Positions 1 through 64,000 of a DNA stretch of 64,000 nucleotides are shown piece by piece. How positions within the stretch are numbered: the stretch's first letter is position 1; each line of letters opens with the position of its first letter. The stretch lies in NCBI RefSeq assembly GCF_037042905.1, contig NC_087246.1, forward strand, positions 4,216,001 to 4,280,000. Reading direction: 5' to 3'. The notes beneath the pieces were generated by a model. It ran no database searches. It saw nothing but the letters and a program-made list of their open reading frames with translations, and had not been told where the DNA came from. The translations under genes were made by a program, and so were the position numbers. The DNA is from Lytechinus pictus. Taxonomy: Eukaryota.

Positions 1-177
1 GCACTCGACCCAGGTGAGGCGAATGGGTACCCGGCAGGATTAATTCCTTGAATGCACGAGCGCTGAAAGGCAGCTCGAGCTAAAGCCGGGGTAATAATAA
101 CAATGCGCCTCGGAATAGATGTTTCTAGATAGATGGCGCTATACAAATGCCTATTATTATTATTATTATTATTATTA
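1..177 (+). mobile_element. 3' part of a SINE (CORE-like central domain, L2-type tail), cut by the window start
   Basis: GCACTCGACCCAGGTG..AATGGGTACC resembles the 3' end of the CORE domain. Ends GCGCTATACAAATGCC followed by (TAT)n, the typical L2-derived tail. Confidence 0.65.
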
Positions 178-582
178 ATATCGTCAACATCGAAACATCG
201 TCAGTATCCTCAACATTTCCACCATATTCACCGTCACCATTTTCAGCATCATTTACATTATTAACGTCGTCAAAATAGACAGTACATCACACTTGAAAAT
301 GTGTAACCACTGCCATTACTATCTTTTCTCACTTATTTTTCTGCATTTATAGCCTATCGACGTCATCCAGTTCAGAGCCTTGACTTTGTCAACACCTATA
401 AAAATGTGAAAAATACAAGAAAACTCATTTGAAAATACAAGAGGAATTGTGAAATACAAAAAGAGAGGAGAAGATGAAAGATAAAACAGAATAGAGGGGA
501 AGAAAATATGAGTGAAACAGAACGATGCATGCAAACAGAACGATGCATAAAGTAAGCGCGCACGCGCGTGTGATAGATAGAT

Positions 583-803
583 NNNNNNNNNNNNNNNNNN
601 NNNNNNNNNNNNNNNNNNNNNNNNNNNNNNNNNNNNNNNNNNNNNNNNNNNNNNNNNNNNNNNNNNNNNNNNNNNNNNNNNNNNNNNNNNNNNNNNNNNN
701 NNNNNNNNNNNNNNNNNNNNNNNNNNNNNNNNNNNNNNNNNNNNNNNNNNNNNNNNNNNNNNNNNNNNNNNNNNNNNNNNNNNNNNNNNNNNNNNNNNNN
801 NNN
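583..803. other. Assembly gap (221 N)
   Basis: Run of N. Confidence 1.
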
Positions 804-2724
804 GGGGATGGGGTGAGAAATTATAACCATTGGACTTGGAGAAACGCAAGGGATTTGGAGTCGATACGAAAGTGCAAATATCTGGGCAACTCATCAAAAA
901 GTTAGAGGGACGGATGCGTATTATGAGCAACCTTGTTCATCTCCGTCTTGGTGAAAACGTGAGTAGAGGGTCTTTCTTCTTGCCCCCTTCCCCACTGCCA
1001 CGGTCCTGTGATTGGCATGATCTTTTACACTTGATTGACATTTGCTGTTCACAATAATCAGTCCGTCTGGGCTTTGAAAAACAGTAATAATCGAAAATTG
1101 AATAATAAATTGTGAGTACGTGTTGAGAATTGAGCTATGGGGGTGGGGATGTAAGAGGGGGTGGGGTGGGTTAAGGGTAGCGATGTCTACCAGGAGTCTG
1201 AACAATCTATTATTAATTAATTAATAATTCTTCTTTCTTCACAATTTGATCATTATTCGAACACGAAATATCGAACGAACTAAAATGAATTAACCAGATA
1301 AGTAATGCCTATTTCACATTTTAGATAACGTCTTTTTTGAACTAATAATGTAGACCTAAGCTCATTTCACTAAGAAAAATGTTGTAACCAAATCATGGAC
1401 ACGAATTCAATGATACTTTCCCTGGGACATTTGAAGACCCTCCGATAATACGTTCGGTCTTCATCATTATCACTGTTGTTCAGGTACTTGCTCCTTTAAG
1501 GGGTTGATTGTTTGAAATATCCTTTCTACTTCGAGCGTCTCCTCTGTTTTATAACCCCATACCAATGATAACTATACCTCTGGTATTCATATTCTAGGGG
1601 GTGGATACGTGAATACGATAAGTACATTGGCACTGCTAACACCTTGAACGTAAAGAGCACGGGGGTTAAACCTTGTCATATCTGCTTAACGTTCCTCCTC
1701 CTACTCATCATCATTATTACCATGACGACCTTGGGAGGTACTCATCATCTTCCCCATCATGGCATCGTAACTGACGGGTGACCACGCCCACGTCGTCAGA
1801 TCAGTCACACATCGGGATGTCTGGCTAGATGTGAGATTGCGAGGATACGTATGACATGACGAAGATTAAGATGTAAATAAGTATGCAAGAGATGTACATA
1901 AAGATGTAGATACGTATGAAAAAGACTCTTAGTTAAGGATGTAGATAAGTATGAAAGAGATGTCGATAAAGATGTATGTTAAAGATGTAAGTAAGTATGT
2001 AAAATGTAGATAAATATGTAGATAGGTGAGAAAAAGTGTGAATGGGAGAGAGCGGGGAAGGAGACCGTTTGTATTTCGCTTGTTTGCAGCCCAACTGTTC
2101 TTGCGGTCTTCTTTCTTTTTCTTTCTTTCTCATCTTTCTTTGAAAATTTCTCCCATCTCATCTACCTATCCTTCAACCCATGTTCAATGTAATTCATCTC
2201 TATCTCAATCGACTCGTCGTATCAACGTCAGATCATCAAGGTACACCCATTCTTGTGTTTGACTCGGAGATATGCCTTTGAAGTGACCGGCATTCTTTCG
2301 AGGAACAGAGAGTACCTATGTTAGCTGATAGCTAGTCCTTTGATCCACATTGTATCCCTTGGTATCCCATCGTATGGTGGAGAAGAGAACGACAATAGTG
2401 GAGTCACAAGGCCGTTTGTGCTTTTAAACTTCTTCGAGTGGCATGGTTAACGTCCTTTTGTAGATCAGCAGTTGGAATAGGTTCGATTTATTGAAAGCAG
2501 AAATTCAATATACTTGAAAATATGATAGTTTCAGGGATCAAGCGACAAAAAACAGGAGAAAGGGAAAGAAAACCAGGGATTAATTTCGATTGAAAGAATA
2601 CGGGATTAAAGACGTACATTATAGAGTGATTTATGCAACAACAACAAAATAAAAAGAATAGGAGAAAATCAAGAAGTTATATCAAAATAAATCTGCAAAT
2701 AGACTGAATTGAACAAAATGTGGT

Positions 2725-3009
2725 TGATGATGATGAAATGAAAAAGAAAATGATGAAAATCCATAATTTATTGTTCGAAAAAGACATGAAGTGAAATACT
2801 CCGAAAATTTGCTTTGCCCAATTGATCATGGGCCCGGCAGCCGCTGTGCAGCGCCAGATCGACGAGGCTCTATCCCTTTTCGTTGAACGCCAAACAGGGT
2901 AGCAGCAACTCCCATCTTTTAACGTCTTTTGGACTGACGCAGCCAGTGTTCGAACCCCGACCTCCCGGTTGTGAGACGGACGCTCTACCAACTGAACCAA
3001 CACACCGGT
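2725..3009 (-). mobile_element. tRNA-derived SINE, copy 1 (Meta-domain-like body)
   Basis: Minus strand has A box TGGTTCAGTTGG, B box GGTTCGAAC and a tRNA-like head with a CTCACAA loop. Near-identical to 29352-29635 over ~250 bp, with a simple-repeat tail. Confidence 0.85.
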
Positions 3010-3894
3010 ATTATATAGAGTACAGTGTGAAATTGGCATCAAGAATGTCTTTTGAATATGCAGTGATCCAAAGCATTAAATGTGTAAAAGCTTGAACATT
3101 TGGAACGGTATCTGCCACGACAGAACGCCTTCAACAGAGCGCCAATGAAGCTAAATAATGTATTGTCAAAATGTTTAACAAGAACTTGACATTCTGTTTG
3201 CCGATTTAATATTTTCATCAGTCTATATAAAAATCAAGTGACAATTTCTTTCTATTAAAACGTCAAATTATACGCTGGGTGCTACATCGAATCCGATGTA
3301 TACATAACGAATCAGTCGTAACATGATTCGTTGAAAGGAAGCGTTAAGATTTAAATGCAGCATGAGGGCACCAATAATGAAAACAGAAAATTAACAAAGT
3401 AACGATTGTTTATTCATACAGAAAAGGAAACCGCGTGATCAGACTAAAGAAAGGACTTTGTAAACAAACTAGATCGAATCGATCTGACAGAATTTCTGAT
3501 ATATCCATTATCCTAAAAATAGTTATTTTTACTCCAAAATGATAAATCGATTTGGTAAGGAATCAGACGTCTGTCTCCTTCCAGCAGATGTTCTTAAAGC
3601 TATTGTTTTAGCAGCCATCTTTTTGAAAAACTAATATATATTTCGTGTGACATTTCTGCCCTTTGAAATAACCACACAAACAATAATTCAAACTGGACAG
3701 GAATGAAGGTGTTAATGTGTGTGAGGGTGTGTGTGTGTGTGTGTGTAGAAGGGAAGGATGGACTAAAACTTTGGGTGGGGGTGGACAAACGGAACTAAAA
3801 ACAAAATAAATATCAATATGAGTTTCAAAAATCACAAGCGTCCATTTAGGATTTGTTGTTGATTTATATATATACATTTAATTGCAAATATTTC

Positions 3895-4036
3895 CAGGGG
3901 CCCATTTCATAAAGGGCTTACATCTTATGTAATCTGCCATGGTAACAGGGGTCAGCAGTCAACATGGTCAAGCGAGGTTTCCATGGTAGTTGCCATAATG
4001 GCAAAGTTACAACAATTTTTATGGAACGTTCGCCGT
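3895..4036. mobile_element. Degenerate short MITE (CAGGGGCCC..TTTCATAAA type)
   Basis: Imperfect terminal inverted repeats. Internal CCATGGTAGTTGCCAT..GGCAAAGTTAC is shared with 26498-26662. Confidence 0.5.
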
Positions 4037-5702
4037 GACTGGCATTATTTGCCATGGCAGTAAGAAACTGTAAAGCCAAATGTAATCCCAATGACGCTTT
4101 GTCGACTTTTCAACAAATATTTGCGATATTTCAAATGATACTAAAATACTTTATGTTAAAATGTATGTTTACAACTTTACAACAATAATAGCGCCAGATA
4201 TCTAGTTTCCTACTCTGTTACCCATCTGCATACTAAACTTTCAGCTACTGCAACTAAAATGATTAGCAAATCCACTTTGGTTTTGGCTTTCCTCCACTTT
4301 GGCTTGCCATATTCCAGTCGTTCTACAGTCATTCATAAGTTTACGAACACCTATATGACACCCACTGAATTAGATCAGTGATGACACCCCCTCCCTCTCG
4401 CGGAACATCCAAATGTCCAAAGCAGCAAATTGCATTACCAAAAACATACAATAACTCTCTTCGAACTCGTTTAAAAAGATAAACAATATCAAAAGAATAT
4501 TAACTGAAATACAATAATCAGGAATGGTTTTTCTTGCGATTGTTTCTTTTTTTAGTTCAGGAAATATTTATATTTGATATGGAATTGAGATAAAAATTAT
4601 CATCAGCATCAGATGTATATTCATCAATCAAACGATTCTGAACTATTCTATTCCATTTTTTAATATTTATACATAGTTTTAATTTTTGAACGTTATAAAA
4701 GTATACCATGTTTAAATAACCACATGACATAGGCCTACCTGGGAAACACCCGGGATTTATCGTCAATCTGAGACTGATGCGATCGATGTGGTTTAATACT
4801 CATGCTTCGTTAAGTGGCCGACCTACTAGGGTCAGATTGAATAATCCTTTTTCACATGTTTGGTGAAAATAATATAAAGAAATATTCTGACACCACAGAT
4901 CATGCAAATCTAGAACATCTCACCACAAACGGGAAAATCCCATGTAAAACTAATCACCAATAAGAATATAGAACTTTTGAGAGAGAATCACCTTTACCCG
5001 GTTCAATCTGTCACATGGTTGATGAAAACCAATCGGAGACGGCGTTTGATATTACATATAGAACATGGAATTAATCCGTAAAAAAATTCTGACCGCATGA
5101 AATGCTCTTTTGACTGGTGTCACTAGTTGGTTGTGTTGGTGGGTGGTCATTTAGAGTCTTTTAAGAAACATCGAGTCCCCAGCCTCATTAATGGGGAAAT
5201 GATTCACAAGAAGACAAAACTTCAATAGGCACTGCTGTTCGTGCTGTAATCCTTCCCTGTTCAGGTGGATATCAGAAAATATAGTTTTAGTTGTCTGGAT
5301 ATGGCTGCAATTACATACAAATTCATTAATACTTTATTCAGAAAGAGAGAGAGAAAACAAAGAAATAACATGAATTGTGACATTTGTTGTTATGATGAAG
5401 AAGTAGTTTATTTTATTCCAATTACTGACCGGAATTCACGGAACGAATATTTTGGAGAATGCAAATATTTTGTTTTCTTTCATTGCAGAATTCCGACGAA
5501 ACAGAATACACTATTTGTATATGTTTGACGCATTGGCGTCAAAGCGGACCCCTAATAATGCGGACAAATACACTGAATTAGAAGGGTCTTTTACATGTAA
5601 AAGATAATGCTGGATAGAAATGTCCAAATCTGAGGACAAACCCACTGGGACCACCAAAAACGTATTGACGTGTAGTGCTTGTTACTTGTTGAAGTAAAGT
5701 CA

Positions 5703-5984
5703 TGGTCACATCGCCAGAACTTTGCTGGAACGGTCCTGGAGCGGTGAACAAAATTCATCACCACTCGTTTGGTTTGTTGGTATGGAGGTGTCACCGCTAA
5801 ACCAACGCTCGCTATCGTTAAACCAACGCTAAATCAACGTCGGCTTCAGCGGTGCATCGCTAAGGCAACGCCCGTGTTTTCGATTTTTGTTTCCATTTTG
5901 CGCGCGGTGATGAGCATTGTCGAAATTCGACCCCTCTCCCTATCGTTCAAGGACCGCTCCAGCAAAGTTCTGGCGGAGTGACCA
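5703..5984. mobile_element. GC-rich non-autonomous DNA transposon/MITE (possibly PIF/Harbinger-like)
   Basis: ~35-bp TIR: TGGTCACATCGCCAGAACTTTGCTGGAACGGTCCT versus the reverse complement of the right end TGGTCACTCCGCCAGAACTTTGCTGGAGCGGTCCT. Internal (CGCTAAACCAA)-like repeats. TSD not clear. Confidence 0.7.
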
Positions 5985-8338
5985 CTCCTCTCAAAACACC
6001 TTCCTGGAAGCTATACTGGGATGTCATCCATGTCGTAGGCCAATAATTTGAGTTGCTCACAATTAATATTAGTATTATTAATATAATATGCATATAATAC
6101 ATTTTTTTAGTCATCGCGATTCATGAAAAAACTTGTCGGACGTTTTATTCAACAAAAATCTGTTCTATCATTGGCTCTCAGCCAGTTAAAATCAAGTTAA
6201 GTTGTCATATAATGAAAACTTGGACGAAAAATGTTGACGAAAGCCAACCCCCACCCCCCCCCCGATGTAGCAGTGGTCTATGATACTCATTCTCCTGGTC
6301 CGTAATATGGACCATGAATAGATCAGGACCGGAAAAAGGCAAGGGGGATGTTCTTGTCATTGTGATTTCAACCATTTTGCCTCATTTCGTAGATTCAAAG
6401 GCTCAATATGAATTGACCAACAAGATACTTGATGAGAACCCTCGAGTATATTCGCCTTATTCAAGCCAATTATTCTTTGGGAATCGCAATTTGTATAGAC
6501 AAATATTGTTATTTTGTACTCTGTACATAGTTTAATTGGATCGCCAGCGAAATTTACGAGGATATCAGGAAAAGACCACTGAAGCTGATAAGGCAACCAT
6601 TGGAAGTCATTTCCATTACGAAGTTCATTAGATATCTTTTCATATATATCAATTGAGCGTAATTCCAATGTGAATTACTTTTCCATAAAACGATATTTGA
6701 AATTCATATTAATGTGAACGGGGTATGTGGATGTCAGACCCCTGTGTGGTATAAACATGTCGGACAAGCTCCTCTTTCACACCTTGTTGGATATGGTTTT
6801 TTACTTTCTTTATAACTCGCCACCAGTCTCCCGTCCCCTAAACCATCTTGTTAGCCATTCTTCACCGCCCCTCTAAATAAACTTCTCCGTCACCAAACCC
6901 AATTTAAGCCGCCTAATTTCAACACCTCCCTGCATAACCTACATGTATTTAAAGACAAACGGGGATAGGGGGAGGAGTAGAGAGGGACTTGATGCCAACG
7001 CGGTCAGATGAAAATATATTATTTTCGGAAATGTGAAAAATTGGGTATAGTTTACGTTCTGGTGGTGGTATTGATGTTGTATAAAGTGCTGAGTTAATCT
7101 CAGTTATTCCATTCCCAGACACTCTGTCTCATCCACGATCCTATCAAAAGTGTAACACAGGACACGTGACCCCCCCCCCCTTATCATGAATATTGTTCTT
7201 ATCCTCTGAGACGGTATACTGAACTTGGAATTCGATTATAGGTTTAAGGTTATAGGATTATGACAAACAGTTTGGTCCAAATCTAAGGTTGAGATTTTAC
7301 CCCAACTAAAATGTGTAATTAGTGCCCATAACTATTTTTTGTTGAAATACTACAAACATTTATATCTCGCGCGATCCAATTTGAATGAATGACATAAAAT
7401 ATCAACAAATGTGAGCGATGGAAGCAAGCGACCCTTTAAAGACTGTTTTTCATAAATATATATATATATTTTTTTTTTTTGGGGGGGGGGGTTGTAGTTC
7501 AAGAGATCCAGGGCTTAATGTATTGATTGAAAGCTTAGGATAAAAAAAATAGACAAAAAGAAAGCAAAATCATTGAATTTGTCCTCGTAATCAAATTACT
7601 TTTTCGTCAGCCAGAATCACAAATGTTTGGAAAATTCGGTGACAGAGATCACCAATTGGCAACACTGCTTCAGGAGTTGTACGTATAGTGACGTTGTCTG
7701 TGATGAATGAATTGGAAAAGAAAATGTCCTTCTCTGGTGAAGTCGTGTATCATTTAGTGAATTTTGATTTGATGTCAGGTTTGATCACACAACATCATGA
7801 GGATAATGAACTTGGTCATATCTCTACCAACTCATACCAGTTCAATTTGCTGTCCTAATCAACCTGGATAATAATCTACTGCCGCCAGCAGTTACTACTC
7901 TCTCTCCATTTTATTACCGAACCAAATATAACATTACACTTCTATGATTTTATTAAGTTATAATAACCATTTTTATTTTTATTCCTAAATCTAAGGATAT
8001 GAAGTCTGATTGCGCTTTACTGAAGAACTGACAAAAATATGGATAATGCTGAATCTTGAAAAAGGACATCATAATTTTGTGCAAAACTAGAAATATTTTA
8101 TGTACAATGCAAACATGCTAATTTATCATCTTACAAACACTCTGAGCTTTCATTTTCATTATTTTGGTACACAATACAATTTTCATACGAAAATGGAAAG
8201 ACATCGTTTTTACTAATCAAGGGATAAAACGAAACCAATGAGCGAGGGGGGGGGGGTAGCCACCTCGCCAGTCGCCAGGTATAACTGACTACTCTGGGTT
8301 TCAGGTTAATTTTAAGCATTAATATACCAAATAAAATA

Positions 8339-8340
<2 letters not shown>

Positions 8341-8371
<31 letters not shown>
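8341..8371. repeat. (AT)n microsatellite
   Basis: Perfect AT run. Confidence 0.95.
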
Positions 8372-8372
<1 letters not shown>

Positions 8373-8517
8373 CATTTGGATTATAAACATTGTGATCAAT
8401 GAATCAAGAAATAAAATGAATGTTTCTCTTATTTAGATTAAGGATCAAGGGGTCATAAAATACACCGTATTGTTTAAGTTAATTTTATATCATTATGGGT
8501 CTGGAATGAAGAGTATA

Positions 8518-8716
8518 CACTCTAAAAAATCGAATGTTAAATCAACATTTGAAAGGTTGGAGGAGTGACAACCTTTTCCAAATGTTACATCCAACCTTGT
8601 ATAAAGCTGAATCCAACATTTTAAGTGTTGGGTAGAACCATAAATGCAACATTTAGAAAATGTCGTCACTCCTCCAACCTTTTAAATGTTGATTTAACAT
8701 TCGATTTTATAGAGTG
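8518..8716. mobile_element. 199-bp fold-back MITE with CACT termini and TA flanks (animal EnSpm/CACTA-like)
   Basis: TA|CACTCTAAAAAATCGAATGTTAAATCAACATTTGAAAGGTTGGAGGAGTGAC ... GTCACTCCTCCAACCTTTTAAATGTTGATTTAACATTCGATTTTATAGAGTG|TA, a near-perfect TIR of more than 50 bp. Confidence 0.85.
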
Positions 8717-10371
8717 TATGAATTTACCATTTAAGTGACTTCCCCAACATACCTTACCTTTTTATTTCAATTCTTTTATATATCATTTCCTTAACCTTCT
8801 TTCTCGACGTGAAAAATGAATTGCGACATCGAACTCCCGTGCAGTACTAATCATTTGTCACTTCATTGTTGGTTTATTATTAAGTTGGTTTGTGATTAAG
8901 CCACTCATACATTAATTAATTGTTTCCTTACAAGCTTCTCATCCCATGTCCACCCATTGAAGACACCAATCTCTTTCCTCCCAGGTGAGAAAGTAACTTT
9001 ACAACTAAATATCTTGAAACAGAAGCGACAAACCATCGGAGAAGAAGTAGCTGAATCCAGCGATGAGCTGTCCCGTGTTTTCCGGCGCAGAGGGTCCTTG
9101 ACCGCCGGGTAAGAGGAGAAGGTGGCGAAGGGCCATGTTTCCTGTATACCGATAGGTAAGTAGCTCCTTCAGCTAGCCTGGGACACGGGGAGATTGCCTA
9201 GAAAAGGAAGACACCAACTCGTTCTGACTCAACCACCTTCTCAACTGCCTTATAATTCTTATTTTCATTTTTATAAATTTCTTTTGATCGTCTTAAATTG
9301 CATTTGTTATGCACTTTAACCATGTCCTCAATTGGACAGCCACTCAATATTTCATCAATTAATCCGTGAATTGATTAATTGATTGATTTCAAAGTCCTAT
9401 ATTAATTCATTAATCCATTTATATCACATTCCTTTTTATTTTCGATTTTTTTTTTAAACAACAATGGTTATCTTGGAAGGGCAGTTTTCTGTTCTCATCA
9501 ATTATCAATAAAGCTATAGAGGGATGTATTTTGACTGCTTTAAAGAACAGAAATATATTTGTTAAAACTGTTAATAAATACCACTGGCGTACAGTTCAAG
9601 GGTTGGTGACATAGAACCAAAATTTTTACTAGCAAGAAAAAAAAAGAAAAAAAACTAAAGAAAAGGAAAGGAAAACGATAATTATATCTATTTCTCGATA
9701 TTATGTCAAAATCTATATCAGAAAGATAGTTTTGTATTAAAATGTCAAAATGTTTGGCGATTTGCTTTGCTAACTCGCATGTTTGTAGAAATTTTGTCCC
9801 ATATGCCATGTCTGGCCCTTGAATTTTTGCCTTATTACGCTAACACCCAAACCATAAATGAAATAAATAAAATGGCCAAGAGTGTGTCATTCCAATTCAT
9901 TTATAATAAGATAAAAATGATACAAATCTGTATGAAAAACTGAATTACAGAAAGTAAGTCATGTACGACTTGAATTTTTCACTACGTGGTGATAACACGA
10001 CTAAATAATGAGCTTACTCTACTCGTCCTGCTTGCATTTTAATTGAATAAAATACGAGCATGTTACATTAATGACATTTGACACAACTAGCACCAAACTC
10101 ATACATGAGATTCAATGAATATGCACTTTTGCCATACATCACTTCCATCATTTTCTTATTCTATTTAGGAATTTTCTTTTGCTGGAGAAACTGTTAATTT
10201 ATCTTTGAGAAAGCCTTTTTGCTCTCGGCTAACCACAGACTCCATACGACTGCTGTACTTCGAAAGCGTTGTGGTGATGATAGAGAATCTAGAAATACAA
10301 ATTCTTTCTGGAAAAAAAAATGGTTTAACATTTTGATATTCAAATGGAAACATATCGTATATGATACTATA

Positions 10372-10512
10372 ACTAATAATGATATATAATGATAATAATT
10401 ACAATAACAATTATAATGATGATGATAATAATAATAATGATAATAATAATAATAGTAATAATGATAAAATAGTAATAATAATAATAATAATGATAATAAT
10501 AATAACAATAAT
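10372..10512. repeat. Imperfect (AAT)n microsatellite
   Basis: AAT/GAT/AAC triplet run. Confidence 0.9.
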
Positions 10513-12574
10513 CCGCTTTTATATCTGTTATTCTCTACCGCTATTTGGGCTTACATTCCATACCGACAAATGTAAAAGAAAGAAAGAAATATTATAAAAT
10601 AAATAGTGTTTGACTTTTATCGACAAAAAATCCCACCTTTATTGAGTGGCATACTTTTATGAAATATCCGATTTATTAGGCTTCCTATAGCCCAAACACG
10701 ATTATGAGTCTTTTATTTTAAAAAGGAATGTTCGCACCCAAATATCATTCCTTGTTTTTAAGTATAAAGCTGAACAAATGCACTGGAATTTTACTCACAT
10801 TGATACAAATAACTCAATTGAAATTCACAACAAAATTATTACCAATTATTCACTTAGTTGCTTCTTTCACGTGTATATACACATTCTTAAACCCGAACAT
10901 TTTACACCCCTCCGCTTACCCCTGCACATTCATTACCCCTCTCTGATCCTGAACATTGATGTAATGTGACACCGTGTCACTCGACACTACTGACATGACA
11001 ATGTTGAGACACCAAGGTTTCCCCCTCCTCGGTGACCTCAACTAAAAGTTCAATGGACCGAAGAATCTTGGTTCAAGTTGAACTAATCTCATTAACTGTG
11101 ACTTGTCCATGACAACATAGATGAATTGAAAAGCCAGGTAATATTTCACGATCCGTCTGATATCGCACAGGCGTGTCTTTTTTATTTTGTACCCCCCCCC
11201 CCCAGGTGAAACAAGGTCACTGTTTAAGTGTAACTCATAAGTTTGCTTATTGTTTATTGCTCAGGTTTAAACGGATCTGAGAATACATTGTATTTGGCAT
11301 TTAAAATTTATACATACATCATCGACAAAATAATATTAGAATATCAATTCAAAAGGTACAGTGAATCAAGATATGCGTATGATATCTTTCAAACAAATTG
11401 GAACTAACCTCGTACCATAATCTGTATTGTTTTGATAATGAATAAGACTATTATGATGATGAAATGAGTTCCAGTAAACTCACTCATTTTGCTAATTGAG
11501 GATTGCCCTAAATAATTCATACTTATTTATCTTCATGTATATTGATTTATTCACCTCTTGAATTGGAAAAAATGTAATTTTTTTAATTAAATAAATTATT
11601 TTGTATAATTGCATGAAACTTGGGCATTTTGATTTTGAAACAAACACAGAAAGTACTGGTAATGGTCCTTCCATTCAGAATAATAAATACTATGGTAGCC
11701 CTGAAATTGTCTCGCAGAAATTTGCAAAGAAATTAAATGCGATATCTTCTTTTACATAACAAGGACGGCCGGGGAGAGCAAACATCAACACATTTCGGCG
11801 TTGAATAGGAGATTTCATCGTCTCCTATTGACAAGGTACGGTGGGGATGGAGAGCGGGTCTGTGTGTGTGTGGGGGGGGGGGCTGGGGTAGTTGGAGAAG
11901 CGGCTAGAGAGATAGCGAGAGAAGACGATTTCTCGTTTTGTTTATGTACTCAGAATTTGTAGTGAATACTGAATGTAGAAGAAACAAATTCTGTCCATAT
12001 TGTACCGGCTCAGTGGCGGGATGACAAATGTAAACATGAAAATAGCCCTGGAGCTAGAGTCATCGCCTACTCTCAATGGCAGTGTTTGGTGGCGTCAAGC
12101 AGACGACATCAGCAGATCAGAAAATAGGAAGCCACATTTCCCGCGCGTTTGAAATATGTTTCAAGCTCAGATGGGTGTCAGAATTTTCAGGCGCGAAACC
12201 TGAGCCAATTTTAGCAGAAACGAAATAAAAGGAAGTATCAACTCGGCGACATTTTAAATAGGATGAATGGACTTAAGTAAACAAAGAAGAAAAAACATCA
12301 TTTGCTATGTTGCTGTAAATCCACTGTTCTATGAAAATAAATTAGTTTATCAATGCTGTCCGAGTGTGGATGACTATTGAGTATGAACGCGCGCGAGAGA
12401 GAGGGAGAGAGAAAAGAGATAAAATGAACAACATAGAACATTCTTTCTGGGATAGGATATTAGGGGCTGGCTAGCCGTGTGATCAGTTTTGAATTTACAC
12501 AATTGATATTGCGAAATTAGTATTGGTCTTTGCAGGAGACATTATTACTTAGTTTAGAGTCAATCTATGAGCAT

Positions 12575-12762
12575 AAAGGAAAAATGAAACCTTTGGAACA
12601 AGTTAGCTTGTGCGAAAACAAAAAAAAAATTAAAGAAACAGCTCAACGAAAGTTTGAGAAATATTGAATAAAAAATAAGAAAGTTATGAGCATTTGAAGT
12701 TTAGATCATTATTGAAATGTAGATTCTCCCTTTGGCAATGCGACAAAGATGTGTGAAGTCAC
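12575..12762. mobile_element. Left-arm fragment of a Kolobok-type element
   Basis: AAAGTTTGAGAAA..AATAAGAAAGTTATGAGC..TGTAGATT..TTGGCAA is collinear with the left arm of 39720-40314. Confidence 0.45.
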
Positions 12763-13948
12763 TAATTCTGAATTTCTTTTGTGTATTATTCTTGAGACAA
12801 GGACACATGGACGCCATAGAATCTTTTTCGAAAGAGAATGGACTTGGATCTTTATAATTATGAAGAAGATGATGATGAATCATCTTTTAGAAATCATGTA
12901 AACTGCAAACATATTTTATCGAATGTTAGAAAAAGGTGAATTGGGAATGTGTTTACCTAAGCCAAGAATACATTAAAACAATTTGAATATATACAACAAG
13001 ATAAATCAAGAAGTAGAAAGAGAGAAAAACGAAACCCAATAAAAGATCGACACCACCATTGGCTCAATCAATATCAAGTAGAAGATTTTTTGTCCATGGC
13101 GGGACCCTAAGTGAAAACCCCCTTCAATACGAACACTATAGTTTTATCAATATCTGACATGGACAAAATGAATTAGATAGCAAAAAATGAATTGAAAAGA
13201 AAATATGCAGACTTATATTTTGACAGGGAAACTCCCTGATTTTAAGAAATCACCAACCATTTTGATGTATGAACTCAACGTCAAACCGATAGTACAAAAA
13301 GTGGATAATACTAGGACCATATGGTTCGGCAATTTTACGTTTTAAAAGGCTTAGGAATCGCTCCATTTTCGGCAAATCTGAAGAAGATTGTCGCCCGAAG
13401 TGGTTGAGGGGTTTAACGGGATTAAATTGGCCTTAGAGTTCAAGGCGCCGTGCGATGAAGCGACTAGCCTCACGTACCAATCCCAAAGAACGGAAGGATA
13501 AGGTGGTCTTCATGGAAAGAAGTGTGCGTGGCTTGAGAGTGAGCGTGTGGGTGAGCTTGTGGGTAGCTCTGAGTGTTGAAGGAAGTGTACTCCTCTCTAA
13601 TGGTAAAAGTACTCATGGACTTGGTAATATGAATTTAACATGAATCATAATTCTCATAAGGTATAACTTTAATTCTAATGGATAACCTAAACAATTATGA
13701 AACCCGGAACCAAATAAATGTAGATATTTTGGAGACTGTGATCTCATATTGATATGAAGAGATTGATCTGTTATAGTTCTAATTTAAACATCTGCCCTTT
13801 TCACGAAATTGGTTTTGAATCCGTCGGTGTATGCTGTTCTTCACATCACTCAACTTAATATTTGAAATTCATGAAAAATACATACTTTATACATTACCTC
13901 CACTTTCTTTCTTTTTTGAAAATGTTTGATGTTTTATTTTTTATTTAA

Positions 13949-14469
13949 AGGGCACGTCCATCACAACAAACAGTTGTTTCGAATAAAAAAGAAAATTTCA
14001 TTAAAATTGGACTTAAAATAACTGTTTTGTTTCACAAAAACAGTTATATGCAGATCCCGGTGGGTATTCAAATAAGGGCATTGATAACATCACTCACTCA
14101 TTATTTCTCATGTATTTCATATATAAAATGACATTTCTCCTAATTTAAATGTGAAGCAATGTTTGATTCCTTCCGAACATGTGGGATTGCCATCGGCACA
14201 ACCTATTATCCAACAAAAAAACGAACTTCCTTATTTTTAAATCTTGAAAACTCTCTTCTTTAATTCATAATATAATAAAATGCAGAAGACAAATTGAGTG
14301 AGTGATATCATCGGCTCTTTCATTTGCATATCTCCTAAACGAAACATTAAAATGTCAAAACTTTTATATTAATTTTGTCATCAGATTTTCATTAAATGTT
14401 CAGCATTATGCCTTTTCAATTTTTTGTCCATATATTCAAATCAACTTTGTGTTGAGGTAGACTTAACCT
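13949..14469. mobile_element. Older degenerate Kolobok-type element related to family A
   Basis: TTAA|AGGGCACGTCCATCACAACAAA ... TTTGTGTTGAGGTAGACTTAACCT|TTAA. Shares CATCACTCACT, AGTGAGTGAT and CATTTGCATA motifs. Confidence 0.65.
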
Positions 14470-16771
14470 TTAAATGTAATTTAAATCAATTCATGATTTG
14501 ATTACATTCTATTCAATCGCTCTTTATTTTGTTTTATAGGGGATGGGTAAACTTGGTCTTCAATAGTTGGGTACAGCATTAAGGTCCCCAAAGCACGTTC
14601 AGAAAGGGGAATATAACCGAAAATAAGAATGCAATTTACACCTTCCCTTGTATTTTGATTTCTGTTTTCTTAGATCTACTTTCTTGATATAAGATCATGC
14701 AAAGAAAAAAACAATGAGACTATTCTTATCCCCTTTTATCATCATGTTACTTATTTTTTATGGCAATTCGTTCATTTTATTTTTTAATGAAAATTTTAGA
14801 CATTTTTCATTATGACATGTAAATGACATGAACGTCATTGTTTGATATGTTGAAACTGTATTTATACAATCAATACGGTGTTATTAATACACAAGATAAG
14901 TAATAACATCTGTCAATATTACATTTTTCTATAACAACAACAACATGACAGACCATAGAGAGCAAAAATTGCAACGCAATTAGTTTTTTTTTCAATTTCT
15001 CCAAATATACGTCATTAGTATAATTTGCTTTATTTCAGAGGCCAAGGCTCAATATTTTGTACTTCATTGTAATTGTAAATGATTTTCATGTTGATTTGTA
15101 ATGTGCAAAAAAACAAAGTTCAATTCGATTCAGTAAAAATTGCAGTAGATAATACCTGAAGCATGGGTTCATACTTAAAAAAAATTGTTTAAGAAATTGG
15201 AAACTGTATCCATGTACCCTATAGTCGTACCTTATTTAAAAAAAATGTATTTAAAGAATTGATTTTGAATGATTCGAATTGAAATTCCATAACACCTTGA
15301 CACGGTGACAAGTTTGGTTTGATATACAATCGGTAAAACATAATTTGTTACTTTATATTTCGTTCAGGAGTGTTCCTTTCAACACTTTCATAAACATGTC
15401 ACAAAGTAAGGAAATCTGTTCTGTAAAATGGCGGATCTTTGAAGATGATTTGTGATATTCCTTTACGGTTTGTTGCAAATGAAAGCCTTGGTTATTGTAG
15501 ATCATCACACGGGTTGGAATACTCCTGCCTTTCTGACATGCTGATGGATATACGTTAAGGGTTAGGCGGTATATATGAGCTATTTAACCATGATTGTGAC
15601 ATTTCCGTAAGGATTTATTGTCTTTAGATATAGATTTAGTGTGCTCCGTTCAACCTAAGGCCTACTTTAACGAACAGGAGTTGATTAATTTGTAATCCAA
15701 TATGTACAGTGATATGATTCATGACTAAAGGGGCTAGATATTTCAATCGTATCTATTTGATTCCAAGTTGTTTTAGAATGACGTTGAAGCAAGGGACAAC
15801 ATTCCTACACTGTTTCACATTTTAAATGTTGAAATACCAAATGGTAACATGCAGGTTTATGACCAATTGTATTTATGAAACGATGATTCAAATTGGTTCA
15901 TGTTTAGTCTACGGACATATTCTTAGAAGAATTACCTTAATTGGTCATTCTATTTATGAAAAATCTACTTCTTATTGATTAGGATTATTCATAGAGATTA
16001 TACCTATCTTGCTTCAAATTTTCCATACACTTTGACCATTACACTTTTCCCTAATTCCTTATTCCTAATTTCCCTAATTAACAAAATATGAAAAAAAATA
16101 CTGCAATATGGTCATCTTGTAAATACAGTACCGCAAATGTTATCATGTGTATGATAACCGCGGCGTTCGTAACAGCATTCGTCCTAAACAGATTTCGATA
16201 TTTTATCACAAATTGTATAGTAGTTTTTGCTGAAGTCATTTCGGAGGGTAAATATTATACACATGATTTCAGTTCAAATTCGGCCAATTTCTTCCCCTTG
16301 TTTTTCAATGACTGAAATAATCTTTGTATACATCCTCCAGACCGGCGCCACGTCCACCTGTCATCAAGACCTTCCTAAGATCTGTATATAGCTCACCATT
16401 CACTAACCATGAAGGTAGACCTTTCATTAGGAGACCACAGTGGAGACGTTCCGGTGTCGGGGACTAGTCCCAGATGCTCCTAAGGTTCAACTGACATCTC
16501 AACTAAAGATGTCCTCGAACCGTCCGTTTGGAGGTGATAATGAGGATGAACTTTACCTGCTCAGGAGGTTGTGATGAAGGCAAGGGAAACAAGTTCTGAA
16601 CGTGAGGTCGAGGTAGAAACAAACCAAGGCTTATCTCATGCGGCTAGAGGAAGGTGTCTGTAATTATCCAACTCGTATAGATACCTACAATTAGACGCCG
16701 ACTTTATTTGTTCCAGATTCCCTTGTTTTGACAGGAAACAAGTTTGAGGAAGAAAATACCATTGGTTTTAT

Positions 16772-16810
16772 AATGATAACTAATGAGAGTAATGATAACT
16801 AATGAGAGTA
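16772..16810. repeat. 19-bp tandem duplication
   Basis: (AATGATAACTAATGAGAGT)x2. Confidence 0.85.
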
Positions 16811-17059
16811 AATCGTTTCACAGGCGAAAATCCTGTGGTGGTGTACGGGTTGGGGGTATATCCCCATCTTTTATTTATTATTATTATTTTTTTTTTTTTG
16901 GGGGGGGGGTGTCCTTTATAAATTCCCCCATTTGTCGAGAAAGAAATTACAATTTTTATTTCATGAAGCAGATGTTATTGATATTATAAACATATTCATT
17001 TAACTGATAATGATATCATTGTAGCATTACCAGCAGCTCTCCCTCATCTTTTCTTCTAT

Positions 17060-17217
17060 CTTTTTCCAAACGCGCATTGAGACCTTGGTAAGGTGTAGCG
17101 CGCTATATAAAAACTGTTTATTATTATAATTATTATTTTGTTTACTATTATTATCATTAATATTATTATTGTTAATATTGTTAATGTTGATATTATCATT
17201 ATTATTATTATTATTTT
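17060..17217 (+). mobile_element. L2-type LINE/SINE 3' tail remnant
   Basis: GCGCATTGAGACC..GCGCGCTATATAAAAACTG followed by degenerate (TAT)n. Confidence 0.5.
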
Positions 17218-17588
17218 GAACTCGGGAAAATTCTTCTCTGAAAGCCTAAAAACCTTAATATGGCTCTCAGGCTTAGTGCTCTCTCAATTCCATTTTAAAT
17301 CAATGATTTGAAGATAAATGTTTAAAACATCCTACGAAAAAACCGATCTTCAAGTTATTACGCATGGACTTCTTACAAAAATCAATGTTGCGTACACTGA
17401 ATAGTAAAATATTTGTTATTTTAATGAATCATATTTGAATTGTGCAATTTGACTGATTTGAAAAATTACGTGTTTATTTTAACCTGTAGCACGTTTCAAG
17501 TACACTTGAGTTAGGAGGAGGGAGAGGGGGGGGGGTGGGGAGAGAGTGGTTTTGTGAATAATGAGCTGTAACAAAGAGTTCCCTTATA

Positions 17589-18577
17589 CAGTGCGTATCA
17601 AAGAAAAGTTTACACTTTGAAAAAGCCCTCGGAATTAAAAAATATGCAACATGTGGGTAATTTTTCACATATAATCTTGGGTTTGGGTCTCATCTATCTA
17701 ATGCAAGTTAAAGTTTTGACAGAATGTTACACTTAACTGAGCACTGTCCATTTTTGTAAGGCTCGCAGAAATCTGTTTGCGCAGAAATGCTTGTTTTCAC
17801 GCTGTGTAAAGGGGAATGGGCGAAATCAAACTCACCCTGCGAAACATTTCTCATCCATTTCCCTTGCACTTATAGTCAATTGAAATTAAACGGATATATT
17901 CAAGCATTTTGTAACAATTTTGCCACCCAAATTGAAATTTCAACACTTAGTAAGCACAATTAACCTTCACCCTTTTTGTGCCAGCTGGATCTGAGGACAT
18001 AACTGAATCTGAACAAAAGTTTATATCAGACATCTCCAGGATATTTTCACTAAGTTTGTATCATTTAAAGTGGGTTTACATTTCATTTTTCATTTAATAC
18101 TTGTTTCTCCACACTTTTCCCAAGCTTGACAATGATTAACAAAATGAAAATGAAGCCTAAGCCATTTTATGTAAATCACATCTCAGTGTAAATCAAACAT
18201 CGTCACGATGGCCTCAGTGTGTGGGGAGTGGGGTGAGGCGCAATGCACTCTTCGAAGTGTTTTGGCCAAGGAAACAAGTTAAAAAAGGTAAATGATATCT
18301 TCAAATCAATTTTACTAGCTAAATTCCTCGTGTTCTTCATGATTAAGGTCTACTTTTATTCGCATAACTATTTCAGAGGTCTGCGCAAATAATTTTTTAC
18401 TAACTTTTCAAAAGTAAGTGGTGCTCATTCAAGCGGAAATATTTTTCGACAGTTATATCGTCATTTGCTTAAGTGGATCTGTACCAATGTTAAAATGTGG
18501 AAAAATCTTCAGAATATTACAAATATATAATTTTACAGGATTTTTTCTAAGTGTAAACTTTTTTTTGATACGCACTG
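17589..18577. mobile_element. 989-bp non-autonomous Tc1/mariner-type DNA transposon
   Basis: TA|CAGTGCGTATCAAAGAAAAGTTTACACTT ... AAGTGTAAACTTTTTTTTGATACGCACTG|TA, giving CAGT termini, a TA TSD and a ~35-bp TIR. No transposase ORF. Confidence 0.9.
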
Positions 18578-20070
18578 TATAGGCTCATTTTACTCTGTTT
18601 TTTTCACCTTTCTGAATTGCCATGAATGTCATCTTAAATAATAATTTAGATGCCCAATTTTTTCCCCTTTAAAAGATTAGGTAAACTAACACTAGGAAAG
18701 TTTCTTTGATTATTATGTTATTAAAAGTTTTAACACAGATGATTTTCAGTTGCAATCAAACTTTGTTTTATAAAAAAAAATATTGAACCATTATGATGTT
18801 AGATTCAGCTGTATCATTGTTTAAATGTAATGTTGATTTCATGAATTTTCAAGTGAATATTTCAGAGGCATATAGGACTACTACATGTGGCTCGAGAATG
18901 TAATCTCTCATTGTCCCATTAAAAGCATGTATTAACCTCGCTAAATGTAAGGAAGGGTCAATCTTTAAAATGTTTGAAATCATTGTCGGATTTAACACAT
19001 ATTAAACACAAGCATGTTGTGCGAAGGATCCAAAATAGATATTATTCAAAAATTTACAATTGAAATACATTCTCGTTATATAAAATACCGAGGAATGAGG
19101 CCACAATTTCGGGTTTTATCTTCGGATATACTTGTATCTTTTTGATATACAAAAATATTTGTATCTATGTTCTACTGACAGAAGAGACTAACTTTGATGA
19201 AGGGAAAATTTTAATTTTTATGAAGAACCAGTCAATAAGAACATGAGAAGTGTATAAACAGAAGTTCATTTAAGTAAGACTGGAATATTAATAGCAAATA
19301 ACTGCATTGAACAATTATCCAAGATTAAGAGAGGATTCAAAACGAAATTTAAGAAATCGCTTTGATTAAAAATACTAATGATTTATTTTAATGACCTTTA
19401 GTTATTACAAATTATCTTACTGTTAATGTATACGTTACAGCACCGTCCCTAAAATAACGAATGTATGTAATATGTATGTATATGAAAATCAAACTAATAA
19501 CAAAGAATCCTTAGCTAAATAACATAGCTCGCGCTAAGCAAGTTGTAATTCATTGATGAACAATCTTATTATTAAAAATCCAGATGAATGAATAAAGGTG
19601 GATCATTTGATTGTGATAACATCGTCTTCGTTTAATACTTTGAAGATAGAAGGAGAAATGCAATTCTGCCCGCTATCGACAACAGATGTAAAACCGAGAC
19701 TGGATTCAGCCGGTACGGTCACGTGATAAGCCAGGGGTCATCCAAGGTAAAAAGGGTTGACCCCGAAATGTCCGAACTCGAAATCAAAGGAATATTCAAG
19801 TAAAAGAAGGGTAAGCATTTGTATTGAATCTAAGTTTTACATGTGGTGTACACGTTAAATCAGTCTAAAAACATGTATTGGCAAAATACTGTTACACCAA
19901 TTCGCATAGATGAGCAATGGTGGACCTCATAAAATGATACATTAGTTATATTCCATCCGTTTAATTTATTCATAGTTGAAATTATGAAATTACCTGTCAG
20001 AAAACTGCCTGATACATTGACACTTTATGGAATTCACATACTAAAAGCTGTTTTCAAAACCAAAACTTAA

Positions 20071-20639
20071 AGGTCAAGTCCACCCCGGAAAACTATTGAT
20101 TTTAAAAAATAGAGAAGAATCATACTAGCATAACGCTGAAAATTTCATCAAAATCGGATGTAAAATAAGAAAATTATGACATTTTAAAGTTTTGCTTATT
20201 TTTCACAAAATAGTGATATGTACAACTCAGTGACATGCAAATGAGACAGTTGATAAAGTCCCTCGCTCACTATTTTTGTTTTTTATTGTTTGAATGATAC
20301 AAAATTTCATTTTTTACAGATTTCACAATAAGGACCAACTTGACTGAACCATATATGTTCAGGGAGGAATTAATCATTGTTTCACTTGACAATGAGGAGA
20401 AAATTAGAATATTTCATATAATAAAATACAAAAGAAATAGCGAGTGGATGATGTCATCAGTCTCCTCATTTGCATACCGAACAGGATGTGCATATAACTC
20501 TTTTGTGAAATGAAGCGAAACTTTAAAATGTCATAATTTTCTTATTTTACATCTGATTTTGATGAAATTTTCAATGTTATACTTGTTGGATTTTTCTTTT
20601 TTTATTCAAATCAACTTTTTGTTGGGGTGGTCTAGTCCT
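20071..20639. mobile_element. Kolobok-type non-autonomous DNA transposon, family A
   Basis: TTAA|AGGTCAAGTCCACCCC ... GGGGTGGTCTAGTCCT|TTAA, with long imperfect inverted arms. Highly similar to 46509-47100. TTAA TSD with RR..YY termini is the Kolobok signature. Confidence 0.85.
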
Positions 20640-21639
20640 TTAATTTTATCGTTTGATGGATATATTTTCTGCAATTCTTATATTGAAATTGAATAGACGT
20701 CTTGGTGGACGTTTCGAAAAGCTGTAATTAAACAATCGTTCAAATTTGAAACCAAGAAAAATAAGTTTATACGAGAGGAACTACAGTTCCTATATGCCAT
20801 AATGCCATATAGGACAACGTTAAGATGTGTGCGTGGGTGTGCTTTATGCTGTTAAGTGTAAAATGCGCGTGGATGTAAAACCATGTGCATTTGGGTGTTA
20901 CAGTCCTATGTTATACACTAGATATTTAGAGATGAGCCTATATAGTTATAAGAAAGTAATTCCTGTTCTGTTAATCTTCTGTTGATGAAAAAAAATAATT
21001 TGTGTGTGAGAGGGAGAGAGAGATTGATAAAGGGAGAAATGTTTGTGTGTATATGTCTCTCGCTTAGTGTAAATACGTGGATGATCATTAAGAATGGATA
21101 TCCAAACTATGGCAATCAATTTTACAGTTTAATGATTAGATAATTAGGAGAGAGAATTATTCATCGTATAATTAAATGGGATATACACTTTGTCGTCATG
21201 TTAGGTTTTATAAATCAGGTAATGAAGATTTATCGAAAACAAATTATTATGAACAACAGAAATGTAACTCCCCAAATGTTAATTTGGTAAAGTTGTATGC
21301 GAACAGTTCCCCTATTTGCCAAACGCATAAAATGCCAATTATTTTGTCTGTGCATTCATTTTATCAGAATATTATTGTATACATACTTCAACAATCATGA
21401 ACCGAAAAAGGGGAAATTTATGGAATTTATATTACAAGATATTACACGACCCAGAGCCCAATTCTATTTCATGTAGGCAATGTTATTTTCATTAATGGAT
21501 TAATGTTTGTTTGCTTTATTTCTTTATAATAATTGTACAGTACATATATAAAATATTTTTGTAAATACAATAATTTAAATATATAACATTAACAACATAG
21601 TCTTGATAAATAATGAATACAAATCGATGTTATGGGCCA

Positions 21640-22000
21640 AATCAATCTTAGCATTAATTTGATTTTCTTTGAAAGAGGATAAATCAAAAGATATCTCTAA
21701 AAATTTCATAAGAATCGGATGTAAAAAAGTTATGACGTTTCCAAATTTTGCTTAATTTCACAAAAATGTTCTATGTAAATCCTGGTTGGTATCCGCATGA
21801 TAGAATCTCTCAGGTCACCACTCACTATTTCTTTGGTAGGTCATATTTACGTATATGAAATATTTGATTTTTTTACTCACTTTAATGTGAAACAAGGTTC
21901 GATTTTCGCCTGTAAATGTAGGATTCTCATTGGAAGCTGTTGTGATTCATAAAGACGCTTCTTTATTGCCAAATTTGAAAAAATGAAATATTCTATATTT
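21640..22000. mobile_element. Truncated degenerate family-A-like element
   Basis: AAAATTTCATAAGAATCGGATGTAAAAAAGTTATGAC..TTTTGCTTAATTTCACAAAA..CACTCACTATTTCTTT matches the left arm of 20071/46509. Ends not resolved. Confidence 0.5.
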
Positions 22001-23599
22001 CGTGTAGTAGGTCCAAGTTCAAAGTTACGTGATGTTAACAACCAAAATACCCCCCCAAAACGAAGAAATGAAATTTCGTAAATGAATGAAACAGGTCGAC
22101 GACTTCAGTATGAAGTATGAAGGGCACTGGTCAGTGAGCTATACAGCTGCTCTCACTCCTTGTTTTATTGGCGTGAGAAAGGGCATTTTGATGGACACTT
22201 AACCTTGCCTTCAAGATTCGTAAGGAATACAAGAGGCGACAGTTTAGGCCTATATGCTCCAATTGGCGCTTGTGCGATATATATACAGAATAACCTGTCT
22301 ATTCCAAATATATTCATATGTTTTTTAAGTCTGATTTCAAAATGTCTACATGGCTCTCAGAATTGTGTATAGTATTCCATCATTCTAATATTTATCATCT
22401 TAGACATGTTAGTTCATATAAAGTATTAACATGTGCATTGTTGAAATATCTTTTAATTTTCATTAATGGACATCAATTAAGCTCAGTTGAATTTTAAAAG
22501 TCTTAATGAGTAAGAGTATTACGGAAGAAGTAAATTTAAAAAATGTCTAACAAAACTAAATATGATTTTTTAATCATGTGTGTACTTTAGGGAGATAAAA
22601 TGCTAAAAAGCAAGATGCAAACAGAGGCATTATATCCATGTAGCATATTTATTGGATTTAACAAGCGTACATAGCTGCTGATATTAGTAAATAATTACAT
22701 GTGTATGAGCGGAGGCCTGTATCATGCACCAAATATCAATTGCAAAACTACCAATCAACGAATACATTAATGACAAATTTAATGTGATCAGTATAGGCCC
22801 GATTAAAAGAAGCGAAAATACGAGTGCTCAGACGGAGAACGGATGGTGTTAGATAGCCAGTAAACTTTAGTTTCTTAATTTTTTGTCATTCTTTCTCTTT
22901 CGGTTTTTCCCTAATGAGTTCTGAAAATAATGATAACTTTTCACTACTTTACTTTTACATATACACAACCCTTCATACAACACCAATAACAGATCAAAAT
23001 GTATGTGAACTATTTCAATCAGTATGTTCATTAAAAAAAAACCTATGACTGTCACTCATTTACCTTCTACCTTAAATATTGAACTTTTCATAATATCATT
23101 CAAATTGAATATGAAATGACGATATATATACAAACCTTTCAATGGTTCATATAAAAAGCTTGGCACCTTCCACGTACTCTCCGCCATCAACGTCTGTGCC
23201 CTCTCAAATGATGAGGGTGTCAAACCTCGCACAGCATATGGAGCAAAGTGGTGACGTAAAAATGTTCCCAGATAGACAATTATTGAAAATTGATAAATTG
23301 GACGTCAACCCTGGGTCATGAAAACAAGAATAAGCTTCATTATTTCAATTTTATGACAATTTTACTGATTTTTATTATATTGTATTGTATAGATGTACTC
23401 TACATCAAAAGAATGCGCGAAATCAAGAGAAGATATTGATATATTTATGGAACAGCAGCCAGGGGGATTTCAACTGAGAATGCTAATAGGAATTCAAGAT
23501 GGCGATCATAATTTTAAGAGCTTTTTTTTTAAATACATAGAGAGCGTGAATCAATACATCCCATTATCCATTTATACGACAACCCACTAATTAATCCTT

Positions 23600-23792
23600 A
23601 CAGACACACACCCTCACACACATGTACCTTTATATTCTCCCACACCCTCAGACACACACCTACGAGCGCGCACACACAACACACTTATCTTGTCATACGA
23701 ACACCCTCACACTTACACACAAACACCCACCCCCACACACTCACCCTCACAAATCATTATACACATACACACACACCCGTATCCCACACACT
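23600..23792. repeat. Degenerate (CA)n-rich tract
   Basis: Interrupted CACAC runs. Confidence 0.7.
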
Positions 23793-26497
23793 TTTTGTAG
23801 AATATGAAAATGTAAAAATATTACATCGGTAGATATGCACTTTGCTTCTGTTGAGTGAAAACTGTCACACACATTTACTTATGGCATGGAATAGGCATAT
23901 AATTTTTTCATACATAACACCATCATGTCACACACGCCTTGTATTCATGTATCATTCGTATATAAATGACTGACTTTGCAGAATATATAATTTAAAGTAT
24001 CAATTAATACCAATACGGCAATTACAAAGTCGATCTTGATATTTTTTTGGGATTGAGTCAAGTCAATTATCTCATTTTGGATAGTACGAATACTCTTTCA
24101 ATTAGTTGATATGTTACGAGCCCCTAGGCTGAAGGGCATACCGTTGGTAGAAATATATCAGATTAAAGACTTATTAGTTATGTATTTAAAAAACATAGGG
24201 ATATATCATGAACTTAAGGATGATGCTTGGACTCCATTTCCGGAAATGTATAAAAAGAACTTTATTAATTGAAAGAACTTTCCACAGGTAACAATTAGCT
24301 TGATATATTGTCCACACAATTTTCAGGAATGATTTAAAGCATTCACCTTCATAATTAAAAAAAAATATTTCTGCCTAAGCAACAATGTCCAAACTGTTTC
24401 ATAAAGAACAGACCAAAAGCGAACTTGGACCTAGTGACATTCAAGTTTAGAAGGAAAAAATACGCAGAAGTACAAACAAAAGCATAAATTATAGCCAGGT
24501 CTATATCTTTCATTCTCGATATATGTTTGTGGGTACGAGGTCTCTATAGAAGGCTCAAGAGATCTGGTCTTAGGGGACCCATTAGGTGAGCTTTGGGCAC
24601 CTCAACATCCCCTGACGTACACCTGTCGAAATCTAGCTTTGATTTGTTGTGGCATCACCTCACGCCGACACCGACAAACAAGATGGCGTACCTATGAGAT
24701 GGAGAAGATGGAGAAATGTGGAAACAAATTATAACTTGGGGGGCAATGGTTATAGAAGTTCAAAGCATATTATGAATAGGAATGAACACACTTGTGTTCA
24801 TTAACACACAAATTAAGACACCCCCATACCATGGACCCTACAACTCCTAGCTACTTCAAATGCGAACTGTATACCAGATTCCTAAAGGAAACATCCAAAT
24901 TCGTTTGAGATCTATAGTTTTTATCGACACCAAAAGTTACCTTTATTTTTTATCCGTATCAAACTAATGTAGAAGAGAAAAGGGAAGAGCTGGTAGATAA
25001 AAAGGGATAGACAGACATATTTGGTAAGAGAGAAAAAAAGAGAAGTGGAATATGCATTAACATGGAAATAATGAAATTTGAATACGGCAATGAATGAAAC
25101 CAAATATAAACAAAATATACCATGACAAAAGATTGGATCTTTTCACAACCACTTGTTAAATGTTTAAAGAAAGTCATTACCAGACTGTGATAGCCAACAA
25201 TCACTTCGAAACTATTACTCTGTTGACAACCAGAATTTCGGAAAACATCTTCTTCCTTCTTGATGTAACTTTAATGGATATTTCTGTGTCTTATCACTTA
25301 GGAGGTGAAAACAGAGGTCTACAACGTGACAAATTGGAGTTGGTTGGTCCAGCCTGTAGCACTTGGTGTTGCTGACAGATATAGTGCACTTATGAGGTAT
25401 GACAAGGTAGAGTAGCATTGAAGAGTAGTCCTTGCCATGGAAAGGCAATCACGCCAGTTTTCACCCATAAGGATTCAAACTTTCCAAAATCATTCTTGAA
25501 AATCAATTGCTGGTGCAAAACATCACCCTTTAAACTATTATAATCCTTAGCAATCATAATCTCACAATAGCTACCTTTAAATATTCTCGGCAGTTTTTGA
25601 TCATCAAGCTCTGGTCAATTTGCAAAGGATGCTAATGTCGAAAAAAGGGAAAATTGTCCAACTTCAATGAAGTCCTAAACCATTGTTCCGTGGTTTGTAT
25701 GATATCCTCGCGACACGATGGCAAATATCGTCAACGCACAATAAAAACACAGTCAGGCGAATACGCAAACATGCAACAACGCACATCTGGGGTAAAGTAA
25801 TCTACTCCAGATATGGGGAAAACTCTATTTAGATGGTGAACATCACACATATCGTGAATAGGTCCTACACATATGCCGAAGCTTTTAACGGCAAGATTTA
25901 CAATAAAATACCACCCAGGAATGGTCCCGGGAAATGGAAACTAATGAGCAAAAAGAAAAAAATAATAATCAAAACATCAGTCGATAGTAATGAGGAACAA
26001 AGAAAAATTGAGGTAATAACTTTGGAGAAACATTTTAGAGAAAATAGATAATTTTCGGATTTTTGAATAATAATTGGAGAGTAAACGTTTTCAAGTTAAG
26101 TTAAGCAAAGAATGCAAGTGATACAGACATGGTAACCTTAGCTGACCTATCGTTCTCATAAATGACATAAAATGTCAGATAGCGTGAATGTAACAAAAAC
26201 AACCAAATGGTAGTGGACAATTTTTCACGAGTATTGTGGTGGTTTCTACTTGAATTCCACGATTATCACCCTCTCAGGAATAAATGTCAAGTCTGTATAA
26301 TGAGCCTGCTTGAGACAAAAGACAGTTGGAAACACAGAGGATTCCTAGACCTGTCTTTTTCTTTACAAGGCCACCTAGAAATTAATGCATATGACGGCAG
26401 AAATGTGGACATTGCAAATGTAATGAGGGACAAAGATACGAACAGTTTCGACTAATTGCATTTTCCATTAAAAATAATACTAAAAATAATGCTCATA

Positions 26498-26662
26498 CAG
26501 GGTCACATTGCATAAAAATTGATAATAACTTTGCCATGCAAAGGAATCATGGAATCCTTGATTTTGATTGGCTGTTTAGCCATGTTACTATAGCTCCATG
26601 GTGGTAGTTACCATTGGTTGGCAAAGTTACCATAATAGTAACTTTTATTCAACGGGTCCCAG
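26498..26662. mobile_element. Degenerate short MITE related to 3895-4036
   Basis: Imperfect TIRs CAGGGTCACATTGCATAAAA ... TTTTATTCAACGGGTCCCAG, with an internal inverted TAACTTTGCCA/TGGCAAAGTTA. Confidence 0.55.
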
Positions 26663-28379
26663 GTCAACGGAAGATGAACATTCTTTAGTCGGTCAGCGTA
26701 GAATGTTGACCTATCTACCACAACACACCAGAAAGACAAATACGTTGGCGTGGTAAAATAACACATGGATATGCGTACATCACTCTGTAACCTGAAATGG
26801 CACATTTTAACAGATTTTAATGGATGATACCGTTCGTATCTTAATTATTAAAATACCCTTACCTTCTTCTTCTTAAAATAGGACGAAAAAGTGAGCTTAG
26901 TCTGATTGTCATGATTTAGGAGTTCCTGGTTGGCGAACGACAAGAAAAAACCCCGGCTGTTAACAAGTTGGTCAGTAACAGGTAAAAGATATAAAAGTTA
27001 AAGAACAACGAGATGTTGGACGTAACGTGTCGTTATTTGTGAGTAGTGTATGATTATACTAATCATGACATAATCACATATCACTTGTGTGAAAATGCCC
27101 TGGTTTAAATCTAGATGTTTCCCTCTGTAACTTGTTCCTGTCTTGTACAGACGATGAAAGTAAATTTTATCAGTCAGTGTCTGCAGATTATCATCAAATG
27201 TGAAGTTATTTATGGAATGGAAACCTGTTAACTGCTCATTAATCACATGAAAGAGATAAAGTAAATACAGAAAGGGTTTTATTTCAAAATAGTTCTTTCA
27301 TACATTTTAGTTATAAATAAATCTATCAATCTTAGTTCCATATCAGATCTTGACGTAGGGGGCAATCGTGAATCGTGTCTTCCTTTTATATTCTTACGGC
27401 GTTTGACAGACCCACGGGGAGATTCAGTGGCTTTCTCTACTATCTAGCCATCTGAAGAAACTGTTCTTGGACATTAAACTAAGTCAGTCAGTAATGCCAG
27501 AGAAATCTTAAATAGGGCCAGAGGTTGAACCATTGTCATGATTGTTAACACACGATGGTTCTACCTGATCAGAATGTTACAGATCTAGTGATCATTGATG
27601 ATATCACACCCTCGAAAGGTTCATAAAGACCCAATAGGAAAGCCTTATTCCTGTATTCTAGAACTGTTGACCTAAAATACCCAATCATCAAATAATGTCC
27701 TGAAACTGAAACGGTGCTTATGCAATAGCTCTGCAGGAGATTTGATGAAGTGCCAAGCTCCTTGTTCAGGCCAGATTGAGAGGGGAAATGTTCGCGTAAA
27801 GAGGTAGCTCCTGGAGCTAACCATTTTTAGTTTTATATCAATCAAAAATTGTGTCAAAGAAAACGCAATTCATAAGATGTCTGCAGTTGTCTGAGCAGGA
27901 CACACAGAAGTTGTCAATATCAATATGATCATTATGCATGCTTATCTACTCTTTATAATAATGGATGTTGTCCATGGTATAATATTCTGATTCACGAGTA
28001 CTCGATACTCGATCTCGTATTTCACCCTTTCCTTATGACATTCACATCCATCACCATACCAACGAAGGGGTGTGAAAATGCATTTCAAATAAAGAGCGGA
28101 ATGAAATCGACGATAAAAGTGCCAATAAAACGCATTTTATCTCCTGTTTTGTTTACAGGTCTCCCAAACATACATGCGTGTCAACAACACCAGGTTTAGA
28201 TTGGGTGTATGACTCTAATCACGATTATGTAAAATGGCGATTTCCCCAAAGGCTCCTTATCACCTCTTGAATTATCAAATATGATGATAAATGATATCAT
28301 TTTAGGTCTACTTGTTGATTGTTTTTTAAAGCTCCCCATTTGCACAACTGAAATGTGTCAGTCTATACTTACTAAGGCG

Positions 28380-29272
28380 CACATACCTTTCCTTGATAAA
28401 AGGACTGTATTTTGTCGCCTTTTGCAATATTTACGCTTTCATGCCATAGACTCTTCGACCCTTTACAATCAACTTACAGGACCCAATATCAGATCATAGT
28501 GTGGAAACCTTTTTTGTAGTCGTGTTAAATCACATCCTCCAAGGAATGGAGACAGAAAATACACCTGTACTATTTATACTCGTTCTGTCCTCCGATAAAT
28601 ATTGATTAAGTTCGTTCGATGTCAAAGGTTTAGCATTCAAATTTGACTCGTACCTTTCTTCCCATTTACAGAAGTTTGCATAAACGGTCGCAAATCAGTT
28701 GTTTTACTTCTAACAGTCTAACCCATGGCGTACCGCAGGGCTCTGTAGACGGACCCTCTCTTATTTCTATTTATTTCTATTTGATATATAGTGAAAATTT
28801 TTTAACTGAACAGGCTTATAATACCATGTTTTTCCAACGATATTCAACTCATGACTTCCAATCATTCCACCTAGTAATACAGCTATTCGTCAGCTCCAAT
28901 CATATCAAGCATGGCTAACGTTCACGACTAGGTGCAAACCTATTCTTTGACATTGAATTTGAATACATGTACAATCTAAATTATTTGTTTGCTGAACTGG
29001 CCCCTGGATTTATTCATGGATTGCCCTGAATTGTATACAATATTTATATATGCTAATCAATATCTAGTTCTGTTGTAATTCCAGAAGTTTAATAAATTAC
29101 CTTGCTCATGTATATCCCACCTTGTGAAATAGCGTTCCTGAACAAATCGACACCTTGAGTATTTAAAAAATCTTCTTAAAAAGCCTTTGATTTCATAACG
29201 TACTATGTTCTGTGAACACAGAGAGTTGGCGCTTTATTATTTTCATTTTATTATCATTTTTATAATTATTAC
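28380..29272 (+). mobile_element. Heavily decayed L2/CR1-group LINE (reverse transcriptase relic plus 3' tail)
   Basis: Frameshifted RT motifs in the expected order: QSTYR...HSVET (~28467-28509), FDVKGLAF..SYL (~28615-28660) and HGVPQGSVDGPSLISIY (~28724-28775; consensus GVPQGSVLGPLLFSIY). Ends with GGCGCT and a TAT-rich tail. Confidence 0.7.
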
Positions 29273-29351
29273 CCTCATTGAAAAGTGAACATGTTATACG
29301 TTCACATTGCTTAAATTGCATGCATTGTGTGTAGTCCTAGCTATGTACAAG

Positions 29352-29635
29352 AATGATGATAAATAAATGATAAATGATAAATCCATAATTTATTGTTCGA
29401 AAATAGACATGAAATGAAATACTCCGAAAATTTGCTTTGCCCAATTGATCGTGGGCCCGGCAGCCGCTGTGCAGCGCCAGATCGACGAGGCTCTATCCCT
29501 TTAATCGTTGAACGCCAAACAGGGTAGCAGCAACTCCCATCTTTTAACGTCTTTTGGTCTGACGCGGCCGGGGTTTAAACCCCCGACCTCCCGGTTGTGA
29601 GACGGACGCTCTACCAACTGAGCCAACACACCGGT
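29352..29635 (-). mobile_element. tRNA-derived SINE, copy 2 (same family as 2725-3009)
   Basis: Minus strand ACCGGTGTGTTGGCTCAGTTGGTAGAGCGTCCGTCTCACAACCGGGAGGTCGGGGGTTTAAACCCC head, a body shared with copy 1, and a (TTTATCA)n tail. Confidence 0.85.
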
Positions 29636-30540
29636 TTTAGAACGTGGAGAACATGGAGCCTCGATGATGTATCACTGTTGTGTGTATTATTGTAGTGAAA
29701 AGAGTATATGCATGGTGTGAGCGCATGTAAAATAATGTAGGACCGGTGACTGGATAATTATAAAGAATTTAATGAGTACTTTAGTTGAGATCATGGATTA
29801 CACAGTATTCCTTTTATTGATGATCTCTTCTTGTAAGTAGGAATACGTGTTACAGAGCTTGCATTTATCAATCCAAAAATCGCACGTCCAACCGAAGATG
29901 AAAGTAAACGACCCTTTTTGATCTGCTCTTAGAGTAATAAGCTAGTGCTGACATAGTCACTTCATCGCCTTTCAACAATCCTATTTGTCATGGTGGTTTG
30001 CAATGAAAATCCAAGTTTAGAATTGGTGGACTCCCTTTGCGATACCGTTTCAGTTGCTTTCATCTTTCAATCGCAAAGTTCTCATGAATTCCATAGAATA
30101 TCAAATCTGATGATAATCTAAAATCAATTCATTGCGATGATGTAAGCTATAAGAGAAAAGGTAGACGGGCGGAGAAAGTTGAATAAAAAATATGTGCTTC
30201 AAAACAAGGTCTTGGAAAATTATTACAGATTCCGATGGGTCTGTTGGGATTCAAGCGGTTATTTTCAATGAAATCTTGGTGAAAACAAGTCAGTTTATCT
30301 GATTAAATTCTAAACAGAACCCGCTGTTAAAAATATAATAGTATTGTTTACGTTTTAGCTTGATATCGAGCTACCTCCCTCAACTTAAAGAGAGCTCTGA
30401 ATATTTACTAGAATTCGTACAGGTTTGAATTTCAAAGTTCGAAGTGTGTGCTCAGAGCTATGTTTGATTTCATGCACAAGAAATCGAAGAGACGCATGTA
30501 TTTGGGCAATAAATATTGGTCCTTTTAACGATTTATATTT

Positions 30541-30586
<46 letters not shown>

Positions 30587-30663
30587 ACAAAATAATAATA
30601 ATTAAATACTACTACTACTGCTAAAAATAACAGCAAAAACAACAACAACAATATTAATAATAA
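30541..30663. repeat. (CTA)n microsatellite followed by AAT/CTA/AAC triplet runs
   Basis: About 15 perfect CTA units at 30541-30586, then compound triplets. Confidence 0.9.
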
Positions 30664-33600
30664 ACCCTATTTCCTTTATTGCTTATATTATTAATTATTT
30701 TTTTGGCTGTATCATTTTAACCTTGTACATATGATTCTATATTATATAGGGTGTTGAATAAATAAATTGAAATTGAATTTGAACGTGGTTCACAGCCCAC
30801 CCCATGCCGTCACATGACCACAGCCTTAGTATACGCCATTTCTAATGGACTGAGTGGTCAAATAATATTTGTTTACTCGCATACTGACATTTGAACACAA
30901 TGTTCCAACAGGTCTAGTCAAACTATTATTGTTTGTTTACCAAAAAAAACTTCTCATAGGTTCTATCATTATTAGTTCATAAAAGATAGGTGGCCGTTTT
31001 CGGAACGTTTTGAAAACAAAGTTTGTCACTAGCAACCCAACCTCATGGATTAAGAGTTCATAATCGCAGATGAACGGAAAGTCTTTTCTGATGTTGATTG
31101 AATAGCATTTTACATAACTTCGAAGTAAATAACATGAATGATAAAATAAGTTTAGTCTGACCCGCGGAAGATGCATATACATGTGTGTGTAAAGAAATGT
31201 GTAACTATTTTTGAAATAGTTTAGGAAAGGAAAACTTGGACAGGGTCATTGGAAGGATTAATAGAGTAGACCTCATTGAAAGATCAACCTTAAAAATTTA
31301 TTTCCAAGAATATCATACAATTCGAGACATTAAAATGGTCATTTGTATACTAAAATCTCAAAGTGTACAAAAAATATCAAGTAACACAATTAATTCTTTT
31401 TTCTCAAGTAATGAAATCGAAACGGCCTTTATGAGGACAAGTTAACGCGGTGTGAACTCGTATTCAAAAGAAAACGGCTAAGTGATTTTAAGTATTTTTC
31501 TTCCCATATGAGACTTTCAGATTATCATGAAATTAAAAATCATATACATTATCTTACCATTTTTAAGTTTGATAATCAAATGTTACCAATTAATGGAAAC
31601 TCTGTAGGCAATATTAATCCTTTTATACTGATTTTACATTTTTTTTTATTCCATCAAAACCGGCAACATTGTCTGCATCTTCCGATCGATCAGAAAAAAA
31701 TGTAGTCCCTGTATAAAGCATCGTCAAAGATTCAGCTAGAACAGCGGTTTCGAAGTTTGCTCTCATTTTCATGCAACTTTGAAAGCAAAATATCCCAAGG
31801 TATGTTCACGTTCAATGAAAATGGATGGATTAAAGATCATTTCCCATTATAGAGCATCTGGAACTATAAAAACCTATGGCTGGCGTAGTGTTTAACTGGC
31901 AGCAACAGCAGATCAAATACTGCCTAGGGTAGATTAGACGGTGCCGGTTCACGAAGAGAAAACATGAAAGGAAATTACGAGTAAATAGTCTTTTGTGTGA
32001 TTTGAAAAAGCTTGAGGACTTGTTGAGATATAAGTTTGGTCAAGAGGAGAGGAAAAAGTTTATGCCGGAAGAAGGGTATAACTTTTAAGAGAACTGTCAT
32101 AGCATAACCAATGCAGTACATATATATTTATCGATAACAGCCTGCATTTTGGTGAAGAATTATGAAATGGCATCGCCACACATTTTTCATTGGCAATTAT
32201 GAAGCACTTTTCAGAAATTTGACACATCTCCAACATCACAAACTGAAATCATCCACGGTGGGACGCCTAGGCGAAGACTAACCTGTATTTTAGGCTTCTT
32301 ATTTAGTTCCCATTTAAAGAAGGGGTGGGGGCGTCATCGACATGTAATTTGTCCAGTGGGGCTCCCTGATACTGTCTCCTGACGATTTCATCAGGGTACT
32401 TCAATTCAAAAGTTGTGAGAATGAAACAATGGACATGAACACCCGATCTCTGACTATCATTATTCATGCATACAGTATATACCAGTCGGTGTCCCAGTGA
32501 TATATGCTCTCTGTGACATATGAACATATTCATAACAATATCATATTTCTTATAATAACACCGTACCAGGAAATACATGACAAGCAAGAGGGTTGACGTC
32601 GGAAAGCAGATGCCATCATGTACGTTCACTTACCCCTGCAACTGTGTCCCTAACCAAGTAACTAGAGGGGGGGGGGGGGGCACTTCACACCCATTCGCCA
32701 TAACACAGGGTACAATGAGTCAGAACCAGCATGGTCAAAGTCAGAAATTACGAGAGGGCATTTGAGAAAGACTTTGTGAAAATAGGGTCTGGAACAATGT
32801 AGGCCTATCGATAGAGATCCATTTTAAAATACATTCATCCCCCACCAAGCTGCCTCATTTCGCATTTACTTCTTGGAAATATGTAAACACCAACTACGAC
32901 CTACACTTGCAATTAGACCACCTGATACAAATGGGTTTGTTAAATACAGTCGCTCATTAGAAATAAATGTCATCACATAAGGTCCGCACTGTGATATTTT
33001 CTATGTGACTGCGACATTACTCTTTTAATACCTAAGTAACATACTTCAGTTTGCTCTAATCGAAGTGTCATTGCTGATCATCATGTTTGGACCATACTAG
33101 CACTTGCATGTTTTTTTCTAATATTGTCTTGAATGTGCTCTCGTTAAGAATAATGTCACCTTTTCAGAATCAGAACAGGACAATCATTATGCAATTGTTG
33201 ATTCTACAATCTGATGAAATCTCTGCCTCTGAACGACCACACCCTGACAGATCGGATACATCAAAACGACATCAATGTCATCCTTCTTTCTCCAACCTCT
33301 CACAAGTATGTTATTCCAAAAGAGTTTACCACGCAGTTAATTTTATCGCCATAGCAAGGGGTTGGTCATTCCACGATCAAGGGCGAGATTTATACCTTTA
33401 GATACGAGCTGTCGTCGTAATTTTTACTTGTTTGTCAACTTGCCTTTTACATATAACTCATGAATCATCCAGCCCCTGGATGATGATGCTATAGTGCTGA
33501 GGAGGTGGATGGCGTTATTGAATTGTACGCAGATCACGGACTGGGGACATCGCCGTTAGATCTGTAGATCACCGGGAGTCTCTACGATGCCTGTAGTGGT

Positions 33601-36600
33601 ATCCATCTTCTGATCTCTCGTACGGGTTCTGTCACCATGGCCACTGGGTAAGGTCTGCGCCGGTCAATGGTGCCCCTAAAAGAAGAAAGTATATAATTCC
33701 ACTTATGTAAATGACAAATGTATCTCAAGTATGCTTCATTCACCGATAATATTTACTTGTTTCCATTCATATTCCACATGGCATCCTTGAAGTCTAAAGT
33801 AGATGTAAAGCAATTTGGATATATTAGGTAAACAAATAAAAATTCTCAATGTACAATGCAATCACACCAGAAGAAATGTATTGATTTTTTTTTTTTTGAG
33901 TAGTCAGGTCTCAAGACTGCAGTATAGGCCTATACACTTCAGTCCGGTGAACATGTTTCTCTCAGTCCGGCCAGGGGACCAGCAATTTAAATACAGAAAA
34001 CACAACTATGGAGGCCTTCGCTTCATATCGACCTGGACACGGACTCCATAAACACAGTCTATTGACTTTTTATTTAGATACACACATTTTATGATTTCAT
34101 TTTACAATTGTCGGTACCTTTATTCAAGTTGAAAAGGTTAACAAAACTTACTGAAGATACAAAAGAACGGTTAACCATAATTATGATTTCAAATGGTGAC
34201 CAGTGTATTTGCTTTTGGCGGCATATGAAATCTTTATTGGGAATGTTAAACCGGATGAATTTTATCTGTAATAACATGTTTCCGACATAAAGCAAGAAGG
34301 AGAGTGCGAGTTGATTGTTTTTATTAAAAAATATTTGTTTTCACAAAAAATACCAGAAAAAACTCCACTCAAGATGTAATTAAAAGAAAATATATATTTT
34401 TTGCGAGAAGTCTACAACTTAATAATCCATCGCCTTTCTGGTATTTCCAATGGGGATTCGATTTTTAATTACTCTTTAATTTTTTCTTTGTATATACTAT
34501 AGATCTACAATATTAGAATTTCTCAACTCTAAGGAAAAAAACACGCACAAAACTCAATTCAAGTTTCACTGAGAACCCCTTTTTTTCACTGCAGAGGAGA
34601 CCGTATAGTGGGTTCTTACATAGGCAGTGATAATGCTGATCTTATACGAAGAATTTTGAGTAAATTATCTGAAAAAGAAATCCGAATATATCGTCGCCCA
34701 ATGGAGGTCATTATTATGTATGGTAAAGTAATCGATTCGGCATCGAATATACAAGTACATGTATACTGCTCAATTCTTTTCCCTACTTCTTCCGCCGGTA
34801 TACTCTTCATAAACATGGCATCTGGGAAAAACTACTTGTCCAGGCCCCTTAATGGAACCAACATGTCAAGGAATTTCTAACTTTTGTTACATTGTTATAT
34901 CAAGGTCCTAACCATCTAAAATCAACTACTTCCTTTTCTGTGTAGTATACATAAATTTGGGGTTGTTATAAGTGAGCGATCGAAGTTTTTAGGGTAAGAA
35001 TAGAAAGGCAGCATCATTTTTTATGCAATGAAGAGTGTTACAAGTGTCAGGTTTATGAGATGTGACAATTATTATGTAGACAGAAAGAAATTTTATTTTA
35101 ACTAAATATAGTCACAGTAACCGTGAATAGTAACCTTTCCGTGTATGAATTGAGATGAACTTAGTTTTGTAGCCTTATTTATTGATTCTAACAATAAAAC
35201 AATGATATGTATTAGGGCCTACATAAGGGACCAAATTTAAAACAATAAAGAACCCAATGATATTCATAGTTTTCATATTGAGAAGTCGTATCTTGACATG
35301 AGCACGATAAGGATTGCTCAAAAAATGTATCTAAGTTTACAAAGAAAAAAATGCTACTAAAAATCCTACAATTTCAAAGACGTGTGTTTTTACGATTACT
35401 TTTAAAAAAGAGCATCACGAAGGATTAAAATACTTGTACTTCTGTATCATTGTCGTGTATATAAGGCTATTTCCTGATGATATTATTCTGTAATTGCTTT
35501 AATCGTGTTTGTCTGGTAAATCCTACTATGTAACTCTCTTTTTCTTTGGTAGTCGGCACTTCTAAATGTGATGAAAGAAACCGAACAGCCCAGTTGATTT
35601 CAGAGAATGGGAAAACCTTATGGCTTGAGAAACATCTGTAAAAACCGATTATTTTCCTGTCTCACGCCCCCTTTCTACTAATACTTTTTACTGTGCAAAA
35701 TAAAATGTTCGGGAAATATTTTATTTGGGAATATACAGTTTAATAATCCATCGATTCATTTTTCTAAACAAACTATTTGGGATCATCAAGCTATATTAAT
35801 TAATTGGAAGTAATGATTAATATCAATAAGTAATTGGTAAAACTCTAGGTGAATACGTTGAAACGTAGCCCATTTCTTGTTACATTTCCCTAGTTTGAAA
35901 TGTACATGTATAATGTGTAAATCCAGGAAACTACGATGTGAAGCGATTCTTGAGAACATTTCATAAATCACATGAAAAGTTAAAGACATCAACATAGATT
36001 ATCACTTTAAAATGAATAGTGTAAGCTTCTTACTGAAGAGACATTTCTTTTATTTAATTGTTATAATTCTTGAGATGTTAAAAGCAGACTAGGGTCGTCT
36101 CAAAAGTCAGCCCAGAATTTCTTATCGAGATCATCTTGAGCAAGATTGATGAATGGATCAAAATGGTGGAATACCACAATCTACCCGTTCCAAGTAGCCG
36201 ACGAGTCTTCAGATATTCAACTCCTCAATGCCTCCCCGAAGCAGCAGAACTCTCGAAAGATACTCCAAAGTGACAGGCTTGGGTTAGGGTCATTTTACGT
36301 TCCCTGGACTACCATAGGATACCCTTGACCTGCCAAGCTCTATAAAGAGAATATTAGGAGGCACACACAATATACAGGGTAGTTCTTATAAAGAGTTGAA
36401 TGGGGAGTTTTTCGTCCATGATATAAAATTCTGAATACGAAACGAAGGAGAAAATAAATATTGCTATAGGCCAAACGTATTCAAATGAGAAATACAACAA
36501 CACACTTTTTTGATTTGCTATTTTCAATATTCCTCTTTGGCCTACCTTTAGACTTAACTGTTTCTGACAACAAGCATGACGAGAGTTGTAGGAAGAGACG

Positions 36601-37852
36601 AAATAAGAAAGACAAGGAAAAATGATATACATGATGAGGCAAAACATTTGAAGGAGAAATATGAAGGATGGTTTGTAATAAATCATGCCCTCTGGTACTG
36701 CCTTCTCTACTCGCATATTCTTGGTATCAGATTTTCTCCATCAGGTTGACCTGACAGATTTCGCGGGCCAGTTCCTTCTGCTCTTCATCCGTGAAATCCA
36801 CGGAAGATAGCAGGCTATAGCCAGATCATCGGCTAGTCATCCTTTAAAGGTATTCTTATAATGAATCGGTACGTATTCCTAACTACGGGGAAACAGGTCA
36901 AACAGCCTTTCCAGTAATATATATTCACTGCAATGCTTTTACAAATCAATATATAGCCTAAATCTGCGCTCATTATGTTGTGGGTGCCATTACCAGGTCA
37001 TTCCATAGAACGCCAACACCCACGAAAATATAAAAGAAATTTATACACTGATCTGAAACTAGGAATGACTCATGTTAAGCAGAAAATGGCAACAGACCAC
37101 AACAATTGGGATCTGTTAGCTCCCAATTACTATCATTTCTTTTTATAACCAGCAAGGTTTTTGAGATGGAGCACGACGGCTAGAATAAACAGCGGTGAAC
37201 TTCTTCTCTTGCTTGTGGCTTTGACTGACAACAGCAGTTGCGTCTTTTCTTGGCTCAATGATGAGAAACCCAGATACATAAATATGACGGGTTTAGTTCC
37301 AGGAGTTATCCTTCTTCTCCTCCATTCATCATCTTCATCCGAGGCCAATGACCTCGATGATATCTTCCAAGACGATTATGGCATCATACTAGTCATGCTA
37401 GTTGCAATTTCCATATGTTTTATATCATGTTTGAATTAGTTTATGTAATAAAATAATCGTTTGTGAAATTATTTATTTGGAATCGAACGTGTTACGAGGT
37501 TCGAATGATAGTTGAGGATAGGCCTAGATGGTATGTTTTTGAAATGATACACGAAGTTGATGATGAGTAATAACGATAGATATATTGCAATATATCTATC
37601 ATTAACTTCACATATAGCCTTTTATTGGTAGTCTTTATGTGCATCACTTCAGGAGACATAGATTCCAGAGCATAGAAGTCTTGTCAATATAGAACTTTAT
37701 TAATAATCCTTAGAAAATATGAATATTATTGAATGTAACATCCATTTTATAGGCCAAAAATCAAAGAATATGACGAGGTATGTAGGCAAAGACCAAGAGA
37801 ATACAAAGGTCTCTGTAATGTTTCATGGTAAACCATCATCTTGAGATGGAGA

Positions 37853-37982
37853 TGTGTGAACGCGATTGAACTATGGAAACTGAGATTGTTGACTGTGTGT
37901 GAACGCGATTGAACTATGGAAACTGAGATTGTTGACTGTGTGTGAACGCGATTGAACTATGGAAACTGAGATTGTTGACTGT
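37853..37982. repeat. Minisatellite, 43-bp unit x3
   Basis: TGTGTGAACGCGATTGAACTATGGAAACTGAGATTGTTGACTG repeated head-to-tail; CGCGATT at 37861, 37904 and 37947. Confidence 0.95.
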
Positions 37983-39719
37983 ACAGTGGCTCACGGCATT
38001 TGATCCACTTACCATGCTTACAGTATTGACTTGACTTTCCTGTCTCGCTTTTTCTCTCCCCGTTTATGTGATGCTACAGCCTAGACCAGTGTGATAATGG
38101 CCATGTCATGCATGTGGTTAAATAGACCTACACCTTGTATTTACAATGTTTGTGTGCATCATAATACAAGCTCTACACTTCAAATGAACAAGAAGCTAAA
38201 CAGCGTTTGTAAAACCATTCCATTACTTATTTCAGTTCTACAATTACCAACACAAACCTGCTCATTTTACGAAACGTCGGTCCCGACAATATTGGATATA
38301 TTTACTCCTTTTCACTTCTTTTGAAACAAAATAAAATATAATGCAGAAAGGATAACATAAATTACAATCCATAACGATAAGGATGTAAGGGAGTAGCAAT
38401 AATCCATAGGCCTGTCACTGCTACTCCCTGATTTACATCGTAAAATGAAATGTTCCAGTCAACATTTGAGCTTACAATAAAAAATAATCAACAAAGTCAA
38501 CATAAAACTTAAATAGTAAGTATAAAAAGTAACTTTATATTTAGAGATTCAAAAAGGTAGATTTCCATTTTTTTATTTAGTAAAGAGCATTGTTTTTATT
38601 CATAATTTAATAGATAAGTGTACCAACCATTAAAACCAAAATAACTTTTAATTTTACAGACAGTACTTATTAAGCCAATCGCATTTCTAAGTGCGTGTCT
38701 TTTACAAAATTATAATGAGAAACTTCAACAATTTTCACTTCACAATGTACCAACATCTACATACTGAATTCAAATCGCCTCCCCATATTAATCGTGATCA
38801 AATCTGTATTTTCCAAACCCTCATTCCCTTCGAAAAATCGGCCTTGCTCAATCTCAAAATCAAAGAAGCCGCTCAATTTATCATACTTACAGCCCAATAA
38901 GCACACGGCCGGAGGGCCCGTACAAACTACAGTTGTTAAGACATTTACCCCGAGGGATACCATCACTTGGAAGGTTAAAATGTCTGATTTAATGAGGGGA
39001 ATCAATTTATCGAAATGACCAGCAAGATGAATTATATCGAAGAGTGAAAGTTATGCCAGTGCATTCCTGTTGGTCCTTATATACAAAAGTCTGAAAAACC
39101 ACAAAAATGCTTGTAAATATTTCAACGATGAGTTACGTGACGTTAAAATTTCCTTGGGAATCATTATGGATGACCAATGGAATAATTTAAGTACAAATTA
39201 TAAAATATTTCATTTACCTCATTTCATGGAATGGTAGTTAAAAATAATTAAGATTACAAAGGTCTTGTAGAAAAAAAAATAGGAAATTTGATGTGTGTTC
39301 TACACTGTACTGAAGAAAAAACAAACACAGGGGGAAAAATATCATGGAGACACTTTTAAGGCGTCTGTGACCAAAAAATATTCAATTTCGATAATTGGGA
39401 TCCTAACATGCCTAACACATAATACAAATATGTAACACTAGGCCTATAGATGGTAATAAATCGGGATGAAGTTTCTGGCCACTTAATTTTCATTTTTAAT
39501 TTTTGAAACAGTTGCAATGTTCAGGCAGGACTTCGTCTTTTACAACATATTGTAGACACAAGGAATAAATAAGACTTAACAACTCAGATTTTTAGTGTGC
39601 AATGAATGTTAGTCTATGCCTGTAATAAGAAATTTGAGAAATATATCGAATCAGGATCAGCGGGGTGATGTCAGATAATGATTCATAGGAAAGTAAGGAA
39701 ACGTTTAGAGTGGTCTTAA

Positions 39720-40314
39720 AGGGGAATCCAGCCTTGGCCATAAAATGTTGTGTTGGGAAGGAGAAAAATATATTAAACAGAATGGTGAAAATTTGAAAGA
39801 AATCGGACAAGCAATAAGAAAGTTATAGCTGCTTCAAAATTGGGATCACTAATAGTATGTAGATTTCAAATTGGCAACTGGGTAAGTAAATTATGACAAG
39901 GGGCAAGGACAACTTTCCCATAGGCCATGTACTTTATTATCAGGGTTTTGTGGTTTTCTCCTAAGTATCCATTCCCCTGGGGCAGTAATCTAAATATAAC
40001 CCAGGTAGTATATTGTTTAATGTCCTCATGAAAGAAAAATGTAATTTGAAATAAAACTTTTCGGAAAAATGACATTTTAGCCATAATATGTAGTGGAGTA
40101 CATGGAAGAGTAGTCCTTGCCTTACATCACTATGACATCCCATATATGGCCAATTTGAAGTCTCCATGAGTATAGTGATTGTCAATATTTACAACTTTTA
40201 AAAATTCATAACTTTCTTGTTGTTTGTCCAATATTGTTCAAACTTTCACATATCAACTTGTCTAATTTATCTTTTTCTTATGAAAACAAGTTTTTAATTG
40301 GGTTGGATTCCCCT
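39720..40314. mobile_element. Kolobok-type non-autonomous DNA transposon, family C
   Basis: TTAA|AGGGGAATCCAGCC ... GGTTGGATTCCCCT|TTAA. The subterminal AAGAAAGTTAT/ATAACTTTCTT is shared with family A. Confidence 0.85.
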
Positions 40315-41194
40315 TTAAGTATTGATTTTTGAAGTAGGAAAAGGGTCAAGAAGATTCCAATATCACTTACTAAAATATATACTTACTAAAATCTGAGGTA
40401 GATATTAACATGTTGAGCGAGATTGTTACCGGCCGGTCCAGCGTTGAATAATATTTACTCTTGACCGCAACTGTTACCCTGGAATCAATACCAACCTCCA
40501 TTTCTTGAACGGCTTATATGCACTAAACTTTAATACACATGGATTTTACCGTTGAAATGTGCTTTGTTCCACGGGGCCTAGCGTGATAGACCCAAATCAG
40601 CAAGTAGTAATTGGTATCCTGACCTGGACTGTTTAATTACAATAGCCTGTTGGCCTCAATGTGTAGCCTATCATTGTAGGAATTATTAGGTTATTTCATC
40701 CTAAAAGTTCATGTTTTACAGCAAAACATAGTATCACTGTGCTTTCCAAAAGAGATATAGAGAAAAAATATATTGCAATGCATATTCAAAGTATATCCTT
40801 CTTTTTATGAAGTAAGAACAACAGCTGTAATATACATTTCCCTTTCCGATTTCATTAAATGATTTCCAGACACCGGACCGGAAGTATTTCACGTAAAGTA
40901 ACACAACTGACAATCATGATTTGCCCCTCTCTTGGGAACACAGCAATAACTAACGGGGTCCCACTTTTCTCACCATGAAATCTATACACATTTCCCCAAG
41001 CACTTGAAGATTTTAGCCGACCAATATATAGCCTACCCTTCGCAAGTCTTGCGGCTGGTCGCAAGTTTCTCAAAACCATCAAAACCTAGGCATCCAAAAA
41101 CACTATTTTACACCTTGCACCGTAGCATGGTTGCATGACGACCTTTTATCGAGGCCGGCCACACCCTGTGCCTTCCATCCCATCCCGTCCCCAC

Positions 41195-41415
41195 TAAATA
41201 GATAAATAAATACATACATAAAATGAATGAATGAATGAATAAATGAACGAATGAATAAATAGATAAATAATAAAAAATGAATAAATATATGACCTTACAG
41301 ATGACAGAGATTACTCACGGGTCTTATCAAAATGGAGACAACGCTAGAGCGGGGATTAGAACTCACAACCTTACGATCATGAGTCCAATGATGTAACCTG
41401 TAGACCACACGACCC
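41195..41415 (-). mobile_element. Degenerate tRNA-derived SINE with (ATTC/ATTT)n tail
   Basis: Minus strand GGGTCGTGTGGTCTACAGG (A-box-like) ... GAGTTCTAATCCC (B-box-like), followed by a short body and tetranucleotide tail. Confidence 0.55.
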
Positions 41416-41644
41416 GTTGAATAAGTCTAATGCGTTAAAGAGACGGCAAAATCGCCACGTTTGAACTATCAGAAATGTATCATCATGGAATAGGTCTACG
41501 CTAAAATGTCGAGCTGGTTCATTTGACACAAAAAGTGTAAATATAGCATTCAAATGGTCGCCAGGATATTTAAGGTTAAGTTTCTGCGGTGACGGCGTAT
41601 GTTCATGTGTGAGTGGGTGTGTGTGTGTAAGGGAGTATACGTGG

Positions 41645-41813
41645 AGGTACCGCGGCCGAGTGGACTAAGGAGCCTGACTATACATAGAAAGTTCGGGGTT
41701 CGATCCCTGGCCGCGGCACCTATGCCCGTGAGCATTGCATTTAATCGACAATGTTCTTTTATCCTGTGTTCAAGTAAATGAAGGTGTGCACTTGTGTGTT
41801 TGAAAAAAAAAAA
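41645..41813 (+). mobile_element. Degenerate tRNA-derived SINE
   Basis: GCGGCCGAGTGG (A box) ... GGTTCGATCCC (B box), then a CORE-like body and an A-run. Confidence 0.6.
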
Positions 41814-43721
41814 TCGTGCGTGCCTCCGCTTTTATGCAGGTGAGGGTGAGCGGGGAGATGCGTATGAACCGTGATCAGTAATTATTCATTTTACTCTCCA
41901 ATGTCAAAACATACGAATAAATAAAATGGAATTGCCTTGTAACAAAGACATTACCTTCAAATAAACACACAAATGAAATTAATTACAAAAATAATCGAAG
42001 GTTTTCACCTGCGATCTTCCCATTTTCTCTAATGTGATGGAATTGGGAGAGGTCAGAGGATAATTTTTTTTTCTATGAAATCGCATTTGGTTTTGAAGTA
42101 GATTTCAAGGTGCATGGGCAAACTAATAAATTACAATCGTCTGTAAACTTGCTCTTCAAAAACAGCCACACTCGATCGCTAGAATTCCGCCCTAGAGTTT
42201 GAGGTTGCCGAATGTAAATCAAATAAATCTAATGGACGCAAAATGCTCTGTACTTAATAAATTAAGTCGAAGGAGTTCAGACAGGGGAGTCAGTGGACCA
42301 GACTTCATTAAATCATCTCATAATTCATACTCGTACCTTGAAAGACTATATCAATAATATTTTTTTTTTAATGATCATTAGACGTATACGTATAACATTC
42401 ATCTTAAATCCATCCTACAGGCCCCTCTTTTATGTCTTCGGGAACTGTAAAAATTTTGAAAATAATGGATGGTAAGATGAAGTATTGAAATAATGCACTC
42501 AACATAAGGTGAATTTCCTTGATGCATAAGCGAATGATCATGATATTTGGGGTGTCATAAAATGGTGAAAGGGGTAAATTATATAAATATTCATAAAAAT
42601 CAAAATTACTGATGACTTTCGAAAAGAAAATGTTTCATTTTGCAACTTTTGTTACATGTTGTTTAATTTCACTCTTTTCCAGGAGCTATTGGAACTTTAA
42701 CTAAAACTTATCCCTCCTTATCACAGTATTATCAGACTATTATAGACCAACATTAAAATATCAGGTCAAAACATTTAGACAAGAATTATCAAACAAACCC
42801 GGTCGGTAAATTAGAGGAAGTTTATACTGAGGGCATCGTTTTTAGCGGGTTATTTGACAGACGACATTTGGCTTCCCCTGATGAGTATCATACATAGGAT
42901 TGTGTCACTCTCAAGTGGGTGATCGGGTTCTTGGCCGCATGCTTACAAGATAAGCTTGGAATTCCTCCTAAAGAGGGTTCTAACTATGTCTGATTACACC
43001 CTCATTGGGGCAATAATGGAATAAATAGTGCCTTCAGTTGGCCATCTCTGTCACGCCAAATTTTCCGCAATTTCGTAAGTGGATAAAATATTCAAGAACC
43101 AACACAAATGTAAACGAATGGGACAGGGTTGTATCTGATTTACGTGGTACGTCGGCCTCGGCTCCATATCGTCTGCTACAAAACGTTAGTGCAACATGGC
43201 CGATGTCATTTTATGGTGGTTGCAAAGGGATTCGGGTCGCGAAAAAGCCGAGTTCGCGGGATGAATCAAAGACTGATGTCTTCAATGTGTGTTTTATCAG
43301 AACGAGCTGCCATTTTTCTTCGAAATATACATGACAGAATGAAAACTGAAGTCTCATAGATTATAAAGTAACTTGACCATGACTGCTGAGATGTATTAAT
43401 CATACCAAATTCTCTCATTTTTCTTGACATTTTTTGTCGACATCAATAAAATAATACGGGAATGAAAGGATCTAACAATTGTTTTCCTCCAATTCCCTTC
43501 TTTTCTGTTTTTTTCCTATTGACATAAATAACATCGAAATGAAAGGATTAAATAAGAATTATAGTTTTCCTTCTCGATGAGCTTGCGCATAAAATACGTA
43601 AAATTCGTGACTCCTGTCATATTATCTTGGAAGACAATAATGTACCGGAGCAATAATGCACAAAGTTGTGGATAAAATGCCGGTCACTTGATATTTTAGC
43701 AATTTATTGTTTAAATAGTAA

Positions 43722-43919
43722 ACTCTTAAAATAGTTTTAACCAACCCTGGGCAATATACTGTCCACAAACCTATTGGTTAAAATCTGCCCAAATTGGGTT
43801 ATAAAAACTAATAATTGGGTAATAAATTTGCTAAATTTGATAATTGCCCAGAATATTATATATATATACATACATTACCAAACACAGTGGACAGTATGTT
43901 GCCCAACATTTTAAGTGTG
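43722..43919. mobile_element. Degenerate fold-back MITE of the same general type as 52388-52656
   Basis: Inverted arms TGGGCAATATACTGTCCAC / GTGGACAGTATGTTGCCCA and ends ACTCTTAAAA ... TTTTAAGTGTG. Confidence 0.55.
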
Positions 43920-45784
43920 TATGAACTCATTTTCTTTTATTATTAATATCTATGGTAAATCAATAGTATTTGCCGAACAACATTCTCCCTTTCCTTCTCC
44001 TTGAAAAAACACACACACACACAAACCATTTACCGGGAAATACAAATCATTATACCACGTCATATGCATTTGTATTGCATTTTCCCTTGGTTTAATTACA
44101 GTTGAAACCTGAAAAAGAAATAGACAAAATGAACGACTGGCATGTCTACATCATATACAGAAGTGATAACTGAAATGAACAGACGTCTTCATTGGTCTAA
44201 TAATTTGTTTACCTTACGTATAATTGGTCATCACAACTCTTTAATGCCCTTTTTGTCTCCTTGTTTCTAGAGCTGCTGTTGCATGTCTATGGTCTATATT
44301 ATGTTTGTTCCACTTTATATGTTTGTCATTTTGCCTACGACGAAGATTCTGCTAGGATCGAAAGCTTAGGCCCCTTTTGACTCTCAATGAGTTACAATCA
44401 TACAGCAATGCAATGTCATTATGATAATTTATATAAAGACACAGATGGGGTGGACTATTAAAAGTTGGGGAAAACTATTAAAAAAGTTCAAAATTGAGAG
44501 TTTTGCATTTCAAAATGTAAGTATGAACAGGTTACCTTATCCCATTTTGTGAAATCTTATCCATTAATATTTAATAATTAGAAGAGTATAAAGCACGTTC
44601 AGTAGACTAGCTTGCTACCTGTGATAAAACACAAACATTGAGAGTGCGTGGGATCGCAGTCACTTTGGCCGATCGTGTCAAAGGTCAGAGATTTTCGTTC
44701 TACACCGAGGCAGTGTTTACCGCCAAGACATGGGGGAGTTTCAAGCCTAGTCATTTCAAGACATACAACAATTCAGCATGTCTACAGCGTTTATATTTCT
44801 GAGCTAAAAGCATTTATTGATAATGTAAGATATTTATGAGATCGTAAATAATCAGATTAAATAATTAACTTTGATAATTTCGTTAAAATAGAAAATGCAT
44901 GCTTGAGCATTCGCATACAAAGGGCCAGGGCACAGTATCGTCTTGGATTTAGCATATTCCAAGTCCACAAAACTGGTCATTTACATTAATATTATCATCG
45001 TGTTAGGATGATAAAACCCTCGAATGACCAGTCAATAATGTTCATAATAACAAGTTAGTTTCACAGGTACAGAAATTCGTTGAAGTGAGGTTATGCTACA
45101 GCTAGGGCCTATATACCATGTACATTCACGATTGTTATCAACCCAATGTACAAGTGACCCATAGGCCTACGTACAGTGTTCCACGGCATTTTATAATTCT
45201 AAAATCAGCTACAAACTTGGCCAACAACTGAAAATGCAATAGTGTGTACTATTCCAAAACCAAAGTTCATTTATATATTCAGTTCAAAGTACTTTAAAGC
45301 TCACCCTTTGAATCATGACTTCTTGCACACTATAATCAATTATCATTTCGTCACTCCCAGATACGACTGCATGCGGGATACGACATTATCATTAAATCGT
45401 ACTTTTCGGAGGGAAAATACATTTATTTCGTAAGGAAGAAAGCTCAAACGGAGAATGGGGGAATATTGACAGCTATGACAGTTGTCACTCAAACGAATTT
45501 CTTTTGTTTGTGGAGAGGATGATGAGTTCAACATTCAGACCAAATGAGGGTAAGTGAGTATAATGACAATATCACACGTTCAACATCATGGCCTAACAAC
45601 GGGTTAAAGTGGAGAAAAAGGCAGAGGAGAGGAGCAAGAGATGGAGGGATTAAAGAGTACGTGTGTGGGGTGAGTGGGGGAGGGTGGGGAGAGAGGGAGA
45701 GACGAGGGGGCAAGCGAAATAAAACAAAAGTGATAAAAATGTAATAGGCCCATGCACTAGGAAAATTTGAATGCTTATTTGGAT

Positions 45785-45820
45785 CATGGACCTACTAGTA
45801 TACTCTGTCAGAGTAGTATG
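45785..45820. mobile_element. Degenerate 36-bp mini-element, TSD 6/7
   Basis: TTTGGAT|CATGGACCTACTAGTATACTCTGTCAGAGTAGTATG|TTTGGAG. Confidence 0.45.
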
Positions 45821-45935
45821 TTTGGAGCAAGTGAAGAGAAGCGGAGACGGAGAGGAATGGGGGGGGGGGGGGGGGTAGAGAGAAACAGAGAAAGGGGAGA
45901 GAGAGAACGCCAGAGTGCACTATCGACGGAGTTAA

Positions 45936-46504
45936 AGGGGTACTCTAGGCTGAAAATAATATGATTTGAACAGACTGATTAACAATCAGACGAACAAAAC
46001 ACTTTACCTTTGCTAAAAATGTTTTGCATTATTCCGGTCAAAAACAGTTTTCATGAATATTCAATGAGCAAATTGATGATGTCATATCCCCAATTGTTCT
46101 CTTTTATTTTATTACACAAAAATTGGATTTATTCAATTTTTTCCTCCACGAACTTAAAATAAATGGATTGACACCTGACTTAGTGCATTGCATTAGATAT
46201 TTATTGCTGCAAATTCATGTAATTTTAAGGGAGACACATCAGTCATACATTGTAAGAAATAATGAAACAAATATGATTTCATATAATGCATAAGCAAAAG
46301 GAAAGTGGGGGATATGACATAATCAGCCCACCTAATGAATATTTATGACGACATGCATAATAACTGTTTTTTGAAAAAATATTGATAAACTTTCAAATTC
46401 AATAACTTCGTTAGTTATCAGATTTTGATAAAATTTTCAGCATTTTGCTCTGTGAATTTTTTCTGTTTATTTAGATATAAGTATTTTCAGCGCGTAGTAC
46501 CCCT
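45936..46504. mobile_element. Kolobok-type non-autonomous DNA transposon, family B
   Basis: TTAA|AGGGGTACTCTAGGCTGAAAATA ... TATTTTCAGCGCGTAGTACCCCT|TTAA. Confidence 0.8.
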
Positions 46505-46508
46505 TTAA

Positions 46509-47100
46509 AGGTCAAGTCCACCCCAGGAAAATGCTGACTCGAATAAATAGAGAAAAATCAAACTAGCATAGTGCTGAAAATTTCATTAAGATCGGATGTA
46601 AAATAAGAAAGTTGTGACATTTTAAAGATTCGCTTATTTTTCACAAAACAGTAATATGCACAACTAGGTGAGTCAGTCGATGATGTCTATCACTCACTAA
46701 TTCTTTTGTGTTTTATTGTTTGAATTATACAATATTTCATTTTTTTATAGATTTGACAATATGGACCAACTTTACTGAACCATATAGTATTAAACAATGC
46801 TAATTTCACATGTTCAGGGAGGAATTAATCGTTGTATCACTTGACAATGAGGAGAAAATTAGACTATTTCATATTTCATATAATAAAATACAAAAGAAAT
46901 AGTGAGTGGATGACGTCATAGTCTCCTCATTTGCATACCAGCCAGGATGTGCATATAACTGTTTTGTGAAATTAAGCGAAACTTTAAAATGTCATAACTT
47001 TCTTATTTTACATCCAATTTTGATGAATTTTTCAGTGTTATGCTTGTTGGACTTTTCTCTTTTTATTCAAATCAACTATTTGTTGGGGTGGACTTGTCCT
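46509..47100. mobile_element. Kolobok-type non-autonomous DNA transposon, family A
   Basis: TTAA|AGGTCAAGTCCACCCC ... GGGGTGGACTTGTCCT|TTAA, collinear with 20071-20639. Confidence 0.9.
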
Positions 47101-47182
47101 TTAATGAGCATGACAACGAGAGAATCGGGTCGATATTAAAAAAATATATATTTAAGTGACAAAATAATAATGTGTGTGTGTG

Positions 47183-47203
47183 CATGGACCTAATTTGTCC
47201 ATG
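47183..47203. mobile_element. 21-bp mini-element with 7-bp TSD (1 mismatch)
   Basis: GTGTGTG|CATGGACCTAATTTGTCCATG|GTCTGTG. Confidence 0.65.
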
Positions 47204-47450
47204 GTCTGTGTGAGGGTGTGTTTGTATGTGTGGGATAGTGGGGTATACACCGTCATTATGAGGATGTTTTAATTTCTCCAGAAGATAAAATGAATGCAGA
47301 TGGGGACCGAATCCATCAATCGCAAAGTCATCAGTTTCCTCTGAAGGACACAGTGGAACGATCATTAAAAATGACAAAACCACGGACGATTCCCTTCCAT
47401 TAGGCATTGTATGACAGTCACGTTTTTTGGACTTGGATAGGTCCTTTTAC

Positions 47451-47474
47451 CATGGACCTATTAATAGGTCCATG
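47451..47474. mobile_element. 24-bp perfect palindrome with 7-bp TSD (P-superfamily footprint/mini-element)
   Basis: CTTTTAC|CATGGACCTATTAATAGGTCCATG|CTTTTAC. Confidence 0.8.
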
Positions 47475-50400
47475 CTTTTACCCAGGGTCTGCCATGACCG
47501 TCCAAACGGGATGGGCGAAGGTTTACATCTCCAATTCGTATTGCGCAAAAGTTATCAGCCCTTTTAAAACAAAATGGTAAACAAATTTGAGTTGCAGTAA
47601 ATTCACTTAGAGAAGATTGTAACCCCCCCAGAAAATATATATATATATTATGAATTTCACTCAAATTGAATAATAAAAATACAAATCTCCCCCGCAGAGA
47701 GCAGAAAATGTCTATAATTCATGTCCTAAGATTTTCAAGATTTCGATCCAGTAAACGATAAGGTTGAACAGCTGCTGGTGTTGAAACATGTAATGACATT
47801 TTCCTCTTCATCATACGTGAATTTTATCACCTCCATTTTGAAAAAAAAGCTTAAATTTTTCATCAGCGATTGTTTCTCTGGTCATATAAAGTGAAATCTG
47901 AGAAGGACACTTACATCGTTTCAGCTTTTATAGAGGTCAAGCAACTTGGAGGAAAGGTCATGTCAGGCAGAACCCACATTCTAAAAAGCTAGGCTGCGTC
48001 CGAAGAGTAGCATTTTCAATCATTTATTTCATCGAACGTCCATAACTTTCAAATAGCACAAAGAGGGAAACTATGCAAATGTTAAGATGAAGACGTTCCA
48101 TGCATATAAAAACATATTTTAATTTCATAACAATCATTAGAGGGAAAAATAGCGAACGAAATTTCAGAAAAACGCAATTTTTTAATGATTAATAATGTTT
48201 CGAAAAGAAAGTGCATAAATTCATCTCTGCAAGAAATGACAAAAAACGGAAGGTACTGAAGCTCTAATACAGCTCAGGTCCCGATCAGTATCGAAGACTA
48301 CAGTATTCGCTGACGTTTACTTCGGAACCAATGAGAGAGAAATACCCTTGGTTATGATGTATACCTTACCTATTATGATCACTTTTTTCTTTAATATTTC
48401 TCATAGACTAGTGTAAAATCAATATATTACTTATAAAAGATGCAACCTTTAACCTCAAGAGAAGCACAGATTTTGAACGACATATTCGTGAACAGTACCG
48501 TCATCATGAAGAAAATACTTTCAAAGATATCTATCTGGTTTGAGTTTACTGCGTAACATGTGTTTCTCATTTCAAGGGGCATGCATCTGTACATTCACCC
48601 TCTTCTTCTCCTCCCACCCTCACTTCCCCCATCCCCCACGCCAAAACACAATTGACAAATGGGATGTAATCTAAAAGAAAACCCCAAAGAAATGTTGAAT
48701 GTTTTCGAAATAAAAAAATAAGCCTACGAATATCAAAGGATGAGTTTTCTAGGATATAGTCCTATTTCATAAGTAAATTGTTGAAAATGATTTTTGAAAT
48801 GGAGGAAATAGAGATGGGGGGTATCCTAACCCCCTAATAACCAGAGAAAGTATATATATATGTGATGGCTCTTTAGTTTAGGTGGTAGAAAATGATACGA
48901 TAAATTGGAAAGATATTTTGAAAGCATTTTGGTAAGCTTGTTATCATAATTATATACACCGGTATATAGCTCAATCATAATTCATGAGGGAATCAAATAT
49001 AGGCCTACGCCATTAAATTGTATGTATTTTTGTCACAGTTGAAAAATCCATGTAGGCTACATTTTCGAACAACACCGTCTATTCTTCTAGACTATCCTCA
49101 TAACTTATACCTATGCACGTTCTTCAAATCGGCTGGGGTCTCCCTGACTCAGCTTTGCCCCGGCCGTTACCCCGTGGGAGGAAGTCAGTTCTTGTAAGCC
49201 GGTGCGGAATAGCGGAATAGGTGCTTGTACCGAGGAAGTATAATAAATGCTGGGGGATTTGGCTCAAAATTTGGAGGAAGAGGTCTAGCGATTGTATGAT
49301 TTAATATTTTTATTATTTTTTACTCCCTCAGAGGTTCTAGGGAAGGAAATATCGTTGTAAGAGCAGTTTATGAATTATTGATGGGAAAATATTTCCAACA
49401 ACAATAATTGAACGATAGTTTGGGGGGAGGGGTCTTTCTCTTTCACAGACAATGCGTGAGGGAATGTTAGTGTACATCGAAGTGTAATACTTGAAACTGA
49501 CTTTATATACATTACATACAGGTCGTTTGAAAACATCAATATAACCTACATTATTTCGAACTTACACACCAATAAAAAGATGTTCACATCACAGATTACG
49601 TTGTGTTATCAGGCCAAATACTTTCAAGATATTCTTATAACAACAACCATCCACTGCATGGTTATGCATTAAACATTAAATAAACATATTAAGGATGCTC
49701 ACATCAATAATAATTATTTTCAAGATATACTTTCCCAATACTTTCAAGACATTTCAAGATATTTTGTAATGGAAATGTGAATTTCATAATTATCTCAACA
49801 GTGACTAAAGAATACAACTTGTGAATCAAATTGTGATAAACCCCAGAAACATTCCAAGGGCATAACTGTACCAAGGTATCAACGAATACAAACCCCAAAA
49901 CTAACAAACACAATACTTTCGATTATGAACTTCCACCATGCAGTGATCATGCATGGATGACGTCATGAAGTTCAAGTTAGGGTTGACTATAAGGGGTCTA
50001 TGACTTCCATATCCTGGCTAGGAAATTGACCCGTGTAAGGGATTAACTGCTATTGTTGAGGGCTTGAATTATCTTACATGTGGATTTTTTTCAAATGAAA
50101 ATTTAAATCATAGAATATTTGTGTTTTTATCATGCAGGACATGAGTTTTATTTTAGCAATATCAATCACAACTCATGATTCCATCATGCCAATAGTCTCA
50201 ATTCAAAATTAGTTTCTAGTTTCAACAAGATGATTACAGCTCAGGTCGAAAGGCCTTTATAGGCATAGCACATGTAGCTTTAATGAAAGATATATAAGAA
50301 CATTCAATTTCCTTGTTAATTTATTTTGGCAAACTTTTTAGCCACCATAAGCTACTTCATTAACTTAGATTTTACAAATCAATGTAACTAAAATCAAGTC

Positions 50401-52387
50401 TTGAACTCAACAAAATGGTAGTATATTGTATAGGCCTACATTTCTCTCTCTTTCCTTTAAAGTGTAGGTTGAAGAGACTGCATTGTCCATGGCAGCTTCG
50501 AAGTCTCTGAAAAGTGTGTTTAGTTGGCATGCTATGTTATCGAAAAGTCAGACTAATGCGTTGTTATCAAAACATTCTAATTATTTCTACAAGAATGTAT
50601 GCATAAACTAAATCATATCTCAAGATGTGTCATCTGTTTATTATTGAAATACATCGATGTCATTGTTAACATATTATACCTTTATTTAGATTACAACAAT
50701 ATCACATAATATCATATTTATTTTGCAACGATTTTAACAAAACAAAAACGAAATGTTCGTGTTTCAGAACAGAAAACTAAAAAAAGGCTTAAACACCGTT
50801 AAGAAACAACATTCAAATTGATTTCACATTCGTTTCGAATGAATAGCAATTGTTATTTAAAATCAATTAATTGACTTCTTTCACACCAAACGACTGATTA
50901 ACGCCAATAACGAAATCATCAAGATGGTAACGACTTTATTAATATTTACAATCTGTCCATGAAGACTTAGACACCTTCTATCAAATAAAGTGTCTGAATT
51001 ATCTCTAACCAATTAAGCCCCATTAGATAATGAGAATATAAGTCACAACTTATTACACAGATATGTAGATCAATGACGATTCACATTGCCCGTGCACGCT
51101 GCACGCACGGACATAGGGAAACTCGCCCGGTCGCCCAGCACTGTGGCCGTGCATTACACTCGTGTAATGTACGTTGCCCTTGGTTGAGGAATACTTGGGA
51201 GAGAGGTCGTATATAAACATTGGAGGTCACATTCCTCCTGATCTTGGGTGTCATATTACGTCTTGGTCGTAACCTCTGCTATAGTCTTCTCTACTAGTAG
51301 GCAAGGTTAGTGAGGAAAATAAAGGAAAAGAGAATGTCTAGAATAGGGGCCATAAAAAAAGTGATTTTCGCAGTTCAGGTTGCCGGGCACACTACCATTG
51401 TCATTGTCTGCCCACATTTGTGATGTATTTAAAAAACTTATTCTTAGTCTTTATACAGAACTTAACAATAATTAAAAAACAAAATACAAATAGGATACAT
51501 TTACATTGTTTCCAATATTCATCTATATCATATAACATTCGTTCGAGTATGACCGTTTCAAAAAACAATCCTTACTTTATCATAAAAAGTACAAAACCCA
51601 TCTTCGTAACAACAACAACAACAACAAATTTCCCTCGAAGTCAGACCAATATCATGATAACCAAATCACTTGATGCCTTGAGAACAACGACGAATTATGA
51701 TGTTACTCAGGCTATTATTGATGATGATGAGTATGATGATGGTGATGATGGTGATGATGATGTAATTCTCTTTATGCATAATGTTATTGATTTCCAGGAA
51801 TACGATCTTAATTACTATGTCATTGGCAGTCTATCTAAGTATTTAAGTTATGATAATACTGTCACGACAAAGTAATGAATGGTAAATAAAGGCCTAATTG
51901 CGGAATAACGCTAATTATCATCAATATTAATACATTTTCCATACCTCTTAATACCACACCTTTCCTATTGCCTATATAGCATGAATCATTATTGTTGAAT
52001 ACTTGAATGCAATGAAAAAAACTCAAAAATTAGTCTTCAATTCAATTTATTGTACTATCAACTCAGATACAACATTCACAATAATTTACACCAAGGTTCC
52101 CTACAGACATACAGAGTAAGATTTTGATTCATATGTTGTCTCATAATTACATTATTATGTAAAATATTAATGTGGTGGATTGTATACCGGAAAATATGAA
52201 ATTGAAATATTACAGCATTGTTCTACGGAATTGGGGGAGATATTGTTTTGGAGAATATAGGCCTAGGCCTATACATTTCATACTTCAGTCTATTTCTCTT
52301 ATGAGAACAAAATGATGATAGGTCAATTGATGCTCGACCGAGCTCCACACACCCAACATAAAGATCATCCCCGCTCGTCTACCACTA

Positions 52388-52656
52388 CACCTTAAAACAT
52401 ATTGGGTGAAAAATCTGAAAATGCCCCATGAGGGTAATTATGTGTTCAACCAACATTGGGCTATTCTTCTGTTTGGGCATTTTTATTTATCCAATGTGAT
52501 GAAAATTTTGCCCATACTTAATTGCTGTTTATTTTCTTAACCTTACTGGACAATATGCTTCCCACATTGGGTAAAATACTGCCCCAAATTGGTTGGACAT
52601 AATATTCATATTACCCTAGTGCTGGTTAAATTTTACCCAATATTTTTTTTACAGTG
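52388..52656. mobile_element. Fold-back MITE with CAC..GTG termini and TA flanks
   Basis: TA|CACCTTAAAACATATTGGGT ... ACCCAATATTTTTTTTACAGTG|TA, with repeated internal TTGGG/CCCAA motifs in inverted arrangement. Confidence 0.7.
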
Positions 52657-53635
52657 TACAAGGTAAACCAACGATGTCGACATATTTAACAAGCTCAACA
52701 ATCAACTGGCTCACCAGCTATGCAATAAATGCACAAGGCATACGATCTGAGAAAAGCCTGAGTCGTGCTACCCGTATACGATCATGTGGACCTTATTAGA
52801 ATTTGTTCTAGATCGTGGACCGATATGACTCCTGAGACTGTTGTACTCGGCTATACATGGCTTGATGGAACATGGAAAAGAATGATATTTTATGACCAGT
52901 TTTGTATTCCAAAAATCTAAAGACTTTCCTGATATACTTGAGAGAATAGAATTATCATGGTCTACGAACGAGTTATCAAAACGGCAATTTGAAATGAGTA
53001 ATTATCATATTTCATAAGCAGCATGCTCGTGGGCAAAGTCGAACTCGTAGGCCATCCTGTGCTGGGGTCCATCAACTTGTCCCCCCCCCCTGTGATGATC
53101 AAATGAAATGTAGTCATCCTTACTCAATGTGGAAAATGTATTTCAACCTGATAAAATTTGATCTCATCTCGCACAAGTACGGGCCTTTTCTTTAAACTTT
53201 CACCACCATGTTCACTATAAAAGTTTTGAGTCATGGCCGGTTGGCTCGGTTAAGTTTTAAACTTGTTATACCAACACTACCCCCTCCCCCCAAAAAACAA
53301 CAACAACGTAACCTGAAATGAGGGATATGGGAGTGAATGATTTTATTTTTAAATAATACTTTGTAAGATGTTTTATTGTAATGTTTTTTTTAAAGGTGAA
53401 TGCATTGTAATCAAGTTCCTTCATCCTACTACTCTCTCCACTGTAGAAAAAGAAACCATGTAGAATGCAGAAACACATGTTTCATGTTGATTTATTATGG
53501 TTTCACGCCGAGTATTGCCGCTCACATCATGGGGTATTGATCACAGAGCATGCCGCTCAAAGTGCCTCTGGCTATACATGTATCATACAGTGTCTTTACA
53601 CACAACAACCATCTCACATTACTAACTGGTATAAT

Positions 53636-53659
53636 CATGCACCTATCTGTAGGTCTATG
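53636..53659. mobile_element. Degenerate 24-bp mini-element, TSD 5/7
   Basis: GTATAAT|CATGCACCTATCTGTAGGTCTATG|GTATAGC. Confidence 0.5.
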
Positions 53660-56617
53660 GTATAGCCTAATTGGCATTTACTTTAAAGATACACTCACAG
53701 AGCTTGTCTGTGGCTCAGTAAGGTAAATTATGTTGGATGTTGCAATTCATTCCTTAAATAATTTGGGAGTTTATCAATTTCAGACATTTAACATCCCCAA
53801 GATTAATATTTCATACGTGGAGAGTCATCATGTATGAAGTCATAAACATCAGACATGGCGTTCCACAGAAACTAAATAAAATTAATTCCATTCTCCTTGC
53901 TCGTTTTGTATCCATTAAGTCCTATATTTTTATAGGCTACCTTTTCGTTTCAGCTTCCTTCTCCTTAGAGCTTGTTTTCATTCCAAGATGCAAATAGAAA
54001 AATAATTATCTTTCTTCCAAGAACATGTAGTCATTTTGGCTCATTTCTCCCCCACCATGAACGCATGTGTCATTCTATTTCGAATGATTCTTAACACGAT
54101 TAACGTTTTTTCTCCCCATTCTGAAAGTCTTCCCCTCAAATTTCCCTTCTGCAATATTTTTACGTCGAAGACCCTTCCCCATGGACCTCTGACTCTTCCC
54201 ATTTTGTCTCTTTTCTTGTATGTCATTTACGTTGTTACCCAAAATTGTGACAAGGACCATAACATACCACCGCGCCACCGGGATCGAGTCCCGGAGCGTC
54301 CCCATGAGCTGAGCCAGACAAAATGTATAAAATAATACCCAATGTTTGCAGTGATATTGTTCAAACCCATTATAGACTCTGTCAGCCTTTCCAAGCAGTA
54401 ATTGCAACAATGACTAATGTGCTACATTAAAACGGAATGTTGGAATAACGACAGAATTCCAATGTGACTTGTCCTCTTTCTTAAAAAAAAATATATATCT
54501 AAAAATTGACATTTATGTAAGGTGCCAAACACTATCTAATCCCAATGGATGTGTGCTGGATTCGGATGCCTTTGAAATCTTTTTAAAAATCTGAAAAGAC
54601 TTCTGATCATTCATAATAACTTGGGAATTTACATGAATGAGGGTAAAAATAGAACTAAGAAAGAAGAAAGTATAAAACTATATTCTTATCCAGTGTCAAT
54701 GTGTTTATATAAAAATAATTTTGTTAAGATATGGGCCATAGTTGAGGTAACAATATATAACACGATTTTACATCTGTTATGAGATTACATGAGATTACAT
54801 TCATAATCATACATTAAATGTATGAACCTTCGAATGTTTTTCTTTTTATAGCAAAGTTTGTAGTGATTTTAGAACACAATAAAATTATCAAACGAGGAAA
54901 TTTGTATGTCCAAATAAATACATAATTCAACCACGGGAAATTTTATATCTTTGCCCGTTTTAGATGGATCTTTCTCTAGTTTGATCTCATTCAATCACAT
55001 TTTTACATGATCAGCCAATTTGAAATCAAATACAAATACAGTCATGCATGCAGTATATACTTCATAAATTTAGGATTATATTCTCTTTATTTGTAGTCAA
55101 CTGGTTCACGATGATCTTTGAGCATGCATTTTTGCTATTTTATTATCTAGACCTAATATTATCTATCCTATTTCATTCAAAGTAATGCAAAGCAATCAAT
55201 TTTCAAGCCATTTCAACCATTGCATCAGGGCAACTCATAACTCCGTACAGCACAACGCGTAGCATTTCGCACTGCAAAATATTCCTCGCGCCGACGAATA
55301 AGATGAACATGATCATGACGAGATTTTCTATAATAAACAGCAGAAATCAATGTTATGAATTGTTATACGTTAAATGAGTGTTACTTTAATATATCTTTAG
55401 AAACTTACCGTTTTCCCAACAGCTTTTGGCAAATATGGATGACATAGCTTCAAGCTAGGTTGTAGCCTCCTGCTGAGCAGATACAAACAAAGTAGAATTC
55501 AAAATGGCGGCGCCCATGAGAGTAAACTGGAAGTGATCAGAGGTCATTTGACGACATTAGTCAACAGAAAGCGTTGAAGATTGAATTTTGGATTGTTTTG
55601 TAGTTTGCATATCTTTCAGAAAATTTTCATATTCTACTTTCCATGGATATATAGATGAAGACTAGAAATTTATAACGAAAAAACGGTAAAGATTGCGACA
55701 CAACGGTTTTCATTTTCGAATGAATGTCAACCCCTTGAAACGCGGTGAAGGGTCAACCTTACCCTATCCGAAGTACGACCTGCGAGCTACCGCTTTCTAT
55801 TAAGGGTATAATTTTAAAGTAGACACACAACCATGCCGTTGGGCACACAATTTTAACTTTCTATAAACGCTCATTATCTTTACTCGATAGTCAGGAGAAT
55901 ATAGAACCTATGCTTGTTTCATAACTTCCATCAAGTTTTGAATGGAACACGTCAAACCTGTTTAAAATATTAATTTAACTGAGATGAAGTTTGTCATGAA
56001 TATTGGAGAGTCCCGGGTGGAGAGTACACTCACCGATAACCTAGCCTCCAATATCTTGAGTATACATTGGATTTAGACGGAAATACAGGAGGCTCTCAAT
56101 AGTCAGTGTTGCTCTTTAACTACGACTTTATTGTAGTTCGGAAATACACAAGTGCCCCCACCAAACGTCTTGGTATAGTTTGAACTATAATGTGAGCCGA
56201 ATTGTTATTTTAAACGCTGAGAAAGAATGCCATGGTAAGATCGCCTTACACATTTGGAAACATAAGACCATAAATTAGACAAGATAGAAATTGAGCAGCG
56301 GTGACACTTTTCTCTCCTTGAGGGCAAAAGTACAATTAAGCCAGACGTTAAGACCCTCGTGGAACATTTTAATGTGTTTGCCAGATATTTTCTGATCGAC
56401 GACGAAAATAAAAGTTTTGGGTGGTTTCGAATAATTGCAATGGTCTCGGGTTTTTATTGCTCACCTAACTTTATTCGTTTCCTCATTTAGAAAATATTCG
56501 GCATATCCATGATGGGCTTCCATGTGTTTCGGTATGTACATACGTTACATCAATTTGTATGATGTGGAATGAAAAAAAATATTATAGTGTTATCTATTGC
56601 ATCAAAGTTTTTTATTT

Positions 56618-56790
56618 TCATTGTCATCATCTCGTCATCATTGTCTTCAACACTTTCTTCTTCAACGTCATCATCATAATCGTCAGCATCACCACCAACA
56701 TTACCACCGCGCCATCACCTCCACCAGCATCATCACCTTTATCATTGACAGTATCGTCGTCATCACTGTCTCACATCATCCTCATCGTTG
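56618..56790. repeat. Degenerate (TCA/CCA)n low-complexity tract
   Basis: Triplet periodicity TCA/TCG/CCA, which explains the His-rich and Ser/Ile-rich spurious ORFs. Confidence 0.75.
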
Positions 56791-56964
56791 TCAGTGCAGA
56801 TTATATCCCGTTTCCAAGCCAATATCATTCAATTGTTTGCAAGCCCTTCTAAATGGCGATTTTCACGCCAACATATTCAAGTAATATACTTTATAATTCC
56901 AACTATCTTTTAAATGAATGAATCGGAAAATACGAAATATTATAAGAACAGTCTAAACTTCCAT

Positions 56965-56998
56965 CATGGAGCTGCTACTACTCTGTGTTAGCTCCATG
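56965..56998. mobile_element. 34-bp mini-element with 9-bp TIR and 7-bp TSD (second TIR variant)
   Basis: CTTCCAT|CATGGAGCTGCTACTACTCTGTGTTAGCTCCATG|CTTCCAT. Confidence 0.75.
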
Positions 56999-57352
56999 CT
57001 TCCATCATATGAACACAATAAACCCTTTTCATTTCCAAATATTTTATATTCTACGTTCATCCTAAAACAGGTTTGATTTTACGACGAATACCTGGATATT
57101 TACTTGATCTGGAATGTATTATGTCATCAACTTTCAATCTCTGGAAGAAACCCCCTTTCAATGGCTTCCTGTCCAGCCTGATTTTCTTCCAAGAGTTCTG
57201 AAATCCCTAGGATTAGCTGCCATACTGCAAGAAAACACATAATTTTATAACCAGCAAAATGAGATGTTCAGATTCATTTGATGTTGTTTTACGTCATAAT
57301 TCTGTTTACGAGTGGCAAAATGAATAAACTATTATTACAAGAATGTACAGTG

Positions 57353-57427
57353 AAAGAGATAGAAAGAGAGAGAGAGAGAGAGAGGAAGAGAGAGAATGTG
57401 AGAATGGGGAGGGAGAGGGAGTGAGGG
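57353..57427. repeat. GA-rich polypurine tract upstream of the Tbx promoter
   Basis: (GA)n and GGGA runs. Confidence 0.8.
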
Positions 57428-57611
57428 ATTAGGGTTTGTTGAACTTGGACCGTTTGTCTTCCTCTGGGGTTGCCCTCCATGATGAGAAAGCCAGAGGATC
57501 CCCCATAACGGAGATGAAATGAACAGGAGTCGAACGACCAAATACCCAGACATATGATTCTGACTCGTGATCGAAAGAAAAAGAGGGAGGGAGGGAGGCG
57601 GTTGGGTGGGG

Positions 57612-57631
57612 CATGGACCTATAGGTCCATG
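57612..57631. mobile_element. 20-bp perfect palindrome with 7-bp TSD (P-superfamily footprint/mini-element)
   Basis: GGTGGGG|CATGGACCTATAGGTCCATG|GGTGGGG. Confidence 0.8.
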
Positions 57632-58299
57632 GGTGGGGGGAGGGGTGTGGGAGGGGAAGTTGGATATCAGCATTAGACCGACCGACACCCAGAAATGTGC
57701 AGTTTTGATGGAAAGGGAGTTGGGCGGTGGAGGTGAGCGGATGTATATATGAACAGGTTTGTACGGAGGGAAATGCAGGTTGATGTAGGTGAGGGGGGGG
57801 GGTAGATAAAGGGAAAGAGTTTTCAATGATAGCGAATAAAGCAGGATTAGAGAAGGTGATGGAGAAGAAAAAAAAGGAATTTGTCTCTAAAGATAAAGGT
57901 GTTAGAGTTTCTTGTGAAATATTTTTGTGTTAGAATAAACAATCAATACCTTTTCTTAAATAAAAAATCTTATATCTTTGATTTCCTTTTCATTACACGT
58001 ATGTAAATATTCGATATCATCAAAAAGTCTTTTTGTATGGGTAATTTTCATTTGTCCCCTTTTGTTGTCATTTATGTACTAATTGAGTAGTCCAGTTTTC
58101 AACTTTTGTTACTTCACGTCAATCTCAATACGTTGGCAGGATGAAAAAAACTCAGTGACTACAATGAGAGAGAGAATATGATGATATTTATTATTTTTCT
58201 TCTGGGTGAGATTGATGTTACCCTCCTATTCCTATTTTGCCTACTCGGGGCTACTCATGCATTCATCTGCATAATTAGTCAAATGATTTGGTTGTCGAC

Positions 58300-58420
58300 A
58301 ACCAATTATTTACGAGCACGGTTGCATAATTTACCGACGTCGCCTCTATCTGGTGCCGGAGCAATGCTTTACCAACCAATCAGAGACGACATACCTGTAG
58401 CACGTACTAGTCGCTGAGTT
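58300..58420 (+). promoter_or_regulatory. Probable core promoter region of the Tbx gene
   Basis: CpG-rich, non-repetitive stretch ~700 bp upstream of the ATG with ACCAATCAG (CCAAT box at 58376-58380). No canonical TATA. TSS position is inferred. Confidence 0.4.
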
Positions 58421-59093
58421 CAACCCTGGAAAAGAGGCGGGGGTGCAGAGATAAATAACACAAACTTTGGTCCCATTTGTGGATGAAGTTAGCAACTGAC
58501 ATTGTGACTGCTGACTATGACGGTAGATGAAAGTGATCGAAGGGAGGAGAGCTAAGAAAAAAAAAGAGTTGAAGGGACCTATCATTGCAACACTTGTGCG
58601 ATAATCTCAAAACAACGCTGCAGATAGAGAGATCTTGCCCGAGACTTGGGGCTAGATTTTTCGGCACATCACTTCTTTGAAAGATCTCATGGTGGTGAGA
58701 CCTTAATACTTTTCACTCTCTGGAAACGACATTGTCATACATAAAATCTATGCGAGCTCATTTTACCTCCATACAACAGGACATGTGGAACTGGAAGACC
58801 TTTTTAGTTTTTCAAACTTGCGTTTTAGTTTGCAGTTTCTATTACTATTAGTTTTTCTTGGCGTGGGATTTAATCTTAGCCTGTTGAGTCGTCATTTACG
58901 GATTCTAACGCGCAAAATATATCTGTCTGTGCGATCTTTTAATTCACCCTGCGGATTCCCTATCGTCTGCTTCATTATTACGTATCCCATAATATCGACA
59001 GTCTAGGAAGTTATAAAGTGTTTAAAATCGGGTAAATTTGATCTCGAATTTATCCGATCTCACCGAAAAAGTCGGCTTTTTCTTTGGCTGGCT

Positions 59094-59325
59094 ATGGATA
59101 TTACGAGCCATACGGCGGACCCACTTTCTCCGAGGGCTAACGCATTCAGCATCGCTTCACTTATCTCGCCGAGCGACAGGGAAGGTGACGAGGACGAGCT
59201 GACCGCCGGGACTGGCGGCGTGGTATGTCAGGACAGTTCCGTTGCGTCTCTTCAAGCCTTGCACGAGGTACAGAACGGAAACGATTGGGGATTAAGATAC
59301 AACAACGATTATCACAGCATGGAAG
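59094..59325 (+). CDS. Tbx1: First coding exon of a T-box transcription factor, Tbx1 subfamily (most likely Tbx1/10); gene continues beyond the window
   Basis: ORF MDITSHTADPLSPRANAFSIASLIS...DYHSME in a GC-richer island. It contains the eh1 motif FSIASLI in the LSPRANAFSI context typical of Tbx1/10, Tbx20 and Tbx15/18/22 N-termini. From memory, PLSPRAxAFSIASL and an exon ending in ME followed by a phase-1 intron best match Tbx1. Donor ATGGAAG|GTAAAA at 59325/59326. No T-box exon is in the window, so the paralogue call rests on recalled N-terminal similarity. Confidence 0.75.
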
Positions 59326-62300
59326 GTAAAATCCAATTATATTTATGAACATGTTCTAGATATTATTTTGGTTATTACTGTAAAATATAGCCAATGTCAT
59401 GGATATATGATCTGTTTCATTGTCGCTTTGATTGTCCAGTTTGTACACTCTTGCTTCACTGTGAATCGCATAATTTCAATTCAGTCTTGGAATATATGGT
59501 TGCTGCATATTATGTCACAATTGAATAAAAACAATAATTTTGTTACTTCGCAAAAGCCCCATGTACAGAAGGGGATAGTAGTCATTTAGTAGTATCTATG
59601 CTGGTACATGTACTGTAGTAACTAATGCCTTGACCCATACTCTTGAGACTTGAGTCTTGAGTATGAATAATATCACTCTCGCTATTTCACCATGTCACAA
59701 TTTCTGTTTGGACAGAATATGTTAATATGGAAGAAATGTTATGTGTTATTTGATTTCATGGTATCATGACCTAGTAATACTTCAGGGAATGGACTTCTCC
59801 AGCTATTCCCAACCAATTTATTCTCCCTAAAATACATATCCATCTCCAGGGTGCTTCAAATATTCGTGCAGGCACTGCACTCCGAACCCGTTCACCAGCC
59901 CTCCCCCTCCCCATTCTCTCATAAATATGTCGATAGTAGCACGAAGCACATTTGTTTATACATCAACGTGCGTGAGTTCTCATTCGGTAGCTACCCCATA
60001 TAGTTTTATCTTCCAAACCTACAGCAATTCATACATGCTTACATGAGCATCAGAAATATATCAAAGTGGTAAAGAGGACGAATCAGGAATAAAGAGGGAG
60101 AGAGGAATGACATCAAAAAGATAATGTTTTGTAGACGACTCGTGTGATTTATATTGTATAAAGTAGAGACATGATGAGTAGTATGTCTGTCGTGATGATC
60201 ATTATACTTGATGAGAGAAAACTCAGAAAATCTACCGAAACACGTCTGTATGACTGTATTGTTTTCGTACATTTTCAATCTTCTCTCATTGTTCTTTTGG
60301 TTGTATTGTCACCATGCAGATAAAATATTGGCATATAGAAGGCCTATATAGAATGAAAATATATCCGGGAGGCGGGAAATCTCTTTAAAATGATGTAGCC
60401 TCCTCATTTGCGAGGAAAATAATATTGAAGTACGTTTTATTCAGGGTTATAATAATCCTAGTCTTGTTCCTGTATTAGTCGCATTGTATAAAAAAAGATT
60501 TCTTGCTCCTTAGAACAATTTCTACGACTGAGTACATAGGCCTTCATAGCTAGGCTTATTCGTGAAAGACAATAGGCTTGATATTGTCGAAATCTATAAA
60601 TCATTTTCAAACCTTAATTCAAATCTCTAGATCAGTGCATCAATGTGTAATTTTCGAATCAGTATTGCGGCGATCGAAAAATTCAGCTTGAAGATCATAT
60701 CCCTGATAGTTAACGTTGTCGATTGTTTTAGCATAGTATCCAGTGTTGTACTCTTTATATATCATACTCATGAAACACCCAATTTTTGGTGACAAACCAA
60801 CACAATATCAGCTACATGAAGCCGTAATGAATTTAAAAGGAAACCTAATCTGATTGACGCACTGCATATTCCACTCCACTTTACCTCCACTTCTGATAAT
60901 GTTAAAATGATTGTTACTTCTTTTATTGCTAAAACTTTTATTTAACTAAGACAGACAACTTCTGTTGCATATTAATAATGAAGAAAGAAGATGATGAAAT
61001 TTCATAGAAATCACAACAACGTTTAAAAGTTTAACATTTACCATTCAAAGACAAATGACTCAGTGATGTAGTCTATGTATTCAATCATTTAATATTTTCA
61101 AGATTAATAAAGATTATCATTCATTATTTTCGAAACGTGGAATTTTATAGAACGTTTTTTCATGATTCACAGTTAATTGTCACGATCATGACGATGTAAG
61201 TACTAATTGCTCTAACATAGTGCCATTGTAAACAAATTTAAACATAACGCATGAATTCTAAAGTTTATCCATAGGTGGGAATTGGTGTGACTGTTACGTC
61301 TTGATATGGCCAGAATTTAGTGTTACATATAAATATGATTACTAAATTAGAAGGCAACAACGAGACTTTAAAAAGCAACAAATCCACCAAGCCAAGCCAT
61401 AAATGATTTTTTTTCAAATATTGAAACAACGTGCTGTTTATACTACTCTTGAATTCATATTCTTAAATTAAAGATGAAATTAAATGTGCAATCATTCTTA
61501 ACGAGCCAATGCTAAGGCGGAGTGAAAAAAAATCAAGGCATTTTGATATGTAATAATGCCAAGGTGCAAAATATACCCCTGTTAACGACTGGAATCCCTA
61601 GCCGAGCTACCCCGTTGGTCGGTTCCAATGATCCCCTATAGAGGACGTGGGCAGGTACATTCTCAACCTTGATCATGCGGGCTACACAAACACGCCAGAT
61701 GTATTTCCATTTCTCGAGGATTTGCAGGTCAACTGAACCAAAGCCCCCCCCCCCCCTTTCCTTCCCCATCCTCCTGCACATCTGCCACATTTCATGCTTT
61801 CTTTTACTCCATTTTGAATTTATTTTTATAATGTTCGCCACTGAATAGTATTTCAATTTCTTTTCATAATCTGATAATTGGGCATACCGGCTTGTGTTAT
61901 TGTCCCTTTCACTTTTGTTTCTATTATAACTCTCCTCCTCTTACACCATCATAAGGTTGTTAAGGGAACTTAAGACTTCAAAAGAACTTACATGATCCAT
62001 ATTAAATATGTAGGCCTTTGTCGAATTTAATTTCATATATTTCATTTTTGTGTACGTATATTATGTTGTCTGCATCCGACTATCCTCTTTCTCCTCCCCC
62101 ACAGTTTTCTCCAAACTTATCCATTCTTATCCATTTGTCCAATCCGTTTCCATGTTTTCTCATTATTATTATTTTTACCTCATTTGTCTTTCTCTTACAT
62201 TTCCTCTATTTTCTCTTCACTTTCTCCCCCCCCCGATACACCCTTCCCATTATATTTGCGTCACTCAGAGCTCCCCACCCTATACCCCCACCCCCTCTGC

Positions 62301-62931
62301 TGCCCGGATCCCCAACCATATGGAGCATATGGGGCGAGGAATGACGTGTGTATTGTCATTTTATCAGGTCTCAACTTTTTCAAAAACACAATTCAGAGGT
62401 GAAGAGTGTTTAGTCACCAAGCGTTCAAGCCATACCGTTCTTGAGACCTCCATATTACCTCTCCATAGCCTGAACATGTCTGCATTATATTTTCAGAGAC
62501 TGGTGCGAGACATTATTTCTTATATGTCAAACATTGGTGATAAAAGATGTTGCTAAGTTTGTACATTAAATAAACGAAAGAGAAAGAAATGAGTTCCATA
62601 CGCAGTAATACAAAAATAACCATACGTCGATATATCATTGAACTACAAACTATCTGTGAAATAAACAAATAACTGTGATATAAAAGCAGATGAATGACCG
62701 ATTCCATTTTCACTGATCAGCTGATTGCGAAATACCATCAATTATTGATGGTTAGCTGAAAACAAAAAGTTTTTCACTGAAGTGGTATTGTAATTTCATA
62801 GATTTGATACACCAATGAATAGGCCTTAGTGATGCTGATGCTATATAGAATTTGCACACTTTTCAGGAAGAATTTTGCATATCTGCATTTGAAATTGCTT
62901 TTGTCAGTTCATGAAGCTATCGTTGTGAGAC

Positions 62932-62956
62932 CATGGACCTATAAGAATGGTCCATG
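62932..62956. mobile_element. 25-bp mini-element with 7-bp TSD (1 mismatch)
   Basis: GTGAGAC|CATGGACCTATAAGAATGGTCCATG|GTTAGAC. Confidence 0.7.
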
Positions 62957-62980
62957 GTTAGACACAGAAGGGAGTATAAA

Positions 62981-63000
62981 CATGTTGTTATAGGTCCATG
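62981..63000. mobile_element. 20-bp asymmetric mini-element with perfect 7-bp TSD
   Basis: GTATAAA|CATGTTGTTATAGGTCCATG|GTATAAA. Confidence 0.7.
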
Positions 63001-64000
63001 GTATAAAGTAGTCTCATTTTGTTTGCGAAACTGTTGATACGTCAAAGTGGGTGTTGTTTTCTAGGAGACGGTTAAAAATATGATGCAAATAGTTTTTACT
63101 CATTATTTGTGAATGTATCGACCTATATATTATGCGTGTGTATACAGGCATATATAAGTTTTTGTACACGGTAATTCATTTCTTTACATGCAACTATTAA
63201 AGTATAGTTATTTTGAATGAATCGAATACATTAGATATGAAGGTAAATGGGAATGGAGAGCTTTATTATGACTCATAAGCTAACTTTGAAAAACACGTTA
63301 CTATCTTGGTAATACTTGCATGAAAATTACATTATTTTATGATTGCCTTGTTATCTTTAAAAACATATATCAAGGCTTGATACATTACCCAAATTAGCAT
63401 TTTATTACCTTTTAGTTTATATACTTTTTTAAGATTAAGCAACCGTAATTCATTGATTGAGTTGAATCAGTTGTATTGTCAAATGTATCATGAAATATCA
63501 GAATTCCGAATATATTGAAAAAAAAATATTGAAGTAGTTCATCAAGTCACAATTATTACGGCAGCATTTTCTAGTTTTGAATGTTGATTGAAACACTCGG
63601 TAGGTGTAACGTTCCATCACAGCTGTCATTTATTTCACATATCAATGCTACATGGAATTAACAAGTAATCAGAAAATAAGGATATTTCTGTGAAGGGTAG
63701 AGAGTCAACGACCTAATAAGTAGGCGAAAGAGGTTAAATATTGCCATAATGAGACGACTTTTCCCCCTTCTCTCTGAATTTGAAATGTATAAATCCCTAG
63801 CAGAGATTACCATTGCTGTGTGGGGAGATTTTCTCCTGTTAGTCATTGGAATGAGTGGGAGTGATCCTGTCATTTATATTAGCTCAAAAATGAAGGGAAA
63901 ATGGATGAAGTACTATAATTATGACGGGACGTGTAGATTTTCTCACGATATAATTCTTATTAATTGACTGATCTTCTTTGACAGTTTCCCCCCCGAAAAT

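What the first reader, a model, noticed from the sequence alone, without database searches (positions are those of the whole stretch)
45778..63007. Family of tiny CATGGA..TCCATG palindromes, each with its own 7-bp target-site duplication: probable P-element-superfamily excision scars
Seen: at least 8 elements of only 20-36 bp (45785, 47183, 47451, 53636, 56965, 57612, 62932, 62981) share CATGGACCTA/TAGGTCCATG-type ends but have variable centres. Each is flanked by a different 7-bp direct repeat, four of them perfect (CTTTTAC, CTTCCAT, GGTGGGG, GTATAAA). Established: P-superfamily transposons have CA..TG termini and 7-8 bp TSDs. Drosophila P transposase cuts with long (17-nt) staggered overhangs, so end-joining leaves short pieces of both TIRs between the duplicated target. 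Inference: these are too short and too heterogeneous to be ordinary MITEs. They look like fixed germline excision footprints, a fossil record of P-type insertion-and-excision cycles that repeat annotators miss.
Basis: partly seen in the sequence, partly recalled or inferred. Interest (0 to 1): 0.8.

Follow-up and report, generated by a model that had tools for sequence, protein, structure and literature searches.

The report
Fossil scars of excised P-type transposons
Eight tiny palindromes in this window are most likely the repair scars left when a P-element-like jumping gene cut itself out again and again, and a related genome holds many more, so such scars record past transposon movement and show how far apart the enzyme cuts the two strands.

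Summary
Eight 20-36 bp CATG...CATG palindromes lie between 45778 and 63007. Each has its own 7-bp direct repeat: four perfect, three with one mismatch, one with two. Simulated sequence gives 0.01 perfect cases.

A scan of metagenome contigs found the same termini at 75 or more distinct sites in another, unidentified animal host.
- Most of those sites have perfect 8-bp duplications.
- Lengths peak at 42 and 40 bp, with a ladder of centre-deleted forms down to 20 bp.
- Each side keeps at most 22 nt of the terminal repeat.
- Junctions usually show 0-4 nt of microhomology, and some carry filler.
- The target motif is a palindromic GTNNNNAC.

This is the architecture of laboratory P-element excision products, with a 22-nt rather than 17-nt stagger.

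That host also encodes a P-type transposase (THAP, RNase H-like and GTP-binding insertion domains) 139 bp from one such palindrome. It has a multi-copy longer element that begins with the same terminus.

Two things are not shown. No complete element with both CATGGACCTA ends around a transposase was found, and no empty orthologous site was available. This is a new member of a known kind and moderately interesting.

The parts
45778..45827 (.). Complex scar: TTTGGAT + 36-bp CATGGACCTACTAGTATACTCTGTCAGAGTAGTATG + TTTGGAG. About 24 nt of one transposon end, followed by a snap-back hairpin (TACTCTG-T-CAGAGTA).
   Evidence: It shares the 8-mer TACTCTGT with element 56965 at a similar distance from the tip (read directly from the sequence). 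The 7-bp repeat matches at 6 of 7 positions.
47176..47210 (.). Scar: GTGTGTG + 21-bp CATGGACCTAATTTGTCCATG + GTCTGTG, inserted in a (GT)n tract.
   Evidence: The repeat matches at 6 of 7 positions.
47444..47481 (.). Scar: CTTTTAC + 24-bp perfect palindrome CATGGACCTATTAATAGGTCCATG + CTTTTAC.
   Evidence: The 7-bp repeat is perfect.
53629..53666 (.). Older, mutated scar: GTATAAT + 24-bp CATGCACCTATCTGTAGGTCTATG + GTATAGC.
   Evidence: The termini each have one mismatch, and the repeat matches at 5 of 7 positions.
56958..57005 (.). Scar of a sister subfamily (CATGGAGCT ends): CTTCCAT + 34 bp + CTTCCAT. It reads as about 23 nt of one end plus 11 nt of the other.
   Evidence: The 7-bp repeat is perfect.
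57605..57638 (.). Scar: GGTGGGG + 20-bp CATGGACCTATAGGTCCATG + GGTGGGG. Two 12-nt end pieces are joined on a 4-nt TATA microhomology.
   Evidence: The identical 20-mer recurs at 3 independent sites in the related host.
62925..62963 (.). Scar: GTGAGAC + 25-bp CATGGACCTATAAGAATGGTCCATG + GTTAGAC. It reads as about 17 nt plus 8 nt of the two ends.
   Evidence: The repeat matches at 6 of 7 positions.
62974..63007 (.). Scar: GTATAAA + 20-bp CATGTTGTTATAGGTCCATG + GTATAAA. It reads as 4 nt plus 16 nt of the two ends, and lies only 24 bp from the previous scar.
   Evidence: The 7-bp repeat is perfect and is strictly 7 bp here.
26582..26601 (.). Possible ninth, degenerate scar: CATGTTACTATAGCTCCATG. 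It has the same 4+16 layout as 62981 but no recognisable duplication.

Best explanation
The tiny palindromes are germline excision footprints of a cut-and-paste DNA transposon, most probably of the P superfamily (P/THAP9, Galileo, 1360).

1. The element inserted and duplicated 7 bp of target. This is shown by the flanking repeats.
2. Its transposase later excised it. It cut one strand at the transposon tip and the other strand well inside the terminal repeat, so each donor flank kept a 3' single-stranded tail made of transposon-end sequence. This is inferred from the sharp 22-nt cap per side in the related family, and from at least 17 nt, probably 22-24 nt, kept here.
3. The two tails are identical rather than complementary. 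They were joined by microhomology-mediated (alternative) end joining, with variable trimming, occasional filler and snap-back synthesis. This gives TSD + left piece + right piece + TSD, with a different centre at each site. Junction statistics in the relative show this. In the window, 57612 is a clean TATA-microhomology product and 45785 is a snap-back product.
4. The scars are neutral and were inherited. Mismatches in some repeats show they differ in age.
5. The clustering (8 in 17 kb, including pairs 49, 268 and 647 bp apart) is best explained by repeated local hopping of a resident element, a known P-element habit. This step is inferred.

The scars themselves have no function.
For: **Window**
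- Strong excess over chance.
- All eight centres differ.
- Outer target dinucleotides are GT or AC at 6 of 16 half-sites, against a 5% background (P = 1e-4). All eight elements fall within a 17.2-kb span, P = 4e-4.

**Related family, metagenome scan**
- 51 of 71 sites have perfect 8-bp TSDs.
- Lengths peak at 42 bp (29 sites) and 40 bp (11 sites). Almost nothing lies between 43 and 50 bp, although the pattern allowed it.
- Of 150 end pieces, 56 are exactly 22 nt. None is unambiguously longer.
- Junction overlap is 0-4 nt at 61 sites and there is filler at 14.
- The recurrent short products (24 and 20 bp) are the ones with 4-nt microhomology.
- The symmetrised target motif is G-N-C-N-[GTNNNNAC]-N-G-N-C.
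- Eight further palindrome-plus-8-bp-TSD structures with other termini occur in the same loci, against 0.2 expected.

**Link to the P superfamily**
- L077 (also recovered as L121) carries a gene with a THAP exon, PF21787 (4.7e-30) and PF21788 (7.5e-12). Its start codon lies 139 bp from a 42-bp palindrome.
- Its homologues are named 'Transposable element P transposase'.
- Intact relatives L126 and L127 have 8-bp TSDs and terminal repeats sharing a TATAAATAGA block with this family.
- A multi-copy longer element starts with the same 22-nt terminus (L049, L128, L129).

**Literature**
- 17-nt stagger, 8-bp TSD and local transposition of P (PMC7776569).
- Laboratory footprints with the same architecture (PMC2895639).
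- Galileo has 7-bp, sometimes 8-bp, TSDs with consensus GTANTAC (PMC4168063).
Against: - No complete element with CATGGACCTA at both ends and a transposase inside was recovered, either in the window or in the fetched loci.
- In L077 and L049 the 42-bp palindrome has non-matching flanking 8-mers. In L077 it sits where the element's left end should be, and I cannot fully explain that.
- No empty orthologous or paralogous site was available. An ORF across scar 57612 found no homologues.
- The window's genome could not be searched, so the 7-bp family here is linked to the well-sampled 8-bp family only through 13 shared terminal nucleotides.
- 26 identical 42-mers at different sites would also be expected of a small mobile element.
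- GT....AC 8-bp targets are also typical of hAT elements (my own knowledge), so the target motif alone does not identify the superfamily.
Confidence: 0.8

Rival explanations
1. They are true 'nano-MITEs'. The 20-42 bp palindromes would themselves be mobilised in trans by a transposase and amplified, and the variants would be decayed copies.
For: In the related host, 26 sites carry the identical 42-mer and 7 the identical 40-mer. Only one solitary long-element end was seen in 395 kb, against about 100 short palindromes. All have target-site duplications, as insertions would.
Against: - In the window no two elements share a centre.
- In the relative, 46 of 75 sites are not 42 bp long although point divergence is almost nil. 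The variants were therefore made when the structure formed, not by later decay.
- Variants are junction-centred, often asymmetric (12+20, 13+21, 22+13), carry filler, and track microhomology length. These are end-joining signatures.
- Identical products are expected from deterministic joining of identical tails.
- P elements need internal transposase-binding sites outside the terminal repeats (PMC7776569). Pairing two ends only 20-42 bp apart is also sterically implausible (inference).
Confidence: 0.08
2. They are scars or deletion derivatives of a transposon from another superfamily that makes 7-8 bp duplications (hAT, Dada or an undescribed one), not P.
For: No transposase was found between matching termini. 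The GT....AC 8-bp target motif is shared with hAT elements (my own knowledge). The solitary end in L049 is followed by an ORF with a weak Myb-like match (E = 0.0035), not by a THAP domain.
Against: - hAT, Transib and Mutator excision forms hairpins on the flanking DNA. It leaves altered flanks with no transposon-end nucleotides (established knowledge; PMC5499845 title). Here both duplications are intact and up to 22 nt of each end remain.
- The termini are CAT..., as in P and Pdre2, not the CAG/TAG of hAT.
- A P-type transposase gene lies 139 bp from one palindrome.
- The terminal repeat shares a 10-nt block with intact P-type elements.
- The L049 ORF family is frameshifted and degenerate, so it is probably non-coding interior sequence.
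Confidence: 0.1
3. They are chance palindromes, or a library or assembly artefact such as untrimmed palindromic linkers.
For: Palindromic linkers are known contaminants of some mate-pair assemblies (my own knowledge).
Against: - Chance expectation is 0.01-0.3 against 4-6 observed.
- The same termini occur in independent assemblies from JGI, ENA and Logan.
- The same locus carries the same scar in different samples, for example L002/L035/L078 and L047/L108/L109.
- Linkers do not create target-site duplications, target-sequence preferences or a length ladder.
Confidence: 0.02

Closest known systems
End-joining footprints of Drosophila melanogaster P-element excision (17-nt 3' tails; Beall & Rio 1997; product tables in PMC2895639)
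   Same: The layout is identical: an intact duplicated target on both sides, then a variable length of each terminal repeat, joined by short microhomology or with filler or snap-back insertions. The terminus begins CATG. Local reinsertion is also shared.
   Different: - These are fixed germline fossils in wild genomes, not laboratory events.
- The duplication here is 7 bp (8 bp in the related host).
- The retained-length cap is 22 nt in the related family rather than 17.
- The terminal sequence is unrelated beyond CATG.
Galileo and 1360 (P superfamily, Drosophila)
   Same: 7-bp, occasionally 8-bp, duplications with a palindromic GT...AC target consensus (GTANTAC; PMC4168063).
   Different: Galileo has very long foldback-like terminal repeats. 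No abundant fossil footprints have been reported for it in the papers I could search.
Zebrafish Pdre2/THAP9 and other animal P-like elements
   Same: Short terminal repeats beginning CAT (CATACCTGTCAAC), 8-bp duplications and an active THAP9-type transposase (PMC10983969). Homologues of the L077 transposase are annotated in ticks, fish, Hydra, a limpet and the sea urchin Lytechinus pictus.
   Different: The position of the staggered cut has not been reported for these relatives in the text I read. Here it can be read from the scars.
MITEs (miniature inverted-repeat elements)
   Same: They are short, have terminal inverted repeats and are flanked by target-site duplications.
   Different: MITEs are typically 50-800 bp, with a family-specific interior inherited by descent. 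These are 20-42 bp, made only of end pieces, with junction-centred heterogeneity.

Membership tests
P superfamily DNA transposons (as the source of the scars) | Target-site duplication of 7-8 bp | tested here: met
   7 bp at all eight window elements, four of them perfect. 8 bp at 51 of 71 sites in the related family.
P superfamily DNA transposons (as the source of the scars) | Palindromic target-site motif extending beyond the duplication (GT...AC type) | tested here: met
   The symmetrised motif in the relative is G-N-C-N-[GTNNNNAC]-N-G-N-C. In the window, 6 of 16 half-sites are GT or AC, P = 1e-4. This feature is not exclusive to P, since hAT targets look similar.
P superfamily DNA transposons (as the source of the scars) | Long staggered donor cleavage that leaves terminal-repeat nucleotides on the flanks (17 nt in Drosophila P) | tested here: met
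   Inferred from the scars. There is a sharp cap of 22 nt per side in the relative. In the window, end pieces reach 16-17 nt and probably 22-24 nt. The cleavage itself was not assayed.
P superfamily DNA transposons (as the source of the scars) | Transposase with THAP, RNase H-like and GTP-binding insertion domains encoded between the matching termini | tested here: inconclusive
   Such a gene exists in the related host 139 bp from a 42-bp palindrome, but it was not shown to lie between two CATGGACCTA ends. No transposase remnant was recognised in the window.
P superfamily DNA transposons (as the source of the scars) | Longer or full-length copies with the same termini in the same genome | tested here: inconclusive
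   One solitary end of a multi-copy longer element was found in the related host (L049:1643, L128:5648, L129). None was found in the 64-kb window. The window's own genome could not be searched.
MITE | Family-specific internal sequence shared by descent, with length of tens to hundreds of bp | tested here: not met
   All eight centres differ, and the elements consist only of end pieces. In the relative the variants are junction-centred deletions with almost no point divergence.
hAT / Transib / Mutator excision footprints | Hairpin formed on the flanking DNA, so scars lack transposon-end bases and alter the flanks | tested here: not met
   Both target copies are intact and are separated by transposon-end sequence.
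Tc1/mariner excision footprints | TA duplication and 2-3 nt end remnants | tested here: not met
   The duplications are 7-8 bp and non-TA, with 4-22 nt remnants.

The most novel reading that the evidence does not exclude
The 20-42 bp palindromes are not only scars but are themselves still recognised and moved by the P-type transposase. That would make them the smallest eukaryotic transposable elements known, and it would explain why identical 42-mers greatly outnumber long copies.
Probability: 0.07. Interest if true: 0.85.

Novelty: new member of a known kind. Interest (0 to 1): 0.5.

Why it matters
Repeat annotators do not see cut-and-paste excision scars, so the historical activity of DNA transposons is judged only from surviving copies.

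These data show that P-type excision leaves recognisable, heritable scars in wild animal genomes, in large numbers in at least one host.

- Each scar records one insertion-and-excision cycle.
- Their spacing reports local hopping.
- The maximum end length kept reports where the transposase cuts the second strand. That position is 22 nt in the related family, against 17 nt in Drosophila.

This gives a purely computational way to ask whether long staggered cleavage, so far shown only for the Drosophila enzyme, is general among P/THAP9-like transposases. It also allows the end-joining pathway used in the germline to be profiled from junction microhomology and filler.

Tried and rejected
- **Empty-site test by protein search.** The 163-aa ORF spanning scar 57612 was searched to find alleles lacking 27 bp. 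There were no homologues.
- **Literature search** for the terminal 10-mers found only unrelated primer hits. Searches for the sample accessions, to identify the related host, found nothing.
- **Scans of prokaryotic genome contigs and viral contigs** for the 20-nt terminus gave no hits.
- **Looking for a full element.**
  - ORFs of the window show no recognisable coding sequence or transposase remnant.
  - Contigs of six transposase homologues and two copies of the L049 element were fetched. This yielded two intact P-type elements of other families (L126, L127).
  - None of the fetched contigs had CATGGACCTA at both ends.
  - Exact look-ups of three other proteins were not on record.
- **The L049 ORF** as a possible transposase N-terminus was rejected. 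It has only a weak Myb-like match, and its homologues are short, frameshifted fragments.
- **Paralogous empty sites.** None of the scars lies inside the repeats that are duplicated within the window.
- **Species identity.** The species of the window and of the related host could not be identified. The fetched loci share no repeats with the window.
Full report
**1.

Reading the sequence at the eight stated positions shows short segments that begin CATG and end CATG. Most have CATGGACCTA / TAGGTCCATG ends, and each lies between two copies of a different 7-mer.

- The strict pattern CATGGA N5-25 TCCATG occurs 5 times, against 0.07 expected from dinucleotide-preserving shuffles.
- I counted any CATG...CATG segment of 80 bp or less flanked by a 7-bp direct repeat. 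The window has 4 perfect cases against 0.01 in second-order Markov simulations, and 6 with at most one mismatch against 0.3.
- A blind scan for any short palindrome flanked by a perfect 7-mer returns only three of these elements (0.17 expected).
- The eight lie within 17.2 kb of the 64-kb window (P = 4e-4), with neighbours 49, 268 and 647 bp apart.
- The window itself is AT-rich (35% GC) eukaryotic non-coding DNA. It has SINE and MITE copies and no recognisable protein-coding gene.

**2. Anatomy in the window**

No two centres are alike.

- The 20-mer at 57612 is CATGGACCTATA joined to its own reverse complement through a 4-nt TATA overlap.
- 62932 reads as about 17 nt of one end plus 8 nt of the other.
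- 62981 reads as 4 nt plus 16 nt. A TSD-less 20-mer at 26582 has the same 4+16 layout.
- 56965 (34 bp) belongs to a sister subfamily with CATGGAGCT ends.
- 56965 and 45785 share the 8-mer TACTCTGT 15-17 nt from the tip. At least 22-24 nt of one end were therefore retained there.
- 45785 then continues with a 7-bp snap-back hairpin.
- 53636 has mutated termini and a 5/7 repeat, so the scars differ in age.
- The outer dinucleotides of the 7-mers are GT or AC at 6 of 16 half-sites, against a background of 5% (P = 1e-4).

**3. Independent evidence from another genome**

I scanned public metagenome contigs for CATGGACCTA N0-30 TAGGTCCATG.

About 100 of these come from one group of host-associated samples (Ga0126325-35, Ga0136654, and matching ENA and Logan assemblies). 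Their contigs are animal DNA of about 44% GC and include Tc1/mariner and LINE remnants. They share no repeats with the window, so this is a different species.

After removing the same locus seen in several samples, 75 distinct sites remain.

- 51 of 71 scorable sites have a perfect 8-bp duplication.
- The commonest form, at 29 sites, is a perfect 42-bp palindrome, CATGGACCTATAAATAGAACG followed by its complement. The next, at 11 sites, is 40 bp.
- The rest form a ladder down to 20 bp in which only the centre is missing, often asymmetrically (12+20, 13+21, 22+13, 22+15).
- Almost nothing lies between 43 and 50 bp, although the pattern allowed it.

I measured the end pieces against the terminal sequence, which can be extended from a solitary end at L049:1643.

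- 56 of 150 end pieces are exactly 22 nt. None is unambiguously longer.
- Junctions overlap by 0-4 nt at 61 sites and carry filler at 14.
- The recurrent short products (24 bp at 5 sites, 20 bp at 3) are the ones with 4-nt microhomology.
- Point divergence is almost nil. The length variants therefore arose when the structures formed, not by later decay.
- The symmetrised target is G-N-C-N-[GTNNNNAC]-N-G-N-C.
- The same loci hold eight further palindrome-plus-8-bp-TSD structures with other termini, for example L038:2233, L055:1709 and L028:4739, against 0.2 expected. The phenomenon is therefore not limited to one family.

**4. Match to known chemistry**

Drosophila P transposase makes an unusually long 17-nt staggered cut, generates 8-bp duplications and reinserts preferentially nearby (PMC7776569).

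After excision the donor ends carry 17-nt non-complementary 3' tails. Their end-joining products, tabulated in PMC2895639, read: 8-bp target, up to 17 nt of CATGATGAAATAACATA, microhomology or inserted bases, up to 17 nt of the other end, 8-bp target. Apart from the cap length, that is the architecture seen here.

Other superfamilies do not fit.

- hAT, Transib and Mutator elements form hairpins on the flanks and leave no transposon bases.
- Tc1/mariner leaves 2-3 nt beside TA.
- piggyBac excises precisely.

Within the P superfamily, Galileo makes 7-bp, sometimes 8-bp, duplications with the palindromic consensus GTANTAC (PMC4168063). Zebrafish Pdre2 ends begin CAT.

**5. Link to a P-type transposase**

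One of the fetched contigs, L077 (also recovered as L121), carries a gene with several P-type features.

- Its first exon is a canonical THAP finger starting at L077:303. The domain is completed after an intron by ...AVPSLF.
- A later exon matches PF21787 (TNP-like RNase H N-terminal domain, 4.7e-30).
- The same exon matches PF21788 (GTP-binding insertion domain, 7.5e-12).

Its database relatives are annotated 'Transposable element P transposase'. They occur in ticks, fish, Hydra, a limpet, a crab and the sea urchin Lytechinus pictus.

A 42-bp palindrome ends 139 bp upstream of the start codon, about where the element's left end should be. In the intact relative L127 the end-to-THAP distance is 193 bp.

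Two intact relatives were recovered.

- L127:7298-10613 has TSD CTCTATAC.
- L126:6798-11205 has TSD CCTAGGCG.
- Their terminal repeats (CAGAGCTATATATAAATAGAGC...) share a TATAAATAGA block with CATGGACCTATAAATAGAACGC at a 2-nt offset.

A longer multi-copy element begins with the same 22-nt terminus (L049, L128, L129). Its ORF-like interior has 27 degenerate relatives.

**6. What is not shown**

- I did not recover a complete element with CATGGACCTA at both ends around a transposase.
- In L077 and L049 the palindrome is flanked by two different 8-mers. Each is of the preferred target type. This may reflect excision of a composite of two adjacent elements, but it remains unexplained.
- No empty orthologous or paralogous site could be examined.
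- The window's own genome could not be searched. Its 7-bp family is tied to the 8-bp family only by 13 shared terminal nucleotides and a common architecture.

**7. Verdict**

- Excision scars of a cut-and-paste transposon with a long staggered cut: confidence about 0.8.
- That the transposon belongs to the P superfamily: probable, about 0.7.
- The main rival, a self-mobile nano-MITE, is disfavoured by the heterogeneous, junction-centred, microhomology-linked variation. Only an excision assay or polymorphism data would exclude it.

The phenomenon is a known one, P-type excision footprints, seen here as abundant germline fossils in non-model animals, with an apparent 22-nt rather than 17-nt stagger. 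I rate it a new member of a known kind and of moderate interest (0.5). Its main value is as a computational readout of transposase cleavage geometry and of past cut-and-paste activity.

Noticed in passing
window 4355-4388: A different mini-palindrome, CACTGAATTAGATCAGTG (18 bp), lies between two perfect copies of the 8-mer ATGACACC. The expected number of such structures is 0.05 per window. It may be a scar of another transposon family.
   Followed up: partly
window 47428-47450: Just upstream of scar 47451 the flank reads GGACTTGGATAGGTCC-TTTTAC. This repeats the right-end piece ATAGGTCC and most of the target CTTTTAC. It may be the remnant of an earlier insertion-and-excision cycle at the same site.
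   Followed up: no
window 45739-45754 and 62910-62919: Isolated end-like pieces with no partner or duplication: ATGTAATAGGCCCATG, 31 bp before scar 45785, and CATGAAGCTA, 12 bp before scar 62932.
   Followed up: no
window 2778-3013 and 29401-29639: Two copies, 92-97% identical, of a tRNA-derived SINE. The window's only Rfam match is a tRNA match inside one of them (29560-29632, minus strand).
   Followed up: partly
window 20054-20656 and 46505-47105: Two copies of a roughly 600-bp foldback MITE with about 149-nt inverted arms and TTAAAGG-type ends. Scar 47183 lies 78 bp beyond the second copy.
   Followed up: no
window 37853-37982: Three perfect tandem copies of a 43-bp unit.
   Followed up: no
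   Followed up: no
L087:3934-3991: In the related host, one 42-bp palindrome is flanked by 8-mers that are reverse complements of each other (GCGACGCC / GGCGTCGC). Together they make a 58-bp perfect palindrome. This suggests fold-back repair of a one-sided break rather than a simple scar.
   Followed up: no
L077:123-164 (also L121:277-318): A 42-bp palindrome with unmatched flanking 8-mers (GTATGATC / GTGCCAAC) occupies the position where the left end of a P-type transposase gene's element is expected, 139 bp before the THAP start codon. The origin of this arrangement is unexplained.
   Followed up: partly
L127:7298-10613 and L126:6798-11205: Two apparently intact P-superfamily elements (3.3 and 4.4 kb) sit in large ENA contigs. 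They have 8-bp duplications and 19-29 nt terminal repeats starting CAGAGC. Their transposases are about 50% identical to the L077 protein.
   Followed up: partly
L038:2233-2269, L055:1709-1753, L028:4739-4774: Near-perfect palindromes of 37, 45 and 36 bp with other termini (CATGATTAAAAGATAAAG..., GTAGTATCTAATCGCGTTCCTC..., GTACAACAAGC...), each with a perfect 8-bp duplication. These are probable scars of further transposon families in the related host. The 45-mer again has 22-nt halves.
   Followed up: partly
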